From Bacteroidota bacterium (GTDB taxonomy: Bacteria; Bacteroidota; Bacteroidia; Chitinophagales; Chitinophagaceae), in the NCBI GenBank assembly GCA_030706685.1, contig JAUZOA010000018.1, forward strand, positions 1,329 through 65,328: a stretch of 64,000 nt of DNA, written 5' to 3'. The notes below the pieces were generated by a model. That model had not been told where the DNA came from. It did not search any database and was given only the letters and a program-made list of their open reading frames with translations. The position numbers were made by a program, and so were the translations under genes. Of this stretch, positions 1-64,000 are shown one piece after another. How positions within the stretch are numbered: the stretch's first letter is position 1; the number at the start of each line of letters is the position of its first letter.

Positions 1-1365
1 GTTCTTCATATAATTTAATTGCTTCACAGCAAAAACAGTAGCTATGATCAGGAAGATGGCACAGGAAAACTGGCTGACCACAAGAATATTTCTTAATAAT
101 CCCTTGTTCTTACCGGTTTGTATAGATCCTTTCAAAACCTTGACCGGCCGGAACGATGAAAGGTAAGCAGCAGGATAAAGGCCCGACAGTATTCCCAGCA
201 TGACGGTGCCCGATAGCAGCGAAACCAGTTGCTTCCAGTTGCTGAACAACGGGAACTCCAGGTTACGCTGACTCAATTGGTTTACCGAAGGCAAAAAAAG
301 TTTTACCAGGACAATCGCAAACAACATCGAAATAAGCGACAGGATAACCGATTCGCCGATAAACTGAACGGATAATTGCCAGCGGAATGCTCCGACTGAT
401 TTCCTGACACCTACTTCTCTCGCCCTCTCCGCGGAACGGGCCGTAGAAAGATTCATGAAATTGATGCAGGCAATAAGTAATACGACAAGGGCAATGATAA
501 AAAAGAGATTGGTATAGCTTTTATCGAATTGCTGGTAATTGAACCTGTCCAGTCCGATATCTGTTGCCCCGGCATGTACATCTCTTAAAGGCAACAGAAA
601 TAATTCATAATATTTCCAGTCACCCCCTGTCATGTGTTTCTTCAGGTAATCAGGGAATTTTTTTTCCAGCGCAGCCATACTGGTGTTGGGCGCCAGTTCC
701 AGGTAAGTGTTTAGCCAGTTGCCTCCCCAGTTATTCATCCAATCGGCACGCTCGATTGTACTAAAGGGAACAAGCGCGTCAAATTGTATCTGCGAATTGG
801 GAGGTACATTATCCAGCACAGCCGTTACGACAAGGGTAGTGGTGTCATGATCATAACTCACAAGCGTTTTTCCTAACGGATCTTCTTTTCCAAAAAATTT
901 CTCTGCTGTAGCCCGCGTGAGTACGACGGTATTCTTTTTTTGAAGCGCGGAGCGCCGGTCGCCTTTTACGAGGGAAAAATCGAACATATCAAGAAAGGTG
1001 GAATCAACAAAACATACTTTTTTGATAAAAACACGTTTATCCCCATAATTCAATGGAAGGTTGCCATTCGAGCTGATTCTTGTAAAATTTTTTATTTCAG
1101 GAAATTCATCTTTCAGGGTGGGCCCCATAGGAAACATGGACAATGCTACTTTCTGGGCAGCGACCATCCCTTCAAACTTCTGCACTTCATTCAGCCGGTA
1201 AATATTTTTTGTATGGAAATTGTCAAAACTTTTTTCATACGAAACAAAAAGCAGGATAATAATACAGGCGGCCATACCGATGGCAAGACCCGCTATATTG
1301 ATAGCAGAATAAACTTTATTCTTCCAGAGATTGCGCCAGGCGGTTTTGAAATAGTTTTTAATCAT
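1..1365 (-). CDS. ABC transporter permease, double-FtsX MacB-like paralog (5' part only; C-terminal half lies beyond the window edge)
   Basis: The reverse frame is open from ATG (complement of 1363-1365) to base 1, 455 codons. My translation starts MIKNYFKTAWRNLWKNKVYSAINIAGLAIG and contains ACINFMNLSTARSAERAREVGVRKSVGA. These are the same N-terminal and FtsX loop motifs as the complete paralogs. It is absent from the ORF track because it runs off the edge. Confidence 0.85.
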   Translation of the reverse strand, partial: MIKNYFKTAWRNLWKNKVYSAINIAGLAIGMAACIIILLFVSYEKSFDNFHTKNIYRLNEVQKFEGMVAAQKVALSMFPMGPTLKDEFPEIKNFTRISSNGNLPLNYGDKRVFIKKVCFVDSTFLDMFDFSLVKGDRRSALQKKNTVVLTRATAEKFFGKEDPLGKTLVSYDHDTTTLVVTAVLDNVPPNSQIQFDALVPFSTIERADWMNNWGGNWLNTYLELAPNTSMAALEKKFPDYLKKHMTGGDWKYYELFLLPLRDVHAGATDIGLDRFNYQQFDKSYTNLFFIIALVVLLIACINFMNLSTARSAERAREVGVRKSVGAFRWQLSVQFIGESVILSLISMLFAIVLVKLFLPSVNQLSQRNLEFPLFSNWKQLVSLLSGTVMLGILSGLYPAAYLSSFRPVKVLKGSIQTGKNKGLLRNILVVSQFSCAIFLIIATVFAVKQLNYMKN

Positions 1366-1438
1366 GTAAGAAAGCTTTTAGGTTTTAGCTATTAGCATTG
1401 AATAATATCCCGGGAGCTGCAACTAACAAATCCTTATC

Positions 1439-3865
1439 TTATTCCGTTCGCAATGACTTCACCGGGTTAGCCACCGCCGCTTTGATCGCCTGGAAGCTAA
1501 CCGTTATCCATGCGATCAGTAAAGCAGCCGCCCCTGCCAGCACAAATACCCACCAGCTAATATTCGTTTTATAGGCAAAATCCTGCAACCATTTATTCAT
1601 CGCCCACCAGGCAACCGGTGAAGCGATGAAAATGGAAATAAAAACCAGTTTTAAAAAATCTTTGGATAACATGGCTGCAATGGCGGCCACCGATGCGCCC
1701 AATACTTTCCGGACTCCAATTTCCTTTACCCGTTGCTGGGCAGTGAACATAGCCAATCCAAATAGCCCAAGGCAACTGATAAGTATAGCCAGCCCGGTAA
1801 ATGAGTTGGATATCCTTTTCAATGTGCTTTCATCTGTATATTGTTTCTGAACCTCCTCATCAAGGAATGAATATTCAAATGGCATCCCCTTGATAGTTTT
1901 TTTCCAGGCGGCCGACACACCGGATAAAACGCTTTTATAGTCATTCGTTGCCATTTTCACTACCATATAAGAAGGCCTGTTACTGTAAAAAGTCATCAGG
2001 GGCTGTATTTCCTCTTTCAGCGAATTATAATTATAGTCGTTCGTCACCCCGACTATTTCAAATTCATTATGGCTGCCTTCAAAGTCGGAGAACAGCTTGC
2101 TGCCGATTGCCTTATCCTTTTCTATTCCGAATGCCTGTAATGTCCTCTCGTTGACCACTGCCTGGTTACTCGTATCCGATTGCCTTAAGTTGCGGCCTGC
2201 CTCAATCCGGATACCCATTACGCCAAAGAAATTTTCGCTGACACGATTTACTTTCACCACTTTCCCGGAATTCATATCCTGGCCAGGCTTGTAGACAAGA
2301 TAATCAGACAATACATATTGCGAAGGATAATAAGCACAACCTGCTGCACCTTTTACGTCCTTCAGGCTCATCAATTCGTTATTCAATGCGGTGAAATGCT
2401 GACGGGCCTGGTCATTCTGAAACGGGATGATCAATTGCTGTTTTTGATCAAACCCCAGGTCCTTCGACTGCATATAATTGATCTGCCTGGAAATAATGAT
2501 CACACTTATGATCAGGATAATGGCGATCACAAATTGAAAGACAACCAGGCCCTTTCTCAGGAATATGGAAGATGATTTGAAGGAGAATGTTCCTTTCAGA
2601 ACACTTACAGGCTTAAACCCGGATAAATACAAAGCCGGGTAAATACCCGCGAGAAGCCCGGTTACCAATCCAAGACCGGCAATAACAGAAATAACACCTG
2701 CATGATTAAATGACTCAATACTGATTGAACTTTCTGTGAGCGCATTCAAAGAAGGCAGCAAGACGATCACAACAGGTATGGCGAGCAGGACAGCAATAAA
2801 GGAAATTAAAACAGATTCGCCTAAAAACTGCCTGATCAGTGAAGACTTGGTTGCGCCGGCTACTTTGCGCACCCCTATTTCCCTGGCACGGCGGACGGAT
2901 CTTGCGGTTGTCAGGTTAATAAAATTGACACAGGCGATCAACTGGATAAAAAACGCAATCGTTAATAGCAAATATAAAAAACGCGCATTGGAAACTTTGT
3001 CTATCTGGTTACTGATACCGCTGGAATAAAGATGAATGCCGGTGACTTTTTGCAGGAACAACTGTTTCTTCATGCCCAGTTCTCTCAGGTTATCCCCGCC
3101 ATGTTTTTCCAGGAAAGCCGGCAACTTGGCCTGGAGATCATTGGCATTGGCGTTCGGGTTGAGTTTTACGTAATTATAAACAAAATTTTGTCCTGCCCAT
3201 TGATTATTGGTTCTTACATATTCACCGATACCTCCGCTATTCATATTCATAATAAAATGCGGATGCCAATGCGATTTTCCATACGTTTCATCAAAGACGC
3301 CTGTTACTTTGAATACATGGGCGCTTATCCGGTTCCCGATATTGATTTGCTGGTTCAACGCGTTGTTCTTTCCGAATAATTTGGCGGCTACCGCGGAAGA
3401 TAGTACAACTGTATAAGGCTCATCCAGGGAATGAAGAGGCTGCCCTTCGATAAATTTGTAGCTGAATAGCTGGAAAAAAGTAGAATCAACCAGGTAGCCC
3501 TTGGGTTCATAAAATGAGTTATCACTTCCCGGTACGCTCAGTAAATTATCACCGCCGTCGGTAAAAAGCAATACTCTTGTAGCGGCTACTACTTCCGGGA
3601 AATCCATCTTCATGCCCATAGCAATAGGAGGTGAAGAAGAAGCGGAATTAAATCCCTTGTCATTTTTGCCTTCAATGACTGTTCTTATCCGGTAAATAGA
3701 CGATGCATCCGGGTGCTGGGTATCATATCCATATTGATCCCTCACATATAAAACAATATAGAGGCAACATACTGTACCGGCCGTGAGACCAAGTATATTC
3801 AGCAAGGAAAATGACTTGTTTCTCCAGATATTGCGCCAGGCAATTTTTAAATAATTTTTGAGCAT
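1439..3865 (-). CDS. ABC transporter permease, double-FtsX MacB-like (fused pseudo-dimer: 2 x [TM - extracytoplasmic domain - 3 TM])
   Basis: 808-aa ORF with N-terminus MLKNYLKIAWRN followed by a TM. It has two FtsX-type loop motifs (ACVNFINLTTARSVRRAREIGVRKVAGA and FTAQQRVKEIGVRKVLGA), each after a ~250-aa non-hydrophobic domain. The C-terminus ANPVKSLRTE is shared by all paralogs. Confidence 0.9.
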   Translation of the reverse strand: MLKNYLKIAWRNIWRNKSFSLLNILGLTAGTVCCLYIVLYVRDQYGYDTQHPDASSIYRIRTVIEGKNDKGFNSASSSPPIAMGMKMDFPEVVAATRVLLFTDGGDNLLSVPGSDNSFYEPKGYLVDSTFFQLFSYKFIEGQPLHSLDEPYTVVLSSAVAAKLFGKNNALNQQINIGNRISAHVFKVTGVFDETYGKSHWHPHFIMNMNSGGIGEYVRTNNQWAGQNFVYNYVKLNPNANANDLQAKLPAFLEKHGGDNLRELGMKKQLFLQKVTGIHLYSSGISNQIDKVSNARFLYLLLTIAFFIQLIACVNFINLTTARSVRRAREIGVRKVAGATKSSLIRQFLGESVLISFIAVLLAIPVVIVLLPSLNALTESSISIESFNHAGVISVIAGLGLVTGLLAGIYPALYLSGFKPVSVLKGTFSFKSSSIFLRKGLVVFQFVIAIILIISVIIISRQINYMQSKDLGFDQKQQLIIPFQNDQARQHFTALNNELMSLKDVKGAAGCAYYPSQYVLSDYLVYKPGQDMNSGKVVKVNRVSENFFGVMGIRIEAGRNLRQSDTSNQAVVNERTLQAFGIEKDKAIGSKLFSDFEGSHNEFEIVGVTNDYNYNSLKEEIQPLMTFYSNRPSYMVVKMATNDYKSVLSGVSAAWKKTIKGMPFEYSFLDEEVQKQYTDESTLKRISNSFTGLAILISCLGLFGLAMFTAQQRVKEIGVRKVLGASVAAIAAMLSKDFLKLVFISIFIASPVAWWAMNKWLQDFAYKTNISWWVFVLAGAAALLIAWITVSFQAIKAAVANPVKSLRTE

Positions 3866-3870
3866 AGAAG

Positions 3871-3962
3871 AAAACTTTTAGCTATTAGCCTTTAGCTGTT
3901 AGCTATTGATTATTAGCAATGAATACTATTTTAACAAACGCCCGCAACTAATAGCTAATGGC
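3871..3962. repeat. palindromic GCTATTAGC/GCTAATAGC-word intergenic element between permease paralogs
   Basis: TAGCTATTAG (3879-3888) is the exact reverse complement of CTAATAGCTA (3948-3957). By eye the whole spacer is ~90% identical to 6403-6505. Confidence 0.8.
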
Positions 3963-3965
3963 TTC

Positions 3966-6395
3966 TTATTCCGTTCGCAATGACTTTACCGGGTTAGCGA
4001 CCGCCGCTTTGATCGCCTGGAAACATACAGTCAGTACAGCGATCGATAAGGCAATGGTTCCTGCGACCAGGAATATCCACCAGCCGATATTGATCCTGTA
4101 AGCAAAATCTTCCAGCCATTTGTGCATAAACCACCAGGCTGCCGGCGCTGCCATGACAAACGCGATCAATACTAGTTTCAGGAAATCTTTGGAGAGCAGC
4201 ATTACAACCCCGCTTACACTGGAGCCAAGAACCTTCCGTATCCCTATTTCTTTTGTTCTTTGCTCCGCGATAAAAGTGGCCAGGCCAAATAAGCCAAGGC
4301 AGGCTATCAATATAGCCAAAACGGAAAACAATAACGCGAGTTTACCGATTCTTTGCTCGTTACTGTACATTTCAGTAAACGAATCATCGAGAAAACGATA
4401 ACTGAAAGGCAAGCCCGGCGCCATGGCTTTCCACTTACTTTGTATCTGTGGTATCAATGAATGAATACCCGCGGCATTTACTTTAAATGAAATGGAATAA
4501 GTGCTTTTGCCAAGCCTGAAACATAAAGGACCGATGTTCTTACGCAGGGATTCAAAATTGAAATTCTTTACCACCCCGATAATATTGAAAGGGACTATTT
4601 TATTATTATTACCAAACGTATAAATGGAGTGACCAACCGGGTCTTTGTATCCTAAAAAGCCGGCTGTGGTTTCATTAATGATTACCGCATTGGAATCAGC
4701 GCCGAATTCTTTTGAAAAATTCCTTCCTGCCGCCATTTCCATCCCCATTGTTTTAATATAGTCATAATCCACTCTCCACGTTTGCATATCAATGCCGCTC
4801 TTTGAATCCATTACCGCTTCTTTTGAATATGTATTATCGTTCCTGGAAGAATTAGCTACAGGCAGATAAGCGCTTACCGTTCCGTCCAGAACGCCCGGCA
4901 TTTGCAGCACTTCGTTTTTAAATGCATTGATATTATCACCTAGCGCGTAAGTGCCATCGAGTACCAATACCTGGTCTTTATTAAAACCAAGTTTCTTATT
5001 TTGGATATAATTCAACTGGCGGTATACTACGATCGTACTTATGATAAGTATAACAGAAGTGGCAAACTGGAAAACGACCAGTACGCTTCTCAATCCCCCG
5101 CTTTTGCTCCCAAGCCTTAATTTTCCTTTCAGTACTTCGATAGGGCGGAAAGCGGAAAGATAGAAAGCAGGATAACTCCCGGCCATCAATCCTACCAAAA
5201 ATGGCAGCGCGATCAGCAGGGGCAATATATAAGGTGAGAAGAGGCTCCCGAGACTCATTTTCTTACCTGACACCTCGTTGAAAGCCGGCAATACAAAATA
5301 ATTGATGACTATAGCGATAACCAGGGATATTATTACCATGACGACCGACTCAAAAAGAAACTGGGTGATCAATTCTTTTCTCTCCGTTCCCAGTACTTTT
5401 CGTATACCTACTTCCCTGGCCCGGTTGGCGGAACGGGCTGTCGTCAGGTTCATAAAATTGATACAGGCAATAATTAAAATAAAAAGGGCTACAGCAGAAA
5501 ATATATAGATATACTGAATGTTGCCCCCCGGGCTCAACTCAAAAGAACGGTCAGAATATAAATGAATTTTTGTAAGCGGCATCATCGTATATTCCAGCTT
5601 GTTGCCGGCCTTACTGAATTCTTCCATGCTGTTAATGTGCATAAACTGTTTGGCTTCCGGCAAAACATAATCAGTCGTGTATTTTGAAAAATGCTTTTCG
5701 AAAGCTTTATAGTCTGTTCCTTTTTTAAGCAGCAGGTAAGTATAAAAATTATGGCTGGTAAGCTGCCCCCATTGGTAATTCACATTTTTCATGGAAAAGA
5801 GGAAATCAAAATGAAAATGAGAATTTTCCGGGATATCTTTAATAACAGCGGTTATTTTATATACGGTCTTGTTATTATCGTCCGTTTCAATCGTCTTATT
5901 CAAGACGTCTGTTGAGCCAAAATATTTGATGGCGGCCGACCGGGTAATCACCACGGTATTGGGTTCATTCAATGCTGTTTTGGTGTCTCCTTTTATGGAA
6001 GGAAGTGTAAATACATTAAAGAATGTCGAATCAACATGCGCTACCGCCGGCTCATGGATAAATTCGTTATCCTTCTTAATCATCTTGCTGCCGCCCGAAG
6101 TATAAATACGGGTATACTCCTCTACTTCAGGATAATCTTTCTTTAATAATTGCCCCATCATATCCGATGTAACCCCCAGGTGCAGATCACCGCCTCCAAA
6201 CCTGATATCTGAATTAATACGGTAGATCCGGGCTGCTTTATCATTGTAACGGTCAAAGTTCAGCTCATCTGTTACATACAGGGCAATCAGCAGGAAACAG
6301 GAAAGGCCGATAGCCAACCCCGTTATATTAATAATGGAGTAGGTCTTGTTTTTTGAAAGATTCCGCCAGGCGATCTTTAAATAGTTTTTAAGCAT
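3966..6395 (-). CDS. ABC transporter permease, double-FtsX MacB-like paralog
   Basis: 809-aa ORF with the same architecture: MLKNYLKIAWRN N-terminus, CINFMNLTTARSANRAREVGIRKVLG and AEQRTKEIGIRKVLG loops, and C-terminus ANPVKSLRTE. Confidence 0.9.
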   Translation of the reverse strand: MLKNYLKIAWRNLSKNKTYSIINITGLAIGLSCFLLIALYVTDELNFDRYNDKAARIYRINSDIRFGGGDLHLGVTSDMMGQLLKKDYPEVEEYTRIYTSGGSKMIKKDNEFIHEPAVAHVDSTFFNVFTLPSIKGDTKTALNEPNTVVITRSAAIKYFGSTDVLNKTIETDDNNKTVYKITAVIKDIPENSHFHFDFLFSMKNVNYQWGQLTSHNFYTYLLLKKGTDYKAFEKHFSKYTTDYVLPEAKQFMHINSMEEFSKAGNKLEYTMMPLTKIHLYSDRSFELSPGGNIQYIYIFSAVALFILIIACINFMNLTTARSANRAREVGIRKVLGTERKELITQFLFESVVMVIISLVIAIVINYFVLPAFNEVSGKKMSLGSLFSPYILPLLIALPFLVGLMAGSYPAFYLSAFRPIEVLKGKLRLGSKSGGLRSVLVVFQFATSVILIISTIVVYRQLNYIQNKKLGFNKDQVLVLDGTYALGDNINAFKNEVLQMPGVLDGTVSAYLPVANSSRNDNTYSKEAVMDSKSGIDMQTWRVDYDYIKTMGMEMAAGRNFSKEFGADSNAVIINETTAGFLGYKDPVGHSIYTFGNNNKIVPFNIIGVVKNFNFESLRKNIGPLCFRLGKSTYSISFKVNAAGIHSLIPQIQSKWKAMAPGLPFSYRFLDDSFTEMYSNEQRIGKLALLFSVLAILIACLGLFGLATFIAEQRTKEIGIRKVLGSSVSGVVMLLSKDFLKLVLIAFVMAAPAAWWFMHKWLEDFAYRINIGWWIFLVAGTIALSIAVLTVCFQAIKAAVANPVKSLRTE

Positions 6396-6402
6396 AGAAG
6401 AG

Positions 6403-6505
6403 AGCTATTCGCTATTAGCCTTTAGCTGTTAGCTATTGGCTATTAGCCATGAATAATATTTTAACAAACGCCCGCAACTAATAGCTAAAAGCTAATAGCT
6501 AATGG
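6403..6505. repeat. palindromic GCTATTAGC/GCTAATAGC-word intergenic element (longer copy)
   Basis: The left arm GCTATTAGCCTTTAGCTGTTAGCT pairs imperfectly with the right arm AACTAATAGCTAAAAGCTAATAGC. It shares two identical 26-nt blocks with 3871-3962. Confidence 0.8.
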
Positions 6506-6509
6506 CTTC

Positions 6510-8870
6510 TTATTCCGTTCGCAATGACTTCACAGGATTCATAACTGCCGCCCTAATAGCCTGGAAGCTTACCGTAAATAAAGCGATAGCTACGGCCAGC
6601 AAACCGGCTACTGCAAATACCCACCATTGAATAGCGATGCGATAGGCGAAGTCCTGCAAAAATTTATTCATCATCCACCAGGCCAGTGGAAAAGCAATCA
6701 CAGACGCGATAACCACCAGGCGGATAAAATCTTTCGAGAGTAAAGTGATCACGTTGGGAACCGTAGCGCCAAGTACTTTGCGAATGCCAATTTCTTTGGT
6801 TCGTCTTTCGGCGGTGTAAGCGGCTAACCCGAATAATCCAAGACAAGAGATCAGGATGGTAAGAAAAGCAAAGACTCTTGATAATTTGCCGATCAGTGAT
6901 TCACTTTTAAAAAGGTCATTGAATTCATCATCAAGGAATTTATATTCGAAAGGATAAGCGGGATTATTTGACTTGATCACCGTTTCAATTTTTGAAACAG
7001 CTTTGGAAATATCCCGGTTGGCTTTCAGGCGGATGGCCAGCTCGTTTACATTGCTGGTATCGCAAAAAAGGATCAGCGGATCAGGCTTGCGGTACATATC
7101 GTTGTATATAAAATCCTTTACCACGCCCGCTATAGTCAGCTTCCGCCCGTTACCACGCGTAATAATTTGACCAACGGGATCTTTCTTCCCTATTATTCCG
7201 GCAAATGTTTCATTGACGATGATACTGGAACTGTCACTGGTTATATCGTCATAAAAATTTCTTCCTGATGCCAGCTTCATACCCATCGCAGGTACGTATT
7301 GCGGGCTCACCCATTCCATACTGACCAATAATTGCGAATTCGGGATCTTTCCCTCCCAACTGAAATCTCCGCTGCTGCTTCCTATGCTCAGCACCTGGTT
7401 ATTGGAAGCGGCGACATTCTCAACAACATTAGTAGCCATCAACTCATTGTAAATAGCAGGATAATGTCCACGCATCTTTCCATAAAGTGGTGTGAAAAGA
7501 ACGTTGTCTTTATTGTATCCTAATTGTCTTTCCTTCACATACTGTATTTGCCGGTAAATGATGATCGTACTGATGATAAGAACAATGGAAATGATAAACT
7601 GGGTTATTACTAATCCTTTTCTTACATACACAATGACAGAATTTTTACCAATACGTAGTCCTTTAAAAACCGTTACCGGGTTGAAAGATGAAAGATAAAA
7701 GGAAGGATAACTTCCTGCCAGCACACCACAGAACAGGGCCATTAATAATAACCCCCCTGAAATTACCGGGTTGCCCGGGTCAAAAGAAAGTTTCTTTTCT
7801 ACCAGTGTATTAAAAGATGGTAAAACAAGCCATACGATCAGGGCTGCAATCAGCATCGCGGAAAGAGACATAAAGATAGATTCACTGAAAAATTGCCGGA
7901 TGAGCATTCCTTTCCCGGCCCCCATCACTTTCCTTACCCCCACTTCTCTTGCCCTTTGTTCTGACCGGGCCGTGGCGAGATTCATAAAATTGATACAGGC
8001 AATAATGATAATAAGAATCGCGATGATGCTGAATAACCGGACAAATTCAATCCTGCCGCCCGCTTGTTTCCCTTCTTCGAATTTATTTCTCAACCGCCAT
8101 TCATTCATGGAAAACAGGAATGGTTTGGCGATAGCTGATGTGTCCTTGCTGCTGATAAAATCGTGCAATTTCTTATTTACCGCCCGTGCATCCGCGCCGG
8201 CATTCAATTCAACAAAAGTTTGTATGCCATTATTGCCCCATTGGGTAAGCCATTGATTTTGGCCTTCATAAATCTTAAAGGAAGCCAACCAGGAAAATTT
8301 CAAAGTGCTTGACGGCGGCGGCTCTTCCATAATGCCTTTAATGGTGTATAATTTATCATTATTTACTTTTAATGTTTTGCCCATTGCATCTTCTTTGCCA
8401 AAAAACTTCTCCGCCATTTTATTGGTGATGATAATAGACGTCGGATCTGTAAGTAATGTGGCAGTATCCCCCTTGAGCAGTTTGAAAGAAAACATTTTTA
8501 AAAAGTCCGGGTCGGTGAAATTCCCCACTTCATAAATGGATTTATCGCCAAGCGTAAAGAGCACGCGGGAACCCCAGTCTGCCCTCGCCGAATATTTTAT
8601 TTCGGGTAATTCCTGTTTGATAGCAGGTCCAAACTTCCCGGGCAAGGCTGCGAAGGTGTAAGTCTTTCCATCATAAGCCTGGTTTTCCAGCACCTGGTAG
8701 AGGCGGGAATAATCTTTATGAAACCTGTCATATTGCACCTCATCGTTGACCCACAGCAGGATCAGCATGGCACATGCCATTCCAAGAGAGAGGCCAAGGA
8801 TATTCAGGAAAGAATAGCCTTTGTTCTTTTTTAACTGGCGGAAGGCAATTTTAAAATAATTTTTGATCAT
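6510..8870 (-). CDS. ABC transporter permease, double-FtsX MacB-like paralog
   Basis: The ORF track gives 6510-8897. I prefer the internal ATG (complement 8868-8870), which gives MIKNYFKIAFRQL and aligns with the other paralog N-termini. It has CINFMNLATARSEQRAREVGVRKVMG and AERRTKEIGIRKVLG loops and ends NPVKSLRTE. Confidence 0.88.
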   Translation of the reverse strand: MIKNYFKIAFRQLKKNKGYSFLNILGLSLGMACAMLILLWVNDEVQYDRFHKDYSRLYQVLENQAYDGKTYTFAALPGKFGPAIKQELPEIKYSARADWGSRVLFTLGDKSIYEVGNFTDPDFLKMFSFKLLKGDTATLLTDPTSIIITNKMAEKFFGKEDAMGKTLKVNNDKLYTIKGIMEEPPPSSTLKFSWLASFKIYEGQNQWLTQWGNNGIQTFVELNAGADARAVNKKLHDFISSKDTSAIAKPFLFSMNEWRLRNKFEEGKQAGGRIEFVRLFSIIAILIIIIACINFMNLATARSEQRAREVGVRKVMGAGKGMLIRQFFSESIFMSLSAMLIAALIVWLVLPSFNTLVEKKLSFDPGNPVISGGLLLMALFCGVLAGSYPSFYLSSFNPVTVFKGLRIGKNSVIVYVRKGLVITQFIISIVLIISTIIIYRQIQYVKERQLGYNKDNVLFTPLYGKMRGHYPAIYNELMATNVVENVAASNNQVLSIGSSSGDFSWEGKIPNSQLLVSMEWVSPQYVPAMGMKLASGRNFYDDITSDSSSIIVNETFAGIIGKKDPVGQIITRGNGRKLTIAGVVKDFIYNDMYRKPDPLILFCDTSNVNELAIRLKANRDISKAVSKIETVIKSNNPAYPFEYKFLDDEFNDLFKSESLIGKLSRVFAFLTILISCLGLFGLAAYTAERRTKEIGIRKVLGATVPNVITLLSKDFIRLVVIASVIAFPLAWWMMNKFLQDFAYRIAIQWWVFAVAGLLAVAIALFTVSFQAIRAAVMNPVKSLRTE

Positions 8871-8879
8871 ATATACTAG

Positions 8880-8932
8880 CTTTTTGTTATTAGCCACCGG
8901 CTATTAGCTAATCGCTAAAGGCTAACGGCCTC
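8880..8932. repeat. degenerate member of the ATTAGC-word intergenic element
   Basis: TTATTAGCCACCGGCTATTAGCTAATCGCTAAAGGCTAACGG. It contains the 10-nt palindrome ATTAGCTAAT (8903-8912). Confidence 0.55.
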
Positions 8933-8935
8933 CCT

Positions 8936-11359
8936 TTATTCCGTTCGCAATGACTTCACCGGGTTGGCAATAGCCGCTTTGATAGCCTTGAAACTCACGG
9001 TAATCATAGCAATCAGCAACGCTACTACTCCCGCTCCGGCAAATACCCACCAACCGATATTAACACGATAAGCAAAATCCTGGAGCCATTTATTCATAGC
9101 CCACCACGCTACCGGAAATGCAATTGCTGAAGAAATAAGCACCAGCTTTAAAAAATCCCTTGACAACATGCCGACAATGTTGGCAACCGAAGCGCCCAAC
9201 ACTTTTCGGATGCCTATTTCCTTTACACGCTGTTCTCCTGCATAAGTTATTAACCCAAATAATCCAAGACTGGCAATGAGAATGGCCAGCACAGCAAATG
9301 TGATAAATATCTTTCCGGTTCTTTGCTCGGTGACATATAGCCGGTTAAAATCTTCATTCATGAATGAATAGTCAAAAGGCTGACCGGGAGCCATTGAATG
9401 CCATTTATCTTTTAGCTGCGCAATTACGCCGCCAATATCAGATGAATTGATGCGCACCGAAATGTTTCCATTATCTTTTCCCAGCTCCAAAGCAAGAGGT
9501 GTTATTACATCATGCAGCGAACTGAAGTTGAAATTTTTCATTACCCCGATAATATGATACTCATTGAGGTCTTTGGTCTTAACATCTTTGAAATTGTATA
9601 GTTTTTTATTCAGCAAGTCCTTTGTGTCAAGAAATTTTGCCGCAGCTTCATTAATGATCATTCCTGTTGAGTCCGTCGGGTATTGACCCGAAAAATTCCT
9701 GCCTTGTTCTATCTGTATGCTGAGTGCCGGTACATAACCTTCATCGACAACCCAACTCTGCATAGATATAGCTGATTTTTGATCAAGGGCGGGAGAAGTG
9801 AAAAACACATCATTATTTCTATTATAATTTACCGGCAGATAACCGCTCATAGTGGCATTTTGCACACCGCTTATCTGCAGCAGTTCGTTTTTAAAAGTAG
9901 TTACCTGGCCACCAAGGGCATTCGTATGATTAATAGTCAGGACCTGGTTCCGGTTAAACCCTATATCTTTCTTATAGATGTAATTAAGCTGGTTGTAAAT
10001 AACGATCGTACCGAAAATGAGAATAATTGAAATAGTGAATTGAAAAACCACCAATACATTCCGAAGCCATGATCTTTTAAACCCACCGGCCATTTTACCT
10101 TTCAGCACTGCTATAGGTTGAAAAGATGATAAAACAAATGCCGGGTAGCTGCCGGCCAATAAACCAACGATCAGCATCAGGGTAATAAGCGACGCCAGCA
10201 TCTTCGGTTGAAATAAAGTGCCTGCATAAATATCTTTTCCCGCCAGTTGATTAAAATACGGAAGCAATGCCCATGCAATAAGAATAGCAAAAATCAAAGC
10301 CATTAAACTCACCAGGAATGATTCAGCTAAAAATTGCTGAATAAGATTTTTCCTGAGAGAACCCAGCACTTTTCTGACGCCAACCTCCTTTGCGCGGTTG
10401 GAAGAGCGGGCGGTAGAAAGATTCATGAAATTTACACAGGCGATTAACAGGATCACGAATGCAATAGCCAGGAAAATATAAACAAATTCGGCATTGCCAT
10501 TACCTTCCAGCTCAGACAGCTTATTGGAATGCAGGTGAATATCCGTTAACGGAGTTAAACTTGCAGTGATATAGCCGCCACTTTTCTTAAATTCATCCAT
10601 GTTCTGGTTGATCACGCTCTTGAGTTCTGGTCCGCTGTACTTCTCCATCATTGCATTCAATTGCGGTTCCAGCTTTTTTATATCTGTATTTTTTTTCAGG
10701 AGGATATAGGTATTCCAGTTTTCACTAATCCAACTGCCATCACCGCTTCCATCGTTCTCAATCATAGGTACGAAAATGTCGAAATTGAAATGAGATTGCG
10801 ACGGGATATTTTTGATGATAGCTGTAACCTTATAATAGCCCGTATCATTGATAAGCAGGGTTTTCCCGACGGCATCCACCGTGTTGAAATATTTTTTTGC
10901 AATCTTTTCTGTAATGACTAACGAGTGGGGCTCTTTTAATGCGGTTTTGGGGTCCCCGGAAATCACAGGCAGTGTAAATACATCAAACAAAGTAGAATCA
11001 GCAAAGGCAACTCTTCCTTCTTGTATATTTTCATTTCCTTTTTTTACCAAAAAACTCCCGTGCCAGCGAAGGCGGGTATATTGCTCAACTTGGGGGAAAT
11101 CCCGGACCATGGTTATCCCCATCAGTGCCGGGCCCACCGCCAGGTCAAAATGATTGTTGCCAAATTTTATTTGGTTATTTACACGGTATATCCGGTTAGC
11201 CTCCTTATTGTACCTGTCATAACTTAATTCATCCAGCACATATAGTAAGATCAGCATGCAGGTGGCCAGGCCCGCTGCAAGGCCAATTATATTAATAAGA
11301 GAATAAAACTTATTTTTTACTAAGCTCCTGAATGCAGTTATAAAATAATTTTTAAACAT
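8936..11359 (-). CDS. ABC transporter permease, double-FtsX MacB-like paralog
   Basis: 807-aa ORF starting MFKNYFITAFRSL, with CVNFMNLSTARSSNRAKEVGVRKVLG and GEQRVKEIGIRKVLG loops. It ends ANPVKSLRTE. Confidence 0.9.
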   Translation of the reverse strand: MFKNYFITAFRSLVKNKFYSLINIIGLAAGLATCMLILLYVLDELSYDRYNKEANRIYRVNNQIKFGNNHFDLAVGPALMGITMVRDFPQVEQYTRLRWHGSFLVKKGNENIQEGRVAFADSTLFDVFTLPVISGDPKTALKEPHSLVITEKIAKKYFNTVDAVGKTLLINDTGYYKVTAIIKNIPSQSHFNFDIFVPMIENDGSGDGSWISENWNTYILLKKNTDIKKLEPQLNAMMEKYSGPELKSVINQNMDEFKKSGGYITASLTPLTDIHLHSNKLSELEGNGNAEFVYIFLAIAFVILLIACVNFMNLSTARSSNRAKEVGVRKVLGSLRKNLIQQFLAESFLVSLMALIFAILIAWALLPYFNQLAGKDIYAGTLFQPKMLASLITLMLIVGLLAGSYPAFVLSSFQPIAVLKGKMAGGFKRSWLRNVLVVFQFTISIILIFGTIVIYNQLNYIYKKDIGFNRNQVLTINHTNALGGQVTTFKNELLQISGVQNATMSGYLPVNYNRNNDVFFTSPALDQKSAISMQSWVVDEGYVPALSIQIEQGRNFSGQYPTDSTGMIINEAAAKFLDTKDLLNKKLYNFKDVKTKDLNEYHIIGVMKNFNFSSLHDVITPLALELGKDNGNISVRINSSDIGGVIAQLKDKWHSMAPGQPFDYSFMNEDFNRLYVTEQRTGKIFITFAVLAILIASLGLFGLITYAGEQRVKEIGIRKVLGASVANIVGMLSRDFLKLVLISSAIAFPVAWWAMNKWLQDFAYRVNIGWWVFAGAGVVALLIAMITVSFKAIKAAIANPVKSLRTE

Positions 11360-11379
11360 GGTCTTGGTTTTATCTGATT

Positions 11380-13809
11380 TTACTCCGTCCGCAATGACTT
11401 TACAGGATTGGCTACGGCCGCCTTAATAGCCTGGAAGCTCACGGTCATAAATGCTATAAACGCCGCTATAATTCCTGCCAGCACAAAGACCCACCATTGT
11501 ATATTGATCCTGTAAGCAAAATCCTTTAACCAGTTATTCATAGCATACCAGGCAACAGGAAAAGCCAGAACGGCGGCTATGCCCACCAACTTTAAAAAAT
11601 CCTTCGAAAGCAAACCAACAATTCCTCCTGTATTGGCCCCGAGTACTTTCCGGATACCAATCTCCTTGATGCGCTGGGAAATGGCAAATGCTGACAGACC
11701 AAACAAACCAAGACAGGCTATAAAAATGGCGATGCAGGCGAATGCAGTGAAGAGTGTCGCCTGTTTCTGTTCCGACTGGTACAGCTTGTCGAAATTTTCG
11801 TCAAGGAATGTATAGTCAGCCGGAGTTTCAGGAAAATATTTTTTCCAGGTTGTATTCATATAGGCCAATGCTGATGAGATATTATTCCCGGAGATCTTTA
11901 TGGACAGGTTATTAAAGAAAGAATTCGAAGGCGGCAACATCAGCAACACTAATGGAACGATAGCCTGGTGCATCGACTCAAAATGAAAGTCATTGATCAC
12001 CCCGATGATATGGCCTCTTTGATTTCCATATTTAAAATCCTTACCGACGGCAGCAGCAGCATCTTTCCAGCCCAGCGCTTTGACAGCCGACTCATTGATG
12101 ACAAAGCTGGCTGTATCTGTTCCGTATTCACGGGAAAAAAACCTTCCTGATTTCATGGGTATCCCGAATGTTGAAACAAAATCCTGGTCGGAAGAAACCA
12201 TTTTGATGTCAGTCGTTACGGGTCTCATCGAATCCCCGCTGAGTGTATAGGCGCCCATATTATCCAGTAACCTGCCGGTAGGTATGCGGGAAGAACGGGT
12301 CATACTTTTAAAAGCCGTATTCTGCAAAAGTTCGGTGCGGAAGGCTTCATATTGTTTGCCTATCTCATTTGTATAGGCCGTTGTTATTACCCTCTCCTTA
12401 TCAAAGCCAAGTGATTTGTTTTGTATATAATGCAATTGCTGAAAGACAATGAATGTAGTAATGATAAGAATGATGCTTATTGAAAACTGGGCCACTACCA
12501 GTACTTTCCTGAAAGAAATACTGCCACCTCCCGCTTTGAATAAACCCTTTAATGTTTTTATAGGCTGGAAGGATGACAGGAACAAAGCCGGGTATAACCC
12601 TGAAAGGATCCCGATTATAAATGGAGCGAGCAAAAGCGGGATGATGATCTTCCATTGCAGGAGCATGCTAAATGAAAGTTCCTGTCCCGAAATTCTATTC
12701 AGCCAGGGAAGGGAGAAATAAGTAAATACGCCTGCCAGCAGGATAGCTGCCCAGCAAATTAATACGGACTCTCCCAGGAATTGCACGATCAGTTCTTTTC
12801 TTCTTGCGCCGATAACTTTTCGTATGCCTATCTCTCTTGCCCGCAATGCTGAACGGGCGGTAGAAAGGTTCATGTAATTAATGCAGGCAATCAATAATAT
12901 GAATAAGGCGATGGCGGAAAAAATATAAACACGGCTGATATCGCCGTTCGGTTCTGCTTCATAATCGGTATGGGAATAGAGATGTATATCAGTTAGTTTC
13001 TGTAAACCAAGTTTTGTCAGTTTGGAGGGAGTGTTTCCAATATATTCCTTACCCGTCATGCGCCTGTCTACAAACGCAGGAAATTGGGCAACCATGCTCT
13101 GCGGGGAAAAGTTGGCCGGCATCAGTAAATAAGTAAAAAAAGAATTGTTGCCCCAGCTTGTCTGCAAATTCTTTTCTCCATATACAGCCGTATCCTTTAA
13201 AGTATTAAAAGATAGCAGCATACCGGGATGCATGTGCGCATTGGCCGGAAAAGCTTTATAAATACCTGTTACTTTAAGATCAAACTGGCTGTTGAACCGG
13301 ATCGTCTTATCCATCGGGTCCTCGCCACCAAAATATTTTTTAGCTGTCTCTTCCGTAAGCATTACCGAAAAAGGGTCATACAAGGCCGTTTTTGGATTCC
13401 CTTTCAATACTTTTACAGTAAAGACATCAAACAGGTTTTCGTCAGCAAAAAATATGTCTTTTTGATTAAATATCTTCTCCTTGTATTTCATCGGCGTGGT
13501 GCCATTGTCAAGCAACCTCGTCATTTTTTCTATCTGGGGAAAATCGCCGGGCAGGTAATAACCAAAAGCCGGGGCAATAGTGCTGAGATTGAGCGATACA
13601 ATGCCATCCTGGTTGTTGAAACTTCTTGTAACACGATAAATGCGGCCGGCATTTACATTATACTTATCATAACTCAGTTCATTCAGTATGTACGTCGTGA
13701 TAAGAAGGCAACAGATCAGACCTATTGTCAGACCGAATAAGTTAATAGAGGAGATAACCCTGTACTTCAGCAGGTTCCTCATGGCTATCTTCAGGTAATT
13801 ACGAAACAT
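11380..13809 (-). CDS. ABC transporter permease, double-FtsX MacB-like paralog (first permease after the ATPase)
   Basis: 809-aa ORF starting MFRNYLKIAMRNL, with CINYMNLSTARSALRAREIGIRKVIG and ISQRIKEIGIRKVLG loops. It ends ANPVKSLRTE. Only 20 nt separate it from the next paralog. Confidence 0.9.
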   Translation of the reverse strand: MFRNYLKIAMRNLLKYRVISSINLFGLTIGLICCLLITTYILNELSYDKYNVNAGRIYRVTRSFNNQDGIVSLNLSTIAPAFGYYLPGDFPQIEKMTRLLDNGTTPMKYKEKIFNQKDIFFADENLFDVFTVKVLKGNPKTALYDPFSVMLTEETAKKYFGGEDPMDKTIRFNSQFDLKVTGIYKAFPANAHMHPGMLLSFNTLKDTAVYGEKNLQTSWGNNSFFTYLLMPANFSPQSMVAQFPAFVDRRMTGKEYIGNTPSKLTKLGLQKLTDIHLYSHTDYEAEPNGDISRVYIFSAIALFILLIACINYMNLSTARSALRAREIGIRKVIGARRKELIVQFLGESVLICWAAILLAGVFTYFSLPWLNRISGQELSFSMLLQWKIIIPLLLAPFIIGILSGLYPALFLSSFQPIKTLKGLFKAGGGSISFRKVLVVAQFSISIILIITTFIVFQQLHYIQNKSLGFDKERVITTAYTNEIGKQYEAFRTELLQNTAFKSMTRSSRIPTGRLLDNMGAYTLSGDSMRPVTTDIKMVSSDQDFVSTFGIPMKSGRFFSREYGTDTASFVINESAVKALGWKDAAAAVGKDFKYGNQRGHIIGVINDFHFESMHQAIVPLVLLMLPPSNSFFNNLSIKISGNNISSALAYMNTTWKKYFPETPADYTFLDENFDKLYQSEQKQATLFTAFACIAIFIACLGLFGLSAFAISQRIKEIGIRKVLGANTGGIVGLLSKDFLKLVGIAAVLAFPVAWYAMNNWLKDFAYRINIQWWVFVLAGIIAAFIAFMTVSFQAIKAAVANPVKSLRTE

Positions 13810-13814
13810 GGCTA

Positions 13815-13882
13815 TACTTTAATTTAGCTGTGAGCGATCAGCTATTAGCCATTGGCCATTAGCTGCTAAAAGCTAACAGCTT
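13815..13882. repeat. degenerate member of the ATTAGC-word intergenic element (between ATPase and first permease)
   Basis: TTTAGCTGTGAGCGATCAGCTATTAGCCATTGGCCATTAGCTGCTAAAAGCTAACAGC uses the same word set (AGCTATTAGCC, CATTAGCT, AAAAGCTAA). Confidence 0.55.
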
Positions 13883-13884
13883 CC

Positions 13885-14562
13885 TTATACCATAATATTC
13901 TCCAGCACCGTTTGTCCATCCAGCATACGAATTATCCGGTGGCTGTAGCGGGAATCATGTTCACTGTGCGTAACCATCACAATAGTGGTCCCCTGTTCAT
14001 TCAGATCGGTCAGCAATTGCATTACTTCGTTGCCATTGTGTGAGTCAAGGTTACCCGTAGGTTCATCGGCGAGGATAAGCTTGGGTCTGTTAACGACAGC
14101 TCTTGCTACGGCTACACGCTGTTGCTGGCCACCGGATAATTGCTGGGGGTAGTGGTTTCGGCGATGCATGATCTGCATTTTATCTAATACTTCTTCTACT
14201 CTCTTTTTTCTTTCACCTGATTTTACCCCGGTATAGATCAGGGGCAACTCTACATTTTCAAATACCGTCAGTTCATCAATCAGGTTAAAACTCTGGAAAA
14301 CGAAACCAATATTCCGTTTACGCAGTTCAGCCCTTTTCCTTTCATTGAATTTGGCCACTTCGATTCCATTGAACAGAAAGCTTCCGCTATCCGGGTCATC
14401 CAATAAACCCACTATATTCAGTAAAGTGGATTTCCCGCAACCCGAAGGGCCCATCACAGCAACAAATTCACCTTCTTTTACTTCCAGTGTCAGTTTATTC
14501 AACGCTACCGTTTCCACTTCATCCGTCCGGTAAACTTTTTCGAGGTTGGTAATCTTGATCAT
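13885..14562 (-). CDS. ABC transporter ATP-binding protein (MacB/LolD-type NBD)
   Basis: Walker [10 protein letters not shown], signature [14 protein letters not shown], Walker [14 protein letters not shown]-loop VTHS. 225 aa. Confidence 0.93.
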
Positions 14563-14593
14563 TGTTATTTATTTGATTTAATACTTTTAAAAT

Positions 14594-14800
14594 TTACAGG
14601 TCAAACAGCAGTAACCTCATGGGGGGCAGCTCCATATCTGCTTCTTTGACTGTCTTTGACAGGCACGGCTTTGCACAGGCAGATGAATGATTATACCTGC
14701 TGCATGCTTCCCTGTCACATTCCTTTCCATTTGGCCGGGCCGAAGAAAAAAGGCCAATGCTGCAAATGATAATAAGAATGTAAAATGTTTTTTGTTTCAT
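14594..14800 (-). CDS. small secreted Cys-rich protein (hypothetical, 68 aa)
   Basis: The ORF fills an otherwise unexplained 307-bp gap between the adaptor and ATPase genes. The N-terminus MKQKTFYILIIICSIGLFSSA looks like a signal peptide. The mature part has 4 Cys (ECDREACSRYNHSSACAKPC). I recognise no homology. Confidence 0.45.
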   Translation of the reverse strand: MKQKTFYILIIICSIGLFSSARPNGKECDREACSRYNHSSACAKPCLSKTVKEADMELPPMRLLLFDL

Positions 14801-14869
14801 GGCATTTATTTTTAGTTGTTAGCCCGGAAGCCCGAAAAATATTTCCTGGTTAAGGTTTGGGCTTTCCGT

Positions 14870-16123
14870 CTACTTATTTAAAACCAGTTCCTGCATGTTT
14901 CCATAGTTTTCATAACTCGAAGTCACTACCTTATCACCGGGCTTTAGTCCCTGCAGCACTTCATAATAATCCGGGTTCTGGCGGCCCAGTTGTATATCCA
15001 CTTTGTAAGCCGTATTACCACTTTCACTTACCTTAAAAACCCAGTTACCGCCTGTTTGCTGGTAGAACCCGCCTTTGGCAAGCAGTAATGCCTGCGTTTC
15101 ATCACTTAAGGCGAGACGTATTTGCAGGGTTTGACCGCGACGGATACCCTGCGGCACTTCCCCGGTAAATTCCATGTCTACCTGGAAACGGCCATTGGTC
15201 ACCTGTGTATAAACTTTTGTGATCTTTAACTTATAATCCTTATTGGCAAAAGTGAATTCTCCCATCAAGCCTGTATAAATGCGGGATATATAATGCTCAT
15301 CCACATCCACTCTTACTTTAAACCCGCTGAGCACATCAATCTGCCCGAGTCTTTCTCCTTTGTTTTTATTTTGACCTCTTTCCGCGTCAAGCGAAGTCAA
15401 TTGACCATCCACCGGCGCCCTTACAATGAGATCGCCTTCTTTTTTCTTATACAGGCCCAACGCGCTTTGCGAACTTTCATACGACTGGCGGGCCTGCTCC
15501 AATTGCTGCGCATTGGTAGCCGAATCCTGCTTCAGGATCTGTTCGGTAAGCTTTTCCTTCTCCAGGTAATAATTATAATCGTTCTCCGCTTTTTTAAATT
15601 CCTGCAACCCGATTGCCTTTTGCTCGTATAAGCTTTTGTCCAGTTTATAAATACGTTCCGCTTCTTTTAACTGGCTTTCCACATCTGTCATCTGGTTGAG
15701 CTTGGTTACCGTATTTTGTTGAGCCGCATTTCGCGCGATCTGCATTTGCGTAAGCGTATTGTATACGTTGGATTGTTGAGAAAGCAGGTTCAGCGCGAGG
15801 TCGGTATTGCTGAGTCGTAAAATGGGTTGATCTTTTTTCATGATGGCTCCATCTTCCACGTATTTTTCTTCCACTCTTCCGCCTTCCAGCGCATCGAGGT
15901 AGATGGTAGTAATGGGTAAGACAACCCCATTGACCGGGATAAATTCCTGGAAAGTCCCGTTTTTAACTTCGCTGATAGTGATCCTGTCTGTCTCGACATT
16001 CAATTTGCTCTTACCCGAAGTCAACACATAACTAGCAATTGCCAGGCCGGCTACCCCGGCGATACCCCCGATTGTCAGAATGCGTTTTTTATTCCACCTG
16101 CTTTTAGGAATTGCTCTGTCCAC
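14870..16123 (-). CDS. periplasmic adaptor / membrane-fusion protein (HlyD/MacA family)
   Basis: 417 aa with a GTG start (complement 16121-16123). It has an N-terminal TM (ILTIGGIAGVAGLAIASYVL), a long coiled-coil-like Q/E/K-rich middle and a beta-rich C-terminus. It is the first gene of the transporter operon. Confidence 0.85.
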   Translation of the reverse strand: MDRAIPKSRWNKKRILTIGGIAGVAGLAIASYVLTSGKSKLNVETDRITISEVKNGTFQEFIPVNGVVLPITTIYLDALEGGRVEEKYVEDGAIMKKDQPILRLSNTDLALNLLSQQSNVYNTLTQMQIARNAAQQNTVTKLNQMTDVESQLKEAERIYKLDKSLYEQKAIGLQEFKKAENDYNYYLEKEKLTEQILKQDSATNAQQLEQARQSYESSQSALGLYKKKEGDLIVRAPVDGQLTSLDAERGQNKNKGERLGQIDVLSGFKVRVDVDEHYISRIYTGLMGEFTFANKDYKLKITKVYTQVTNGRFQVDMEFTGEVPQGIRRGQTLQIRLALSDETQALLLAKGGFYQQTGGNWVFKVSESGNTAYKVDIQLGRQNPDYYEVLQGLKPGDKVVTSSYENYGNMQELVLNK

Positions 16124-16434
16124 TATTTAAACCTTTTAATGATTATTTAGACCGTTCCTGTTAAACGAACTGTAATTGGTCTTGGTTACAGTCGGCTCCA
16201 AATTGCTCATTTCTTAAAGTGATAAATATGCCAATTCCTGAGGAATTGGTTAGCAAGAAGTTGCGTCCAACAGAAGTACGAAGACGTTCGTTTGCGATAC
16301 ACTAGGTGTACGCTTTCGATACAGTCGTCATAGACCTTTTTTTGCAAAAAATTAGTTGCCACCGCTTTGTAATTATGGTATACTTGCAGCAGTATAGTGT
16401 ACATAATATATAATTGTACACGGGAAATAGTAAT

Positions 16435-17793
16435 ATGCTACTTAAAAACGCTTCCATACTGATTATAGACGATGACCAGGATGTGCTTACTGCCGTCAGG
16501 CTGTTATTAAAGACCGAGGCAAAGGAAGTCGTTACGGAAAAAAACCCGGAAAATCGTCGCTGGCATTTATCAAAAGACAGTTTTGATGTGATATTACTGG
16601 ACATGAATTTCACCAGTTCCATCAATACAGGCAATGAGGGCATATTTTGGCTGAAAGAGATCCAAAAATTAAAGTCGGAAGCATCTGTTATCATGATTAC
16701 GGCTTACGGGGATATTGACCTGGCGGTTCGTTCATTGAAAGAAGGAGCTTCCGATTTTGTGATAAAACCCTGGCATAATGAAAAACTTCTTTCCACGATC
16801 AAGGAAACATTAAAGAGAAAGAGTAATAAAACCAGCATCACTCCTTTTTCTGCCGCGGATACCATTATCGGCAAAGAATTGCTGGGCGAGTCGGAAGCGA
16901 TGCAGCAGATCTTTTATAAGATCGAAAAGATAGCGCCGACCGATGCCAATATCCTGATCCTCGGAGAAAATGGCACCGGCAAGGATATTATTGCAAAGGC
17001 TATTCACCAGCAATCCCTGCGAAAGAATCATCCTTTTATAAAAGTGGATGTGGGGGCGCTGACAGAAAGTTTATTCGAAAGCGAATTGTTTGGTCATAAA
17101 AAAGGAGCTTTTACCGACGCGAGAGAAGACCGGCCCGGTAGGTTTGAAGCGGCGGACAAGGGAACGCTTTTTTTGGATGAGATCGCTAATATCCCGCTGC
17201 ACCTGCAGGCCAAGCTCCTGAGTGTATTACAAAACAGGCAGGTGATCAGACTTGGAACCAATGAACCGCTGCCGATTGATATCCGCCTGATTTGCGCTAC
17301 CAATGTAAGTCTCCCTGAGCTGGCCAATGAGAACCGCTTTCGTAAAGATCTTATCTACCGGATCAATACAGTGGAAATCATTGTGCCGCCGCTTCGCAAG
17401 CGCGATAATGATATTATCCTGCTGGCCAGGCATTTTAGCCGGGTATACAGCAATAAATACATGAAACCGTTGCCGGAGTTTGATACAAAGGGAATGGAAA
17501 AATTGCTTAACTATCATTATCCCGGCAATGTCCGCGAACTGCAATATATCATTGAAAGAGCGGTGATCATGGCAGATGACAGCATACTCCGGCCCAATGA
17601 TCTTATTTTTTCACCGATCGAGTCCTCGGTAAGGTCTGAGACCGAACCCGCGGAAATGAAACTCAGCGCTGTTGAAAAGAACACCATCCTTAAAGTCATT
17701 GAAAAACACAGTGGCAATATTACCAAAGCAGCCAAAGAGCTTGGGCTGACCCGGACGGCTTTGTACAGGAGAATAAGTAAATATGATATCTGA
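16435..17793 (+). CDS. sigma-54-dependent response regulator (NtrC family: REC + AAA+ + Fis-type HTH)
   Basis: REC domain (ILIIDDDQDV ... LLDMNF), AAA+ Walker A GENGTGKD, sigma-54 contact motif ELFGHKKGAFTDA, Walker B LFLDEI, and C-terminal HTH GNITKAAKELGLTRTALYRRISKY. The ORF track start 16414 is TTG; the ATG at 16435 gives MLLKNASILIIDDD. Confidence 0.9.
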   Translation: MLLKNASILIIDDDQDVLTAVRLLLKTEAKEVVTEKNPENRRWHLSKDSFDVILLDMNFTSSINTGNEGIFWLKEIQKLKSEASVIMITAYGDIDLAVRSLKEGASDFVIKPWHNEKLLSTIKETLKRKSNKTSITPFSAADTIIGKELLGESEAMQQIFYKIEKIAPTDANILILGENGTGKDIIAKAIHQQSLRKNHPFIKVDVGALTESLFESELFGHKKGAFTDAREDRPGRFEAADKGTLFLDEIANIPLHLQAKLLSVLQNRQVIRLGTNEPLPIDIRLICATNVSLPELANENRFRKDLIYRINTVEIIVPPLRKRDNDIILLARHFSRVYSNKYMKPLPEFDTKGMEKLLNYHYPGNVRELQYIIERAVIMADDSILRPNDLIFSPIESSVRSETEPAEMKLSAVEKNTILKVIEKHSGNITKAAKELGLTRTALYRRISKYDI

Positions 17794-17797
17794 TTTA

Positions 17798-17889
17798 GAA
17801 ATACGAAACCGGAAGTACGAAATATGAAATCAATGCTTTCGGTATAAGTAATGTATCTTTTGTACTTCGTACTTTATAGTTCGTATTTC
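17798..17889. repeat. two-tier hairpin between the response-regulator stop and the kinase start
   Basis: Outer stem GAAATACGAA (17798-17807) / TTCGTATTTC (17880-17889). Symmetric 5x5 internal loop. Inner stem AAGTACGAA (17813-17821) / TTCGTACTT (17866-17874). Confidence 0.8.
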
Positions 17890-17900
17890 GTACTTAATAT

Positions 17901-19244
17901 ATGGCATCTAAAAAATTTGAATGGCGGATATTGCTCAGGGTGTTGCTGTTGTTCGCGACATTGAGTATAACATCTTTTCTTCTTGTCAAAGAATGGTATA
18001 TTTATTTATTGCTGGCATTCCCGGTCATCATTTACCAGGTCGTAGAGTTTTATGGCTTTCAGCGAAAGGCGCACAATGAGCTGGAGCAATTTGTTGAGTC
18101 GGTTCATTACCGGGATTTCTCCCGCTATTTCGATGTCAAACATGCCCCGGTGGATATCCAGTCTCTACGAAAAGGCTTTAACGAGATCAATACGACTTTC
18201 AAGATCATCAGCAAGGAAAAGGAAACACAATACCAGTACCTGCAAAAGATACTGGAACTGGTTGATACCGGTATTCTTTCTTATGAAGAGAAAAGCGCCG
18301 AAATAGTATGGATGAATGAGCCGCTAAAAAAAATGCTGCAGCTCCCTTATCTCAAAACAATTTATTCCCTTGGCAAAAGAGATGAACCGCTGGCCAATGA
18401 GATCATCGCGCTGAAACCGGGTGAAAGTAAAATCGCGACGGCTCACCTGGAAAGAGCTTCTTTCAAAATCTTATTATCCGCCACGGCTTTCCAGACGGAT
18501 GGCAAACTTTATAAACTGATCGCCTTCCAGAATGTGAACGAGGCACTGGATGAAACGGAATCAAAAGCCTGGCAAAAATTGCTCAGCGTACTCACCCACG
18601 AGATCATGAATTCGGTAGCTCCTATCTCCTCGCTGGCGGAAACATTGAAAAGCCGGCTGCAACAATCGGTAGGCGTATTAAATAATGACTCCGGCTCGGT
18701 GGATGACCTTGAAATAGGTATTGAAACAATCAAGCGGAGAAGCGAAGGCCTGCTCAAATTCGCCGAAACCTACCGTAATCTCAACCGGATCACGAAACCC
18801 AACCTGCGGAAAGTCTATGTCCGGGATATTTTTGAAAGCCTTCTCCAACTGATGCAGCCAACATTGGAGCAAAAAAATATTGAGCTGGAAACTATTTTAA
18901 AGGATACCGACCTTGTCATCGAAGCGGATACCAGTTTATTGGAACAGATGCTGATCAACCTGGTAGTAAATGCCATTGAGGCGGTAAAAGAAAAACCCAA
19001 TCCAAGAATAGTGCTGACAGGCTACATCGCCAATAACCGCAAGACAGTGATCAAAGTAGCGGATAATGGAAATGGCATATCTGCCGAAATTCTCGATAAG
19101 ATATTTATTCCTTTCTTCAGCACTAAAAAAAACGGGAGCGGTATAGGGCTGAGTCTTTGCAAACAGATCATGATGCTGCACAAAGGAAATATACAGGTAC
19201 AATCAATAGAAGGAGAAGGAACAGCATTCCTCCTGCAATTCTAA
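17901..19244 (+). CDS. sensor histidine kinase (HisKA + HATPase_c, two N-terminal TMs)
   Basis: H-box LTHEIMNSVAPISSLAE, N-box LINLVVNAIEA, G-boxes VADNGNGI and GSGIGLSLC. It is the partner of the upstream NtrC-type regulator. Confidence 0.9.
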   Translation: MASKKFEWRILLRVLLLFATLSITSFLLVKEWYIYLLLAFPVIIYQVVEFYGFQRKAHNELEQFVESVHYRDFSRYFDVKHAPVDIQSLRKGFNEINTTFKIISKEKETQYQYLQKILELVDTGILSYEEKSAEIVWMNEPLKKMLQLPYLKTIYSLGKRDEPLANEIIALKPGESKIATAHLERASFKILLSATAFQTDGKLYKLIAFQNVNEALDETESKAWQKLLSVLTHEIMNSVAPISSLAETLKSRLQQSVGVLNNDSGSVDDLEIGIETIKRRSEGLLKFAETYRNLNRITKPNLRKVYVRDIFESLLQLMQPTLEQKNIELETILKDTDLVIEADTSLLEQMLINLVVNAIEAVKEKPNPRIVLTGYIANNRKTVIKVADNGNGISAEILDKIFIPFFSTKKNGSGIGLSLCKQIMMLHKGNIQVQSIEGEGTAFLLQF

Positions 19245-19283
19245 AGCATATTTTTTCTTCAAAAACCCCGGATTTTTGTTAGG

Positions 19284-19374
19284 CCCCGGTTTGAAATAGC
19301 CGGTAAGACAGGAAGCCGGTAAGCGTTAATTTTCAAATCATTTTCTCTTATCGTCTTCCGGGCTTCCCGGCAAA
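19284..19374 (+). repeat. ~90-bp hairpin-containing repeat, copy A
   Basis: GTTTGAAATAGCCGGT ... GGAAGCCGGTAAG ... CTCTTATCGTCTTCC ... CCGGCAAA. It aligns with the reverse complement of 22905-22987. Confidence 0.75.
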
Positions 19375-19477
19375 CTGACCTCTACCGGACTTTCTTCTTT
19401 CCCCTCAAGTGGCTTTTTTCAAGACAGGCCAGTAACCCCGGCAAAGGTAAACGTAGTGTGCCTGATCTATACCTATG

Positions 19478-19565
19478 ACGGATAAAACAGGGATAAAAGA
19501 CGGATCAAACACGGATCAAACACGGACCAAACACGGACCAAAGACGGATCAAAGGCGGGTATTTT
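19478..19565. repeat. tandem array, 8 units of an 11-bp repeat (consensus ACGGATCAAAC)
   Basis: GACGGATAAAAC AGGGATAAAA GACGGATCAAAC ACGGATCAAAC ACGGACCAAAC ACGGACCAAAG ACGGATCAAAG GCGGGTATTTT. Confidence 0.85.
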
Positions 19566-19860
19566 CCCTCTTTTGTCCCTGTATAATCCTATTTATCTCC
19601 CTGTATTGTTATATTTTAGTATTATTTATACCTGAAAAAAACCGGGTGGAACAAGGCTACGAGTAGTTTTTATTACTGCTATCAATGAACGGATAGCAAG
19701 CCCGGGCGGGCGCTACCGACCTTTAGTGCCTGCGGCACTTCTAAAAAAAGATGTGTGCTAACGGCAGGGTTTAAACCTTGCGCTAAGAGAAATCCGGCAG
19801 CCTTATCAGGGTATTTAAGAAAAATTATAAACTGTCGCCGGGCTTTTTAAGGAAGAGCTT

Positions 19861-22713
19861 TTAACTGTTATTTTCTTCCATTATTTTCAACGGTACTACA
19901 ACCGTTACCGCAGTGCCTTCTCCCGGCACGCTTGAAATTTTATATTCCCCGCCAATCATTTCTGTTCTTTCTTTCATGCCCAGCAGCCCCAGGGTTTTCT
20001 TATCGCTTATCCCCGTTATGTCAAACCCTTTTCCATTGTCCCGGATGGTTAAAATAAACTGGTTGTCCCGGAGCTCAATCATTACATTGATTATTGTGGC
20101 AGCGGCATGACGGGCTACATTGGTCAGCGATTCCTGAAAAATACGAAACAGGGCGGTGGTAATATTCGGGGCAATCGAAACAGCCGGTACAGCAGACTGG
20201 AATTGTATCGTTATTCCTGATCTTTTTTCAAATTCCCTGCTTTGCCAATCCAGTGCGTCAACCAACCCGAAATCATCTAATATGCTTGGACGTAATTCAG
20301 TAGCTATTTTTCTTATCGACATTGCCGCATGATCCAGCAATTGCGGGATCTCTTTTATTTTTTCCTGTTCTGCCGGGTCTTCCGTTCTTATTCTTTTTAT
20401 AAGCCAGGAGACGTCCATTTTAATACAGGTGATTTGCTGGCCCAGTTCATCATGTACTTCCCTTGCCATAGTGGCTCTTTCATTTTCGCGGATATCCTGC
20501 AGGTGAGAGGCCAGTTGCCGCAATTCTTCGTGGGACTGTTTCAATTTTTTTTCCGCCTCTTTTCTTTCAGAAATATCTCTTATGAATGCGCAAAAAGATT
20601 TTTCGTCTCCCTGTTCTACCGGTATAATAGAAAATTCCGCGGGGAATTCCCTCCCATCCCTGTTTATCATTGTGATCTCGATCAGCTTATTCAGCACCGG
20701 GGTTTCTCCTGTCTGCAGGTAATGCGTCATTCCTTTTTTATATCTATCCCGGTATTTTACAGGAATAATCGTTTCGGTAAAAAGTTCCCCCTTTATCTCC
20801 TTCTCTTTCCATCCGAATATTTTTTCGGATTGCGGGTTCCAGAATGTAATGATGCCTTGTGTATCAATCGAAACAATAGCATCCAATGCTGCATTCATGA
20901 TCAGTCTTCTTTTTTCTTCGCTGTTCCGGAGAACCTCTTCCGCGTTTTTACTCTCCGTAATATCCCGGAGAATAAGCACTACTTCCATCAACTCTCCCCC
21001 GCGATTCTTAAGCGGATAAAGCGTCATCACCATCCATCTCTTTCTTCCCTTTTGCCCGATGAGCGCGGGATCATATAGGTAGGGTTCGGATATCGACAGC
21101 TCACCGGCAAAAGCTTTTTCTACGCAGCGGGACAACCCGGAAGCGATCATCTGCGGGTCGCGGCGGATATTATACCCTATTACATTCTCCCGCTCATCCT
21201 GCCACATCATTTCCCAGGCCTTATTGGCGGCAATGCAGGCGCCACCTGGTTCATAATTAATGACCGGGTAGGGAAACTGCTCAATGATTGAACGGAAACG
21301 TTCTTCACTGGCTGCCAGTTTTTCTTCGGCTTTGATCTTCTCCGTGATATCTATCATGACAGCTATTCTCGCTTTCCTGTCATTATAGTCAATAGAGTGT
21401 GCTGTAATTTCTACGATGATAACTTCCCCATTCTTTTTAATATGTCGCCAGTACCCCCGGTTGGTATCGGGTTTGACCTTTATTTCTTCTATATGCCTCA
21501 CTAATTTTTCCTGGTCTTCCCCGGGCCTGATATCTTTCAGGGTCATAGCCGAAAATTCTTCCCGGCTGTATCCATAATGCCGGATCGCGGCTTCATTGAC
21601 ATCCAGGATACGGAGTGTCTCATAATCATATATCCATTTGGGCAGTGGGCTTTGATAGAAGATGGTCTTGTATTTTTCTGCCGATTTGTGCAATTGCTCA
21701 TTACTTTCCCTGATTACCCGCATATTCTCCAGCAAATTATTTTTCATCCTCACTAAAGCATACACTACAATACCCACAACGAACAGGAGAGCCAGCGCCA
21801 GGAAAACAAGCGTACGGTTCTTTTCAGTTGTTTCTTTTTTGATAATGGAATTTGTTCCGGCAATTACATTCCCCCACAGTTCCTGCCGGAGCCGTGTCAA
21901 CTGTTCCATTCCTTCATTAGAAATCCCCCACCAGTTTTCAGCCGTGTAACTGCTGTCGGGCTTAAAATGCGTGAAAAGCGTATCAAGATACGCTACGGTC
22001 TGTTTGAGCGCGATACTGTCGCGTCTTTTTTTATAAACCTGTATAGCTTCGGGGGAAGCTTTTACTAAAAATTCTGTTTCGTAGGTTTTATAAACATCAT
22101 GTACTCCTATCATCCCGACTAATGTTTCCACCATGTATTTCTTTGTATAAAGTACATTATAAATATTCGAGCGCATTATTCCCAGGTTGGTGATCATTTC
22201 GGAAAGAAGTTTCTCTCCTACGAGATCTTTGTATACCGACTGAAGGAAGATCTCGCTTCCCGGTGACACGGTATTCAATGTGTTGATACGAAAAATAGCG
22301 GTTGTATAATAATGCATCACCTGCCCGGGAGGCAGGTACCCGCTATCGACCTCGTTACGTACTTTTTGAAGGTTGTCCAGGAAAGTATAGGTAGTGAACC
22401 CGGACAAGCTGCCCTCTTCCAGCCGTTGTATAGCCGAATCAGTCCGGGGACGTTGTATAGCCAGCTCATTACGCTTATCTATTTTCATGGCGTGATCGAA
22501 ACTGAGCTTTCGCTCCTTTTCCAGGCAATCAATCAGTGTATTGATGGATGCGGACTGGTAAATGCGTTGGATATAACCCGTGAGCAAGTTTATCTTTTCC
22601 GTTTTTTCAGCATAAATCTGAACGGAGGTATAAACAAGAAGAGATAAGGGGATAAGCCCGATCAGCAGTAGTTTTACAGATAGGGGCAGTCGTCTGAAAA
22701 TACTATTCATCAA
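19861..22713 (-). CDS. multi-PAS sensor histidine kinase, HisKA_3 type, with an N-terminal extracytoplasmic sensor (NIT-like) domain
   Basis: 950 aa: N-terminal TM, ~280-aa domain and second TM (LVFLALALLFVVGIVVYALV). Three PAS-like repeats follow, then H-box REVHDELGQQITCIKMD, N-box ESLTNVARHA and G-box IRDNGKGF. The NIT assignment is from memory of the family and is tentative. Confidence 0.85.
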   Translation of the reverse strand: MMNSIFRRLPLSVKLLLIGLIPLSLLVYTSVQIYAEKTEKINLLTGYIQRIYQSASINTLIDCLEKERKLSFDHAMKIDKRNELAIQRPRTDSAIQRLEEGSLSGFTTYTFLDNLQKVRNEVDSGYLPPGQVMHYYTTAIFRINTLNTVSPGSEIFLQSVYKDLVGEKLLSEMITNLGIMRSNIYNVLYTKKYMVETLVGMIGVHDVYKTYETEFLVKASPEAIQVYKKRRDSIALKQTVAYLDTLFTHFKPDSSYTAENWWGISNEGMEQLTRLRQELWGNVIAGTNSIIKKETTEKNRTLVFLALALLFVVGIVVYALVRMKNNLLENMRVIRESNEQLHKSAEKYKTIFYQSPLPKWIYDYETLRILDVNEAAIRHYGYSREEFSAMTLKDIRPGEDQEKLVRHIEEIKVKPDTNRGYWRHIKKNGEVIIVEITAHSIDYNDRKARIAVMIDITEKIKAEEKLAASEERFRSIIEQFPYPVINYEPGGACIAANKAWEMMWQDERENVIGYNIRRDPQMIASGLSRCVEKAFAGELSISEPYLYDPALIGQKGRKRWMVMTLYPLKNRGGELMEVVLILRDITESKNAEEVLRNSEEKRRLIMNAALDAIVSIDTQGIITFWNPQSEKIFGWKEKEIKGELFTETIIPVKYRDRYKKGMTHYLQTGETPVLNKLIEITMINRDGREFPAEFSIIPVEQGDEKSFCAFIRDISERKEAEKKLKQSHEELRQLASHLQDIRENERATMAREVHDELGQQITCIKMDVSWLIKRIRTEDPAEQEKIKEIPQLLDHAAMSIRKIATELRPSILDDFGLVDALDWQSREFEKRSGITIQFQSAVPAVSIAPNITTALFRIFQESLTNVARHAAATIINVMIELRDNQFILTIRDNGKGFDITGISDKKTLGLLGMKERTEMIGGEYKISSVPGEGTAVTVVVPLKIMEENNS

Positions 22714-22904
22714 TAACGGATTTAGGAAAGGTTTTTTGAAATACCTGTGGCGGACTTGCTCTGGTAAATATAAAACAATTAAAGAAACATATTATACCCG
22801 TTATACCTGGACAGGTGTTGGGCAGTATATACCCGGGGCTGCTCTTACGTTATCGTGAAGCCCAATCTTTGCTGTATCCATTTCGCTGATCGGTAGGCAG
22901 CAAT

Positions 22905-22987
22905 TTTGCCGGGAAGACGATAAGAAAAAACGACTTGTAAGTTAAAACTTACCGCCTTTCCATCCCACCGGCTATTTTCAAACTGGG
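22905..22987 (-). repeat. ~85-bp hairpin-containing repeat, copy B (inverted relative to copy A)
   Basis: The reverse complement reads CCCAGTTTGAAAATAGCCGGTGGGATGGAAAGGCGGTAAG ... TTTTCTTATCGTCTTCCCGGCAAA. It shares blocks GTTTGAAA, TAGCCGGT, CGGTAAG, CTTATCGTCTTCC and CCGGCAAA with copy A. Confidence 0.75.
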
Positions 22988-23062
22988 ACGCTACCGCGCT
23001 TTTATCTTTTTGTTTACCTATGGGAAAATGGTAAATTGGTCAGTACTAATTACTACCCGGAG

Positions 23063-26000
23063 ATGCAACGGTATATCCTTGTTTTCCTGTTATTGATCTC
23101 TCTTTTTTTGACCGGCGCCCGGGCACAGGATATACCTCATTTTGTTGAAAAATTGACTGTGCGGGAAGGTCTCAGCAGCAATAAAATAAACGATATCGCC
23201 CAGGATGATAACGGCTTTTTATGGATCGCCACCAGCGACGGCCTGAACCGTTTTGATGGTACCGAAGTAGTGCAATACTTTCACCAGGACAACAGTAACT
23301 CCCTTTCGCATAATTATGTGTACTGCCTGAAAAAACTTCCGGGTAATTACATCGCGATCGGGACACAGGCCGGTCTTGATTTTTATAACAGCAATACGGG
23401 AATATTTAAAAATTTTTATTACACGCAAAATAACCGGTTAGACGAATTCAATAATCTTATCAGCGAACTGGAAACAGATACCCGCGGAAACCTCTGGGCC
23501 GCATCCAGCAATTGCATTTTTATCTTCGATACTCATCTTGCCCTGAAAAAAGTCATCCCTTCCCCCTGCACGGAGGCAGACGCTTTGCGGAAACGGCTTC
23601 GGTTCGTAGAAAAGATGCTGCCTTTGGCGGATGGCAATATGCTGCTGTACCTGTCGACAGGATTAAAGGTTTATTCTTTTGAGACCAATACGCTCACTGA
23701 TCTTAAAAACTCATCGCTGATCAACCGGTTGAAATTTTTAAACGACCTGTTTAATGCACCCTCTGTTAAAAAATTTGAAGAATATTTTCCTCCTGCGGGT
23801 GTTTTTAAAATATTTGAGCGGTATTTCCTGTGTATCAAACCCGGCGCCGACAGCCTCCTTTTATTTAATGAACAGGGAGAACAGTTAAGCAGCAGTTATT
23901 TTCCCTTCAATAAATATCCTTATATATTGTGGTCGCAGCAGCTTTCGATAATTGATTCAACGAAACTCTTGTTCCTGTTTCATAATTATGGTCTTGCCAG
24001 TATTGCTGTTACCTGGGAAGACGGGAAACCTGTCATTCATACTCCGTCATCCTTATTATTTGAGAGTTATGAATACGATGCCGCGTTGCGCGACCGGCAG
24101 GGTAACTGGTGGCTGGCTACTACGGAACAGGGATTGCAAAAGATCTCACCCGGCAAACAATATTTTAAAAGTGATACCCTTATTGACCATCTTACCGGCA
24201 GACCTGTTAAGTATGATATTATGACCATTGCCCGGAATAAAAATTTGTTATGGATCGGCACTTATGGCAATGGTTTCTTTAAAGTAGACCCGGTATCCGG
24301 TAAACGGGAACAATATTATATTAATACTACACCTGCCAGTCCCTGGCCAAATTTTATATGGAATATCCGCCAGATCAATGAAGATACACTCTGGGTAGGT
24401 ACACAGGCCGGTCTGTTCTGGTATTCTGTTTCGCAAAAAAAATACGGGCATCTTCCTGCTTATCCCGGCAAGCCCTCATCGCTCGATTCCGTACCTGTAA
24501 CCACACAATTCGTGGACAGCCATGGGTTGGTGTGGATGGGGCTTGGAAAAGGAAAAGGCCTGTGTTATTATGATATGAAAACCCGCAGGTTTACTTATTA
24601 TCCTGCCAATACCCCGGATGGCTACCCTTTGCGTTATCCCACGAATATCGCGGAAGACAGGAAAGGTGATTTGTGGTTGGTGAATGATGCAAGCGCTACG
24701 CTGGTTTATCACAAAAGAAACACCGAAGGTTTCCAGTCAATCACCTTGCCTGTAGCTGCACCCAACCGATTGAGTAACCTGTCGGGGATATTGTGCGAAG
24801 ATGATACTACAATATGGTTAGGAACTGTGATGAATGGGTTGATAAAGTTTAATCCCGCCACCCGGTCCATGACAATGTATGGTCATGAAAAAGGCTTAAG
24901 CAACAGTCATATCAGCAGCATCTACGAGGACAAAGAAAAAAGATTGTGGTTGGTTACGAATGGTGATTTGTCCTGCTTTGACAAGCATACAGAAACTTTT
25001 ACCAATTATTCGGAGAAAGATGGTTTGCCTGCAAGGTATCCAACGGCCGCCTTTTATTATGACACGTTATTTAAACGTTTATATACCGGCGGGAACGGCA
25101 CTCTCTTTTATTTTGACCCGGACGGGATCAATTCCAACCAGGCGCCGCAAAAAACAATTATCACAGCCATACATGTCAATGGCAAGCCCTATATGAGTAT
25201 GGCCGATGAAAGTACGGCTTCAAGATTCCGTTCCTGGCAAAATGATATCACCATTCAATACTCGGTAGTTGATCTTACTAACGGGCCGGGAACGAAATAC
25301 ACCTACAAGCTGATTGGCGAAGACACCGGGTGGATCATGGCGGGCAATCAGCGGCAAATAAATTTCAGCCGCCTGGCCCCGGGTCATTATACATTCATGG
25401 TACGGGCATCCAACAGCGCCGGAGCGTGGAGCCCGGAAATCGCAAGTATCCGGTTTTATATAGTTCCCCCTTTTACAAAAACGATATGGTTCTATGCCCT
25501 TATAGTACTTGGGATCGGGGCTGTGTTTTACTTTATGTACCGGTTTCGCCTGCGGCAACTAATGCGGACAGAACAGATACGAAGTGAAATTTCCAGGAAC
25601 CTCCACGATGAAGTCGGCTCATCGCTTACCAATATAAGCCTGAGCAGTCTGCTGGCGCAAAAACAATTGCATAATGAAGGAGCGGTAACCCGGATATTGG
25701 AACGTATCTACCAGGATAGTCAAAATGTTTCCGAAGCTATGCGGGAAATAGTATGGAGCATCAATCCAAAAATTGATACAATGGGTGAAGCCCTGCCGCG
25801 TATGCTCCGTTATGCATCAGAACTGCTGGAAGCGAAAGACATGGAACTCCATGCAGAAATTGCCCCTGAAATCGAGCAGGTAAAACTGACCATGCAGGAA
25901 CGAAGGGATCTTTATCTTATTTTCAAAGAGGCTGTCAACAATCTCGCTAAACATTCTAAAGCAACCAAAGCGGTCATTAATTTTCATGTTAAAGATAACA

Positions 26001-26173
26001 GGATTATCATGGAAGTTTCTGACAACGGGGTCGGGTTTGACATAACATCTTCCCATCTTAATAATGGGTTGAAGAATATGCGAGAAAGAGCCAGGAGCCA
26101 TCAATGGCAGCTTGGCATGAAGTCCGCCCCCGGCGCCGGAGCTACGATAACCCTGAACGCTCAAATAACATAA
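23063..26173 (+). CDS. two-component regulator propeller (Reg_prop/Y_Y_Y) sensor histidine kinase, HisKA_3 type
   Basis: Signal peptide MQRYILVFLLLISLFLTGARAQ (ATG 23063; track start 23036 is TTG). Repeated LWIAT/LWVGT/LWLVT beta-propeller motifs, TM (IWFYALIVLGIGAVFYFMY), H-box NLHDEVGSSLTNI, N-box EAVNNLAKHS and G-box VSDNGVGF. Confidence 0.88.
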   Translation: MQRYILVFLLLISLFLTGARAQDIPHFVEKLTVREGLSSNKINDIAQDDNGFLWIATSDGLNRFDGTEVVQYFHQDNSNSLSHNYVYCLKKLPGNYIAIGTQAGLDFYNSNTGIFKNFYYTQNNRLDEFNNLISELETDTRGNLWAASSNCIFIFDTHLALKKVIPSPCTEADALRKRLRFVEKMLPLADGNMLLYLSTGLKVYSFETNTLTDLKNSSLINRLKFLNDLFNAPSVKKFEEYFPPAGVFKIFERYFLCIKPGADSLLLFNEQGEQLSSSYFPFNKYPYILWSQQLSIIDSTKLLFLFHNYGLASIAVTWEDGKPVIHTPSSLLFESYEYDAALRDRQGNWWLATTEQGLQKISPGKQYFKSDTLIDHLTGRPVKYDIMTIARNKNLLWIGTYGNGFFKVDPVSGKREQYYINTTPASPWPNFIWNIRQINEDTLWVGTQAGLFWYSVSQKKYGHLPAYPGKPSSLDSVPVTTQFVDSHGLVWMGLGKGKGLCYYDMKTRRFTYYPANTPDGYPLRYPTNIAEDRKGDLWLVNDASATLVYHKRNTEGFQSITLPVAAPNRLSNLSGILCEDDTTIWLGTVMNGLIKFNPATRSMTMYGHEKGLSNSHISSIYEDKEKRLWLVTNGDLSCFDKHTETFTNYSEKDGLPARYPTAAFYYDTLFKRLYTGGNGTLFYFDPDGINSNQAPQKTIITAIHVNGKPYMSMADESTASRFRSWQNDITIQYSVVDLTNGPGTKYTYKLIGEDTGWIMAGNQRQINFSRLAPGHYTFMVRASNSAGAWSPEIASIRFYIVPPFTKTIWFYALIVLGIGAVFYFMYRFRLRQLMRTEQIRSEISRNLHDEVGSSLTNISLSSLLAQKQLHNEGAVTRILERIYQDSQNVSEAMREIVWSINPKIDTMGEALPRMLRYASELLEAKDMELHAEIAPEIEQVKLTMQERRDLYLIFKEAVNNLAKHSKATKAVINFHVKDNRIIMEVSDNGVGFDITSSHLNNGLKNMRERARSHQWQLGMKSAPGAGATITLNAQIT

Positions 26174-26221
26174 ATATGCCATTGACAACAAAGTCATTCA
26201 CTGAGTAACTTTATTCAATTT

Positions 26222-26854
26222 ATGCCTGTACGCATCATTATTTTTGAAGATAACCACCGGCTCCGGCAGTCACTGAAAATATTGCTCGATGGTATGGAAA
26301 ATTATACGGTATGCGGGGACTATGAGAATTGCTCACAGGCTGCCATGATCGTTGATGAACACAGGCCGGATGTCATTATCATGGATATTGATATGCCGGG
26401 TGTAAATGGCATTGAGGGTTTGCGCATAATAAAAGAGCGCCGCCCGCAAACATATATCATCATGCATACGGTGCTGGAAGATGAAGAACGTTTATTTCAA
26501 TGTCTTTGTTCCGGTGCGAACGGGTATATACTCAAAAACACTTCTTTTATCAACCTGCTGGAAGCGATTGACAACGTTTTACACGGCGGCGCCCCGCTTT
26601 CACCAACCATTGCAAAAAAAGTTTTACAATCTTTCCAGGCTGCTCCTTCAGCCCGCCTGCAATACAATCTTTCTGAACGCGAAACAGAGGTGCTGAAATA
26701 CCTGGTAAAAGGTTATAGTTATAAAATGATCGCGTCTGCCTGCACTATCAGCGTGGATACCGTAAGAGGGCATATCAGGAATATTTATACAAAGCTGCAT
26801 GTAAACTGCGGACGGGAAGCGGTAGCGAAAGCGCTGCATGATAAAATCGTTTGA
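26222..26854 (+). CDS. response regulator, NarL/LuxR family (REC + LuxR HTH)
   Basis: REC domain (VRIIIFEDN ... IIMDIDMPGVNG) and LuxR HTH (LSERETEVLKYLVKGYSYKMIASACTISVDTVRGHIRNIYTKLHV). Confidence 0.92.
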   Translation: MPVRIIIFEDNHRLRQSLKILLDGMENYTVCGDYENCSQAAMIVDEHRPDVIIMDIDMPGVNGIEGLRIIKERRPQTYIIMHTVLEDEERLFQCLCSGANGYILKNTSFINLLEAIDNVLHGGAPLSPTIAKKVLQSFQAAPSARLQYNLSERETEVLKYLVKGYSYKMIASACTISVDTVRGHIRNIYTKLHVNCGREAVAKALHDKIV

Positions 26855-26864
26855 AGCATATACA

Positions 26865-26945
26865 ATGTCAGATGTACGATGTACGCCAACCTGAATGTTG
26901 AAATGTCTCCGGCATTCGGACTGGCGTACATCGTACATCTGACAT
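26865..26945. repeat. long perfect hairpin (24-bp stem, 33-nt loop) just downstream of the LuxR regulator gene
   Basis: 26865-26888 (ATGTCAGATGTACGATGTACGCCA) is the exact reverse complement of 26922-26945 (TGGCGTACATCGTACATCTGACAT). No T-tract follows. Confidence 0.85.
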
Positions 26946-27048
26946 CGTACATCACTTGTCTCTCCAAAATAGCATAAACATGCAATTGACAACCGCGGTG
27001 AGTCCGGTTAATTTTACTTAAATTGCTATTATTATCAAAATTCTATTT

Positions 27049-27753
27049 ATGGACAAAACTAATTCCAACAGTCATTCCGGTCGTCGTAAATTCTTAGGAA
27101 CCCTGACAACCGGCGCCGCCGCCATGGGTCTTGCGGGACTCGTTACTCCACTTCAGCAACTTCACGCCACTCCCGCTCCAACCATCACCGGTAATATCGA
27201 CCCTGATGAATGGTTTAAACAAATAAAAGGAAAACACCGTATTGTTTTTGATGTTACCAAACCGAATGGAATAATGCCTTTTGCATGGCCAAGAGTATTT
27301 CTTTTAACCAATGCCGCTACCGGTACACCTGAAAAAGAGTCAAGCGTCGTTGTCATTTTACGTCATGAGGGGATTCCCTTCGCTTTTGAAGACCGTATAT
27401 GGTCCAAATATAATTTTGGCGAGGTATTTAAAGTAGATGATGATGCTACCAAAAAACCCGCTGTACGAAATGCGTTCTGGAAACCGGCCAAAGGAACCTA
27501 TAAAGCTCCTGGAATAGGGGAGATAGCTATTGGCATAAATGAATTGCAGGAAAGCGGTGTTATGTTCTGCGTTTGTAATGCAGCCATGACAGTTTACAGT
27601 GCTGTGGTAGCTGATATGATGAAAATGAAAGCGGAAGATGTAATGGCTGATTGGAAATCCGGTTTATTGCCGGGAATTCAAATTGTTCCTTCAGGAGTCT
27701 GGGCAGTAGGCAGGGCCCAGGAACATGATTGCAGGTATTGTTATGCCGGCTAA
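27049..27753 (+). CDS. Tat-signal periplasmic protein, DsrE/DsrF-like fold (putative)
   Basis: Twin-arginine motif SGRRKFLGTLTTGAAAMGLAG. The body (HRIVFDVTK ... VVVILRHEGI ... MFCVCNAAM ... IQIVPSGVWAV) resembles DsrE-like proteins by eye. The assignment is from memory. Confidence 0.55.
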   Translation: MDKTNSNSHSGRRKFLGTLTTGAAAMGLAGLVTPLQQLHATPAPTITGNIDPDEWFKQIKGKHRIVFDVTKPNGIMPFAWPRVFLLTNAATGTPEKESSVVVILRHEGIPFAFEDRIWSKYNFGEVFKVDDDATKKPAVRNAFWKPAKGTYKAPGIGEIAIGINELQESGVMFCVCNAAMTVYSAVVADMMKMKAEDVMADWKSGLLPGIQIVPSGVWAVGRAQEHDCRYCYAG

Positions 27754-27772
27754 TGGCAGTAAAGACCCACCG

Positions 27773-28780
27773 ATGTGTTTTGAAAAGTCAAAATGGCTGC
27801 TGCTAATAGCCATAGCAGCGGCCATTGTAATTGTTACGGCGCTGATTGCAGAAAGAAAGAAGAAAGATTCTTTCGCAGTCAACACCAATACAATGAGTAA
27901 AGGCTTTGAATGGAAGGCTCCCGATACCAATCAAATTGCTGTTGCCGAAAACGGGCAGCTTATCCGTTATGGAAGAGAGCTTATCGCCCATACATCTTTT
28001 TATCTCGGTCCAAAAGGAAGTATAGCAGCTACTACCAATGGAATGAATTGCCAGAATTGCCACCTGGAAGCGGGTACTAAGCCCTGGGGAAATAATTACA
28101 GTGCTGTATTTGCTACTTACCCGAGATTCCGTGAACGAAGCGGAACGATAGAGAATATTTATAAAAGAGTGAATGATTGTATCGAAAGAAGTTTGAATGG
28201 AAAAGCCATAGATACAAACAGCCGGGAAATGCAGGCGATATCTTCTTATATTCAATGGTTAGGCAGCGGAGTGCCCAGGGGGACAACACCCGCGGCGGCA
28301 GGGATCAAAACAATTCCTTTTCTAAAAAGAGCTGCTGATCCCACCAGGGGGAAGATGGTGTATTGGCAGAATTGCCAGCGTTGTCATGGACCGGAAGGAA
28401 AAGGGCTTTTGAATACCGACTCGACTATGTATATATATCCTCCATTGTGGGGCGACAATAGTTACAATACCGGCGCCGGTCTATATCGTATCAGTCGTTT
28501 AGCCGGGTATGTAAAAGAAAATATGCCATTTGATGCCCCGCAAAAATCCAGGCACCTGACGGATGAAGAGGCATGGGATGTGGCCGCATTTATTAATTCG
28601 CAACCCCGTCCCGGCAAAGAGTATAAGAATGACTGGCCGGATATTGCCAGGAAGCCATTTGATCATCCTTTTGGGCCCTATATAGATAGTTTTTCAGAAC
28701 AACAACACAAATATGGCCCGTATGAACCGGTCAGGCAGTTGCAGGAGAAAATGTACAGTAAGCAGCTAAACCCTTATTGA
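27773..28780 (+). CDS. dihaem c-type cytochrome, TsdA-like (thiosulfate dehydrogenase family, putative)
   Basis: Two CxxCH motifs (MNCQNCHLEAG; QNCQRCHGPEG) and a conserved-looking Cys 39 residues after the first haem His (RVNDCIERSLNG), consistent with His/Cys ligation in TsdA. It also has a PPLWG..SYNTGAG segment and an N-terminal TM anchor. I prefer the ATG at 27773 to the track start 27725, which overlaps the upstream gene. Confidence 0.6.
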   Translation: MCFEKSKWLLLIAIAAAIVIVTALIAERKKKDSFAVNTNTMSKGFEWKAPDTNQIAVAENGQLIRYGRELIAHTSFYLGPKGSIAATTNGMNCQNCHLEAGTKPWGNNYSAVFATYPRFRERSGTIENIYKRVNDCIERSLNGKAIDTNSREMQAISSYIQWLGSGVPRGTTPAAAGIKTIPFLKRAADPTRGKMVYWQNCQRCHGPEGKGLLNTDSTMYIYPPLWGDNSYNTGAGLYRISRLAGYVKENMPFDAPQKSRHLTDEEAWDVAAFINSQPRPGKEYKNDWPDIARKPFDHPFGPYIDSFSEQQHKYGPYEPVRQLQEKMYSKQLNPY

Positions 28781-28804
28781 TATTTCATTTTAAAAAACTT
28801 TAGT

Positions 28805-29221
28805 ATGAAAAAGCATATATCGCTAACAGCTATTCTCATGCTGGTTACGTTTTTAGTGCAGGCACAGGCTCCTAATTATAAAGTTGTTTTTGATATGACC
28901 AGCCGCGATTCCGTGAACCAACAGTCTCTTATCCGGGAACTGGGACTGATCCGCGAATCAAATCCCACGGCAAAACTGGAAGTGGTGCTATACGGGCAGG
29001 GTTTGGACCTGGTAATAAAAGGCAGATCGTCACAGGAGCCTAATGTTGCCCGTTTATTAACTGATAAGGATATATCCTTTAAAGTATGCGCGATAGCCAT
29101 GAAACGGACAAACATTGTTAAAGACCAGTTGATCCCGGGAGTAGATATTGTACCCGATGGTATCTATGAAATAATATCAAAACAACAGGAAGGATGGGGT
29201 TATATAAAAGTGGCACATTAA
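28805..29221 (+). CDS. DsrE/DsrF-like family protein with Sec signal peptide
   Basis: 138 aa. Signal peptide MKKHISLTAILMLVTFLVQAQA. The body is YKVVFDMTSRD ... LEVVLYGQGLDLV ... FKVCAIAMKRT ... VDIVPDGIYEI. Confidence 0.6.
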   Translation: MKKHISLTAILMLVTFLVQAQAPNYKVVFDMTSRDSVNQQSLIRELGLIRESNPTAKLEVVLYGQGLDLVIKGRSSQEPNVARLLTDKDISFKVCAIAMKRTNIVKDQLIPGVDIVPDGIYEIISKQQEGWGYIKVAH

Positions 29222-29244
29222 ATAGAGGATAAGACCGAAAGCCG

Positions 29245-29294
29245 GAAAGTCCGGAAGACATTTACTCAACCCGAAGATTATCTTCCGGACTTTC
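29245..29294. repeat. hairpin, 14-bp perfect stem (GAAAGTCCGGAAGA / TCTTCCGGACTTTC)
   Basis: 29245-29258 is the exact reverse complement of 29281-29294, with a 22-nt loop. It lies 24 nt after the stop at 29221. No T-tract follows. Confidence 0.8.
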
Positions 29295-29343
29295 GATCTT
29301 CCCTTCTGCATTACTTTCTCGCTTTAGTGTTATTTTTATCAGT

Positions 29344-30408
29344 ATGAAACAATTCTTAATTGCCTTTTGCATACTGACATCTCTTGCTCCCCTTCATTCA
29401 CAAAAATTATCGGAAGCTGATGCGACGAAGCTGGCAAGATTGCCCCTGCGTTGCATTACAAGTGAATTTCCCAATAAGACATCACATACAGCCGATAGCG
29501 CCAGCGACGCTGTATTATTACCCAGCCAGCTTCACCCTTCGTTTTATGGTTGTCTCGACTGGCACAGCAGTGTACACGGCCATTGGCTATTGCTAAAAGT
29601 GCTGAAAGAATTTCCCTCCATCACTATCCGCGACAGCATTATACAAGTACTCAGTAATAGCTTTCAATCACAAAAAATAAATGAAGAGGCCAGCTATTTT
29701 TCAAAATACAAGACCACCAACACCTATGAACGCACTTATGGCTGGGCATGGCTGCTGAAGCTGGACGAAGAATTGTATACCTGGGATGATCCCCTTGCGA
29801 AGCAATGGCATGCCACCCTTCAACCTCTCACAAAAAAAATTGTTGCCTTGTGGAAAGCTTTTTTACCCAAACAAACCTACCCTAACCGGACAGGCGTACA
29901 TCCCAATACTGCTTTCGGTTTGGTCTTTGCGATCGACTGGGCAAGAACAGTGAAGGATACTGCTTTTGAAAATGAAATTATCAAAACAGCGAAAACATTT
30001 TATTTAAACAATACCGCTACTCCCGCCTACCTGGAGCCCGATGGCACTGATTTTTTAAGCCCCAGTCTTGAGATCGCCGACCTGATGCGACGGGTTTTGG
30101 CAAAGCAATCATTCATCGGCTGGCTGAATAAATTTTACGAAACACGAAGCATTCAACGTATTACTCAAATGCCTGTCATCAGCGATCGCACGGATTACCA
30201 GATCGTGCATTTAGACGGTCTCGCATTAAGCCGTGCCTGGTGCATGAAAGGTATCGCGAAAGAATTACCCGCTTCTCATCCCTGGAAAAAGTTGTTGGAG
30301 AAAACAGCCGCTGATTTTTTACAAAAAGCATTACCCAATGTAACCAGCGGTAATTATGGCGGAGACCATTGGCTGGCCAGTTTTGCCATTTATGCCTTAA
30401 GCCTTTAG
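29344..30408 (+). CDS. DUF2891-like protein with signal peptide (function unknown)
   Basis: 354-aa ORF. The motif FYGCLDWHSSVHGHWLLL matches what I recall as the DUF2891 hallmark (memory only). Confidence 0.65.
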   Translation: MKQFLIAFCILTSLAPLHSQKLSEADATKLARLPLRCITSEFPNKTSHTADSASDAVLLPSQLHPSFYGCLDWHSSVHGHWLLLKVLKEFPSITIRDSIIQVLSNSFQSQKINEEASYFSKYKTTNTYERTYGWAWLLKLDEELYTWDDPLAKQWHATLQPLTKKIVALWKAFLPKQTYPNRTGVHPNTAFGLVFAIDWARTVKDTAFENEIIKTAKTFYLNNTATPAYLEPDGTDFLSPSLEIADLMRRVLAKQSFIGWLNKFYETRSIQRITQMPVISDRTDYQIVHLDGLALSRAWCMKGIAKELPASHPWKKLLEKTAADFLQKALPNVTSGNYGGDHWLASFAIYALSL

Positions 30409-30758
30409 GATAAGAGGGTGAACACGGATGAAAAGGATGTAACGGATTTTTTCTTCAAACACACGAGATCACCCTGAAAAGACAGAATAAAATCTGTGTT
30501 TATCTATCTTATCTGTGTTATCCGCGTTCCGCTTACTACTTACATCCTGCGGACAGCTTTATACACAGAGGATAAAAATCTTTCTTATTTTTTTATTTCT
30601 CCCGTATGCAATTACTGCATTCAGAGCATCCTTATATCCGGGTATCCATTTCAGCATCGAATTGTAAGAACTCCCGTCACGGAATGATGTATTGACTTGC
30701 AAAAGAAGAACACAGGATACCATAAAGCCTGATCTATATATGCAGAAACCGGTAAATC

Positions 30759-30795
30759 GCCGGCGTTGAAACGCCGGCAGGTAAATCTTTTTGAC
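30759..30795 (+). terminator. GC-rich stem-loop followed by a T-run (terminator or attenuator-like) 20 nt upstream of the barrel gene
   Basis: GCCGGCGT (30759-30766) pairs with ACGCCGGC (30771-30778) around a TGAA loop. TCTTTTT follows about 8 nt later. Confidence 0.35.
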
Positions 30796-30815
30796 TAAAC
30801 TTTAAACTACGCATT

Positions 30816-33377
30816 TTGAAACCAATCCTGCTACTATTGCTATCCCCTTCTTTTGTATCGGCGCAGGTGATAAGATCTGTAGAGCCTGTGGAAACAAAAG
30901 ATTATATCAACATGATCCGCCGGCATGGCGACACTGCAAATAATAACAACGTATCGCCGGCGGACTCGATCAATAGTGTACGCAATGCCAACCTCACCCT
31001 GCGCGGCATTTTCAATCCTGCTATCGCTATCAAGAGAATAAATATCAATAACGGGAATATCAAAATCTACAGTAATTATTCAAGACGCCTGGTGCTCAGC
31101 GGCAGTTATAGTTCTGTCGCCAGTATCAAAACAACTAACCGGCTTCCCGGCTTACAAAATAATTTTGTACAAGGTGGCCCTGCAAATGGAGAATTGCGCT
31201 GGCTTGGCCCTGAAACAGGAGAAATGTTCAGCTTTGGGCCTGACATTCATGCCCTGGAATTTGATGGCAGTTCGTACCCCTATGATCAGAATGGTAAATT
31301 AGTGGCAACAGGTTCCGGCAACGGGAACCCGGCTCAAATTTATCATAGCAATATTTTCAGAACAGCGGCATCGCTCTCCCAGTCATTGAATATCCAAAGC
31401 ACGCTTTACCGCGCGGCTAAAAATACCTGGACCTTTAATGTTAAACTGGGACAAACAGGTGAACATATATACATCAGGGATAATAAAAACTCCTCCAAAA
31501 CTATTTCGGCTTCCATCGGAACAGTGTCCAAATCGCTTAGCCTTTCAGGAAACTATAGCTATTCCCGTGACAAATTCTCCAACTCTAACCGGAATGGGTT
31601 TTTAAACCGCGTATACCAGAACTCGTTGCTCACCCCGATCAGTTTTTCCGCTACCCAGGGGAATACACTTACCGGCAATATTCAAAGAAGCTATAGCCAC
31701 CTCGCGGACAACCCCTTCTTTCTATTGGATAATAACGGTAACTCCTTTTTACAGTCACAGCATCATGGAAACGTGGTATTGGAAGAAAAAACAAATAGCC
31801 TGAAATTCAAAGTAATTCAGTCTCTTGAAAGCGTACAACAAAAAAGTATTGAGCAATACAAAGAAGGAACAGCTTATTTTCCCGGCGGGATCGCCACGGG
31901 AAGAAAGAAAAATGATCTTTCTTATTTATTAACAGCCAGCGCCTGGGGAGACATTAACTATTCAAATTACAGGTATCACTCTACTTTATCTGTTAATTAT
32001 ATTTTTACGGGTACCCGGTCAGCTATCTGTTATTCCATTAATAGTCAAACCTATAGTTACCAAAGGTCTTCCAATGATGTAAACTTCAGTTATCTCACGC
32101 TTTACAGGGGACATAATATAGAAGCAGGGATTGATCTTACTAATAAATTTTATTATTCCAATACATCCGGTAAAGGCAGTTACTTCTTGCCTGCCGTCAA
32201 TTCATATGCCCGGTTGAATAATATCTTCGACTACTTTGATATCAAGCTGAATACAGCTGTCAATCATTTCAAAAGTGAATTACCGGTTGACAAGTCCTTT
32301 GCGCATATCAATTTATTGCGATACTCTACGCAGGATGCGTTTCAATATTTCCCGCTCGGGGAAGTGACGGGTTTTGATAATCTTAAAGTGATTGATCATT
32401 TTGAATGGACGGGGAAATTAGAATTGTGGTATAAGAACAATATTTCTCTCAGCGGGGAAGTGTTTATAAGAAATACCCGCCATGATGTCTTTCCTGTTTA
32501 TAAAAACGGAGACTGGGTACTTAAAAATATAGCTGATCACCGTAAAAAGGGTATTGAATTGCAGCTAAGCTCTTACCGGCTTCCTTTTTCTCCGAAGAAA
32601 TTCTCTGTCAGTAATACGCTCTCATTTACCTCCTATCAAAACAGGGTAACAAAAGTGGGAGACGGTTACAATTTCACTCCCATTGCAGGGTTCAGCAATA
32701 TTAATAAAGTTATAGCGGCGGGCGAGCCACTGGGAGCCATAGCAGGAAGCAGTTATGTCCGGGATGCATCAAATAATATCCTCATCGGGAATGATGGGTA
32801 CCCGCTTGTCAATAATCAACCAAAAATAATCGGCGATCCTACTCCTGATTTTATCATGAAGCTGAGTAATAGCATGAACTGGAAAAAATTCACGTTGTGC
32901 CTGGATATGGAATGGAAAAAAGGGGGAGATGTCTGGAATGGTACACAGGCGGCATTGGATTATTACGGAAGATCACAGACCTCGGCGATGCTGCGGAATA
33001 CGACGAATTATATTTTCCCGGGCTATTTACAGGATGGTCATATCAATAATATCCCGGTCAATTTTTATGACCCGGCTTTACCGCTTGATAAAAATCGCTG
33101 GGTGAGATACGGTCTTAGCGGTATCGCGGAAGAATATATTCAAAAGGGGGATAACATCAGGCTAAACACCTTATCCCTCGGATACAAATTGAATTTCAGG
33201 AAATATATACAGCAACTGACGGTTGGGATATACCTGGATAATATTATCCTTTGGACAGCTTATAAGGGCGCAGACCCGAACCAACTACTATATGACCAAC
33301 CGAATGGTTCGGGGCTCGACTTTTTCAATCTTCCTTCCACTAAAACATTTGGCTTTACCACCTCCATTCAATTTTGA
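30816..33377 (+). CDS. SusC/RagA-like outer-membrane beta-barrel lacking a recognisable CarboxypepD_reg + plug N-terminal module
   Basis: 853 aa with a TTG start and signal peptide MKPILLLLLSPSFVSAQ. The body and C-terminus (TKTFGFTTSIQF) parallel the barrel part of the SusC at 43937-47185. I find none of the plug signatures in the first ~100 residues. Confidence 0.75.
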   Translation: MKPILLLLLSPSFVSAQVIRSVEPVETKDYINMIRRHGDTANNNNVSPADSINSVRNANLTLRGIFNPAIAIKRININNGNIKIYSNYSRRLVLSGSYSSVASIKTTNRLPGLQNNFVQGGPANGELRWLGPETGEMFSFGPDIHALEFDGSSYPYDQNGKLVATGSGNGNPAQIYHSNIFRTAASLSQSLNIQSTLYRAAKNTWTFNVKLGQTGEHIYIRDNKNSSKTISASIGTVSKSLSLSGNYSYSRDKFSNSNRNGFLNRVYQNSLLTPISFSATQGNTLTGNIQRSYSHLADNPFFLLDNNGNSFLQSQHHGNVVLEEKTNSLKFKVIQSLESVQQKSIEQYKEGTAYFPGGIATGRKKNDLSYLLTASAWGDINYSNYRYHSTLSVNYIFTGTRSAICYSINSQTYSYQRSSNDVNFSYLTLYRGHNIEAGIDLTNKFYYSNTSGKGSYFLPAVNSYARLNNIFDYFDIKLNTAVNHFKSELPVDKSFAHINLLRYSTQDAFQYFPLGEVTGFDNLKVIDHFEWTGKLELWYKNNISLSGEVFIRNTRHDVFPVYKNGDWVLKNIADHRKKGIELQLSSYRLPFSPKKFSVSNTLSFTSYQNRVTKVGDGYNFTPIAGFSNINKVIAAGEPLGAIAGSSYVRDASNNILIGNDGYPLVNNQPKIIGDPTPDFIMKLSNSMNWKKFTLCLDMEWKKGGDVWNGTQAALDYYGRSQTSAMLRNTTNYIFPGYLQDGHINNIPVNFYDPALPLDKNRWVRYGLSGIAEEYIQKGDNIRLNTLSLGYKLNFRKYIQQLTVGIYLDNIILWTAYKGADPNQLLYDQPNGSGLDFFNLPSTKTFGFTTSIQF

Positions 33378-33381
33378 AATC

Positions 33382-36300
33382 ATGAAACTACCAGTAAAAC
33401 ATTTTGTATTCTTATTGCTGATAGCAGGATCAGTCAATAGAGTTTTTGCGCAAGTGCCGGACTATTCTTCGTCAAAGGAAAAGGTCTATATTCAAACCAA
33501 TCATGTATTCTTTAAGCCCGGCGACCAGGTCTTTTTCAAACTTTACCTCGTAAATGGGCAGGACCAAACGCCTTCCGGACAGAGCAGCGTGGTGTATGTA
33601 GAAGTCATCAACCCTTCGGGCAATGTGCTTCAAAAACTGAATTACCGGGTTGACAACGGGTATACGGAGGGTTCATTTGATTTTAATGAAGAAGCCCCCG
33701 GCGGGATTTACAAACTCCGGGCCTATACTACCTGGATGCAAAACGAAAAAGACAGCAGCTTCTTTGTAAAAGAAATTACTTTACAAAAAGTCATCGCGCC
33801 AAGAGTGCTGATGAAACTCGACTTCCCGAAAAAAGGCTATGGTGCCGGCGACGAAGTGACAGCTGATTATTCTATACGTAATCTCAGCGACCAGCCTATC
33901 CGGTATTATGAAGTAAAATATACCGTTTCCGTTGGCGGAACCACTATCCATACCAATAGCTTTAAAACGAACAATGAAGGTAAGGCGCAGGTGAAATTCA
34001 GGCTTCCCGCCGACCTGAAGAGCAGTGATGGATTGCTGAACATCACGATAGAATATGATTCTTATACAGAAGCCATTTCAAGAAGCATCCCGATTGTTCT
34101 TAATAAAATCGATCTCCAGTTCATGCCCGAAGGAGGAACCCTCGTTAACGGCATTGCCACCAACATTGCATTCAAAGCACTGAATGAAAACGGGAAACCG
34201 GCCGATATAAAAGGAGAAATATGGGATAATGAGGATAACAAGATCATGTCTTTTGAAAGTTATCATTTTGGAATGGGGAAATTTTCCTTCACGCCGCAAA
34301 AAGGGAAAACATATATTGCAAAAATCACTTCCCCTGCTTCTATCCAGGAAAAATTCAAATTGCCGGTAGCGTCGAATAATGGCATTGTGATGAATATGTC
34401 GGAGAACGACAACAAATTATTGGTCAAATTAAGCTCGACCGAAGACAGGTATATAGAATTAGCCGGGCAAACTAAAAACGTTATTTACCATTCTCAAAGG
34501 TTGTTCCTGAAAAAAGGGGAGCAGGTCACTGAAATAGATGAAAGAAAATTTCCTGCAGGCATCGCGCAGTTTACTATTTACAATGAAGATGAGTTGCCCA
34601 TAGCAGAAAGACTGGTATTCTTAAATGAGAATAAAGTATTACAGGTAAAGATCACTACCGATAAAGACAGGTATTTGCCAAGAGAGAAGGTCACGATGAC
34701 GCTTCAAACACTGGATGAAAAAGGCGACCCTGTTCCTTCAAATTTTTCTGTAGCAGTAGTAGATGACAAACTTTGGTCTTTCGCGGATGATAAACAGGAT
34801 CATATTCTTTCCTGGCTGCTGATGAGCTCTGAATTGAGAGGAAAAATTGAAGAACCACAATTCTATTTTAAAAAAGATGAGCCTAAAGCAGTGCCCGCGC
34901 TGGACCTTGTTATGCTGACTCACGGTTACCGGTATTTTGATTATATCGAATATGTTCAAAAAGAGGGGAAATTGAAATTTACACCGGACCAGCCAAATAT
35001 TTTAAGCGGTGTAGTTCTTAATGACAAACAACAACCCGTGAAAGCAAGCGTATTCCTGGTAAATCCCAATACCGGCGAAAAAGCATTGAATATAAAAACC
35101 GGTTCGGATGGCATATTTTTCTTCTCCGACCTGGCACCAAGGACGAACTACTATTTGATCGCTCAGTCCCTGAAGGAAAAAGAAAAAGTGACCATTAAAG
35201 TTTTGCAAAACGGCATAGGGTATAACCCTTTAAAAGCAAAACAACTTGCTCCACTTGCTTCAAAATTTGGCGCCCGTACAGGCTTAGGCCTGGTCAATCC
35301 CGTTAAAAAAGAAGAAGCGGAAAAAGTAAATCTAAAAATAATAGTTGATAAAAAAGAGGAAGGGCGGATGAATGAAACTCACCTGGATGAAGTAGTCATA
35401 GTTGGCTATGGCGCAGCAAAAAGAAAGGATTTAACCGCTGCGGTAGCCGTTGTAAGAAATGAGGCGTTGCCGGCAGCCAATAATCTTGGTTTTCTGCTGG
35501 AGGGCAAAGTCGCTGGCCTTGATATAGAGCAACAGGCTAATCCTGCGGCAGGAGCCGTATTTAAAATCAGGGGAGCGGCTGCATTAGCCGGCGGTAATGA
35601 GCCATTGTATGTTGTGAATGGAATACCTGTCGAAAAATTCGAATGGAATTTCAACCCGAATGATATTGAATCCATCACTATTTTGAAAGATGCGTCCGCC
35701 ACGGCGATCTATGGGGCAAGAGCTGTCAACGGCGTGATTGCCATTGAGTCGAAAAAATTCAGGAATCAAAAGATCAGGCTGGACCTGACAAAAAAATATT
35801 ACTATATCACGCAAATGATCCAGGCAGGCGGTTCTGTATACTCGGTAGCAAAAAGATTTTATGCACCAAGGTACCATTCAACGGAAACATCCGAAAGAAA
35901 TGATTTCAGGGAAACCATTTACTGGAACCCGGTAGTGCAAACCGATAAGAATGGAAAAGCATCTGTTGAATTCTATAATTCCGATGCCTCTACTACTTTC
36001 AGGGCTATCGCGGAAGGAATTGCGTATAATGGAAAAATCGGGAGAGCCGAAGCCACTTATACCACAAGGAATGCGATAACTGTCGATGCGAAGATCCCTC
36101 CTTATCTTACCGTAGGAGACAAAGCATTGATCCCATTGGTGATTAAGAATAATACTGAACAAAACGCAGATGCAACGATCAGTTTACATCTTCCCGGGAA
36201 TATTAAAACCGGTGATTATGATAACAAAATCATCTTAACGGCAGGCGAATCCAGGCAAGTGCTGATCCCGGCAGAAGCAACCGCCGCGGCTAAGGGATCC

Positions 36301-37908
36301 ATCCAGTTCATGGTAAAAAGTCAATTCAATACAGAAACGATTTCTCTGCCTGTTGTTGCCAGTGATAAGGGCTTCCCGGTAATCGAAACCTTTTCAGGAA
36401 ATAAGTCCGCCAGGCATAATTTCACCATTAATAAAATGATACCCGGAACCCTGCAATCGCATCTTAAGGTATTTCAAAATTTAGAAGGCCAGCTATTGGA
36501 TGGAATTGAATCGATGTTAAGAGAACCGGGCGGATGCTTCGAACAAACATCCTCTACTACTTATCCGAATATATATGTATTAAAATATTTACGTGAAGCC
36601 GGAAAATCCAATCCTGCTATTGAGAAAAAGGCTTTATCCTATATCGAAAACGGTTACAACAGATTGATCGGTTTCGAAACGGCTCAAAATGGTTTTGAAT
36701 GGTTTGGGCATACGCCGGCGCATGAGGCTTTGACCGCTTATGGATTGCTCGAGTTCACCGATATGCAGGAATTCATTGATGTAGATAAAAAAATGATGGA
36801 AAGAACAAAGACGTTCCTGATGAGCCGGAGAGACGGCAAAGGTTCGTTTTCCCTGGCATCTGGCGGATATGACAGGTTTGCTTCTGTCCCCGACAAGATC
36901 GCAAACATTTATATAGTATATGCTTTAACGCAAGCGGGAATCGGTAACGAGATACAGCAAGAGTACCGGGCAGCAGTAAATAAAGCCATCGACAGCAATG
37001 ACGCTTACCAGTTAGCTATGATGGCGCTGGCAGCCAGTAATATGAAAAATGAAAATGATTACGCCCGGTTGATGGAACTGCTGAATACTAACTATCAAAC
37101 GTTGAAATTGTCGGCGGAAACCAGTGTCGTCAATTCAAGAGACGCTTCACTGCGGGTGGAATCCATGTCGCTGTATACGTTGGCGCTGGCAAGAGAAAAG
37201 TCCCCGAGGATCGGCTTGATGGCAGAACTTGTTTCTAAAATACTGGGAGAAAAATCTTATTACGGGTATGGTTCAACACAGGCGACTGTGCTCGCGTTAC
37301 ATGCCATTGTTGAGTACTCCAAACTAATTGGAACTTTAGCACCGGATTCGCAGGTAGCTTTTACCCTGAATGACCAGGCAATCACTCCCGGTACCAGCCC
37401 CCTGATCAATCTCAGGAACGGGGAGAATTCATTTGATATTCATTACGAAAATGCGAACAAAACCATTCCTTACAATCTTGAAGTTTCTTACAATACGCTA
37501 ACGCCACCTAACAGCGCGAAGGCGGAACTGAAATTATCTACCCGGCTGAAAGATATTCAGACGAAAGTGGGAGAAACGGTAAGAATGGAAATTGAAGTGA
37601 AGAATGAAAGATCTGCACTTCAGCCTATGGCGATTGCAAAGATTGGAGTACCCGCTGGTTTGGCTGTACAGCCCTGGCAGTTGAAAGAAATAATGGAAAA
37701 GAATGAAGTGGCTTATTACGAAATTTTTGATAATTACCTTGTATTGTATTGGATGGGATTTGCTCCAAATGAGATCAAAAAGGTCAACCTGGATCTGAAA
37801 GCGGAAATAGCCGGCACTTATAAAGGAAAAGCCAGCAATACCTGTTTATATTATACACCTGAATACAAAAACTGGAATGATGGTGTGGAAATAGAAGTAA
37901 AACCATAG
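33382..37908 (+). CDS. alpha-2-macroglobulin-like thioester protein with an internal SusC-type CarboxypepD_reg + TonB-receptor plug module
   Basis: The ATG at 33382 gives signal peptide [24 protein letters not shown] (track start 33223 overlaps the previous gene). It has MG2-like N-terminal repeats and a CarboxypepD_reg-like segment (nt ~35002-35215). A plug-like segment lies at nt ~35383-35760 ([12 protein letters not shown] ... [35 protein letters not shown]). The thioester region [21 protein letters not shown] places Cys codon 1052 at nt 36535-36537. The C-terminus is A2M receptor-domain-like. Confidence 0.8.
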   Translation: [1508 protein letters not shown]

Positions 37909-37914
37909 AGAAAT

Positions 37915-37949
37915 GGAACACGGATGATACAGCTTGTCATCCGTGTTCC
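37915..37949. terminator. bidirectional stem-loop between convergent genes (13-bp perfect stem)
   Basis: GGAACACGGATGA (37915-37927) and TCATCCGTGTTCC (37937-37949) flank a 9-nt loop, followed by GTTTTC on the plus strand. It lies between the stops at 37908 (+) and 37956 (-). Confidence 0.7.
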
Positions 37950-37955
37950 GTTTTC

Positions 37956-39407
37956 TCAAGGCTTGCCGGGTGTAAATGAAAATGCCAAAGCCGGATAAAA
38001 AGAACCAGTCTTTAACAACGATTGAGGAAGGGATACTTTAACAACGCCATTATCATTTACCCATTTTACCGTTTCCCCATTCTGCAACAACGTCATCTTC
38101 GTTCCCTTCGCCGGGATATTGTTTTTCCATTCTATCGCAGATGGCAGCGCTTCATTATCATCCAGGCATACAAGCGCATACATTAACGTTCCCGTTTTAT
38201 TTTTAGTAAAAAATGTTTTGCCATCCTGGTATTGAGGAGTAGTGCGTGTATTATAAATGGCTTCGCCGTTTATTTTCATCCATTTTCCAATTTCTTCCAA
38301 TCGCTGAATAGCTTCTGCCTCCAGGGTTCCATCTGCCCGCGGGCCTACACCCAGCAACAGGCTCCCACCCTTTGCCACAATTTCTATTAAAGAATGAATC
38401 ACTTTTGTTGCAGACTTGAAATGTTCGTTTGGAACCCATCCCCAGGCATTGCCCAATGTCATACAGCTTTCCCATGGATGATCGAGTTGACGATCCGGGA
38501 TTCTTTGCTCGGGTGTCTGGTAGTCTTCATAAAGCCCATGCACCGTGCGATCAACGATCAGCAATCCGGGTTGCGCTTTTCGCGCCATCGTGGCGATAGC
38601 GGGTATATCAATATCCTGGCTCCAGGCGGGAATAGCAGCGCCCCATGATCGCACTTCTTCGTTGACCGTTTTCAAAGGCCTTACCCATCCCCCGTCCAGC
38701 CACAAAATATCAACCGAACCATAATTATGCATCAGTTCACCAATTTGGTTATAGGTATATTTTTTATACTGGCTCCATCGCCAGGAATATTTGCGGATAT
38801 CATAGTTGTTATTACGATCTGCGGTGGCATATTTGGGCCACCAGTAATATTCAGAATGCCAGTCGGGTTTGGAAAAATAAGCGCCGATCATAAAATCATT
38901 TTTCCGGAAAGCATCGAATACATATTTCGCTACATCGGCCCTTGGATTATTTTTAAAAGGCCCGGCTGATATTTTAAAACCCGTTTCTTTCGTATCAAAC
39001 ATACAGAACCCGTCATGGTGTTTGGTGGTAAATACAACATACCGCATACCGGCATCCTTTGCTGCATTGGCCCATTGTTCAGGATTAAAATTGACGGGGT
39101 TAAAATCTTTGGCAAGACCCCAGTACCATTTTTTATAATCATCATAAGCGATAGTACTGTCCCGTTCTATCCAATCCTCAGAACAAATAGACCACGATTC
39201 AACGATTCCCGGTACGGCATAGATGCCCCAGTGTATGATCATACCGAACTTGAGATCCTGCCATTTATCTAATTTTGCTTTTACCAATGGGTCTGTGGGC
39301 CATTCATATCCTGAGGATGAAGGTGTATTTTGTTGCGCTTTAAGGCAAACAGCAGCAAGTGTTAAAAAAGAAAATAAGAAAGCTTTGTAGGCTAATTTCA
39401 AAATCAT
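37956..39407 (-). CDS. alpha-L-fucosidase (GH29)
   Basis: 483 aa with a signal peptide and the GH29-type motif YVVFTTKHHDGFCMFDTK. The overall length is typical. Confidence 0.85.
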   Translation of the reverse strand: MILKLAYKAFLFSFLTLAAVCLKAQQNTPSSSGYEWPTDPLVKAKLDKWQDLKFGMIIHWGIYAVPGIVESWSICSEDWIERDSTIAYDDYKKWYWGLAKDFNPVNFNPEQWANAAKDAGMRYVVFTTKHHDGFCMFDTKETGFKISAGPFKNNPRADVAKYVFDAFRKNDFMIGAYFSKPDWHSEYYWWPKYATADRNNNYDIRKYSWRWSQYKKYTYNQIGELMHNYGSVDILWLDGGWVRPLKTVNEEVRSWGAAIPAWSQDIDIPAIATMARKAQPGLLIVDRTVHGLYEDYQTPEQRIPDRQLDHPWESCMTLGNAWGWVPNEHFKSATKVIHSLIEIVAKGGSLLLGVGPRADGTLEAEAIQRLEEIGKWMKINGEAIYNTRTTPQYQDGKTFFTKNKTGTLMYALVCLDDNEALPSAIEWKNNIPAKGTKMTLLQNGETVKWVNDNGVVKVSLPQSLLKTGSFYPALAFSFTPGKP

Positions 39408-39481
39408 ACTACTAAGAATTTTTGTTTCGGCTAACTTCTTTGTTATTTGCCAACCTTATACAACCAGCCTATTAACTGTGA

Positions 39482-41938
39482 TTAATCGTTTTGAATAAAA
39501 TCATTCCCCGATAATTGCCAGTCATTATCATAAAAGCCCGTCATCTTTACTTCATTGGCTCCTGATTGAAGCATATTTAATTTATAGATCATAAAGTCCG
39601 GGAAGCCGCTTGCTCCCGCAAAATATTGATTGGCTGTAGCTGCATTCATCCCTTTTATACCCGTTCCGCTGATCACGCCCACGGAAGCTATGGAAGAATT
39701 GCGAAGCGGCCATACAAAATAGGCCGCGAAATCATCTCCTTCCCAGGTTTTGCCGCCAGCGGTAATTTTATTACGCTCTACCTGTATCGGGCAATCATTT
39801 AGTACCGTTTTCCAGGCCGCATTCGTATTGCTATTGCCATAAACGATCACACCCCTGTCCTTATATTTTTCCAAGGAAAACTCTTTATCGGGGATGATAT
39901 CCACCGCCCCGTTGCCACGATAATACCATGTTTCAGCATCATACCTGGCTTTATTAAAACTCCATTCATTTTCTTCCTTTGTGCCGGTAGTGCCATATAC
40001 AAAAATCATATCGTGATTAAAAGCATCCTTAAACGTTCCATAACGATCAGGACCTTTCGCATAAGCACCCGGTACCGAAGTTACTTCCCATTTATTATTA
40101 TTCCGGGTAAGAAATAAGCTATCCGTTGAACTGGTTACTTTATATTCTACCGGCGCCGATCCATCAAGAGTAATTTTTACCAGGTCGCCGGCATTAAAAT
40201 CCCTGAGATCTAATTTCAATATGCGGGCGTTTTCTGTATTTCCGCTGATTGTTTTGGCTGCCTTATTTCTTTTTAGTTGTACCCGGCTGAATTGCAGCGG
40301 ATGTAGCTGTTGCCGGATAGCTGCCCAGCGAAAGGAAGAGGATATGCCCGGGTTAGCTGTTATGAAATCAATTGTATTCACGGCGCTGTCAACTGCCAGG
40401 CTATGCCATTTAAAGAAATCGAAGATGGGTTTCCAGTCAACGCTCTGGTCACCGAACCAATGTTCTCCATTCGGGTATTCATAATAACTGAGATCGCTGT
40501 GAAAATCGCCCAGCAATTTCCGCATTTGCCTTGCATAATTGACAGAAACAACTTTGTCGGCTTCCCCATGAAGAATATAAACACCGATAGGCTTATAATT
40601 AGATACCAGTTTGATAACATCGCTCTGGTTACCCGAGCGAAGCAATAATTGTTCTAACGGCGAGCTGCTGCTGTCGGGGATCAAGCCATCGGCGGAGCCA
40701 TAGCCTTTTAATGTAGGATAACCGGAACAGGCAGCGATCGCCGCCCACTTGTCAGGGTAAGTAGCGCCAAGAAACCATGTTCCATGGCCACCCATCGAAT
40801 GACCGGTCAGGTAAATATGTTGCGGATCGGGTTTGAATTTTTCTTTCGCGATAGCCAGCACTTCAAGAGCATCCAATCTTCCCCAGTCTTCCCAGTTAAA
40901 GCCCCGGGGCCGGCGGTTAGTCGCTGCCACCAATGTACCCCAGTCTTTTGAATGATAAGCCCTGGCTTGTCCTATTGCTTCCACGCCGGCCCCATGTACA
41001 GATAAAAACAAAGCCGCGCCTGTATTGAACGAAGGCGCTTGTGGTGTTACCGCATAATATTGAAGACTGCTGTCAATAGTGCTGATAAAAGTGTTGCTGT
41101 ATTTATCCGTCGGGTCTACCGCGTCTATCGCTATCTTTTTTTCATCTACGATTGTCGTTTTATCCAGTAGTGTTATCGTGCACTCATATTGTCCTTTTTT
41201 TGTGGCAGCCGTCCCGTCAAAATGGAAAATTATCTTGCGGGAAGACATAGCAGGCACGGAAGGAATATCAGTAGTCATTTCTTTGCCGCCGATATTGCTT
41301 TTGATATGCCATCCTTTTATCGTTTTTCCGGACGAGTTGATCAATACCACAGCGCCCATCAGGTCATTATTGGGATGGCCGGGCACTATAAACGGCAATG
41401 TCGGATCTCCTGTATCCAGGAATACGGGTTTATCGGGAAAAATAAGATCGGCGATAATGTTTTGCCCCCTTACATAGATTTCGTTCACCCCTTTCTTCAA
41501 CTTTACAGGAATAGATAACCACCCGGATGCATAAGCATCACCTGCATGTGGCTCCCCATTAAAAATAATGGCGCTGTTACCTTTTATATTGAGCAGGGCA
41601 GGCTGTTCTTTATTGGAAGAATAAGTAAGATAAATATATCCGCCCCCATCGCGGAATCCACCTCTGCCTCTCAGGCGGTTCAGGCTATCGCCGGTCACCG
41701 ATTGCCATTTAATGAGCTGCCCGTTGCGGCTTACGCCAAAGGAGTCGCCTTCGGCAGGCCGTTTCATCGTATTTGTATATAGTTTGTAAGCCAGTTGATC
41801 CGTATACAGGGCTTCGCGCCCATACCGGCTTACAGAATTGATCATCAATCCTTGCGTAAAATGATAAACGTTTTGTGAAAAAGAAAAAACATGGATCAAA
41901 AGTGAAAAGATCAAAAGCCCGGAATTTCGCTTTCTCAT
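39482..41938 (-). CDS. multidomain secreted alpha/beta hydrolase (esterase / S9-like serine hydrolase core flanked by beta-rich domains)
   Basis: I prefer the ATG at complement 41936-41938 (MRKRNSGLLIFSLLIHVFSFSQ). It has the nucleophile elbow IYLTGHSMGGHGTW, followed by ILHGEADKVV and PNGEHWF (candidate Asp/His). It sits inside a PUL. Confidence 0.7.
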   Translation of the reverse strand: MRKRNSGLLIFSLLIHVFSFSQNVYHFTQGLMINSVSRYGREALYTDQLAYKLYTNTMKRPAEGDSFGVSRNGQLIKWQSVTGDSLNRLRGRGGFRDGGGYIYLTYSSNKEQPALLNIKGNSAIIFNGEPHAGDAYASGWLSIPVKLKKGVNEIYVRGQNIIADLIFPDKPVFLDTGDPTLPFIVPGHPNNDLMGAVVLINSSGKTIKGWHIKSNIGGKEMTTDIPSVPAMSSRKIIFHFDGTAATKKGQYECTITLLDKTTIVDEKKIAIDAVDPTDKYSNTFISTIDSSLQYYAVTPQAPSFNTGAALFLSVHGAGVEAIGQARAYHSKDWGTLVAATNRRPRGFNWEDWGRLDALEVLAIAKEKFKPDPQHIYLTGHSMGGHGTWFLGATYPDKWAAIAACSGYPTLKGYGSADGLIPDSSSSPLEQLLLRSGNQSDVIKLVSNYKPIGVYILHGEADKVVSVNYARQMRKLLGDFHSDLSYYEYPNGEHWFGDQSVDWKPIFDFFKWHSLAVDSAVNTIDFITANPGISSSFRWAAIRQQLHPLQFSRVQLKRNKAAKTISGNTENARILKLDLRDFNAGDLVKITLDGSAPVEYKVTSSTDSLFLTRNNNKWEVTSVPGAYAKGPDRYGTFKDAFNHDMIFVYGTTGTKEENEWSFNKARYDAETWYYRGNGAVDIIPDKEFSLEKYKDRGVIVYGNSNTNAAWKTVLNDCPIQVERNKITAGGKTWEGDDFAAYFVWPLRNSSIASVGVISGTGIKGMNAATANQYFAGASGFPDFMIYKLNMLQSGANEVKMTGFYDNDWQLSGNDFIQND

Positions 41939-42001
41939 ATGGATATAATTATAGTTAGAATAACGCGAATTATTTTTTTCGAAAGCTACTGCCAATTAGC
42001 C

Positions 42002-42042
42002 CAAAAAAGACAAATCAGACCGCTAAATAAGCGGCCTGATTT
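42002..42042 (-). terminator. rho-independent terminator-like hairpin after the SusD-like gene
   Basis: On the minus strand, AATCAGGCCGC-loop-GCGGTCTGATT (one mismatch) is followed by TGTCTTTTTT. It lies 36 nt downstream of the stop at 42078. Confidence 0.6.
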
Positions 42043-42077
42043 TGTTTTGTTGGTTGGTCTTGCTATCTGCGAACAAA

Positions 42078-43919
42078 TCATTGGTAATTATAATCATTCC
42101 AATAAGGTAATACATTTCTTTTATCAGCCGGCACCCAGAATATGGGCGTCGTGAAATTGTCCTGTTGCTGTACCTGCAGGTAATTGTCCGGGTTGGTTTG
42201 CTGGGCGGATAAGGGATAACGCAAACGTTCGGGGAAAGGCTTCATTACTTTGGCCGTAAAAGTCATGGGTTCCAGGTAAGGATGCCTGGTTCTTCTCAGT
42301 TCGGCCCACAATTCAAATGGCGCGATAATATTCAGGTGTATATATTTTTGTTGCATCAGTATCTCCATCTTGTCCTCGATATTCGCCCTTGTATTAAAGC
42401 GGGTCACGATTGAATCGGCATACAGGCCTACAATCCCTGCATTAGGTTTGGCCGGGTGCATATACAGGGCTGAATCTTCTCCGAACCTGTTGCTGCTGAA
42501 AGTTACCGGGCCTGTAAAATAATTACCGGCGATAGCTTTTGCCACGAAAGATGAGGCCATCCGGCTTTCTTCGTTTCTTGCATACCAGAAATCCGTGGAA
42601 TGAATGATCGCGTCTTTAATATGCTGACCGGCCGTTTTGCCGGTATTGCCAAGCGCTTTTAGCTCCACTTCAGCCAGGAGCAGATCCACTTCGGCCAAAG
42701 ACATCATGTAAGCAGGGAACTTGGAATCATGCGTATAAGTAGTAAGGTGATACTGTGATTTGGAGTTTTGCTGCAGCGATAAGATAAAACTATTGGGAGT
42801 AGTCGTATACCTGTCACCCGCAACATACCCGGGCTTTTGAGCATCGGCATTATACGTAACCCCGATGTATTTACGCAGGTTGGTAGTAGCGCTGTAAGCG
42901 CCATCGAAAAACTTCGTAGGCATGGCTATTACCGGCAACCTGGGATCATCTATGCCGGGCTGGTAGTGGGCCGAATCCCGGTTCATCCGTCTCATTATTA
43001 TATCCGGGATAAAACTTGCGAATGAATTCTCACCAAGACCTCTTATCCAGAAACCATTACTTTCAGGAGCTTCCTCGGCAAAGACAGGTTGCAAAAGATC
43101 CTGGGCAGGAAAGGGCTTGGTAAGCACATCCTGTAATTCTCCTTTGGCCAGCGTTTCATCAACCCCTGAAATTCTTACAGCATATTTTAGCCGCAATGCA
43201 TTGATGAATTGAAGCCATTTATCGACGTTGCCTACAAAGGCGATATCATATTTTGCAAAAAGTTGTTTGCCCAGGTCTGTCATGGCATTGTATACCGTGG
43301 GCAGGTCCTGGCTTATTTGTTTCAAATCACTCATCACGGAAACATATATCGACTTGGGGTCATCGAATTTCGGATAGAATATTTTATCACTTCCTTTAAA
43401 AGCTTCGGAATAAGGAATGCTGTTATAAAAATCCACGTTGACCAATGCCATATAATCTTTAATGACTGTCGCCAGCGTATAAAAAATCTTATTATTAGTA
43501 AGTGCCTCTCCGCTGATTTTACTGAGTTCATCATTCAATACAGCCCAGTATCTTGATCTTGTATAAAAGTCATTCAATCTCCCATTCCACAGGGTATTGG
43601 TATTACCCCCAAAAGCATTTACCCCGCTCAGGTCATCGAAATTATAAAACCAGGGATAGCGGTCAGTAATATAACGCTGGGCGAGCTGCGCATAACCCGG
43701 AACTTCTGTACCCGCATTCAGCTGCCAGTAGAATTCCCCGTAATCCTGGATAAATACTTTATGTTCGGTGAGCATGGAAAGAAAAATGCCGCCAAAGAGG
43801 TTTTCCGTTTTTGAATACACTTCGGGATTCCTGAATTGATCTTCCAGTTGCTTTTTGCAACTGACCAATGAGCTTAGCATAAAAAGAACAAACAGGTATT
43901 TTATTATATGCCGTTTCAT
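42078..43919 (-). CDS. SusD/RagB family nutrient-binding outer-membrane lipoprotein
   Basis: 613 aa with lipobox LSSLVSC. It lies immediately downstream (17 nt) of a SusC-type gene. Composition is SusD-like (aromatic-rich, ends WNDYNYQ). Confidence 0.85.
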   Translation of the reverse strand: MKRHIIKYLFVLFMLSSLVSCKKQLEDQFRNPEVYSKTENLFGGIFLSMLTEHKVFIQDYGEFYWQLNAGTEVPGYAQLAQRYITDRYPWFYNFDDLSGVNAFGGNTNTLWNGRLNDFYTRSRYWAVLNDELSKISGEALTNNKIFYTLATVIKDYMALVNVDFYNSIPYSEAFKGSDKIFYPKFDDPKSIYVSVMSDLKQISQDLPTVYNAMTDLGKQLFAKYDIAFVGNVDKWLQFINALRLKYAVRISGVDETLAKGELQDVLTKPFPAQDLLQPVFAEEAPESNGFWIRGLGENSFASFIPDIIMRRMNRDSAHYQPGIDDPRLPVIAMPTKFFDGAYSATTNLRKYIGVTYNADAQKPGYVAGDRYTTTPNSFILSLQQNSKSQYHLTTYTHDSKFPAYMMSLAEVDLLLAEVELKALGNTGKTAGQHIKDAIIHSTDFWYARNEESRMASSFVAKAIAGNYFTGPVTFSSNRFGEDSALYMHPAKPNAGIVGLYADSIVTRFNTRANIEDKMEILMQQKYIHLNIIAPFELWAELRRTRHPYLEPMTFTAKVMKPFPERLRYPLSAQQTNPDNYLQVQQQDNFTTPIFWVPADKRNVLPYWNDYNYQ

Positions 43920-43936
43920 AGCAAAGATTTTTAAAA

Positions 43937-46900
43937 TTAAAAACTAATGTTTATGCCAAAACTGAATGTCCGGGTAGTCGGGTAAAAAGAATCTTCCACA
44001 AAACCCTGCGAGCTGAGCGTTGATTCAGGGTCTATATTGGGAATCGTCTTATGCAGGTAACCCAGGTTCCGCGCCGCAAGATTGACCGATACTTTTTGCA
44101 GCTTCAGCATTCCGGATATCTTTTTGGGAAGCGTATAATCAATGGATATCTCCCTCAGTTTTATATAATCATTTTTGAATACCCTGTCCGGAGGCCAGCT
44201 GGTACTGACATCATTGATATAAGATGAGTAATAGGTAGTAGCAGAGATCATCTTATCGTTAGGATCATATTTGAAATTGCCGCCGCCAAGGTCAACTTTC
44301 TTTACACCGGGAAGAATGACTCCGTCATGATAAGTAATACCACCGGAAGTATAGGTTAACCCGCCATGCGCTTCATCCCGGTAAGGCAGGGTAGCTTTGA
44401 TGACACCATTGCCCATCAGGTATTGATTGGAATAGGAGAAGATGGTGCCGCCGAATTTATAATCAAGGCCAATATGAAAATTAAACCCTTTAAAATAGAA
44501 GTCGCTGTATAATCCGCCGAATGCTTTAGGATTTACATTACCCACTTTTATATATTTTGTATTATCCAGTGAGTACAAGCCGGTACCCTGGTCAACCACT
44601 TTGTTTCCGTTGGGATCGCGAAGGAAATCGTACATATAAATATCACCCAGGGGCTGCCCTACTTTACCCACAACCCTTACAGCATTATTGATCCCGTCAA
44701 TAAGTTGTTCATTGATGCCCTCATATAGCTTCATCACTTTTGACAACTGGCGGGCCGCCGTAAATGTCAGGTTCCAGCGATATTTCGTAGTAACGAAAGG
44801 TGAAGCCTTTACAAATAATTCATATCCCCAGTTTTTTACATTCCCGCTGTTGATATTGGCCGTAGCATAGCCGGTAGCAGGATTAATATTAAGCGGGATG
44901 ATCTGGTTATAAATATTATTAGTATAAAAAGTAAGTTCCAGTTCAAGCCTGTCCTGTCTTAACCACCGGGTATCAAGCCCTATTTCAAATTCCCGTTTCC
45001 TGAATGGTTTGATATCTCCGAGAAACAGGGCAGTGGGCGGCACTACCCCGATGATCGTAGCCCCTTCATAGATAGATTGAACGCTGGAACTATTATCAGC
45101 AAAATACCTGTTTTGCAAAGCTACATTAGGGCCACCCCCCACATCTGCCCATGAGGCGTTTATCTTTCCATAATTCAACTTAGGTATTTTAATATCATTG
45201 GTAAAATGATAAATAACAGAAACGCCGGGATAATAATAAGAGTTGTGGCTCGGCGGCAGCGTCGAATTCCAGTCTTTTCTTGAATCAATCTGCAGGTAAA
45301 TTTTATTTTTCCAGGAAGCGGTTACAGAGCCCAGTATACCATAGATAAGGTCAGATCCTCTTGCTACGCCGCGCACTTTACTCAGGGCGCCCGATGTCAG
45401 CAGATCATTACCGATGGAAAACCAGTCCGGGAAGCGCAAGCCGTCTTCGCCGGTGCCTGCAAAAACATCCGTCTCATTTACCTGCTGGTAAGCCCATCCC
45501 CCATAAGCAAAAATGTGAAGGTTATCATGCATAAACCCCTGTTCATAATTCAATAAGGCCTGGTAGCTCTGCACCATTGTATTTTGTTTTCTCCATTGGA
45601 ACTTGCCTCCTGAAACCTGGGGAAGTAATTGCACGATCTGGTTCTCTGTTGTATAATCGGTATTCGTATAGTCAATAGCCGCCTGGCCTAAAAGAGATAT
45701 TTGTTTCGTAAAATTCAATGTCGTTTTTAGCGAAGTAATCGTGTGGAATTTTTTATCCAGGTCAGTATTCTGATTTTGTTCCCAAAGTAAACCTGTAAAC
45801 CGCGTAGCGGAAGGAGGTAAAGCATAATTATCAAGGATTCTTCTATAACCATTCTCATCCAAATAAAAATTTCTCAGGAAATTGTAGTCATAGTCCCTGT
45901 TTAAACCAAATGCAACAACCTGTTCAAGATTGGGCCTCCTGTTGCGGGTTGTTATACTGTATATATTACTGGTAAATTCAAATTTGGCAAAAGGCGAAAC
46001 ATTAAAATTACCATTGAAACTGAAAGTATTGTTCTTTTGAGTAGACCTGTCAATGATATCCTGGTAATCAACATGTGAAAAAGAGGCACGGGCGCTGCCA
46101 AATGCACCGCCACCTGAAATAGCGACATTCGTACGGTTCGAGCTTCCTGTTTTGAAAAAATCAATAAAATTATTCGGGTAAGCCTGGTAAGGAACCATCA
46201 TACTGTCGTATCGCATCACCTGGCTACCATCGAATTTAGGACCAAAACTGTAACGGGTAGCTCTCAAAGTTCTTACCCGCTGACCGTTTGGCAAAATAGT
46301 CGTTGCCGTATCCCATGCACTGGTACCCGATCCATACTCGTTTTGAAAATCTATAAAAGAAAAAGGTTTTTCAACAGTTACCTGGTGAGATACATTAATA
46401 CCGAGACCTTTTGTTTTTTTACCGCTCTTGGTTGTAATCAATACTACGCCATTTAATGCCTGGCTTCCATATAACACCGTGGCTTTTGCGCCTTTCAATA
46501 TTTCCATGGATTCTATATCCTCCGGATTAATATCATTAATGCCCGATCCATAGTCCAGTGAATTCAGGGGATCATAAGTGGTATTGGCCTGGCTGGTTGC
46601 CTGGTCATAAATCGGCACTCCGTCTACTACAAACAAGGGCCTTGATTTGGCAAATGATTCCAGGCCGGCAGCTCCCCTGATCCGGATATTTATACCTCCT
46701 GTCGGACCTGCTGAACCGATATTGATACCTACGCCTGCGGCTTTTCCATATAAAGCCAGAGCAGGATTTAGCGTGGTTCCTGCTTGTTGCAGTTCAGTAC
46801 CCTTTACAGTAGAAGTAGCATAGCCAATGGATCTCCTGTCTCTTTTTATACCAAGGGCAGTAACGACAACTTCATCCATCGTTCCTTCTTTAACATCCAT

Positions 46901-47185
46901 TGAAACAGTAATAGTAGCGGTCCCGGCGGCTACGGTGACTTCCTGGGATTCATACCCTACATGTGAAAATGTAAGCGTTGCTTTACCCGGTGGAACCGAA
47001 AGGGTAAACCGTCCGTCAGTTCCCGTTTGTGTAGAATTTCCTTTACCGGGCCCGCTAACGGTCACACCAACTATAGGCGTATTGTTTTGGGCATCAGTAA
47101 CGGTGCCACTAATCTGCCTGGTCTGCGCCAGAAGCTGGAGACTTGTACAAAGTGACACCAAAATAAGCAGCAGATGCGTTCTCAT
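43937..47185 (-). CDS. SusC/RagA family TonB-linked outer-membrane protein
   Basis: I prefer the ATG at complement 47183-47185 (MRTHLLLILVSLCTSLQLLAQ). CarboxypepD_reg domain (ISGTVTDAQNNTPIVGVTV), plug (RPLFVVDGVPIYD ... NPEDIESMEILKGAKATVLYGSQALNGVVLITTKSGKK), and barrel ending FGINISF. Confidence 0.92.
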   Translation of the reverse strand: MRTHLLLILVSLCTSLQLLAQTRQISGTVTDAQNNTPIVGVTVSGPGKGNSTQTGTDGRFTLSVPPGKATLTFSHVGYESQEVTVAAGTATITVSMDVKEGTMDEVVVTALGIKRDRRSIGYATSTVKGTELQQAGTTLNPALALYGKAAGVGINIGSAGPTGGINIRIRGAAGLESFAKSRPLFVVDGVPIYDQATSQANTTYDPLNSLDYGSGINDINPEDIESMEILKGAKATVLYGSQALNGVVLITTKSGKKTKGLGINVSHQVTVEKPFSFIDFQNEYGSGTSAWDTATTILPNGQRVRTLRATRYSFGPKFDGSQVMRYDSMMVPYQAYPNNFIDFFKTGSSNRTNVAISGGGAFGSARASFSHVDYQDIIDRSTQKNNTFSFNGNFNVSPFAKFEFTSNIYSITTRNRRPNLEQVVAFGLNRDYDYNFLRNFYLDENGYRRILDNYALPPSATRFTGLLWEQNQNTDLDKKFHTITSLKTTLNFTKQISLLGQAAIDYTNTDYTTENQIVQLLPQVSGGKFQWRKQNTMVQSYQALLNYEQGFMHDNLHIFAYGGWAYQQVNETDVFAGTGEDGLRFPDWFSIGNDLLTSGALSKVRGVARGSDLIYGILGSVTASWKNKIYLQIDSRKDWNSTLPPSHNSYYYPGVSVIYHFTNDIKIPKLNYGKINASWADVGGGPNVALQNRYFADNSSSVQSIYEGATIIGVVPPTALFLGDIKPFRKREFEIGLDTRWLRQDRLELELTFYTNNIYNQIIPLNINPATGYATANINSGNVKNWGYELFVKASPFVTTKYRWNLTFTAARQLSKVMKLYEGINEQLIDGINNAVRVVGKVGQPLGDIYMYDFLRDPNGNKVVDQGTGLYSLDNTKYIKVGNVNPKAFGGLYSDFYFKGFNFHIGLDYKFGGTIFSYSNQYLMGNGVIKATLPYRDEAHGGLTYTSGGITYHDGVILPGVKKVDLGGGNFKYDPNDKMISATTYYSSYINDVSTSWPPDRVFKNDYIKLREISIDYTLPKKISGMLKLQKVSVNLAARNLGYLHKTIPNIDPESTLSSQGFVEDSFYPTTRTFSFGINISF

Positions 47186-47444
47186 TTCGTTGAGTTTTAG
47201 GTTTAAGAATTTTGTTTGAGATAGCAATACCTGGTACAACCACATGCCGGCATGGTGCCCGGCATGGACAGTTGCATTAATCTTTCTGATGTGAACGGTG
47301 GCTTGAAACCTGATGTTAGATACACGCATGGCCCGGCCTGTACAGCCGCAACTCATGCTTACTTTAGCCTGCCTGTTACTTTGCCTGTCTACGCAGTAGT
47401 TTTAATATATACGGGACGTATATTGTAGCCTCCCTTAACCATTA

Positions 47445-48674
47445 TTAATTGTTTAATAAATGGCCCGGCCCGGGTTCTACTGCAAAATTTTTCTTTATTA
47501 TTTCTTTTTCGTAATTCTCCATAACCAATGCCGCGGCGCCAATCAATTCTGCCTCGTAACCAAGTGTCGACATTTCAATAGCGGTATTCACCGCCAGCCG
47601 CGGAATGCAATGTTCATTCAATGCCTGTTGAATAGGTGCCTGCCAGATCTTACCGGCAGTGGATCCTCTCCCGCTCAATATGATTACTTCGGGATTGAGG
47701 ATATGTATAAGAATAGCTACGCCCCTCCCGATATTATAACCAGCTTCCGAAAATAATTCTACTGCAAAACGATCACCTTCATGTACAGCGGTAATAATCG
47801 CTTCACTGGCTTCTTCATAATGTTCCAACTGGGCAGCTTTCAGTACAGATAATTTGCCGGTCTTTAATCCTTGCTTGGCCTTTTCAATGATGACAAGTAA
47901 CGAGGTTTCTGTTTCCAGGCATCCGCTTTTCCCGCAACTGCATAGCTTACCGTTGGCAAAAAGAGGTATATGACTAAACTCACCGGCGAAACCATCGTGG
48001 CCCCTGAAAAGTTCTCCGTTCAGCACCAAACCAAGACCAATACCCCAGCCGATATTGATTACCATGGCATTCTTTTTTCTCATGGCAGCACCAAAACGCA
48101 GTTCTGCCAATCCTATCAGGCTGGAATCATTATCTATAAAGGCAGGCAGCCCCGTTTTATCAGCTATATATTCGGTAATACTTGTTCCGGGCGCTTTTAA
48201 GAATGAATAATTGATACCCTTTTTAAAATCTACGAACCCGGGCATACCTATCCCTATACCGGCTATTTTATCTTTTGGAAGACCGGATTTACTTATAACC
48301 TTATCAATTTTTTCAGTCAGGACAGCTAATGCCTGCGGGTTTTTGGGGAGAGGAAGCTCTAATTTTTCAATGGGGGAGACGAAATTGTTTTGCAGATCCA
48401 TAATAGCAATCCTTGCTACAAATTGATCCAGCGCCACAGAAACAATATAAAGCACATCTGGTCTTAATGAGAACATGATAGGTCTTCGTCCTCCCGTAGA
48501 AGGAGCATACCCTGTCTCAACAACATAGCCCTCCTGGATAAGTTCGTTCACCAATTTCGTTGTAAGGGGGAGGCTTTTTTTGATTTTCCAGCTTAGTTCG
48601 GAGCAGGATAAAGTACCGGAGAAATAAATCTGCCGTATGATTTTTCTCTTAAAAAGCAGTTTTTTGGCCGACAT
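47445..48674 (-). CDS. ROK family transcriptional regulator (wHTH + ROK sugar-kinase-like domain)
   Basis: I prefer the ATG at complement 48672-48674 (MSAKKLLFKRKIIRQIY). wHTH-like N-terminus, GIGIGMPGFVD, and zinc motif CSCGKSGCLETE. Confidence 0.85.
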   Translation of the reverse strand: MSAKKLLFKRKIIRQIYFSGTLSCSELSWKIKKSLPLTTKLVNELIQEGYVVETGYAPSTGGRRPIMFSLRPDVLYIVSVALDQFVARIAIMDLQNNFVSPIEKLELPLPKNPQALAVLTEKIDKVISKSGLPKDKIAGIGIGMPGFVDFKKGINYSFLKAPGTSITEYIADKTGLPAFIDNDSSLIGLAELRFGAAMRKKNAMVINIGWGIGLGLVLNGELFRGHDGFAGEFSHIPLFANGKLCSCGKSGCLETETSLLVIIEKAKQGLKTGKLSVLKAAQLEHYEEASEAIITAVHEGDRFAVELFSEAGYNIGRGVAILIHILNPEVIILSGRGSTAGKIWQAPIQQALNEHCIPRLAVNTAIEMSTLGYEAELIGAAALVMENYEKEIIKKNFAVEPGPGHLLNN

Positions 48675-48887
48675 ACTATGGATTTCCCAGATATTAAAAT
48701 AAATCGCTATGAAGATAGAAGACTTTTTAAAAAAAAACAAAAAGTTTTTTATTTTTTATAATTAGTCTGGTTACATACACCCTAACCTCCATGCTTTTTC
48801 CAGGAAATGGCGCCGCCTGATTTTTATTGGCTGGTAGTGGTCAAGTTTGAGGACAATGGGCGATGTTTGGAAAAGACGGGGTTTAAT

Positions 48888-48961
48888 CTCCCGCAAGGGC
48901 GCCGGGTCGCGATGAATTTACAATGCGGGACAGTCATCGCGTCCCGGCGTTGTTGCGAGAG
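48888..48961. other. long GC-rich imperfect hairpin (~28 paired positions, 18-nt loop) in a 450-bp divergent intergenic region
   Basis: CTCCCGCAAGGGCGCCGGGTCGCGATGA (48888-48915) pairs with TCATCGCGTCCCGGCGTTGTTGCGAGAG (48934-48961). I count 3 mismatches and 2 G.T pairs. Confidence 0.7.
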
Positions 48962-49191
48962 GTTTATTAATAAGCCAACCTGGTGTGTCCAGTCCCGAAA
49001 AAGATAAGATCATCGGAATAGCCTTGTTTGTTGACGAAAAAGAAACCGATAGTATATATAATGAAACACCTTATTATCTTCAGCCTGAAAAAAAGCGTCA
49101 AATCCTTATCACGTATTGTTCATTCGGGCGACCGTGACCTGGAGGAACAATTGAAAACCAGTCCCGGTACGTCAAAAAGAAAAGCATCCTG

Positions 49192-49758
49192 ATGGCATTA
49201 ACAACCTACAACAAAAAAAGAAATTTCAAGGCTACTCCTGAGCCGGAAGGAAAAGAAGGAAAAAAAAGTTTATTCCGCTTTGTAGTTCAACGGCACGATG
49301 CTTCCCACCTGCATTATGATTTCCGTCTTGAATTAGGCGGTGTCTTGAAAAGCTGGGCGGTTCCCAAAGGACCTTCTATGAATCCGGAAGATAAGCGCCT
49401 GGCAGTAATGGTCGAGGATCATCCCGTCAGTTATATCGGCTTTGAAGGTAAAATCCCTGAAGGCAATTATGGGGCAGGCAGGGTGGAGATATGGGATAAA
49501 GGAGTCTTTATACCGGTAAATAAGGAATTGGAAGAAATGACTGAACAGGAAGCTTTGCAGGCATTAAATAAAGGGGAATTGAAAATATTCCTGGAAGGGG
49601 GCAAACTGGAAGGAGAATTTATTCTCATACGATTTAAGAACGATGAAAAAAACTGGCTCCTGATCAAACATAAGGATGAATATGCGGTCTCTGAAAAATA
49701 CGATAGTGAAAAACTATCCAAAGCCATATCAAAGAAAACAGTAAAAAAGAAGAAATAG
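49192..49758 (+). CDS. LigD 3'-phosphoesterase (PE) domain protein, stand-alone
   Basis: 188 aa. KKRNFKATPEP and FVVQRHDASHLHYDFRLELGGVLKSWAVPKGPS are the LigD PE hallmark. Confidence 0.88.
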   Translation: MALTTYNKKRNFKATPEPEGKEGKKSLFRFVVQRHDASHLHYDFRLELGGVLKSWAVPKGPSMNPEDKRLAVMVEDHPVSYIGFEGKIPEGNYGAGRVEIWDKGVFIPVNKELEEMTEQEALQALNKGELKIFLEGGKLEGEFILIRFKNDEKNWLLIKHKDEYAVSEKYDSEKLSKAISKKTVKKKK

Positions 49759-49929
49759 ATGGGTAAAAGGTAAAACACTATATAAAGCTAATACTGGCTA
49801 TCGTCGCAGATAAACTATTTAGCGGCAAGGATGGGTTATTTGAATTGAAATTGAATAGCTACAGTCAATAGCAGAGATGAAGAGAGACCCCCGGTAAAAA
49901 ATCCTTATCCTGTAATCAAAGAAATAACC
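49759..49929 (+). pseudogene. decayed remnant of the LigD ATP-dependent ligase domain (motif I region only)
   Basis: One frame reads LFSGKDGLFELKLNSYSQ*. After a 1-nt shift it reads SIAEMKRDP. Compare the ligase consensus FDDPDWLFEIKWDGYRAIAE (from memory). The motif I Lys is kept, DG is changed to NS, and stops occur in all frames. Confidence 0.45.
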
Positions 49930-50823
49930 ATGGCAAAAACAAAACCGGTTTTTACTAACCTTAAGAAATTATACTGGCCCGATGATGGAATTACAAAAGG
50001 CGATCTCATCAGCTACTATGAAACAATAGCTCCTTTTATTCTTCCCTATTTAAGGAACAGGCCGCTTTCCCTCAAAAGAAACCCAAACGGGATAAGGGAT
50101 GAAGGGTTTTACCATAAAGACGCGGGCGATATTGCGCCGGGCTGGATTAAAACAGTGAATATTTATTCTGAGTCCACCGGCAAAATAATTCATTATCTCG
50201 TTTGCAATAATGCAAAAAGCCTGCTCTTCATTGCTAATCTCGGTTGTATAGAAATGAACCCATGGAACTCAGTAACAACTAAATTAAATCATCCTGGTTA
50301 TCTCGTCCTCGATATTGATCCTTCTGAGAAAAATACTTTTGACCAAGTAATAGAAGTAGCATTGACGATAAAAGAAATACTGGATAAATTCAATCTACCA
50401 GGTTACTGCAAGACGTCAGGAGCCAGTGGCATGCATGTCTATATACCCTGTGGCAGGAAATATGACTATGATACGGTGAGAGAATTTGCCAAAATACTGG
50501 CTACTAAAGTGCATGAACAACTACCTTCCTTTACCACGATGGAAAGATCGCTGGTTAAAAGAAAGGAGAACCACATATATATTGATTACCTGCAAAACAG
50601 CCGGGGTCAAACAGTGGCTTCCGCTTACAGCGCGAGGCCCAAACCAGGCGCCCCCGTTTCTACTCCTTTAGACTGGAAAGAAGTCAGGAAGGGATTGCAT
50701 CCTTTGCAGTTTACTATAAAAAACATAAAAAAGAGAATTGATAAGAAAGGCGATCTCTTCAAAGCTGTGTTAGGAAAGGGAATTGATATTCCTTCCGTGC
50801 TTAAAAAATGGGAAACTCCGTAA
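49930..50823 (+). CDS. LigD polymerase/primase (Pol) domain protein, stand-alone
   Basis: 297 aa. LYWPDDGITKGDLISYY, RNPNGI ... FYHKD, and KTSGASGMHVYIP are typical of the LigD Pol domain. Confidence 0.88.
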   Translation: MAKTKPVFTNLKKLYWPDDGITKGDLISYYETIAPFILPYLRNRPLSLKRNPNGIRDEGFYHKDAGDIAPGWIKTVNIYSESTGKIIHYLVCNNAKSLLFIANLGCIEMNPWNSVTTKLNHPGYLVLDIDPSEKNTFDQVIEVALTIKEILDKFNLPGYCKTSGASGMHVYIPCGRKYDYDTVREFAKILATKVHEQLPSFTTMERSLVKRKENHIYIDYLQNSRGQTVASAYSARPKPGAPVSTPLDWKEVRKGLHPLQFTIKNIKKRIDKKGDLFKAVLGKGIDIPSVLKKWETP

Positions 50824-51136
50824 AATCTGAATTGATTAATAGATTATAAAAGCCGGGTACAAAATCTCCCGTTTTTAAAGGTTTCCCATTACAAGTCATA
50901 GAATTAAGTCTACACAATGGCAAGAGGAATATGACAAACAATAGAAACAATATTCTATTTTATCCGCCGGCTGGTATTTGTTTCTTTGCTCCCTGATGAA
51001 AATGAAGAAAAATCCACTACTGGAAAAGTTTCTTACCCTTAAAAAAAACGGGTGCAAAACCCGGTTTTTGCATCCTGTTGAAAACCGGTCATTGCAGCCT
51101 TTATTAAATTATACCCTGTCGAAATAAACCTGATCC

Positions 51137-51601
51137 GTGCCTGTTGAAAACTATATAGATGATTTTTACGCCTTTTTAGAAGCTCGGCTCGAAAGCGACT
51201 ATACGGAAAAAACTTTTACCTGTATAGCGCTTCACAAATGCGTGAATCAGGTAATTGCTGGTTGGCAATCCGGGAAAGCAGGAGAAGGATATCGCATCAT
51301 CAATGCTGTGCATCCGGAAATGCTTGTAAGCACCGATAAAGACACTCTTACCGAAATAGTAGCTTGCCTGCTCCATACAATCATAATGAATGGTCTGCAC
51401 CCTATCATTCACTTTTCAGCTAAGTTGATTGGAAATATTACATTGATACACATAAGGACCAGCAATACAGGGTACAACGCGACCCTTGCCGATAACCTGC
51501 ATAAGGTGGAGCCGTTAGCAGAAAAATTGGGAGGCTGCATTACGCTAAGCAACAATAAAAGGTACGGCCTCACTTTAACGTTTACATTCATCAATCAGTA
51601 G
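51137..51601 (+). CDS. hypothetical protein (154 aa, GTG start)
   Basis: ORF only. There is a faint resemblance to a degenerate histidine-kinase ATPase fold (LGGCITLSNNKRYGLTLTFTF) that I cannot substantiate. Confidence 0.35.
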   Translation: MPVENYIDDFYAFLEARLESDYTEKTFTCIALHKCVNQVIAGWQSGKAGEGYRIINAVHPEMLVSTDKDTLTEIVACLLHTIIMNGLHPIIHFSAKLIGNITLIHIRTSNTGYNATLADNLHKVEPLAEKLGGCITLSNNKRYGLTLTFTFINQ

Positions 51602-51825
51602 ACCGCCCGCCAATAGCTACCCTATCTCTTCTTTTTCAAGTTCGCTATGTAATTTTAATCTCACTCAGAATTAGTATCATCTGATTGATTGGCAGAATTA
51701 AAATAAATTCTGCGAAAACTAACCTATTGACTAACACAGGAGCCGGGCCTGCGGAATGTTGCCTTGCTGTTGTATATTTATGTATTGGTGACAAGGACTA
51801 AGCAAATTCAAATCGCTACTGCAAC

Positions 51826-52314
51826 ATGAGTTTAACAGAACAAATAGCAAAGCACTTCCGACAAGTATATTTCGGCGGTAACTGGAGTTCAGTAAACCTT
51901 AAAGAAACTCTGGCCGATGTAGGTTGGCAACAAGCCACAACCAAAGTTTATTCTTTCAATACCATCGCAACACTTGTTTACCATACTAATTATTATGTAA
52001 ATGAAGTCTTGAAAGTGCTAAAAGGAGAACCACTCAATGCGCATGACAAATTTAGTTTTGATCATCCCCCAATCGAATCCCGGGAAGATTGGAATAATCT
52101 GTTGGATAAAACCTGGGATGATGCTGAAAACTTTGCTGCCCTGATTGAACAGTTACCGGAAAGCAAGCTTTGGGTTAGTTTTGCGGATGAAAAATATGGT
52201 AATTACTATAGAAATATTCATGGGATAATTGAACATACTCATTATCATCTGGGACAAATAGTCTTAATAAAGAAGTTAGCGTCTCAAATGCTCCTAAAGA
52301 GCAGCGTTGAATAA
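51826..52314 (+). CDS. DinB-family (DinB_2-like) metal-dependent protein
   Basis: 162 aa. Four-helix-bundle-like with His motifs (LVYHTNYY ... IIEHTHYHLGQI). Confidence 0.75.
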   Translation: MSLTEQIAKHFRQVYFGGNWSSVNLKETLADVGWQQATTKVYSFNTIATLVYHTNYYVNEVLKVLKGEPLNAHDKFSFDHPPIESREDWNNLLDKTWDDAENFAALIEQLPESKLWVSFADEKYGNYYRNIHGIIEHTHYHLGQIVLIKKLASQMLLKSSVE

Positions 52315-52398
52315 TATACCTGCCGCCGGCATGCGGTCATACCATGACAAGAACATTAATATCAGCCAGCACAATAGTCAACCGACAAAATAAAGTAC

Positions 52399-52845
52399 AT
52401 GAAAACATTTTTTAAAGAACTTTTCCAATACAATAATCACTTTAATCAAAAGATAATTTCTGTTTTGACTGAAAATCAAAATAGAACATCTGAGAAGTGC
52501 ATAAAGCTTCTAAGTCATATTCTTAATGTTCATCAAATTTGGAACTGCAAAATCCAACCTCAGCAGCTCCCTTATGAAACCTGGAAAATTCATCCGATTC
52601 AAGACTTCCATGAGATGGATAGAAAGAATTTTGAACATTCAATTCTCGTGCTTGATAAATTTGAATTAAGCCAAATTATTCAGTATTCAAATAGCAAAGG
52701 ACAGATTTTTAATAATAGTGTCCGTGATATTCTATTTCAAGTTATCAATCATTCCACTTATCACAGGGGGCAAATAGCTACTGAACTCAGGCAAAGCGGG
52801 CTTGAACCTCTTTTGACCGACTATATTTACTACAAAATGACATGA
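52399..52845 (+). CDS. DinB-family damage-inducible protein
   Basis: 148 aa. LSHILNVHQIW ... INHSTYHRGQI. Confidence 0.75.
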   Translation: MKTFFKELFQYNNHFNQKIISVLTENQNRTSEKCIKLLSHILNVHQIWNCKIQPQQLPYETWKIHPIQDFHEMDRKNFEHSILVLDKFELSQIIQYSNSKGQIFNNSVRDILFQVINHSTYHRGQIATELRQSGLEPLLTDYIYYKMT

Positions 52846-52892
52846 CTCCTGCAAAAGACAAACCACAAAAAACACGATCCCGTGTGATTCGC

Positions 52893-53025
52893 AGTCTTCT
52901 GTCCCCCTGTCAGCCAGCCTCTCCCATCTTTCCGGCGTTCTCCGTATGTCTTTGCCTACCGGGCAACTTTAATGACAGATGCAAATAAAGGATATAAAGA
53001 CTGTAGCAAATTATAGTACTAAAGG
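52893..53025 (+). repeat. copy 1 (3'-truncated) of a three-copy intergenic repeat
   Basis: It aligns by eye to 57243-57410 and 60334-60472 (core CTACCGGGCAACTTTAATGACAGATGCAAATAAAGGATATAAAGACTGTAGCAAATTATAGTACTAAAGG). Similarity stops at the stop codon of the permease gene (53026-53028). Confidence 0.8.
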
Positions 53026-55590
53026 TCACCCTTCTTTTCTGAGGATCTCCAGCGGGGGCTTATTCAATATTTCCCTGCAATTCAACAGGCCAATGCCTAC
53101 AGTAAGTAAGGAAACTATTATGAATAATAAAAAGAGCGGGAATACTTCGGGTGAAAAAGAAGCTTCAAAACTAAATTTAGCTAATGCCCAGCTGCTTGCC
53201 AGGGAAAGAAACAGACCGGTTGCAGCGGCCAGGGCGCCGGTAAAAAAATATTCAATGGCCGTTATAGCCAATATCTGCTTCCGGCTGGCGCCAATGGTGC
53301 GAAGCAATACGCTTTCCTGGATGCGTGGATATTTACTGACCAGTACAGAAGAAATAAGTACCACCACACCTGTCAAAATACTGAAGGCCGCCATAAAACT
53401 AATCACCAATCCTATTTTCGCCAGGAGGTCTTCTACCACACCCAATATCAAACCCAGGTCAATGACTGAAATGTTCGGATAACTATGTACCACGGCCTGT
53501 TGAAAAGCAGCGGAAACATCCGGGGAAGGCACCCTTGTCATCATCACATGAAATTGCGGAGCATCTTCCAATACACCAACCGGAAAAACAACCCGGAAAT
53601 TTGTTTGTATCCTTCGCCATTCTACGCTGCGCAAACTACCCACGACTGCAGGTATGAGTGTTCCTTGCACGTTAAAAAGAATTTGATCACCCGGCTTTAC
53701 CCCGATCCGGCTGGCATACCTGCCTTCCAGTGAAATATATACCGGGTCGCCCGGCGAACCATGTTTTCCTATCCAGCGACCCGCCGTTAATTTTTCCGAA
53801 CTTGTCAGCGTATCACGATAAGTAACCCTTAATTCTGGCTCAAAAGCTCTGCGAGGAATCCGGTTAAGTGTATCCTGTTTATACTGCAGCGCATTTTTGC
53901 CATTTATTTCCTCAATGCGCATGGTGACAATAGGTACTTTCTCCAATACCGGTAAATGAAATTGTTTGGCAACACTTTCTACTCCTGCCTGCTGGTCCGT
54001 TTGGATATCAAACAGGATCATATTCGACTGATTTTTGCTGGTCGACATAGAGACCCGTTTCAGGAGAATTCCCTGGACCAGGTATAAAGTACTGATCAGC
54101 ATCACACCTAAACCAATAGTCGTGACGAGTATGATTGTTTGATTGTTGGGCCTGTACAAATTCGCAAAACCTTGTCTCCATATATAACTCCAGGAAGCAG
54201 GGAAAAAACGGCGAACCGTCCAGCGAAGAAGCCATGCTACGGCTGCTAATAACAGGAAAGCTCCCAGCACACTGCCGGCAAAAACAATGGCTTGTCTCCA
54301 ACTCTCCATTTGCCACCGGGTAAACAGGATAATAAAAAGCAGGATAGCAGCATACACTACCCACATCATTGGATCACGGAACCTGCGGGTTCGTTCAACA
54401 ACTATGCGCAAAGCGAAAGCCGGGGATATTTTTCGTATGGCAATCAAAGGCAACAGGGCAAAGAGTATGGATATGCTTACACCTAATAAGATACCCTGCC
54501 CCACAGCCCTCCAGGAAATAACCGTGCTCATTTCTACCGGGAAGAAATCTTTAACAACAGGAGGCAACAATTGCTGTATGAATACACCCAAAACCGAACC
54601 GAGGACAGCTCCTATCAACCCGATACCGGCAACCTGTATCAAATAAATCAAAAAAGCCTGGATAGAATTTACACCCAGGCATCGCAATATGGCAATGGAA
54701 TTTATTTTTTCACGTATATAAATATGGATGGAACTCGCCACGCCAATACAGCCCAACAATAATGCGATAAAACTGATCAATATTAAAAACCTTGTGAAAT
54801 CGTCGAATGAACGGCCAGTATTCTTTTTCCTCGTTGCCACCGTTTCATATTCCATGCCTTCTTTTTCCAGCCGGGGTTCAATGGCGGATACCAGCTTATC
54901 TATATCCGCGAGGGAATCCATTTTGAAATAATAATGGTATTCTATCCTGCTCCCTTTTTTATTTAGCTGCGTTTGTTCAAGGTATTGCAATGGAATATAT
55001 ACCGGTGGCGCGACAGTAGTAGAAATTTCAGTGCGGCCGGGCGATTTGTTGAGTATGCCTTTTATAGCAAATGTAACTTCGCCCACTTTTATCGAATCAC
55101 CTAACCGGGAATTGAATTGCAACATCAGTGTTTTGTCAACCAGCGCGTAAGGGCCCCTGCGAAATTCTGAAGCAGCCTTGAGAGGCTCCGTTTCCAATGT
55201 TCCATAAAAAGGATAATTACCCTGCAAGGCACGGACCTGGACAAGCCTTGTTTTCCCGCTTTTTACAAAATAAACCATGGAAGCAAAACTTCGCTCCTGC
55301 GCTTTTTGATCTCCTATTGAATCAAGTAAAGGTTGTATTTCCGCGCCGGAGGGCCGGTTATTTTGAATAACCAGGTCCGCGCCTACCAGGGTCCTGGCCT
55401 GGTTATCAATATCGCGTTGCAAATTATTTCCCAGTGAAAAAGTGGCTACCAGGGCGGCAATCCCGAGTACGATGGAGGCAATAAACAATACTAATCGTGA
55501 CCGGCTGCGACGACTATCGCGCCAGGCCATTTTAATAAGCCATATAAGATTTAAACGGTTGGAAAAGCTAGCTGTTTTGCTGTCCATCAA
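53026..55590 (-). CDS. ABC transporter permease, YbbP-like (FtsX family, ~10 TM)
   Basis: 854 aa with two FtsX bundles and a central extra TM region. It lies downstream of a YbbA-like ATPase and divergent from a TesA-like esterase, the arrangement I recall from E. coli tesA-ybbA-ybbP. Confidence 0.85.
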   Translation of the reverse strand: MMDSKTASFSNRLNLIWLIKMAWRDSRRSRSRLVLFIASIVLGIAALVATFSLGNNLQRDIDNQARTLVGADLVIQNNRPSGAEIQPLLDSIGDQKAQERSFASMVYFVKSGKTRLVQVRALQGNYPFYGTLETEPLKAASEFRRGPYALVDKTLMLQFNSRLGDSIKVGEVTFAIKGILNKSPGRTEISTTVAPPVYIPLQYLEQTQLNKKGSRIEYHYYFKMDSLADIDKLVSAIEPRLEKEGMEYETVATRKKNTGRSFDDFTRFLILISFIALLLGCIGVASSIHIYIREKINSIAILRCLGVNSIQAFLIYLIQVAGIGLIGAVLGSVLGVFIQQLLPPVVKDFFPVEMSTVISWRAVGQGILLGVSISILFALLPLIAIRKISPAFALRIVVERTRRFRDPMMWVVYAAILLFIILFTRWQMESWRQAIVFAGSVLGAFLLLAAVAWLLRWTVRRFFPASWSYIWRQGFANLYRPNNQTIILVTTIGLGVMLISTLYLVQGILLKRVSMSTSKNQSNMILFDIQTDQQAGVESVAKQFHLPVLEKVPIVTMRIEEINGKNALQYKQDTLNRIPRRAFEPELRVTYRDTLTSSEKLTAGRWIGKHGSPGDPVYISLEGRYASRIGVKPGDQILFNVQGTLIPAVVGSLRSVEWRRIQTNFRVVFPVGVLEDAPQFHVMMTRVPSPDVSAAFQQAVVHSYPNISVIDLGLILGVVEDLLAKIGLVISFMAAFSILTGVVVLISSVLVSKYPRIQESVLLRTIGASRKQILAITAIEYFFTGALAAATGLFLSLASSWALAKFSFEASFSPEVFPLFLLFIIVSLLTVGIGLLNCREILNKPPLEILRKEG

Positions 55591-55644
55591 AGGCCAGTTA
55601 ATATCAATTTATAATAACAAAGAGTCAAATAGTGTTTACAATAA

Positions 55645-56346
55645 CTAATTATTGGAGTCAGTCACCGGTGTTAAATCATCCGAAATCATACTTCCTCCTC
55701 TAAGTCTTATGATCCTGTGCGTATGGGATACCAGTTCCATATTGTGGGTGACAATGACCAGGGTGGTCCCTGCCTCCCTGTTAAGATCAAATAGCAGTTG
55801 AATGACCTGGTCACTTGTTTCCGCATCCAAATTCCCGGTAGGCTCATCCGCAAATAAAATAAGAGGTCTATTCGAAAATGCACGGGCCAGCGAAACACGT
55901 TGCTGTTCACCACCCGACAACTGCGACGGGTAATGATGGACGCGATCAGCCAAACCTACTTTCCCCAGCAAATCAATGGCCTGGGCACGAACATTCTTTT
56001 CCCTTCTCAATTCGAGTGGCACCATTACATTCTCCAACGCAGTGAGCGTAGGCAACAACTGGAAATTTTGAAAAATAAATCCGACATAGCGGTTTCTTAC
56101 CTGCGCACGCTGATCTTCTGTTAATTGGTCCAATCGAATCTTATTCAGTTCCACGGTACCTGTACTCGATTTGTCAAGACCGGCACATAAACCAAGCAAG
56201 GTCGTTTTCCCGCTGCCTGAAGGACCTACGATCGCCAGGGTGGAACCGGGTGATATTGAAAAATTAATATCATGAAGCACTGTAAGCACCCGGCCGGCAC
56301 TGGAATAGGATTTACTTAAATTTTGAATGTTGAGTATAGATTCCAC
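55645..56346 (-). CDS. ABC transporter ATP-binding protein, YbbA-like
   Basis: Walker A GPSGSGKTT, signature LSGGEQQRVSLARA, Walker [13 protein letters not shown]. Confidence 0.9.
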   Translation of the reverse strand: MESILNIQNLSKSYSSAGRVLTVLHDINFSISPGSTLAIVGPSGSGKTTLLGLCAGLDKSSTGTVELNKIRLDQLTEDQRAQVRNRYVGFIFQNFQLLPTLTALENVMVPLELRREKNVRAQAIDLLGKVGLADRVHHYPSQLSGGEQQRVSLARAFSNRPLILFADEPTGNLDAETSDQVIQLLFDLNREAGTTLVIVTHNMELVSHTHRIIRLRGGSMISDDLTPVTDSNN

Positions 56347-56512
56347 TAAGATGTTTAATAAGTAAGTTTGCCAATCATAAAAATACCGGTATCATTTATT
56401 CCTGAAGTAATTTAGGGGTTATTTCGGAACATTTCCGTTAACTGATTCTAAATTACTGAAACTAAGTCAAGCCATCATCGTGAATTGGTATCCGTTTACA
56501 AAAAACAAACGC

Positions 56513-57193
56513 ATGTCAGGAGTTGTCTCCTTGCATTGGTTTTATTTCCTGCTGCTTTTGACCAGTTGTAATAATAACCCGGTAACCCCCAATAAAGAGA
56601 ATTCGCAACCTGTTAAACCTGACACAAGGCCCGTTGAAAAGAAACTAAAAACCATTGTTTTTTTTGGCAATAGCCTCACAGCCGGGTATGGAATTGACGA
56701 GTCAGAAGCTTTTCCTGCTTTAATTCAAACCCGGATTGACTCCCTGAAACTTCCTTATAAAGTGATTAATGCAGGATTAAGTGGCGAGACTTCTGCCGGG
56801 GGCAAAAGCAGGATTGGCTGGCTTCTTCGTCAGCCTGTGGATATTTTCATCCTGGAATTAGGAGGCAATGACGGATTACGGGGCATTTCGGCATCGGAGA
56901 CTTCCAAAAACTTACAGTCAATTATTGATGAGGTAAAGACAAAATACCCGGATGTAAAGATTGTACTGGCAGGCATGAAAATCCCTCCAAGCATGGGAAA
57001 TACTTATGCCTCCGAATTTTCTGCTATTTACCCGAAATTGGCAAAGCAGAATAAAATATCGCTCATCCCTTTTATTCTTGAAGGTGTCGGCGGTGAATCA
57101 CAACTTAATCAGCGGGATGAGATCCATCCTACCGCCGCGGGGCATAAAATAATAGCCGAAAATGTGTGGAAAGTGTTAAGGGGATTATTATAA
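56513..57193 (+). CDS. SGNH/GDSL arylesterase-lysophospholipase, TesA-like lipoprotein
   Basis: The ATG at 56513 gives MSGVVSLHWFYFLLLLTSC (lipobox). Block I FFGNSLTAGYG, block III LELGGNDGL, block V DEIHPT. Confidence 0.85.
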   Translation: MSGVVSLHWFYFLLLLTSCNNNPVTPNKENSQPVKPDTRPVEKKLKTIVFFGNSLTAGYGIDESEAFPALIQTRIDSLKLPYKVINAGLSGETSAGGKSRIGWLLRQPVDIFILELGGNDGLRGISASETSKNLQSIIDEVKTKYPDVKIVLAGMKIPPSMGNTYASEFSAIYPKLAKQNKISLIPFILEGVGGESQLNQRDEIHPTAAGHKIIAENVWKVLRGLL

Positions 57194-57242
57194 AAGAAGA
57201 TAAATATCTGCACTGCATCGGCATTAATTTACCGCTTTTTGA

Positions 57243-57410
57243 AGTCTTCCATCTCATAACAACCTTTTCCGCCTTCTCTGTATATTTCTGACTACGGGAC
57301 AACTTTAATGACAGATGCAAAAAACGGTTATAAAGGGTGATAACAAGTGATATTACTAAAAGCTAACGGCATTCATAATAACAGCAAGGTGGGCAGCTTT
57401 TGCAAAGTTG
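57243..57410 (+). repeat. copy 2 (full length) of the three-copy intergenic repeat
   Basis: AGTCTTCCATCT ... CTACGGGACAACTTTAATGACAGATGCAAAAAACGG ... GCATTCATAATAACAGCAAGGTGGGCAGCTTTTGCAAAGTTG. It ends in a small hairpin (CAGCTTT/AAAGTTG). Confidence 0.8.
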
Positions 57411-57566
57411 GTCAATAGTCAAAGACATACGGGCGACCTTAGAAAAGTTAGTATTGTACTGAACATTGCCGATGGCAGGGGAACACTACGGTTAACGGAA
57501 TTGAACAATTTTTTGGGATAGCCAGAAGTGACCCATTTCATATGATGTACCCATTAAACAACCGGA

Positions 57567-60059
57567 TCATCCTTCGGGCATTGGCGGGTTGTTATCCTGT
57601 TTATCTTCCTTTTCTTTTTTAAATTCAAGCTTGCCAAATTTCCAGGTAACGTTAATCCCAATCGAGCGAAACGGCACCTGGCGCAGACCGTTGACAGTAA
57701 AATTCGGTCCGAATAACGTGGTTCGCTGGTTTACAAATTCTCCGAAAGGATTGATGGCAGTAAGAGCGATGCTGGCTTTTTTATTCCAGAACTGTTTTCG
57801 CAAAGCAAAACTGTAAGTGGTAAAAGACGGGTATCTGCCCTGTGCTTCATGCCGTGCAGAATTAAAATTTCCAAAAAACTCTCCCGCAAGATTTTTGCTG
57901 AACTGGTAACTGGCATTCATATTAAACCGGTAATTAAAACTGTTGGAATTATAACCGGGGTCAATTGCATTAATTGTGTGCCGTTGAAAAAAGAAAAGAT
58001 TGGAACGGAGGGTAAGACGGGAACCAAAATGCAGGTCAATAAAGAAACTCATGCCTTTGTTTCGTTCCATCCCTATATTTTGCCTTGTACTTACTGCCAC
58101 ATTAGTGTAGGTAGAATCCCCCACTTTCAACGAAGGATAAAAAACAATAAAGGGCTGTATATCGTGGTCATTGATCCGGTAGAATGCCGTGATCATGAAA
58201 GATCCGGCTTTGTCAAAATTACGGCTGTAGCTCAATTCATACCGGTGGCCAATTTCTGGTTGGAGATAAGGATTGCCCGCGGATATATTTTTAGGGTCGG
58301 TAGTATTAATAAACGGGTTCAGGTCTCCATAATCAGGCCGCTCAATACGTTTGGAATAACTCAGTTTCAGGGTTTGTTTATCATCCAGTTTTCGCGAAAA
58401 GAAAATCGAAGGTACAAAAGTATTATACCCATGGCCAGGCGCCTGCTGCTGCGCGTTGGAATAATAAGAACTGATCTCAGTACGTTCATACCTGCCCCCC
58501 ATCTTTGTATCAAATAGATGAGCCATCGGAAAACTGATCTCCGCATATAGGGCATATACTTGCTGCTTATAGTCGAGGTAATTGGATAAAGAAATATCGT
58601 TTATGTATTCTTTTGAAGCCGGTTGAAAGGCGAAAACGTTTGAATGGCTTATGATTTCACTGAAATTCGTTTTTCCTCCTACGCCAATTACAATATCTTT
58701 TTTCAATGGCTGGTTATAATCCACCTGGAATTCGGTCTCTTTTTCTTTTCCCGGGTTGGTGCTATTGATACCGTAAAAAACTGAATCCTGTGGCAGTAAG
58801 GACTGGTAATTATTTGCAGCGCCATGATTATTTCCGGTATAGGAATTGATGGCAATCTCCAGTTCCTGGTCTTCTTTTGCAAAAGTCCGTTTGTAATCCA
58901 GGCTTGCATCTATATTATTAAAAGAGGAATTATTGCCCGTATGATTGACAGAAGCTATGCTGGAAAGTATCGCTGTGTTGTTTGGCTCGCTTATCTCCTG
59001 CAACTGGTTCACCAGGCCATTCCCCGAATTACCAAAATCTCCAAAATGCACGGAACCCGTGAAATTATTTCTTTTCTTATAAGTCCAGTCAAAGCCAATG
59101 CCCGATTCTAATCCATGTCTTTTAAATTCATAGCTCCCGTTTTGTTGTAATGAAAGGTTCTTTAACCCTGCAGTATCAATGGACAGCCTGTCTGATGAGC
59201 TGGGCGTATTAGCTTTTAGTCTTGCATTGCCGCTAATAAAAGCATTAAATCCAATATTCCCCTTCCTTGCATTAAAATTGAAAGACCCGTTCTCATTTCT
59301 TGTTCCGGCCGTCAAGGACAAGTTTCCATTAATCCCCTTCACCTTACTTTGCTTCAGAATAATATTGATGATACCTCCTAAGCCCTGTGCATCATATTTG
59401 GCGCCGGGATTCGTAATCACTTCAATACTCTTTATCTCGCTGGCAGGAATAGATTGCAGCACATCGGCAATATTGCTGCCAAAGGCGGCAGAGGGTTTTC
59501 CGTTAATTAAAAACCGAATGCTGGTACTGCCTGCCAACTCAACATTTCCGTCGACATCAACCGATACCTGGGGAACTTTTTTCAGAATATCGGTCGCCAC
59601 ACCACCCTGGGAGGTAAGATCCTTTTCCGCATTAAAAACGACTTTATCAATTTTATTTTCGATTAACGTGTTGGAGGAAGTGACGGTAACGTTCTGTAAT
59701 GTTTTCTGGTTCGCTGATAAAAAAATATTTTTTAAATCAGCCAGCGAATTCTTTTTGCTTATGGTTACATCATTGATAGTCTTAGGCAGGTACCCGATAA
59801 ATTCCACGGTAATTTTGTAGACCCCGGGATCAATATTCTTTAGTATAAATTGTCCATCTTTGTCAGCGATTGTACCATTTACCACTTTTTTACTTCCCTG
59901 CAGGTACACCGTAATGGTGGCGTATTCAACTGGTTTTTGAGATAATGAATCTATGATCTTCCCGGTGATCTTCCCTTCAGTTCCGGGCTTATCTTTTTCC
60001 TGGGCTTCGCTCATGGTTCCTATCAATACCATTAACCCGATCAATATCACTCTTGCCAT
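57567..60059 (-). CDS. TonB-dependent receptor / outer-membrane beta-barrel family protein with CarboxypepD_reg N-terminus
   Basis: 830 aa with a signal peptide. CarboxypepD_reg-like domain (KITGKIIDSLSQKPVEYATITVYL ... DGQFILKNIDPGVYKITV), a plug-like region (IKSIEVITNPGAKYDAQGLGGIINIILK), and a long beta-rich barrel. Confidence 0.85.
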   Translation of the reverse strand: MARVILIGLMVLIGTMSEAQEKDKPGTEGKITGKIIDSLSQKPVEYATITVYLQGSKKVVNGTIADKDGQFILKNIDPGVYKITVEFIGYLPKTINDVTISKKNSLADLKNIFLSANQKTLQNVTVTSSNTLIENKIDKVVFNAEKDLTSQGGVATDILKKVPQVSVDVDGNVELAGSTSIRFLINGKPSAAFGSNIADVLQSIPASEIKSIEVITNPGAKYDAQGLGGIINIILKQSKVKGINGNLSLTAGTRNENGSFNFNARKGNIGFNAFISGNARLKANTPSSSDRLSIDTAGLKNLSLQQNGSYEFKRHGLESGIGFDWTYKKRNNFTGSVHFGDFGNSGNGLVNQLQEISEPNNTAILSSIASVNHTGNNSSFNNIDASLDYKRTFAKEDQELEIAINSYTGNNHGAANNYQSLLPQDSVFYGINSTNPGKEKETEFQVDYNQPLKKDIVIGVGGKTNFSEIISHSNVFAFQPASKEYINDISLSNYLDYKQQVYALYAEISFPMAHLFDTKMGGRYERTEISSYYSNAQQQAPGHGYNTFVPSIFFSRKLDDKQTLKLSYSKRIERPDYGDLNPFINTTDPKNISAGNPYLQPEIGHRYELSYSRNFDKAGSFMITAFYRINDHDIQPFIVFYPSLKVGDSTYTNVAVSTRQNIGMERNKGMSFFIDLHFGSRLTLRSNLFFFQRHTINAIDPGYNSNSFNYRFNMNASYQFSKNLAGEFFGNFNSARHEAQGRYPSFTTYSFALRKQFWNKKASIALTAINPFGEFVNQRTTLFGPNFTVNGLRQVPFRSIGINVTWKFGKLEFKKEKEDKQDNNPPMPEG

Positions 60060-60188
60060 TCCATTTAATTTAAAATTGCCGCAAAGTAAACTGAAATTCT
60101 GAATAGATTCTGACTTGCAGCGGTTGGACGACTATTTTTCAGTTTTCCTTCAGAATCTTTAACTTATTTTACAAAAAAGTTCGTGTAA

Positions 60189-60300
60189 ATGAAGATACTT
60201 GTTACCGAAGATGAAAAGAACTTAGTAAAAGCATCGTGGCTTACCTGGAAGAAGAGAGTTGTTTATGTGAAATAGCAGCCGATTTTAAAACAGCCACGGG
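60189..60300 (+). pseudogene. truncated, frameshifted N-terminal fragment of an OmpR-type response regulator
   Basis: ATG 60189 reads MKILVTEDEKNLVKA, then goes out of frame. Restoring one base gives IVAYLEEESCLCEIAADFKTA, a typical REC N-terminus. Homology ends where repeat copy 3 begins. Confidence 0.65.
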
Positions 60301-60333
60301 TTTGTATCCTGCCATTGCCTGGCAAACTTTCGA

Positions 60334-60472
60334 GCGTCCTCCCTATGTCTCCGATTACGGAGCAATTTTAATGACAAATACGAATAACGGGCATAAAAGA
60401 CTGTAGCAAGTTATAGTGCCAAAGGCTAATAACATTCATACTATCAGCAAGCTGGGCAGCTTTGCAAAGCTG
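60334..60472 (+). repeat. copy 3 of the three-copy intergenic repeat
   Basis: GCGTCCTCCCTATGTCTCCGATTACGGAGCAATTTTAATGACAAATACGAATAACGG ... ACATTCATACTATCAGCAAGCTGGGCAGCTTTGCAAAGCTG. It ends in the perfect palindrome CAGCTTTGCAAAGCTG. Confidence 0.8.
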
Positions 60473-60833
60473 TGACATATTACAATCTTTTCAAATCGTC
60501 ATTGGCGACATTGCTTGCATAGAGGAATGAAAATAAACCACTTGATTTCCATCATGGAGGAAGATTTTGAGGAATGAGGTATGTCGCCTATTTTAGTGTT
60601 GGTAGCAATGTTAGACGACAGCACAATCACCACAGTTTGTAAAGTCCGGTGGACTGTCCGCTGACGGACTTCTATCGGACTTTGACATAACTTGCAACGG
60701 TAGTGCTTCTATCAACATTTGGCGGGCGGACAGTCCTTCGCTGACTTTTAGAAAAAATATCACGGATAGACAACCGTTTAACATCACTGACAACACTTCA
60801 ACTAACACAACTTTGACAAAGCACAAATATTCT

Positions 60834-61214
60834 ATGGGGCTGTTCGACTTTTTAAAAAGACCAGAAAAACCAATTGACTTCTCTGACAAAAATGTTGAAG
60901 CGTTAACAAAATTATCTGACCAATTAGGTGATACATTTATCAAAGCAGGTTATGGTTTCGGTGTTGATTATCTTTCCCAAATCCGACTTGCTGCTGACAG
61001 ACACGACAACGAAGCGTTTAAAAAATTAGTTATCAGTAGAGAACTTTTTGGCGGTTCAGGAGCAATTTGGGAAATATGGTTTGAGAACAAACAACTTCGG
61101 ACACAGTTCAACAAACAGTTTTGCGAGTATGTTGACTTACTTAAGAAAATGGGTATTAGAAACAGACGAGTGAACCAAGTGAGAAGTTATTTTGACAGAT
61201 TTGAACACGACTAA
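60834..61214 (+). CDS. hypothetical protein (orphan, ~126 aa)
   Basis: ORF only. I prefer the ATG at 60834 (MGLFDFLKRPEK) to the TTG at 60813. I recognise no family. By eye it is more AT-rich than its neighbours. Confidence 0.5.
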   Translation: MGLFDFLKRPEKPIDFSDKNVEALTKLSDQLGDTFIKAGYGFGVDYLSQIRLAADRHDNEAFKKLVISRELFGGSGAIWEIWFENKQLRTQFNKQFCEYVDLLKKMGIRNRRVNQVRSYFDRFEHD

Positions 61215-61438
61215 CTCAAAACACTACTGGCAACAAACGGTCCTTTGGCGGCAGTCGGGGGGACTGATAACGCAACATCAGCTTCACCTATCTATCAACT
61301 GTAGTTCCAGCTTGACGTTATCTATTCAGCTATGAATTTTATCACCAACTTTTGTATTTTTACTCGGCTTCAGTTGTCGACTGACGTTTTCCAAATGCCC
61401 GACCGATCGCCAAGCCGAAACCGTTGTAGGCAATTATA

Positions 61439-61915
61439 ATGGACATTCTTTTCACCCGAAAATACAAATACACTATTCACGACTCTGTTGACAATGTCCG
61501 TGATGAAATTAAATCACTCATTGGCAGGCGTTGGTACGATTTTTCGACTAATATGATGGGGCGATTTAAGGATGACGATAGTTTTATAATGACCCATAAA
61601 TGGAGCCCTATTTACATTCAATGGATCGAGATAAGTCCAGCATATTTAACCGGGACACTTGCGTTTAGGGACAACAAAACGATAATTTATATATCGATCA
61701 GACCAAATTCATTTTTTGTATTGCTTTTTTATTTAATCGTTATACTTTTCGCTTGCGAACTTTTCGGACGCAGTATGTTTATCGGAGAGGCAAAGACTTT
61801 TGCTCTCATATTTTTTCCTGTGTTTAATTTAATATTATTTGGACTAATGCTACTATTTACATCGCTGTTAAGAAACAGGTTTGAAAAACTTCTTCGTTTA
61901 AAACACAACGAATAA
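61439..61915 (+). CDS. hypothetical membrane protein (158 aa, 2 C-terminal TMs)
   Basis: ORF with hydrophobic segments FFVLLFYLIVILFACELF and FALIFFPVFNLILFGLMLLF. I recognise no family. Confidence 0.5.
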   Translation: MDILFTRKYKYTIHDSVDNVRDEIKSLIGRRWYDFSTNMMGRFKDDDSFIMTHKWSPIYIQWIEISPAYLTGTLAFRDNKTIIYISIRPNSFFVLLFYLIVILFACELFGRSMFIGEAKTFALIFFPVFNLILFGLMLLFTSLLRNRFEKLLRLKHNE

Positions 61916-61976
61916 CTGCCTGCAACATGCTTTGAGGCCAGGCTGGCTGATGAACATATCCTTATGTTTAACCCCA

Positions 61977-62957
61977 TTATAGACGACTAACCCGGTTGCC
62001 TGAATGGTTCCAAATGGCAAGTTGTCCTTTTATCAGCGCCTCGTCAGCATTCTCTATTTTAAAAGAGTTTTCACTTTCCGGTATTCCTGCTATTTTTAAC
62101 GCGGTGACATAAAACGGCTTCATGCTTTCGTTAATGACAAGGGTAATCTTAATATGCCATGGCCTCGTTACTTCATTGAGTTCTGTTCCGATCAGCAACC
62201 CGCTCAGGTAGTAATAATTTTCTTCCCTGGTAAGCTTATGGAAAAGATCATTGGTTCTTACAAGGAAACTGGTATGCAGGATATTGGATTGAACACTATC
62301 GGCTACTCCTTTTTCAAAACTCTTCTTGTTCCTGTGATCGTTAAGCCCTTCCCCTTCCCGGACTGAACCTGATAAAATACTCCTTTTGGAAAGGATGTCA
62401 AAAAATTCCCCTGTCATATAGGTTTTAAAATCAATTGCCCGCCCGTTTTTTACCAGGATATGTTTTGAATGTGTTCCGGGGAAAATATAAAGCCTTTCTT
62501 CTTTCTTATCCCGGATAGCCCCTGCTAATTGAGTTTCCTCCCCTCTCATTACATCATCGGCGGTTTGAACGCCGGAAATAATGAATATATCATAACCAGG
62601 ACCGGTATCTCCCATTCTCTTCACGGCCAGGTCGGAGCCGTCGGCCAGGAAAGGCGCTTCTTTATAAGGAATATCCATCATCCCGATAGATGAAGAAGCC
62701 ATTCCTGAGATGATCAATGGCTTGCCTTTTACCGAAAACTTTAATTGCTGTTCAAGTATCCTGGCATGATCCTCAATAATATCCAGGTAAAAAGAAAATC
62801 TTTCTTCTTCCTTTCTCCCGCTTTGTTTCCATAACTCAAAAATTTTTGCAATGCCCTTGTCCGCGCTGCCTGCTGAGATACAGGTAAGGGAAGGAAGTTC
62901 CACATAGCTCAGGCGGAAAGAAGAAGTACCCCAATCACAACTTAAAAAGGCTTTCAT
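61977..62957 (-). CDS. dgoK: 2-dehydro-3-deoxygalactonokinase
   Basis: 326 aa. CDWGTSSFRL, VMRGEETQLAGA, PGTHSKHILV, YMTGEFFDIL and LSGLLIGTEL match the DgoK motif order I recall from E. coli DgoK. Confidence 0.85.
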   Translation of the reverse strand: MKAFLSCDWGTSSFRLSYVELPSLTCISAGSADKGIAKIFELWKQSGRKEEERFSFYLDIIEDHARILEQQLKFSVKGKPLIISGMASSSIGMMDIPYKEAPFLADGSDLAVKRMGDTGPGYDIFIISGVQTADDVMRGEETQLAGAIRDKKEERLYIFPGTHSKHILVKNGRAIDFKTYMTGEFFDILSKRSILSGSVREGEGLNDHRNKKSFEKGVADSVQSNILHTSFLVRTNDLFHKLTREENYYYLSGLLIGTELNEVTRPWHIKITLVINESMKPFYVTALKIAGIPESENSFKIENADEALIKGQLAIWNHSGNRVSRL

Positions 62958-63019
62958 GTTGACTCCTGCTACTTTTGAAAATATCCTTTAATTCTTTTTA
63001 CTATCCTGGTTGAACCACT

Positions 63020-64000
63020 TTATATTTTCACCTGCTCAATTTTACCTACCAGGAAAATATAAGAACAGGCGCCTAAAAGGGCCATGCATCCTATAAAAAT
63101 AAGAGCCGGTGAAAAATTATCCCCCTTTACTAAATAACCAATCGCGACAGGTATCACGATGGATGAAAGGTTACCAATAAAATTAAATACTCCGCCTGTT
63201 AAGCCAATCAAATGCCCGGGAGCGAGTGAAGAAACAAATACCCATGTAATGGAAGCGATACCATTCCCGAAAAATGCCAATGACATAAAGAAAATGACCC
63301 AGGCAGGATCATTCGTATAATTAGCCCCGATAATTGATATGGACAGGAAGAGACCCATGATAACGGGTGTCTTGCGGGCTATTCCTGCTGAAATTCCTTT
63401 TTTCAGCAAGTAATCTGAAAGAAAGCCTGAAAACAAAATACCCGTGAAAGCAGCCAGGAAAGGGATGGAGGCCAAAAAACCTGATTGAATAAATTCCAGG
63501 TGCCTGTATTTAACCAGGTAAGTAGGAAACCAGGTGAGAAAGAACCAAAGGGTAGAAGTAACAGCAAACTGCCCGATATAAATCCCCCACAATTTCCGGT
63601 GCGATGATACATTTCTTAAATCGCTCCATGTAAAAGGAATATTTCCCGTGATCCTGCCTGTTCCTTTATCAATTATTCCGCCCCCCTTTTTAATATGGTC
63701 TAATTCTGCATTGTTTACGCGCGGGTGTTCAAAAGGATCGCGATAAAGAAAATACCAGGCAATTCCCCATACAATACCCACCAATCCTGTAATAACAAAA
63801 AGCCCGCGCCAGCCCATATAATATTGTAGTGTGACAAGCGCGGGCGTTAAGAAGGCTAGCCCTACATACTGCCCGGCTGTATAAACCGAGATAGCTGAAG
63901 CCCTTTCCTGGATGGGAAACCAACTGGTGACAATCCGGTTATTCGTTGGATAGGCCGGCGCTTCAAAGGCCCCGGTAGCGAGGCGCAATCCAAAAAGGAC
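63020..64000 (-). CDS. MFS transporter, anion:cation symporter family (DgoT/ExuT-like), C-terminal part (N-terminus beyond window end)
   Basis: The frame is open from 64000 down to the stop at 63020 (327 codons). It has multiple TMs and the segment AYPTNNRIVTSWFPIQERASAISVY, typical of ACS-family sugar-acid transporters. It is adjacent to dgoK. Confidence 0.8.
   Translation of the reverse strand, partial: VLFGLRLATGAFEAPAYPTNNRIVTSWFPIQERASAISVYTAGQYVGLAFLTPALVTLQYYMGWRGLFVITGLVGIVWGIAWYFLYRDPFEHPRVNNAELDHIKKGGGIIDKGTGRITGNIPFTWSDLRNVSSHRKLWGIYIGQFAVTSTLWFFLTWFPTYLVKYRHLEFIQSGFLASIPFLAAFTGILFSGFLSDYLLKKGISAGIARKTPVIMGLFLSISIIGANYTNDPAWVIFFMSLAFFGNGIASITWVFVSSLAPGHLIGLTGGVFNFIGNLSSIVIPVAIGYLVKGDNFSPALIFIGCMALLGACSYIFLVGKIEQVKI

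Follow-up and report, generated by a model that had tools for sequence, protein, structure and literature searches.

Two genes in tandem lie on the plus strand of the DNA analyzed here, a stretch of 64,000 nucleotides from a Bacteroidota bacterium of the family Chitinophagaceae (the window). According to the list of open reading frames and the sequence, the first gene starts with TTG and encodes a protein of 853 aa, and its TGA stop codon is separated by only four nucleotides (AATC) from the ATG of the second gene, which encodes a product of 1508 aa. Both reading frames and the 4-nt gap had been reported in an earlier note on this DNA and were found at the same coordinates. The two products are identical in sequence and length to the NCBI MAG proteins P0121 and P0001. 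The features of the pair, referred to below as the barrel gene and the A2M-like gene, are listed in Table 1.

Table 1. Features of the barrel gene and the A2M-like gene (positions in the window; residues of the respective protein).
Feature	Position	Strand	Evidence
Plug-less SusC-type barrel gene	30816..33377	+	ORF; AlphaFold2; Foldseek; TIGR04056 (C-terminal part only)
Signal peptide of the barrel protein, residues 1-17, ending ...SAQ	30816..30866	+	MKxLLLLLLLPxxxxAQ kept across 36 homologues
N-terminal motif PVxSxDY (EPVETKDY, residues 23-30)	30882..30905	+	Conserved; Y30 invariant in the homologue alignment
Vestige of the last plug strands (AIKRINI, GNIKIY) and strand beta1 (RRLVLSGSYSSVASIKTT), residues 71-107	31026..31136	+	BLASTP to P0295; DSSP
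Segment of ~76 residues between strands 1 and 2, residues 108-183, NRLPGLQNNFVQGG...	31137..31364	+	Alignment; strand order of the model
Thioester alpha-2-macroglobulin-like gene with SusC N-terminal module	33382..37908	+	ORF; Pfam; NCBIfam; profile alignments
Type I signal peptide, residues 1-23, Q at +1, without lipobox	33382..33450	+	66 orthologues
N-terminal MG domains to the first half of the MG6-like domain, residues 31-520	33472..34941	+	Pfam MG2; weak A2M_BRD; conserved block
CarboxypepD_reg-like (SusC NTE-like) domain, residues 541-625	35002..35256	+	Pfam PF13620
Variable linker, residues 626-663, candidate bait-like segment	35257..35370	+	Low conservation; relaxed selection
TonB box LDEVVIVGYG, residues 668-677	35383..35412	+	Alignment to BT1763; 66 orthologues
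Plug with SusC/RagA signature, residues 681-793	35422..35760	+	Pfam Plug; TIGR04056; TIGR04057; PDB profile matches
Beta1-like strand remnant after the plug (QKIRLDLTKKYYYITQ), residues 796-811	35767..35814	+	Alignment to P0295; family profile
Return to the MG6/MG7-like region (FRETIYWNP and Pfam A2M), residues 842-934	35905..36183	+	Pfam; profile alignment
Thioester domain (TED), residues 1039-1312	36496..37317	+	Pfam TED_complement; profile alignment
Thioester motif GCFEQ, residues 1051-1055	36532..36546	+	Invariant in 66/66 orthologues
C-terminal MG/receptor-binding-like domain, residues 1360-1508	37459..37905	+	Profile alignment to 7s62_A; high conservation

The search of the barrel protein against Pfam gave no family at E ≤ 0.1. 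The NCBIfam model TIGR04056 (SusC/RagA) matched it with profile positions 670-981 only, which correspond to residues 539-853, and the whole-protein score was 83.5 bits versus the curated cut-off of 368. The C-terminal likeness to the SusC encoded elsewhere in the window, which had been described before, was reproduced by hhalign over about 400 residues, including the ends TKTFGFTTSIQF and trtfsfginisf. Meanwhile, the LPGLQNNFVQGG match claimed between the same two proteins was not reproduced; the equivalent motif comes after the plug and beta1 in P0295, a single-chain relative of the barrel. In agreement with the claim that the N-terminus of the barrel protein has neither a CarboxypepD_reg domain nor a plug, no NTE, TonB box, or plug was found in it by Pfam, NCBIfam, or profile comparison, and residues 18-190 used as a profile showed no similarity to the plug profile (probability of 0.1%).

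The barrel protein alone was modeled by AlphaFold2 as a closed barrel of 22 long strands (pLDDT 86.7, pTM 0.80). The Foldseek search of the PDB with this model gave SusC BT2264 as the best match (E 5e-46, TM 0.71); the top 22 matches were all SusC or RagA-type chains, and classical TonB-dependent transporters ranked lower, with a TM of about 0.4. Judging from the model, the first protein is a complete 22-strand SusC-like barrel. Its PVxSxDY region is of low confidence. Residues 80-103 were aligned by BLASTP to residues 885-908 of P0295, which are the end of the P0295 plug and its beta1, and the DSSP strands in this region of the model are 72-78, 81-86, and 90-107. Few stretches of the barrel are as rich in invariant residues as the segment between strands 1 and 2 (P111, Q114, Q119, S139, G141, and P142), which probably forms the first extracellular loop. 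As this segment is also present in the plug-bearing P0295, it is no substitute for a plug.

The A2M-like protein had been claimed to possess an MG2-like N-terminus and a thioester region, and both were recovered: Pfam MG2 matched residues 34-125 (56 bits versus the cut-off of 32.8), TED_complement matched the thioester domain (96.5 bits, E 2e-27), and the GCFEQ motif was found within it. Pfam A2M also matched residues 845-934 (41.5 bits versus the cut-off of 21), A2M_BRD matched weakly at residues 416-462, and the block VVDDKLWSF (residues 459-467) is conserved. In profile alignments, the nearest solved relatives of the TED were human A2M (E 1.6e-28), CD109, and A2ML1. As to the receptor-domain-like C-terminus described before, it was covered only by a profile alignment, in which positions 1021-1494 of the family aligned to residues 924-1425 (of 1441) of the alpha-2-macroglobulin chain 7s62_A; Pfam A2M_recep was not detected in the protein. 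All 66 orthologues carry a type I signal peptide ending in AQ, GQ, or SQ, and a conserved Cys or lipobox at its end is absent from all of them. The A2M-like protein is thus predicted to be secreted and not to be a lipoprotein. A T9SS C-terminal domain or a similar secretion signal was not detected on it by Pfam.

The middle of this protein is occupied by a SusC module, in which a CarboxypepD_reg-like domain, a variable linker, a TonB box, a plug, the SusC signature, and a beta1 remnant follow one another. The presence of a plug inside the A2M-like protein was confirmed, as the segment scored strongly as a SusC plug with a TonB box and not as an MG domain by Pfam, NCBIfam, and PDB profiles. Namely, Pfam Plug matched residues 681-785 with 55 bits (cut-off 23.9, E 1e-14), the SusC signature TIGR04057 matched residues 761-791 with 55.5 bits (cut-off 46.2), and positions 75-219 of TIGR04056 matched with 153 bits versus the whole-protein cut-off of 368. 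Residues 667-802 aligned end to end with the TonB box and plug of the solved SusC BT1763 (E 6e-26), and the family profile matched the SusC plugs of the PDB with E-values down to 5e-41. The proposal of a CarboxypepD_reg-like domain in front of the plug was upheld in part: PF13620 did match residues 541-600, in many orthologues as well according to precomputed matches, but with 27 bits, which is under the curated cut-off.

The TonB box LDEVVIVGYG aligns with VDEVVVTGY of BT1763, in which the TonB box 81-VDEVVV-86 is needed for function (PMC7782687). It is recognizable, with substitutions, across the 66 orthologues, in which the IRG motif, the PL(Y/F)VVDG motif, and the SusC signature are also conserved. 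The linker in front of it contains the least conserved stretch of the whole protein (residues 631-660, mean identity 0.22), and selection on it is relaxed, with an omega of 0.14-1.15 versus ≤0.25 for the folded domains; one pair gave an omega of 3.15, a value with too few synonymous changes to be reliable. The QKIRLDLTKKYYYITQ remnant behind the plug aligns to GHLKVEVS of P0295, and the family profile alignment reaches into the SusC chain 5t3r_D as far as residue 263.

The MG6 insertion site holds the bait region in A2Ms and the anaphylatoxin (ANA) domain in C3. The SusC module is flanked by the MG6-like block VVDDKLW on one side and by the block FRETIYWNP on the other. Behind it, family position 841 aligns to residue 92 of the C3 alpha-chain, just past the ANA domain, and position 858 to residue 956 of ECAM, just past the disordered bait stretch of that protein (residues 923-942; PMC4498604). 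The conserved flanking blocks and these two alignments agree with the earlier placement of the insert at the bait region. The site of the canonical disordered bait is filled by the folded NTE and plug modules, and only the linker is bait-like.

The nearest plug-bearing relatives of the barrel, among the best 150 matches listed in the search of representatives (140 of them new), were single-chain NTE-VIT-VWA-plug-barrel proteins. Such proteins (P0295, P0302, P0304, P0305, and P0336) have a length of 1620-1770 aa and the architecture CarboxypepD_reg-VIT-VWA-Plug-barrel. Residues 80-853 of the barrel align to residues 885-1688 of P0295 with 28% identity over 815 residues, and residues 668-803 of the A2M-like protein align to residues 768-904, the plug being 44% identical. 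The two proteins of the pair overlap on the same ~20 residues of their single-chain relatives, and this shared overlap looks like the footprint of a gene fission.

The co-occurrence of the two genes was examined in one genome per species, which gave 220 stretches with a relative of the barrel, and 80 loci were fetched. In 76 of the 80 loci, a gene with colinear N-terminal, NTE and plug, and C-terminal parts lies downstream of the barrel in the same orientation, at a distance of no more than about 100 nt; three further loci were cut inside the downstream gene and one inside the barrel. The pair was thus shown by 79 of 80 loci, the other one being cut. It occurs in three families, with loci from Chitinophagaceae, Chryseobacterium, and Desertivirga, and in many metagenomes. 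Distant barrels that are 28-34% identical to that of the window still have an A2M-like gene downstream. Four distant plug-less barrels with an identity of 28-33% (P0300, P0338, P0349, and P0377) all have A2M-like genes behind them, and both of these neighbors that are complete carry MG2-Plug-TED. The barrel adjoins an A2M-like gene wherever the locus could be assessed; phylogenomic co-occurrence had been proposed as a test in the earlier note. Both genes are under purifying selection, with an omega of 0.09-0.16 for the barrel and 0.09-0.25 for the plug.

No other neighbor gene was conserved across genera among the 80 loci, and neither a SusD/RagB-like lid gene nor a peptidase gene was conserved beside the pair in the loci compared. 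The sole SusD of the window (42078-43919, minus strand) belongs with the separate canonical SusC, and the genes around the pair encode cytochrome c, DsrE, DUF2891, and a fucosidase. A linkage to pbpC (PBP1c) was found neither in the window nor as a conserved trait of the loci. The cluster of Chryseobacterium also encodes a second plug protein that is not a barrel (Plug-VWA-Por_Secre_tail).

Taken together, these results make it probable that a TonB-dependent outer-membrane complex of the SusC type is split between the two gene products, and they support the previous interpretation of the pair as complementary halves of a transporter. Where examined, nothing was found of what had been named in advance as speaking against that interpretation. 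To our knowledge, the plug of every known TonB-dependent transporter enters from the periplasm, and both of its ends are on the periplasmic side in all solved ones. The plug of the A2M-like protein would enter the partner barrel from the same side, and since both plug ends would emerge there, the entire A2M body would hang in the periplasm under the barrel. It would close the barrel and be tethered by it, and this tether may stand in for the lipid anchor of the bacterial A2Ms of the E. coli type. TonB would bind the conserved TonB box of the A2M-like protein. In the AlphaFold2 run with both parts, the alignment contained no rows for the plug, which therefore stayed unfolded (pLDDT 22-33), and the mirror-tree test of the pair did not single out the plug.

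Our best guess at the function, by analogy, is a TonB-coupled periplasmic protease or protein trap tethered to the outer membrane; trapping is extrapolated from distant A2M relatives, and the match to ECAM has an E-value of only ~1e-7. More speculatively, the complex might be a gated trap. As the folded plug and linker occupy the normal site of the A2M cleavage trigger, the thioester may be activated in concert with plug displacement by TonB or with cleavage of the linker by a protease, and proteins coming through or beside the barrel might then be captured. A stronger version, which we consider rather unlikely, is a force-activated thioester trap, in which TonB powered by the proton motive force pulls on a plug that acts as the A2M bait region. 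Once the gate in the outer membrane opens, the conformational change of the A2M would be set off mechanically and the thioester would become accessible. A protein passing through the barrel, for instance a protease, a bacteriocin, or another effector, would form a covalent bond with it on arrival and be held in the periplasm. TonB energy transduction and the thioester activation of the A2M/complement type are not known to have been linked; a force-activated trap, if true, would join the two, and it would also be the first natural TonB-dependent transporter with a plug given in trans.

Several other explanations have to be weighed against the split complex. A decaying SusC fragment beside a chimeric A2M gene, that is, a functionless lineage-specific rearrangement or an assembly artefact, could be suspected from the TTG start of the barrel gene, its lack of Pfam families, and its vestige of plug strands. 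Its probability is next to nil, as it is effectively ruled out by intact full-length orthologues of both genes in 76 of the 80 loci, in three families and many metagenomes, and by an omega of about 0.1; the signal peptides are conserved and the lengths are identical in the NCBI annotation as well. It also seems rather unlikely that the barrel, like RagAB, takes up peptides or proteins for nutrition, with the periplasmic A2M-like body serving as a cargo receiver or ratchet. The physical architecture would be the same as in our preferred explanation, and the purpose alone would differ. In structure, the barrel is most similar to BT2264 and then to other SusC proteins and the peptide transporter RagA; the conserved TonB box implies energized gating, and the related single-chain barrels hold their protein-binding VIT-VWA modules at the same periplasmic position. 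However, the pair lacks the conserved lid and peptidase genes, and an invariant thioester would be odd in a recycling part of a transport system, given that it can undergo its covalent reaction a single time only.

The functions of the two proteins could be linked in spite of the plug never docking in the barrel, which would be an autonomous channel shut by loops of the barrel itself; the A2M-like protein would then have its NTE, TonB box, and plug only as a TonB-binding or periplasm-spanning handle, or it would dock into other SusC barrels. The barrel does model as closed on its own, its strands 1 and 2 are joined by a long segment that is conserved, and the Plug-VWA-Por_Secre_tail protein indicates that plugs exist outside barrels in the genomes of Chryseobacterium. 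We nevertheless hold this to be improbable: the adjacency is strict over a deep divergence, the contents of the two proteins are exactly complementary, the segment in question also occurs in relatives with a plug of their own, and a 22-strand barrel of a TonB-dependent transporter, when unplugged, would be a very large open pore. Surface display is highly doubtful. Here, the beta1-like strand after the plug would join the barrel wall, or the chain would thread the lumen, so that the N-terminal half stays periplasmic and MG7, CUB, TED, and the C-terminal MG form an anchored adhesin or trap of the thioester type on the cell surface. The QKIRLDLTKKYYYITQ remnant, homologous to the first barrel strand of the relatives, is indeed kept after the plug, and the proteins nearest to the TED (A2M, CD109, and A2ML1) are eukaryotic and extracellular; but a beta1 is already present in the barrel, whose 22 strands are an even number, the solved plugs have both ends in the periplasm, and the A2M-like protein has none of the T9SS-like secretion signals.

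The split complex can be compared with several known systems. With SusC/RagA (BT2264, BT1763, and RagA), it shares the fold of the 22-strand barrel, the terminal aromatic residue (...QF at the C-terminus of the barrel), and the N-terminal order of NTE, TonB box (DEVV(I/V)VGYG), plug, and signature, which is that of the A2M-like protein. In contrast to these single chains, the N-terminal module and the barrel are on two polypeptides here, the module lies in mid-chain of a 1508-aa protein, no gene for a SusD/RagB partner accompanies the pair, and neither protein reaches the cut-off of TIGR04056. The single-chain VIT-VWA-Plug-barrel proteins likewise combine their plug with a large module for protein binding on its periplasmic side, but they are one polypeptide without a thioester domain, and are themselves uncharacterized. 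In these proteins, VIT-VWA is wholly N-terminal to the plug, and a gene split is therefore not needed. As in the transducers FecA, FpvA, and FoxA, a periplasmic domain in front of the TonB box would couple events in the barrel and plug to a periplasmic partner; there, it is an STN domain of ~9 kDa, which was not detected in the pair, whereas here it is a thioester protein of ~150 kDa on both sides of the plug.

E. coli ECAM/YfhM and Salmonella SaA2M have the same multi-MG architecture, TED, and CxEQ motif, and the predicted periplasmic location and the logic of a membrane-tethered protease trap may also be shared. The likeness is weak (E 1e-7 to 4e-8), weaker than that to eukaryotic A2M and CD109. 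Unlike the ECAM/YfhM type, the A2M-like protein has no lipobox or inner-membrane anchor and no conserved pbpC neighbor, and it carries a folded SusC module of ~320 residues in place of the bait region. The closest solved relatives of the TED are A2M, A2ML1, CD109, TEP1, and C3 (E 1e-28 to 1e-17). In these eukaryotic thioester proteins, a functional insert likewise sits at the MG6 site (bait in A2M, ANA in C3). Theirs is a protease-sensitive loop or an anaphylatoxin, however, whereas the insert here is the plug of a membrane transporter together with a TonB box, and the predicted setting is the bacterial periplasm or outer membrane.

In the literature searched, no description of a split barrel with a plug-bearing A2M was found; we conclude that this arrangement is real, widespread, and uncharacterized. 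In Chryseobacterium, a gene for an ECF sigma factor lies directly upstream of the pair.

The two open reading frames named in the earlier note, one for a SusC-type barrel and one for an alpha-2-macroglobulin (A2M)-like protein, were present as described and are separated by 4 nt (TGA-AATC-ATG). Both products have identical counterparts on an NCBI Bacteroidota MAG contig, where the annotations are generic: "hypothetical protein" for the barrel and "TonB-dependent receptor plug domain-containing protein" for the A2M-like protein. No Pfam or NCBIfam family is dedicated to either protein. The G+C content across the region is unremarkable and the flanking genes are unrelated to it, encoding cytochrome c, DsrE and DUF2891 proteins upstream and, on the opposite strand downstream, a fucosidase/esterase/SusD/SusC/ROK cluster.

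Features of the barrel gene and the A2M-like gene (nucleotide positions refer to the window, residues to the A2M-like protein)
Feature	Position	Strand	Remark
Barrel ORF	30816-33377	+	TTG start, 853 aa
PVxSxDY motif	30882-30905	+	directly after the barrel signal peptide; Y30 invariant
A2M-like ORF	33382-37908	+	1508 aa, co-directional with the barrel ORF
MG2	residues 34-125		Pfam
A2M_BRD	residues 416-462		Pfam, weak
CarboxypepD_reg	residues 541-600		Pfam, under the curated cut-off
Plug	residues 681-785		Pfam
SusC signature	residues 761-791		NCBIfam, exceeds the cut-off
A2M	residues 845-934		Pfam
Thioester domain (TED)	residues 1039-1312		Pfam

The SusC-type plug claimed inside the thioester protein was recognised by Pfam Plug, by the SusC signature and by an alignment to the solved SusC protein BT1763. 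In this alignment, residues 667–802 of the A2M-like protein are colinear with the TonB box and plug of BT1763 (5t3r_D residues 105–241), and LDEVVIVGYG is paired with VDEVVVTGY. Both the TonB box and the CarboxypepD_reg-like N-terminal domain (NTE) are functionally required in BT1763 (PMC7782687). Among 66 orthologues of the A2M-like protein, the thioester motif GCFEQ is invariant; the TonB box, the IRG and PL(Y/F)VVDG motifs and the SusC signature are conserved, and the most variable part is the linker immediately before the TonB box. All orthologues have a type I signal peptide without a lipobox. The TED is nearest to those of human A2M, CD109 and A2ML1, while the E. coli protein ECAM (YfhM) and its Salmonella counterpart SaA2M are much remoter.

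The SusC module (residues ~521–840) is flanked by a conserved VVDDKLW... block and by FRETIYWNP. In C3, the alpha chain begins with the anaphylatoxin (ANA) domain of ~77 residues. The disordered bait stretch of ECAM is Arg923–Leu942 (PMC4498604). After the insert, the family-profile alignments resume at position 956 of ECAM, 974 of SaA2M and 92 of the C3 alpha chain, and by these positions the module occupies the bait/ANA hot spot in the sixth macroglobulin (MG) domain, MG6, which agrees with the bait-region location proposed earlier.

The barrel matched no Pfam family, and the NCBIfam SusC/RagA model covers only its C-terminal third. A profile built from 36 homologues aligned with 97% probability to the C-terminal ~460 residues of the SusC encoded in the window and found zero matches in a sequence search of the PDB. 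The AlphaFold2 model based on the same 36-homologue alignment (pLDDT 86.7, pTM 0.80) is disordered at residues 1–58, and 22 transmembrane strands were counted from its strand/turn pattern. Foldseek comparison of the model with the PDB returned SusC BT2264 (E 5e-46, TM 0.71), further SusC proteins, RagA and ButC; classical TonB-dependent transporters scored far lower. The members of the barrel family share a signal peptide ending in AQ, followed by the PVxSxDY motif. This motif, whose surroundings are otherwise variable and predicted to be disordered, could serve to dock the partner protein or a periplasmic factor.

The association of the two genes in other genomes, raised as a check in the earlier note, held at the loci compared. 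With the barrel alignment as a query against one genome per species, 220 matching stretches were obtained (a single barrel sequence as a query found nothing), and the best 80 were taken further; these belong to Chitinophagaceae (including Chitinophaga, Niastella, Ferruginibacter, Paraflavitalea and Puia), Chryseobacterium and Desertivirga. As seen by tblastn, 76 of these best 80 of 220 loci have the barrel followed within ~100 nt by a same-strand A2M-like gene whose N-terminal part, NTE and plug segment and C-terminal part are colinear; three of the other four end within the downstream gene and one within the barrel. No other neighbour is conserved across the genera of these 80 loci. Four distant plug-less barrels (28–33% identical) whose contigs were inspected are also followed by an A2M-like gene in 4/4 cases, and the two complete downstream genes have the order MG2-Plug-(A2M)-TED.

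Several variations were seen at individual loci. A subset of the barrel orthologues retains an N-terminal NTE, yet has neither a TonB box nor a plug (database proteins P0151, P0157, P0164, P0167, P0221 and P0239; locus L078, 9524–12292; P0300, at locus L081, 8001–10925). Since the partner also carries an NTE, the complex in those species would contain two such domains. In Chryseobacterium sp. HR92 (L078, 6612–9458; NZ_CP139139), the pair has a same-strand gene for an ECF sigma factor (172 aa) directly upstream, as is also the case at ~30 other Chryseobacterium loci. After the sigma factor, L078 encodes a 771-aa protein having a transmembrane segment, a SusC-type plug (IEEVVVMGY), a VWA domain and a T9SS Por_Secre_tail; it is the second non-barrel plug carrier of this apparent operon, and the window has no equivalent. 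At one distant locus (L081, 15745–18925) the pair adjoins rodA/ftsW-like and PBP2-like transpeptidase genes, which recalls the proteobacterial linkage of A2M to a penicillin-binding protein, although it was seen once and may be a coincidence.

Two other readings of the barrel were weighed against the split transporter. According to one, its N-terminus conceals a plug remnant. A faint trace of the last plug strands does appear there, solely as an extension of the BLASTP alignment to P0295, a plug-bearing relative. The profile–profile comparison by hhalign was negative (probability 0.1%), and Pfam and NCBIfam likewise show no plug, as had been claimed. Nor does the conserved stretch from strand 1 to strand 2 substitute for the plug, since it is common to the barrel and the plug-bearing relatives. 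According to the other, the barrel is a decaying SusC fragment, the outcome that the earlier note had considered for a pair not conserved elsewhere and a barrel gene not expressed. This reading is ruled out by the conservation of the pair and by dN/dS-type estimates (omega) of ~0.1. In ten orthologue pairs analysed by the Nei–Gojobori method, where dS was saturated in the remoter pairs and the closer Chryseobacterium pairs were reliable, omega was 0.09–0.16 for the barrel, 0.09–0.25 for the plug, 0.04–0.11 for the N-terminal MG domains and 0.06–0.17 for the TED. The values for linker residues 626–663 were 0.14–1.15; one additional linker value of 3.15 is unreliable because of too few synonymous changes. 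Judged by these sequence comparisons, both genes are evidently functional rather than decaying fragments. Between the closely related Chryseobacterium loci L054 and L057, dS of the plug segment was 0.52, ~5 times that of the rest of the A2M-like gene and the barrel (~0.10–0.14), which suggests recombination or gene conversion limited to the plug.

The exact complementarity of the two proteins, the strict linkage of their genes, purifying selection on both, the conserved TonB box and thioester motif and the type I signal peptides make a split transporter with a periplasmic A2M plug donor moderately probable; any one specific physiological role is much less so. When AlphaFold2 was given the fused window chain together with 42 exact barrel sequences, the barrel was modelled excellently and the plug came out unfolded (pLDDT 22–33), a result without bearing on docking. 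In the mirror-tree analysis, the partial r of the barrel was 0.44 with the plug, 0.51 with the NTE and 0.79 with the N-terminal MG part, the plug not being singled out.

By analogy with the architecture established for TonB-dependent transporters, the plug would fill the barrel from its periplasmic side, and both plug ends would lie in the periplasm; the A2M body would accordingly be located there too, tethered to the outer membrane, and TonB would bind the TonB box of the A2M-like protein. The A2Ms of the ECAM type are activated upon untethering of the bait (PMC4498604). Speculatively, a plug at the bait site could couple gate opening, or linker cleavage, to thioester exposure, and the complex would then trap incoming proteases or other proteins in a gated manner.

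In the full-text literature searched, no macroglobulin carrying a plug domain is described, nor any SusC that is plug-less or split by nature; to our knowledge, every TonB-dependent transporter described so far is a single chain whose plug is tethered to its barrel. If the split architecture is true, this natural and widespread system, with plug and barrel on different proteins, would lend itself directly to studies of plug insertion, plug extraction and barrel biogenesis, and it would show that the plug can act as a portable module for outer-membrane docking. It would also mean that the bait/ANA insertion site accepts an entire membrane-transporter domain, raising the testable idea that mechanical force, not proteolysis, can trigger a thioester protein. 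The module is present in Chitinophaga, Niastella, Ferruginibacter and Chryseobacterium, which are abundant soil and rhizosphere Bacteroidota. Given this occurrence and the adjacency of the ECF sigma factor in Chryseobacterium, the module may serve as a so far unrecognised system of envelope defence or protein capture.

The origin of the pair was approached through plug-bearing relatives. An exhaustive HMMER search with a fused plug and barrel query gave 487 representative clusters at E < 1e-30; among the best 150 of them there were 140 new proteins, 6 with a full-length plug and two further ones with short fragmentary plug matches only. Five of the six are single-chain CarboxypepD_reg-VIT-VWA-Plug-barrel proteins of 1620–1770 aa (P0295, P0302, P0304, P0305 and P0336; metagenomic; locus L083, 121–5187), and the sixth is a plug and barrel protein of 1175 aa. 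Among the proteins inspected, no plug-bearing relatives are closer to the plug-less barrel than these VIT-VWA proteins, which represent an uncharacterised class of TonB-dependent transporters with a large VIT-VWA module ahead of the plug. Residues 80–853 of the barrel align with 885–1688 of P0295 (E 2e-81) and residues 668–803 of the A2M-like protein with 768–904 (44% identity, E 8e-29), so that the two window proteins overlap on the same ~20 residues of P0295, namely the last plug strand and beta1. The barrel retains the vestige GNIKIYSN...RRLVLSGSY and the A2M-like protein the beta1-like remnant QKIRLDLTKKY. Such an overlap would be expected if a SusC-like gene had been duplicated or split and its 5' module captured in the bait site of an A2M.

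The surroundings of the pair gave some further observations. No Rfam family reached the gathering score in the entire window, and the sole match upstream of the barrel at a permissive threshold (mir-84, E 0.27) is at chance level, as was the output of the sigma-70 promoter and terminator scan; PADLOC found no defence system. A perfect 7-bp G+C hairpin (GCCGGCG-TTGAAA-CGCCGGC, 30759–30778) lies 38 nt before the barrel start codon with a T5 run ~10 nt 3' of it; uncalled by the terminator scan and without an Rfam match, it could either terminate the upstream unit or have a regulatory role. The cluster converging on the A2M-like gene (37956–48740, minus strand) is of the canonical polysaccharide-utilisation type, with an alpha-L-fucosidase, an esterase/S9-like hydrolase, SusD, a full SusC (NTE, plug and barrel) and a ROK-family protein. 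It contains the sole other SusC-type plug of the window; a classical TonB-dependent transporter at 57567–60059 likewise matches Pfam Plug. Five tandem paralogues of ~808 aa on the minus strand (1439–13809) encode MacB-like FtsX permeases (MacB_PCD and FtsX), and a sixth such gene lies at 53026–55587.

Follow-up and report, generated by a model that had tools for sequence, protein, structure and literature searches.

TonB-dependent transporters (TBDTs) are classically single chains in which the plug lies in cis with the barrel, and a TonB box works only when it faces the periplasm. Reconstitution of FhuA in trans, from a cork and a barrel made separately, was reportedly achieved by Braun and colleagues around 2003. 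A cork-less FhuA barrel (FhuAΔ5-160) can also be made and inserts into the outer membrane (PMC9581862). In the TonB-dependent transducers FecA, FpvA and FoxA, the plug-bearing chain also carries N-terminal signalling domains in the periplasm, through which transport is tied to a further function (PMC11658791). Bacterial alpha-2-macroglobulins (A2Ms), such as E. coli ECAM (YfhM) and Salmonella SaA2M, are periplasmic protease traps made of MG domains, a thioester domain (TED) with a CxEQ motif and an A2M core, and the bait region of ECAM is located within MG8 (PMC4498604).

In the window, i.e. the whole stretch of 64,000 nucleotides that was analysed, two adjacent genes bring together elements of these systems. 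P0001 is a SusC-family outer-membrane β-barrel without a plug, and P0002, as read from its sequence features (MG domains, TED with an intact CxEQ, A2M core), is a bacterial A2M in which a TonB box and a SusC/RagA-type plug are embedded. We consider that the two proteins probably form a TonB-dependent outer-membrane transporter built from two genes, in which a periplasmic A2M provides the plug in trans. Our literature search returned no published description of an A2M-borne SusC plug together with a plugless barrel.

The pair shares with the SusC/RagA transporters (B. thetaiotaomicron BT2264/SusC and BT1763; P. gingivalis RagA) the 22-strand barrel fold, the SusC-type plug, TonB box and SusC_RagA signature found in P0002, and the plug-in-barrel geometry predicted for the two proteins. 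Unlike in these transporters, barrel and plug are carried by separate polypeptides, the plug lies within a 1508-aa A2M, the barrel is divergent and no SusD-like lipoprotein is co-encoded. P0002 shares the domain set and the CxEQ thioester of these A2Ms (GCFEQ in P0002, CLEQ in ECAM) but differs from ECAM in its partner (a plugless TBDT barrel, ECAM being often paired with PBP1C), in its lack of a lipobox (ECAM is a membrane-anchored lipoprotein) and in the presence of a TonB box and SusC plug where a β-sandwich domain would be. The extra domain of FecA, FpvA and FoxA is fused to the barrel-bearing chain itself and signals to an anti-sigma factor, whereas P0002 is a whole A2M of 1400 residues and its barrel is separate. 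Finally, the cork-less and reconstituted forms of FhuA are laboratory constructs, whereas P0001/P0002 is a natural, conserved split with the cork on an unrelated large protein.

The first gene and its junction with the second comprise the following features:

30816..33377, + strand: P0001, SusC-family outer-membrane β-barrel without plug (Pfam, NCBIfam, AF2 and Foldseek)
~30816-30863, + strand: signal peptide of P0001, cleavage after MKPILLLLLSPSFVSA and before Q
~31083-33377, + strand: barrel of P0001, from about residue 90
33378..33381, + strand: intergenic gap of 4 nt, TGA-AATC-ATG

The original prediction described P0001 (853 aa, start codon TTG) as a protein with a signal peptide and a body parallel to a SusC barrel, whose start has neither CarboxypepD_reg nor plug, and our searches bear this out. 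The Pfam search of P0001 gave zero matches, even at E≤10, and neither domain was seen in the N-terminal ~90 residues, a segment modelled with low confidence by AlphaFold2. The NCBIfam SusC/RagA profile TIGR04056 covers only residues 539-853, i.e. the C-terminal barrel part (profile positions 670-981). The AlphaFold2 model (10-row alignment; pLDDT 65, pTM 0.61) shows some 22 long β-strands; its top Foldseek matches are SusC barrels, namely BT2264 (5fq7/5fq6), BT1763 and RagA, with E-values down to 1.7e-35 and a TMq of 0.62. A plug domain was found in none of 529 barrel-family homologs. The barrel is divergent, with 20-32% identity to the SusC barrels of the same genome. Of the motif matches previously drawn between P0001 and P0003, the SusC of the window, the one at the C-terminus stands, the F-rich β-signals of the two proteins corresponding to each other; the rest is loose, since BLAST aligns only the C-terminal 293 aa, at 25% identity.

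The genes of P0001 and P0002 are tightly coupled: as previously noted, the second begins 4 nt past the stop codon of the first, the gap being exact. Both ORFs are intact and each encodes a signal peptide. The features of the second gene are listed below:

33382..37908, + strand: P0002, bacterial alpha-2-macroglobulin that contains a SusC/RagA plug preceded by a TonB box (Pfam and NCBIfam)
33382-33450, + strand: type-I signal peptide of P0002
33481..33756, + strand: MG2-type macroglobulin domain, residues 34-125 (Pfam)
35002..35181, + strand: CarboxypepD_reg-like beta-sandwich, residues 541-600 (Pfam score below cutoff)
35179..35376, + strand: variable K/R-rich linker, residues ~600-665, gappy in the homolog alignment
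35389..35412, + strand: TonB box EVVIVGYG, residues 670-677 (motif LNEVVVxGYG invariant across homologs)
35422..35736, + strand: SusC/RagA-type plug, residues 681-785 (Pfam Plug, E 1.1e-14, 55 bits versus a cutoff of 24)
35662-35754, + strand: SusC_RagA signature, residues 761-791 (NCBIfam TIGR04057, 55.5 versus a cutoff of 46.2)
35914..36183, + strand: A2M family core, residues 845-934 (Pfam PF00207)
36496..37317, + strand: thioester domain TED, residues 1039-1312 (Pfam, E 2e-27)
36532-36546, + strand: thioester motif GCFEQ, residues 1051-1055, invariant in homologs

The type-I signal peptide and the Pfam MG2 match agree with the earlier description of P0002 as a secreted protein of 1508 aa with an MG2-like N-terminus. 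Its PDB matches are A2M, CD109 and complement, and phmmer aligns GCFEQ with the GCGEQ of human A2M (7voo), in agreement with the proposed likeness of the two thioesters. The receptor-domain-like C-terminus also proposed was not detected in P0002 itself, the Pfam search giving no A2M_recep match even at E≤10; weak A2M_recep and bMG10 matches occur in full-length homologs (A2M_recep E about 1e-4). The plug may or may not sit roughly where a bait region lies in classical A2Ms, as had been suggested: a weak A2M_BRD match (E 0.01, below cutoff) is placed at residues 416-462, about 250 residues upstream of the plug.

The original prediction also placed a SusC-type plug at about residues 670-793 of P0002, colinear with that of P0003. 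Pfam Plug and TIGR04057 both score this segment above their cutoffs, and BLAST aligns residues 663-797 of P0002 with residues 155-276 of P0003 in the same order (33% identity, E 6e-20). The TonB box sits N-terminal to the plug, and both it and the plug signature are invariant in an alignment of 10 homologs. The domain matches in P0001 and P0002 and the colinearity with P0003 are far beyond chance. Taken in isolation, residues 480-900 of P0002 were modelled by AlphaFold2 with low confidence (10 homologs, pLDDT 49), so the model gives no information on the standalone plug fold; Foldseek on the plug region returned a weak, sequence-driven SusC plug match only.

The association between barrel and plug is conserved. 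A plugless barrel lies directly upstream of the plug-bearing A2M at 15 of the 15 loci with inspectable upstream DNA (drawn from 11 genome-contig loci, 4 more distant genomes with 35-43% identity, and the window), the distance between the two at conserved loci being 16-46 nt. It accompanies neither of the two A2M relatives in which β-sandwich domains replace the plug (both full-length, with 4.4 kb upstream inspected). The co-occurrence that the original prediction proposed as a check holds in other genomes. In isolates, the two genes have consecutive locus tags (A3860_26920/26915 in Niastella vici; A4D02_30685/30690 in N. koreensis). Chitinophagaceae and related Bacteroidota carry the pair widely: hundreds of independent genomes and MAGs show this two-gene layout, with identities of 35-80%. 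Barrel and A2M are the only conserved members across the compared loci: the neighbouring DUF2891, cytochrome c, DsrE and sensor genes were rejected as members of the unit, not being conserved at other loci, and no SusD-like gene is kept beside the pair among the neighbourhoods compared.

The assembly of the two proteins was predicted in three runs, which seat the plug of P0002 (650-800) in the lumen of P0001 with an ipSAE of 0.83 versus 0.01 for the best control, a score to be read with the reservation that a SusC plug–barrel pair, like the halves of a split gene, may pass by its likeness to solved SusC/RagA structures. Partner pLDDT is about 61, at least 76% of contacts agree between runs, and the predicted contacts fall on alternating, lumen-facing strand residues of P0001. 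The docking of the plug, raised as a check of the earlier proposal, is thus predicted, within that same reservation. Of the view that the two genes are complementary halves of a TonB-linked transporter, the plugless barrel, the TonB box and plug of the A2M, the gene coupling and the conservation stand as observations, and the assembly itself stands as a prediction.

In the transporter that we favour, P0001 would provide a 22-strand SusC-family barrel, and P0002 would provide the TonB box and the plug, the latter closing the barrel on its periplasmic face. The rest of the A2M, comprising MG domains, the TED with its intact thioester and the C-terminal domains, would be suspended below the channel in the periplasm and attached to the outer membrane by the plug–barrel contact. 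A pull by TonB on the TonB box would rearrange the plug, opening the channel; as the plug is borne by the A2M, gating and the position of the protease trap would then be physically coupled. We infer a periplasmic location of the A2M, TonB gating and a protease-trap function. The most likely roles would be a channel-linked trap for proteases that reach the periplasm through or near the pore, or a channel gated by protease attack on the A2M. It had been suggested that the pair could anchor, display or gate a trap-like protein; anchoring and gating in the periplasm fit this topology, and surface display does not, the TonB box having to face the periplasm. A more specific version appears rather improbable to us: the A2M itself would act as the cork of an import channel gated by TonB, and its cleavage by a protease, or its covalent capture of an incoming protein through the thioester, would remodel it and thereby open, close or empty the channel. 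If this were true, the A2M would be a protease-sensing or protein-capturing gate, with the immune-like trap known from the α2M superfamily built straight into an active transporter of the outer membrane.

A natural cork on a 170-kDa thioester protease trap would, if true, be a new way to build and regulate an outer-membrane channel. The split would join TonB-gated transport to the α2M/complement trap, both of them well-studied machines, and raises testable questions on the transmission of TonB force through a large periplasmic protein. The plug–barrel contact would also give a periplasmic A2M a lipid-free anchor to the outer membrane. The reading in which the barrel replaces a lipid anchor was considered and is unsupported, because a lipobox was found neither in P0002 and its homologs nor in the plug-less A2M relatives, which thus offer no contrast.

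The two proteins could instead act separately, P0001 as a permanently open pore and P0002 as a soluble periplasmic A2M, its plug folded but outside the barrel, that traps incoming proteases. A plug-less FhuA barrel is indeed viable as an open channel (PMC9581862), and co-transcription and co-occurrence would be seen in any functionally linked pair. This reading nevertheless leaves unexplained both the invariant TonB box and plug signature in the A2M and the tracking of plug and barrel, the plug-less A2M relatives being without a barrel, and the complex prediction seats the plug in the lumen; we regard it as unlikely. Fainter still is the chance that the plug and TonB box link the A2M straight to TonB, energising or triggering its conformational change, with a barrel that is unrelated. 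Such a direct link agrees with the conservation of the TonB box, but it would make the plug domain superfluous, and the presence of a plugless barrel beside the A2M at all 15 loci favours complementation of the barrel.

Only slightly less remote than this direct link to TonB is a reading in which the barrel exports or displays the A2M: the plug/TonB-box segment would then serve for targeting or threading, and P0002 would act at the surface or outside. The placement of the plug in the middle of P0002 would suit it, but we do not adopt surface display as the main model, since the TonB box must point towards the periplasm; moreover, a folded A2M of ~170 kDa cannot cross a TBDT barrel unless unfolded, and P0002 has no visible surface-anchoring features. 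A precedent for export is found in Myxococcus, where Oar, a TBDT, is needed for secretion of the PopC protease across the outer membrane (PMC6434023). As for mis-assembly or mis-annotation, e.g. a split SusC gene beside a neighbour, we give it practically no weight: it is already refuted by the conservation of the two-gene architecture in independent genomes and MAGs, and the ORFs are intact with signal peptides.

Regarding the origin of the plug, the original prediction had treated CarboxypepD_reg and plug as one module missing from the barrel. The plug is real, but the idea that residues 541-600 were imported with it from a SusC was rejected: BLAST does not align them with the N-terminal extension (NTE) of P0003, and the plug-less A2M relatives carry a CarboxypepD_reg-like β-sandwich at the same place. 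This domain is a native β-sandwich of the A2M, and only the ~215 residues of linker, TonB box and plug take the place of a second β-sandwich domain. A comparison with 18 SusCs of the genome gave no sign of a single SusC donor of both plug and barrel, similarity to the plug and similarity to the barrel not being positively correlated (Spearman -0.41, p 0.09). No fused barrel+plug or barrel–A2M protein was found among the homologs, in a search that is weak for longer forms. As a separate observation, the search for longer fused homologs gave 4 distant VWA/VIT-fused TBDTs.

Two adjoining genes of the window encode a plugless SusC-family barrel (P0001) and a bacterial α2-macroglobulin (A2M) with a TonB box and a SusC/RagA plug (P0002). 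They are tightly coupled, the junction reading TGA, AATC, ATG, and none of the window neighbours listed below is conserved with the pair in other genomes.

23036-30408, forward: upstream gene group (Reg_prop/Y_Y_Y sensor histidine kinase, LuxR-type response regulator, SoxA/TsdA-like diheme cytochrome c, DsrE-like, DUF2891)
30816-33377, forward: P0001, TTG start, 853 aa, stop TGA
33382-37908, forward: P0002, ATG start, 1508 aa
37956-48740, reverse: polysaccharide-utilisation-like locus (GH29 α-L-fucosidase, esterase/S9-like hydrolase, SusD-like lipoprotein, SusC P0003, ROK protein)
43937-47356, reverse: P0003, bona fide SusC (CarbopepD_reg_2, Plug and full TIGR04056)

Profile searches found no plug in P0001, in line with the original prediction. 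No Pfam match was obtained, even at E ≤ 10, and NCBIfam TIGR04056 covered only the C-terminal 315 residues, which align with the terminal, barrel-forming part of the SusC profile. The AlphaFold2 model (9 homologs in the input; mean pLDDT 65, pTM 0.61) consists of ~22 long β-strands, with the first ~90 residues disordered; its top Foldseek matches in the PDB were the SusC barrels BT2264 (5fq7/5fq6), BT1763 and RagA (E to 1.7e-35, TMq 0.62). A plug was likewise found in 0 of 529 P0001 homologs (all 793-946 aa). Some barrels of the family (~910-946 aa; P0166, P0192, P0235 and those of loci L008 and L010) possess an N-terminal CarboxypepD_reg/CarbopepD_reg_2 domain, still without a plug. Distant likeness to the P0001 barrel (28-30 %) was also observed for P0243-P0246, distinct TonB-dependent transporters (TBDTs) of ~1630 aa with their own plug, fused to VWA and VIT (inter-alpha-trypsin-inhibitor-like) domains.

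The following features were assigned to P0002 (residue positions):

34-125: MG2 (Pfam)
541-600: CarboxypepD_reg (Pfam)
681-785: Plug (Pfam, E 1.1e-14)
761-791: SusC/RagA signature (NCBIfam, exceeding the curated cutoff)
845-934: A2M (Pfam)
1039-1312: thioester domain, TED (Pfam)
1051-1055: thioester motif GCFEQ (aligned to human A2M)

The TonB box (EVVIVGYG) and plug are colinear with those of P0003 (BLAST, 33 % identity, E 6e-20); the thioester match to human A2M, also given in the original prediction, was borne out by alignment to PDB 7voo. An alignment of 10 homologs showed no variation in the TonB box, the plug signature or the thioester residues. The originally proposed module of CarboxypepD_reg plus plug was upheld for one part only. 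In L052, a plug-less relative, the position of P0002 residues 606-822 (variable K/R-rich linker, TonB box and plug) is occupied by a second β-sandwich domain, and the CarboxypepD_reg-like domain preceding it is the A2M's own; the swapped-in module is therefore linker, TonB box and plug, and import of a whole SusC N-terminal extension was rejected. As a weak bait-region-domain match lies ~250 residues upstream of the plug, the latter is not obviously at the bait region. The signal peptide of P0002 is of type I; a lipobox is absent from the protein and equally from plug-less A2M relatives.

At least 2441 P0002 homologs were retrieved (E ≤ 1e-3), and the complete architecture was present in hundreds of them at 60-81 % identity, from Chitinophagaceae (Ferruginibacter, Niastella, Chitinophaga, Flavisolibacter) and MAGs; homologs already bear the database label 'TonB-dependent receptor plug domain-containing protein'. 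Among 13 A2M-plug loci of the genome_contigs set, 11 had upstream DNA, and in all 11 a P0001-like barrel gene ended 16-46 nt before the A2M gene began. In annotations of the isolates Niastella vici (A3860_26920/26915) and N. koreensis (A4D02_30685/30690), the two genes likewise adjoin, with consecutive locus tags. In a wider survey of 401 Bacteroidota genomes, the barrel also directly preceded full-length plug-A2Ms (35-43 % identity) from three further families in the class, and was absent upstream of two full-length A2M relatives with β-sandwich domains replacing the plug. Overall, a plugless barrel adjoins 15/15 plug-A2Ms with inspectable upstream DNA versus 0/2 plug-less A2Ms. The A2M-plug genes of MAG loci L003 and L011 are frameshifted, probably through assembly errors.

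Complex prediction (P0001 17-853 with P0002 650-800, 10-row alignment each) placed the plug segment inside the barrel lumen, with an ipSAE of 0.83 in 3/3 runs against 0.01 for the best control, a pass that SusC-type plug-barrel pairs can also obtain through likeness to solved structures. Partner pLDDT was ~61 and at least 76 % of contacts agreed between runs. Confident contacts involved P0002 residues 684-800 and alternating lumen-facing strand residues of the barrel (including 188-196, 311-321, 334-340, 367-371, 394-398 and 419-425). The model thus favours a plug seated in the lumen, as a predicted fit rather than a demonstration of binding. For the plug region alone, AlphaFold2 gave a low-confidence model with which Foldseek was uninformative.

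The domain content, the tight gene coupling and the conserved pairing were demonstrated, and the seating of the plug in the lumen is a prediction. We consider it probable that P0001 and P0002 assemble into a TonB-dependent outer-membrane complex of two chains, with the A2M supplying the cork. The TonB box must face the periplasm, hence a periplasmic P0002 is suggested, which would supply TonB box and cork to P0001 from that side. Bacterial A2Ms being periplasmic protease inhibitors (PMC4498604), P0002 may act as a protease trap, tethered beneath the channel by the plug-barrel contact. Pulling by TonB on the TonB box of P0002 would open the channel, whose state could in turn be coupled to attack by proteases on the A2M or to capture through the thioester.

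That the two proteins act separately, P0001 as a pore left open and P0002 as an A2M in the periplasm, appears unlikely. Export or display of the A2M by the barrel seems very improbable. Direct action of TonB on the A2M is hardly to be expected either. An artefactual pair is of negligible probability.

The predicted two-chain complex combines the barrel, plug and TonB box of a SusC/RagA TBDT and would work like one, but consists of two polypeptides and has no SusD partner. P0002 shares MG, TED and CxEQ with the bacterial A2M family; unlike ECAM, it has a plug module and no lipid anchor. FhuA barrels without cork insert into the outer membrane (PMC9581862). In TonB-dependent transducers, i.e. 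natural TBDTs with periplasmic extensions, these are carried in cis. FhuA has reportedly been reconstituted in trans. Our literature search found no paper on an A2M-borne plug complementing a plugless barrel, an arrangement that would surprise specialists of both TBDTs and A2Ms.

A single barrel copy is present in the genome of the window (5.74 Mb, 100 % complete). Compared with the SusC proteins of that genome, identity is 40-47 % between the A2M plug and their plugs but only 20-32 % between the P0001 barrel and their barrels, which points to an old, diverged barrel subfamily; no single donor of both plug and barrel is apparent among these SusCs. A second TED_complement-containing ORF (G000:C1:86003-86350, 1822 aa) is probably a classical bacterial A2M, separate from the barrel pair.

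Follow-up and report, generated by a model that had tools for sequence, protein, structure and literature searches.

Two adjacent genes in the window (the whole 64,000-nucleotide stretch of Bacteroidota DNA that was analysed) appear to share out a SusC-type TonB-linked transporter between them. The first encodes P0001, an outer-membrane barrel without a plug, and the second encodes P0002, a thioester protein of the alpha-2-macroglobulin (A2M) family with a SusC-type plug at the place of its bait region. To our knowledge, TonB-dependent transporters have always been described as single chains, with plug and barrel in one protein, and bacterial A2Ms have been portrayed as periplasmic guards with a lipid anchor. 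What appears to have happened here is that a SusC-type transporter has been split in nature, with its TonB box and plug grafted into the trigger site of a thioester trap, and this suggests a two-protein hybrid of transporter and protease trap. The domain content of the two proteins, their strict pairing and the docking predicted for them are computed results. We put at roughly 60% the probability that the pair is a TonB-linked transporter divided in two by nature, and that its plug holds a periplasmic thioester trap fast beneath the outer membrane. A first-pass annotation of the window had already seen complementary halves of a TonB-linked transporter in these genes, and profile HMMs, gene pairing and co-folding support it. 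A literature search found no published description of such a pair of plug-less barrel and A2M-plug protein.

A barrel without its plug

Coordinates are collected in Table 1. The neighbours of the pair in the window are a DUF2891 gene upstream and a fucosidase gene on the opposite strand. No SusD/RagB-family lipoprotein gene adjoins the pair in the window, no third neighbour gene, SusD-like or other, is conserved beside it across the 81 loci that were compared, and the 407-nucleotide spacer upstream of the barrel gene holds no remnant of a plug.

That P0001 is a SusC-like barrel devoid of a plug, as the first-pass annotation had it, is borne out by profile searches and by structure prediction. 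There is no Pfam match in P0001 at E<=1, Plug included, and the SusC/RagA model TIGR04056 matches its last 315 residues only (model positions 670-981) with 83.5 bits, set against a curated cutoff of 368.25 bits for the whole protein; P0002 also falls below that cutoff. The AF2 model (pLDDT 85.8) is disordered over residues 1-60 and forms a SusC-like barrel, without a plug, from about residue 90, with approximately 22 long strands by DSSP, in keeping with the 22 strands of the SusC type. Its closest fold is that of the SusC-like BT2264 (5fq7_D; Foldseek E 2e-41, TM 0.70); SusC BT1762, RagA of the peptide importer RagAB and ButC of the protein-binding ButCD are also among the nearest matches. 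The chain ends in an aromatic outer-membrane-protein signal (...S-I-Q-F), the terminal Phe of which is conserved. The short signal peptide that had been noticed is also there, and Gln17, the first mature residue, is invariant in the family alignments; cleavage before Gln is typical of Bacteroidota signal peptides. The place that TonB box and plug occupy in a canonical SusC is taken in P0001 by a conserved V-E-P-V motif, at which AF2 confidence is low.

In the barrel family the whole length of the protein is conserved, at identities between 72% and 37% and across three orders; the family numbers 599 cluster representatives at E<=1e-30. The plug is absent from every member tested, up to a length of 1062 residues; nine of the longest among the top 150 representatives (948-1062 residues) have a CarbopepD_reg extension at the N-terminus and no Plug.

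Table 1. Features of the barrel gene and the A2M-plug gene (positions in the window; residues of the encoded protein)
Feature	Residues	Position	Strand	Basis
Plug-less SusC-type outer-membrane barrel gene (P0001, 853 aa, TTG start)		30816..33377	+	ORF
P0001 type-I signal peptide	1-16	30816..30863	+	sequence
P0001 conserved N-terminal motif V-E-P-V-x-S-x-D-Y-x-x-L-I	22-34	30879..30917	+	family alignments
P0001 beta-barrel proper	~90-853	31083..33374	+	DSSP, fold matches, co-fold
Intergenic spacer, 4 nt, barrel stop to A2M-plug start codon		33378..33381	+	sequence
Thioester alpha-2-macroglobulin-like gene with SusC-type plug cassette (P0002, 1508 aa)		33382..37908	+	ORF, Pfam, models
P0002 type-I signal peptide, ending ...V-F-A-Q	1-23	33382..33450	+	sequence
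P0002 N-terminal MG domains and highly conserved helical segment	34-520	33481..34941	+	Pfam
P0002 CarboxypepD_reg-like beta-sandwich	541-613	35002..35220	+	Pfam, AF2
P0002 variable, predicted-disordered linker (candidate bait region)	614-667	35221..35382	+	pLDDT, alignment
P0002 TonB-box-like strand L-D-E-V-V-I-V-G-Y-G	668-677	35383..35412	+	alignments
P0002 SusC-type plug domain	681-806	35422..35799	+	Pfam, TIGRFAM, phmmer, co-fold
P0002 A2M (MG7) domain	845-934	35914..36183	+	Pfam A2M, from profile position 1
P0002 thioester domain (TED)	1039-1312	36496..37317	+	Pfam TED_complement E 2e-27
P0002 thioester motif G-C-F-E-Q	1051-1055	36532-36546	+	sequence alignment
P0002 C-terminal beta-sandwich, MG8/receptor-binding-domain-like	~1325-1508	37354..37905	+	AF2 strands

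A plug cassette inside a thioester protein

The reading frame that begins just past the barrel stop does encode a secreted protein, and signal peptides of the ...A-Q type are found in all 70 of its orthologues. Neither P0002 nor these 70 orthologues have a lipobox Cys in the signal peptide, so P0002 would be without an inner-membrane anchor, and a T9SS C-terminal domain was not found in P0002 as a Por_Secre_tail match in Pfam. The MG2-like N-terminus and the thioester region claimed for it are both present: MG2 (residues 34-125), A2M and TED_complement all exceed their Pfam cutoffs, with a weak A2M_BRD match at 416-462, and all 74 sequences aligned carry the GCFEQ motif unchanged. The most conserved stretch of the protein, residues 441-520, is invariant in plug-less orthologues too; the A2M/MG7 domain is preceded by a conserved segment (D-F-R-E-T-I-Y-W-N-P), and residues 826-849 are invariant. 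The A2M receptor-like C-terminus proposed at first pass stands as far as the fold goes, the model having a beta-sandwich there, and fails at the level of the Pfam family, in that A2M_recep is not detected in P0002 itself and A2M_recep or bMG10 matches are confined to its relatives. As a whole, the model folds like native-state A2ML1, A2Moo, CD109, ECAM and SaA2M (Foldseek E 1e-35 to 6e-41). The TED matches those of CD109, A2ML1 and A2M in phmmer searches (E 1e-16 to 1e-18); the comparisons with SaA2M and ECAM/YfhM yield E 4e-6 and 8e-4, with no significant stretch.

The cassette between these macroglobulin parts comprises a beta-sandwich, a linker, a TonB-box-like strand and the plug. The identification of a SusC-type plug holds up in every search: Pfam Plug scores 55.3 bits over residues 681-785 (cutoff 23.9), TIGR04056 matches residues 665-806 at its positions 75-219 with 153 bits, the SusC/RagA signature TIGR04057 matches residues 761-791 with 55.5 bits (cutoff 46.2), and phmmer aligns the plug with residues 105-241 of SusC BT1762 (E 5.7e-26). 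The TonB-box-like strand is conserved across the orthologues as E-V-V-V-V-G-Y-G and aligns with the plug-proximal N-terminus of SusC BT1762, of RagA and of the SusC that the window itself encodes. Ahead of it, the linker is among the least conserved stretches of P0002 (38-74 residues long in orthologues), and pLDDT is below 50 across residues 615-686 of the AF2 model. The CarboxypepD_reg-like domain was a less complete success for the first-pass annotation: the region does fold as a beta-sandwich in the AF2 model, but the profile match (residues 541-600) reaches 27.1 bits and so falls short of the Pfam cutoff of 32.3. This domain resembles the N-terminal extension of SusC; because plug-less A2M orthologues (L124, L125) retain it, it may belong to the A2M by origin and not have arrived with a SusC cassette.

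The plug had been placed roughly where a bait region would be, and the orthologues support this placement. In those that lack the plug, a charged, low-complexity, bait-like stretch occupies precisely its position, just before the conserved start of A2M/MG7.

Pairing, docking and what the pair may do

The plug of P0002 is, as had been noticed, colinear with that of the SusC in the window (residues 665-797 against 157-316, E 2e-18), and residues 590-853 of P0001 align with residues 853-1139 of the same SusC (E 9e-9). On that SusC the two alignments are colinear and do not overlap, and on the TIGR04056 model, too, the pair covers plug and barrel with no overlap.

The co-occurrence that the first-pass annotation asked about is strict. 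Pairing was counted over 80 barrel loci: an A2M gene starts directly after the barrel in all 79 that extend beyond the barrel stop, all 76 that run on far enough contain the plug cassette, and 3-5 nt separate the two genes at 66 of 70 orthologous loci. The same pair is found in Niastella koreensis (CP003178.1) and with P0351 and P0372, which are two of the most divergent among the barrel representatives listed (473-497 bits). Among 401 Bacteroidota genomes, full-length barrel matches occur in only five (G000, G271, G135, G239 and G047), and these are exactly the five that hold a full-length protein with A2M and Plug, the genes being adjacent in each. Two further genomes (G363 and G194) have orthologous thioester A2Ms (36-38% identity) without Plug, and a barrel of the P0001 type was found neither beside the A2M gene nor by genome search in either. 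The barrel family extends to about 220 species genomes, and the pair is found in no fewer than 220 species of Chitinophagaceae, Sphingobacteriales and Flavobacteriales. The hosts of the pair are soil Bacteroidota.

When residues 19-853 of P0001 and 662-815 of P0002 are co-folded, the plug comes to lie in the barrel lumen, as had been anticipated, with an ipSAE of 0.85 (best of three controls, 0.00). Of 80 solved complexes 58 attain the ipSAE mark, as do 2 of 110 mismatched pairs; these counts are only approximate because our own alignments were used. Contact agreement between runs is at least 75% and partner pLDDT at least 62; the plug itself, at pLDDT 52-73 in the monomer model, is at about 63 in the complex. 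The approximately 400 contacts involve alternating residues, facing the plug, on nearly all strands; in conservation, the barrel residues that make them do not stand out from the rest of the barrel (0.57 versus 0.56). The high score may in part reflect memory of solved one-chain TonB-dependent transporters: since plug-in-barrel structures of that kind have been solved, a pass signifies likeness to them and is not proof that the pair binds.

The reading that we prefer would make one outer-membrane machine of two polypeptides, in which P0001 is a SusC-type barrel of 22 strands, now without TonB box and plug after their loss, and P0002 a secreted, non-lipidated thioester A2M with a SusC-type cassette in place of its bait region. 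The plug would enter the barrel from the periplasm, shutting the pore, and, once docked, would hang the A2M body directly beneath the outer membrane. Since a canonical plug turns its two ends towards the periplasm, the MG, thioester and C-terminal domains would all be periplasmic, and this canonical topology favours an outer-membrane-tethered periplasmic A2M over surface display. P0002 would most likely remain a protease trap: a protease reaching the periplasm would cut the exposed linker of about 55 residues beside the plug, and the chain break would set off the conformational change usual in A2Ms; the protease would then be captured covalently by the thioester, with the complex staying tied to the outer membrane. 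We infer complex formation in the cell, its topology, the function as a trap and any dependence on TonB; that the TonB box is conserved suggests an ability of TonB to act on the plug even now.

The trigger in A2Ms is a discontinuity of the bait, after which the segment that follows retracts from a channel (PMC9352918). One might speculate, at rather long odds, that mechanical coupling of the two machines is the reason why the plug sits at the bait position. Bait proteolysis could, by way of the A2M conformational change, pull the plug out or lock it, and so convert proteolytic damage into opening or sealing of an outer-membrane pore. Alternatively, the pull of TonB on its box could supply the force that sets off a thioester protein, which would capture cargo entering by way of the barrel, possibly foreign proteases or bacteriocins that parasitise TonB-dependent receptors.

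That the pair is primarily a transporter, a TonB-gated import channel with a built-in trap, seems to us rather unlikely. TonB would then pull the trans-acting plug and open the barrel to peptides, proteins, foreign proteases or toxins, and the A2M body below the pore would receive or neutralise what came in, or bait cleavage would alter the gating. The TonB-box-like segment and SusC signature are indeed conserved as in working SusCs, RagAB and ButCD are among the nearest solved folds, and plug cassette and barrel diverge equally (mean pairwise identity 0.43 each, compared with 0.56 for the rest of the A2M). The substrate is, however, purely hypothetical, and neither a SusD-like lid nor another uptake or processing gene is conserved beside the pair; moreover, by the rule in PMC9352918, a pull on the TonB box alone would leave the chain unbroken.

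It is distinctly improbable that the barrel instead translocates a portion of the A2M protein, as happens in two-partner secretion or with an inverse autotransporter, with the plug as stopper and anchor and the trap displayed outside. The strict gene coupling is like that of two-partner secretion, P0002, having neither lipid anchor nor T9SS signal, would need a route of its own to the surface, and a role here could be imagined for the conserved N-terminal motif of the barrel. Export would, however, require some 700 residues of folded MG and TED to traverse a lumen that the plug later fills, and the co-fold contacts use residues 684-804 of P0002 and leave both plug termini free. In all solved TonB-dependent transporters that we know of, both plug ends are at the periplasmic mouth, and the solved Gram-negative A2Ms matched here (ECAM/YfhM and SaA2M), deposited as lipoproteins, are presumably periplasmic ones.

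Very little credence attaches to the idea that the two proteins form no plug-in-barrel complex, the plug-like domain being a TonB- or protein-binding module with another role and the barrel an independent pore, open or self-gated, that shares the operon. Short MG+Plug proteins are very common in Bacteroidota and have no plug-less barrel next to them, so a plug in an MG protein is not always accompanied by a neighbouring barrel, and the memory of solved structures could account for the co-fold. A protein combining Plug, VWA and a T9SS tail also exists. Yet plug insert and barrel gene co-vary exactly in presence and absence, the SusC model is divided exactly between the two proteins, and an unplugged 22-strand pore would presumably be a large outer-membrane leak. 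Decay of the barrel gene, as a SusC fragment beside an unrelated fusion protein, would fit the missing N-terminal third of a canonical SusC and the missed TIGR04056 cutoff, and is refuted by the conservation of the barrel family, with its open frame in full-length loci, its spread over three orders and hundreds of representatives, its confident barrel model and its conserved C-terminal Phe.

Hundreds of species have retained the two genes side by side. If the split transporter with its tethered trap is real, it would offer a natural system in which to follow how a plug is inserted and removed and how TonB acts in trans, a novel mode of anchoring a periplasmic defence protein at the outer membrane, and possibly a link of protease sensing to outer-membrane permeability; mechanical coupling, in whichever of the two forms, would introduce a principle new to TonB-dependent transporters and to A2M proteins alike. 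It also offers a reading for barrel genes annotated as 'hypothetical protein' or, loosely, 'TonB-dependent receptor', and for A2M-plug genes annotated as 'TonB-dependent receptor plug domain-containing protein'. Culturable hosts include Niastella koreensis and species of Chitinophaga and Chryseobacterium.

Relation to known transporters and macroglobulins

The SusC/RagA transporters (BT2264 in 5FQ6-8, BT1762, RagA) share with the pair the barrel fold, the plug, the TonB box and the SusC signature, and the order of beta-sandwich, TonB box and plug at the SusC N-terminus is the order in P0002. They differ in that the pair distributes plug and barrel over two chains, the plug lying within a 1508-residue A2M-family protein, that there is no SusD partner gene here, and that neither protein alone attains the TIGR04056 cutoff. 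Closure of a barrel by a separate protein has a counterpart in the SprA translocon of type IX secretion, a 36-strand Bacteroidota outer-membrane barrel that is shut from the periplasm by a separate 'Plug' protein; its sequence and fold are unrelated, its 'Plug' is not that of a TonB-dependent transporter, and there is no A2M part. Supply of the plug in trans has a precedent in laboratory-split FhuA: when E. coli produces its cork and barrel separately, they form an active receptor (Braun et al. 2003, as cited in PMC2615193), which shows that a TonB-dependent transporter tolerates delivery of its plug in trans, with assembly in the outer membrane preserved. In contrast to the pair described here, that is an engineered split of one gene, and its cork stands alone as a free domain instead of being built into another large protein.

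On the A2M side, ECAM/YfhM of E. coli and SaA2M of Salmonella have in common with P0002 a ring of MG domains, a CxEQ TED and a C-terminal MG domain; the P0002 model resembles their native-state fold (5a42, 4u48; E ~1e-36), and a periplasmic location is presumed for them as it is for P0002. P0002 is distinguished from both proteins by having no lipobox, by its plug cassette at the bait position, by having the barrel gene as its only conserved neighbour and by a TED closer to the CD109/A2ML1/A2M type. The eukaryote-type A2Ms (A2M, A2ML1, CD109 and insect TEP1) match the TED and the whole model best, in sequence and in fold, and also share the conserved lead-in to A2M/MG7 with a disordered, variable stretch ahead of it. 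In contrast to these, P0002 is bacterial and predicted to be periplasmic, its gene is coupled to that of an outer-membrane barrel, and its bait site carries about 270 extra residues that make up a beta-sandwich, a TonB box and a plug.

Two complementary proteins

The first-pass annotation had described two adjacent genes, one for a SusC-type barrel lacking its plug (P0001) and one for a protein of the alpha-2-macroglobulin (A2M) family that carries the missing plug (P0002), and had read them as complementary halves of one TonB-linked transporter. The observation is confirmed, and every computational test that could be applied favours this interpretation. P0001, searched as a whole protein, has no Pfam match at E<=1, and the NCBIfam SusC/RagA profile TIGR04056 matches only its last 315 residues (83.5 bits vs a cutoff of 368) at model positions 670-981, that is, with the C-terminal third of the model; this bears out the assignment as a barrel without a plug. 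Its AlphaFold2 model (28-sequence alignment; pLDDT 85.8, pTM 0.80), a confident one, has a disordered segment at residues 1-60, a hairpin of small size at 72-86 and ~22 long strands over residues 90-852. The best match among solved folds is the SusC-like BT2264 (5fq7_D; E 2e-41, TM 0.70, 18% identity), followed by BT1762, RagA and ButC, with classical siderophore receptors weaker, at only ~1e-15. Upstream of the barrel gene, no plug remnant was found in 30300-30900, which includes the 407-nt spacer, and no Rfam family reaches its gathering threshold in 29000-39500, the spacer again included. The conserved motif that directly follows the P0001 signal peptide, where AlphaFold2 confidence is low, may be a peptide through which the partner protein docks. 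In Chryseobacterium and some Chitinophagaceae barrels the same motif sits after an N-terminal CarbopepD_reg domain.

P0002 had been proposed to combine MG2-like repeats, a thioester region, a receptor-domain-like C-terminus and an internal SusC-type cassette. Its MG2, A2M and TED_complement domains stand above cutoff, as do Plug and the SusC signature TIGR04057; the CarboxypepD_reg match is sub-threshold, and this copy gives no match to Pfam A2M_recep. The model of residues 309-1508 (AlphaFold2, pLDDT 73.4) resembles native-state A2ML1, frog A2Moo, CD109, ECAM and SaA2M (E 1e-35 to 6e-41), with TM ~0.41 vs native A2M forms and ~0.22 vs activated ones. Residues 615-686, which lead from a beta-sandwich to the TonB box, are predicted to be disordered, and the plug by itself is modelled with moderate confidence only, which is not surprising when the barrel around it is missing. 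The thioester motif G-C-F-E-Q is invariant in 74/74 sequences, and orthologues also retain a TonB-box-like L-x-E-V-V-V-V-G-Y-G (residues 668-677 in P0002) and the signature motifs of the plug; the linker ahead of the TonB box, 38 to 74 aa long, is one of the most poorly conserved regions of the protein. Signal peptides of the orthologues are all of the ...A-Q type, without a lipobox, and a Pfam search detected no T9SS tail in P0002.

When aligned to the canonical SusC of the window, the two proteins complement each other in colinear order: residues 665-797 of P0002 correspond to SusC 157-316 (E 2e-18), as had been claimed for the plug, and residues 590-853 of P0001 to SusC 853-1139 (E 9e-9). 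With alignments matched by genome, the co-fold of the barrel (residues 19-853) and the plug segment of P0002 (residues 662-815) scored 0.85, and the best of three controls 0.00. Of 80 solved complexes, 58 attain that mark, as do 2 of 110 mismatched pairs; these counts are approximate, the alignments used here being self-made. The runs share at least 75% of contacts, with partner pLDDT at least 62. The ~400 contacts fall on alternating residues of nearly every barrel strand, which places the plug in the barrel lumen, where the first-pass annotation had suggested it might dock. Since one-chain plug-in-barrel structures have been solved, passing this test amounts to likeness to them and is not proof that the pair binds; the prediction may lean in part on those structures. 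Conservation is no higher at the barrel positions predicted to touch the plug than at the remaining ones (0.57 vs 0.56), and this comparison therefore lends no further support.

Coordinates of the gene pair, of domains in its products and of neighbouring and related genes (window positions unless residues or another locus are named)
Feature	Position	Strand	Remarks
ORF A, barrel protein P0001	30816-33377	+	TTG start; 853 aa; short signal peptide; C-terminus ...S-I-Q-F
Motif V-E-P-V-x-S-x-D-Y-x-x-L-I	30879-30917		P0001 residues 22-34
ORF B, A2M-plug protein P0002	33382-37908	+	1508 aa; type-I signal peptide; starts 4 nt past ORF A stop codon
Pfam MG2	P0002 34-125		above cutoff
Conserved stretch D-D-K-L-W...I-L-S-W-L-L-M-S-S-E-L...	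34702-34941		P0002 residues 441-520
Pfam CarboxypepD_reg	P0002 541-600		27 bits, below cutoff
TIGR04056, model positions 75-219	P0002 665-806		153 bits
Pfam Plug	P0002 681-785		55 bits, cutoff 24
TIGR04057 SusC signature	P0002 761-791		above cutoff
Pfam A2M	P0002 845-934		above cutoff
Pfam TED_complement	P0002 1039-1312		above cutoff
MacB_PCD+FtsX permeases	1439-13809	-	five tandem paralogous genes, ~800 aa each
ABC ATPase	13885-14562	-
HlyD-type adaptor	14870-16123	-
Sulfur-related cluster	27049-30408	+	includes a 234-aa protein without assignment
SoxA/TsdA-type dihaem cytochrome c	27725-28780	+
DsrE-like protein	28805-29221	+
DUF2891 protein	29344-30408	+	follows the sulfur-related genes
Polysaccharide-utilisation-type cluster	37956-47356	-	alpha-L-fucosidase, esterase/S9-like hydrolase, SusD-like protein (42078-43919)
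Canonical SusC	43937-47356	-	N-terminal extension and plug; internal reference for the alignments
Short MG+Plug proteins	G000:C113:48616-51015 (L119:7616-10015); L120:6927-9641; L121:6884-9574; L126:7955-10444; L128:7752-10433		family members
Plug+VWA protein (Chryseobacterium)	L063:5265-7535		756 aa; T9SS C-terminal sorting domain

Conservation of the gene pair

Members of the barrel family in Chitinophagaceae, Desertivirga and Chryseobacterium are conserved over the whole protein, at identities between 72% and 37%; an exhaustive profile search yields 599 cluster representatives at E<=1e-30, and a pattern scan with one genome per species finds the barrel in ~220 species. Family members have no precomputed Pfam domain in the database except for an N-terminal CarbopepD_reg in a longer subgroup, and nine of the longest among the best 150 representatives (948-1062 aa) have that domain and no Plug. 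The A2M+Plug architecture is also common, and is annotated automatically as, for example, 'TonB-dependent receptor plug domain-containing protein'.

Whether the two genes are always neighbours was a question raised at the outset. Among 80 loci kept from the pattern scan and examined by tblastn, the A2M gene starts directly downstream of the barrel on the same strand in all 79 that extend past the barrel stop, the plug cassette is present in all 76 that are long enough, and the intergenic spacer measures 3-5 nt in 66 of 70. Spot checks found the pair at the loci of two divergent barrel representatives (P0351 and P0372), in Niastella koreensis GR20-10 (at about CP003178.1:1354016-1361075) and on one further metagenome contig. 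No other neighbouring gene is conserved beside the pair across the loci compared. A search among proteins of 1494-4265 aa detected none with the barrel, which is weak evidence on fused forms. In an even sample of 401 Bacteroidota genomes, full-length A2M+Plug proteins occur in five (G000, G271, G047, G239 and G135) and full-length barrels in those five alone, the two genes being neighbours every time; one more barrel match, C-terminal only and within a 1063-aa frame, is most likely an ordinary full-length SusC.

Two further genomes (G363 and G194) encode orthologous thioester A2Ms (36-38% identity) that keep the CarboxypepD_reg domain(s) and have no Plug, and no P0001-type barrel was found beside these genes or in the genome search. 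Thus, plug and barrel appear and disappear together.

Neighbouring genes and other plugs outside barrels

Short secreted proteins (~800-930 aa) with macroglobulin (MG), CarboxypepD_reg and Plug domains form a very common Bacteroidota family; they end at the start of the A2M/MG7 domain, without a thioester domain. The genome from which the window comes carries a single member, with a Plug that can no longer be detected. The large genes found beside these orphan MG+Plug genes encode CcmF, a complete TonB-dependent receptor, a C39 ABC exporter and a glycyl-radical enzyme, and none is a plug-less barrel. The Plug+VWA protein of Chryseobacterium is another plug outside any barrel.

The five ~800-aa frames at the start of the window were considered as relatives of the short MG+Plug proteins and rejected, being MacB/FtsX permeases; with the ABC ATPase and adaptor genes that follow they form an unusually expanded MacB-like efflux array (1439-16123). 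Upstream, the pair is preceded by a small cluster of sulfur-related genes and then the DUF2891 gene, none of them conserved with it in other genomes, and an ordinary polysaccharide-utilisation-type cluster lies downstream. In Niastella koreensis and a related metagenome contig, a PorP/SprF-family gene precedes the pair (L136:283-1314 and L137:349-1383); the Niastella pair is flanked by CHU_C (T9SS type B) cargo genes, a context not conserved in other genera.

The plug at the bait position

In the alignment, the place of the plug is taken in the plug-less orthologues by a charged low-complexity stretch, which directly precedes the conserved segment ahead of the A2M/MG7 domain. This stretch is of a kind to be expected for a bait region; the plug cassette is therefore at the bait position, roughly where it had been placed from the start. 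The most conserved stretch of P0002, residues 441-520, is predicted to be helical with low confidence. It is invariant also in plug-less orthologues (L124 and L125) and is therefore intrinsic to this Bacteroidota A2M clade; a helical stretch at 441-536 was rejected as a barrel-docking site, being equally invariant in orthologues with neither plug nor barrel.

We propose that the pair would be a naturally split SusC-type transporter whose barrel receives its plug in trans, the donor being the bait site of an A2M-family protein. In canonical transporters the plug has its two ends facing the periplasm, so that the A2M body as a whole would be suspended under the outer membrane. To judge by the thioester motif, the thioester domain (TED), the conserved segment before MG7 and the native-like predicted fold, the A2M apparatus seems complete. 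An A2M is triggered when the bait is broken and the next segment then retracts from a channel (PMC9352918), which makes the variable, disordered linker by the plug the likely bait. A protease entering the periplasm would be covalently bound, and the trap would stay tied to the barrel. From the conservation of the TonB box it appears that the plug can still be engaged by TonB.

The same components could be read as a TonB-gated import channel with the A2M as receiving trap, or as gating under protease control, which we consider unlikely. Somewhat less likely still is a barrel that serves as dedicated exporter for surface display of the A2M, a reading disfavoured by the plug topology. That the two do not dock, the P0002 plug serving a different function, like that of the common short orphan MG+Plug proteins, is improbable in view of the exact co-variation of plug and barrel. 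The decaying SusC fragment that the first-pass annotation had envisaged is refuted by the conservation data.

The components of the split transporter proposed here come from known families; for their arrangement, a barrel plugged in trans from the trigger site of a thioester protein, we could find no described counterpart, and a limited literature search, weak evidence of absence, found no paper on a barrel plugged by an A2M-family protein. A precedent made in the laboratory is split FhuA, for which PMC2615193 cites Braun et al. (2003) as showing that the plug can be supplied in trans. ECAM and SaA2M are held by a lipid anchor; P0002, in contrast, would be a periplasmic A2M anchored differently, via the barrel. 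By sequence, its TED is nearer to those of CD109, A2ML1 and A2M (1e-16 to 1e-18) than to those of SaA2M and ECAM (4e-6 and 8e-4).
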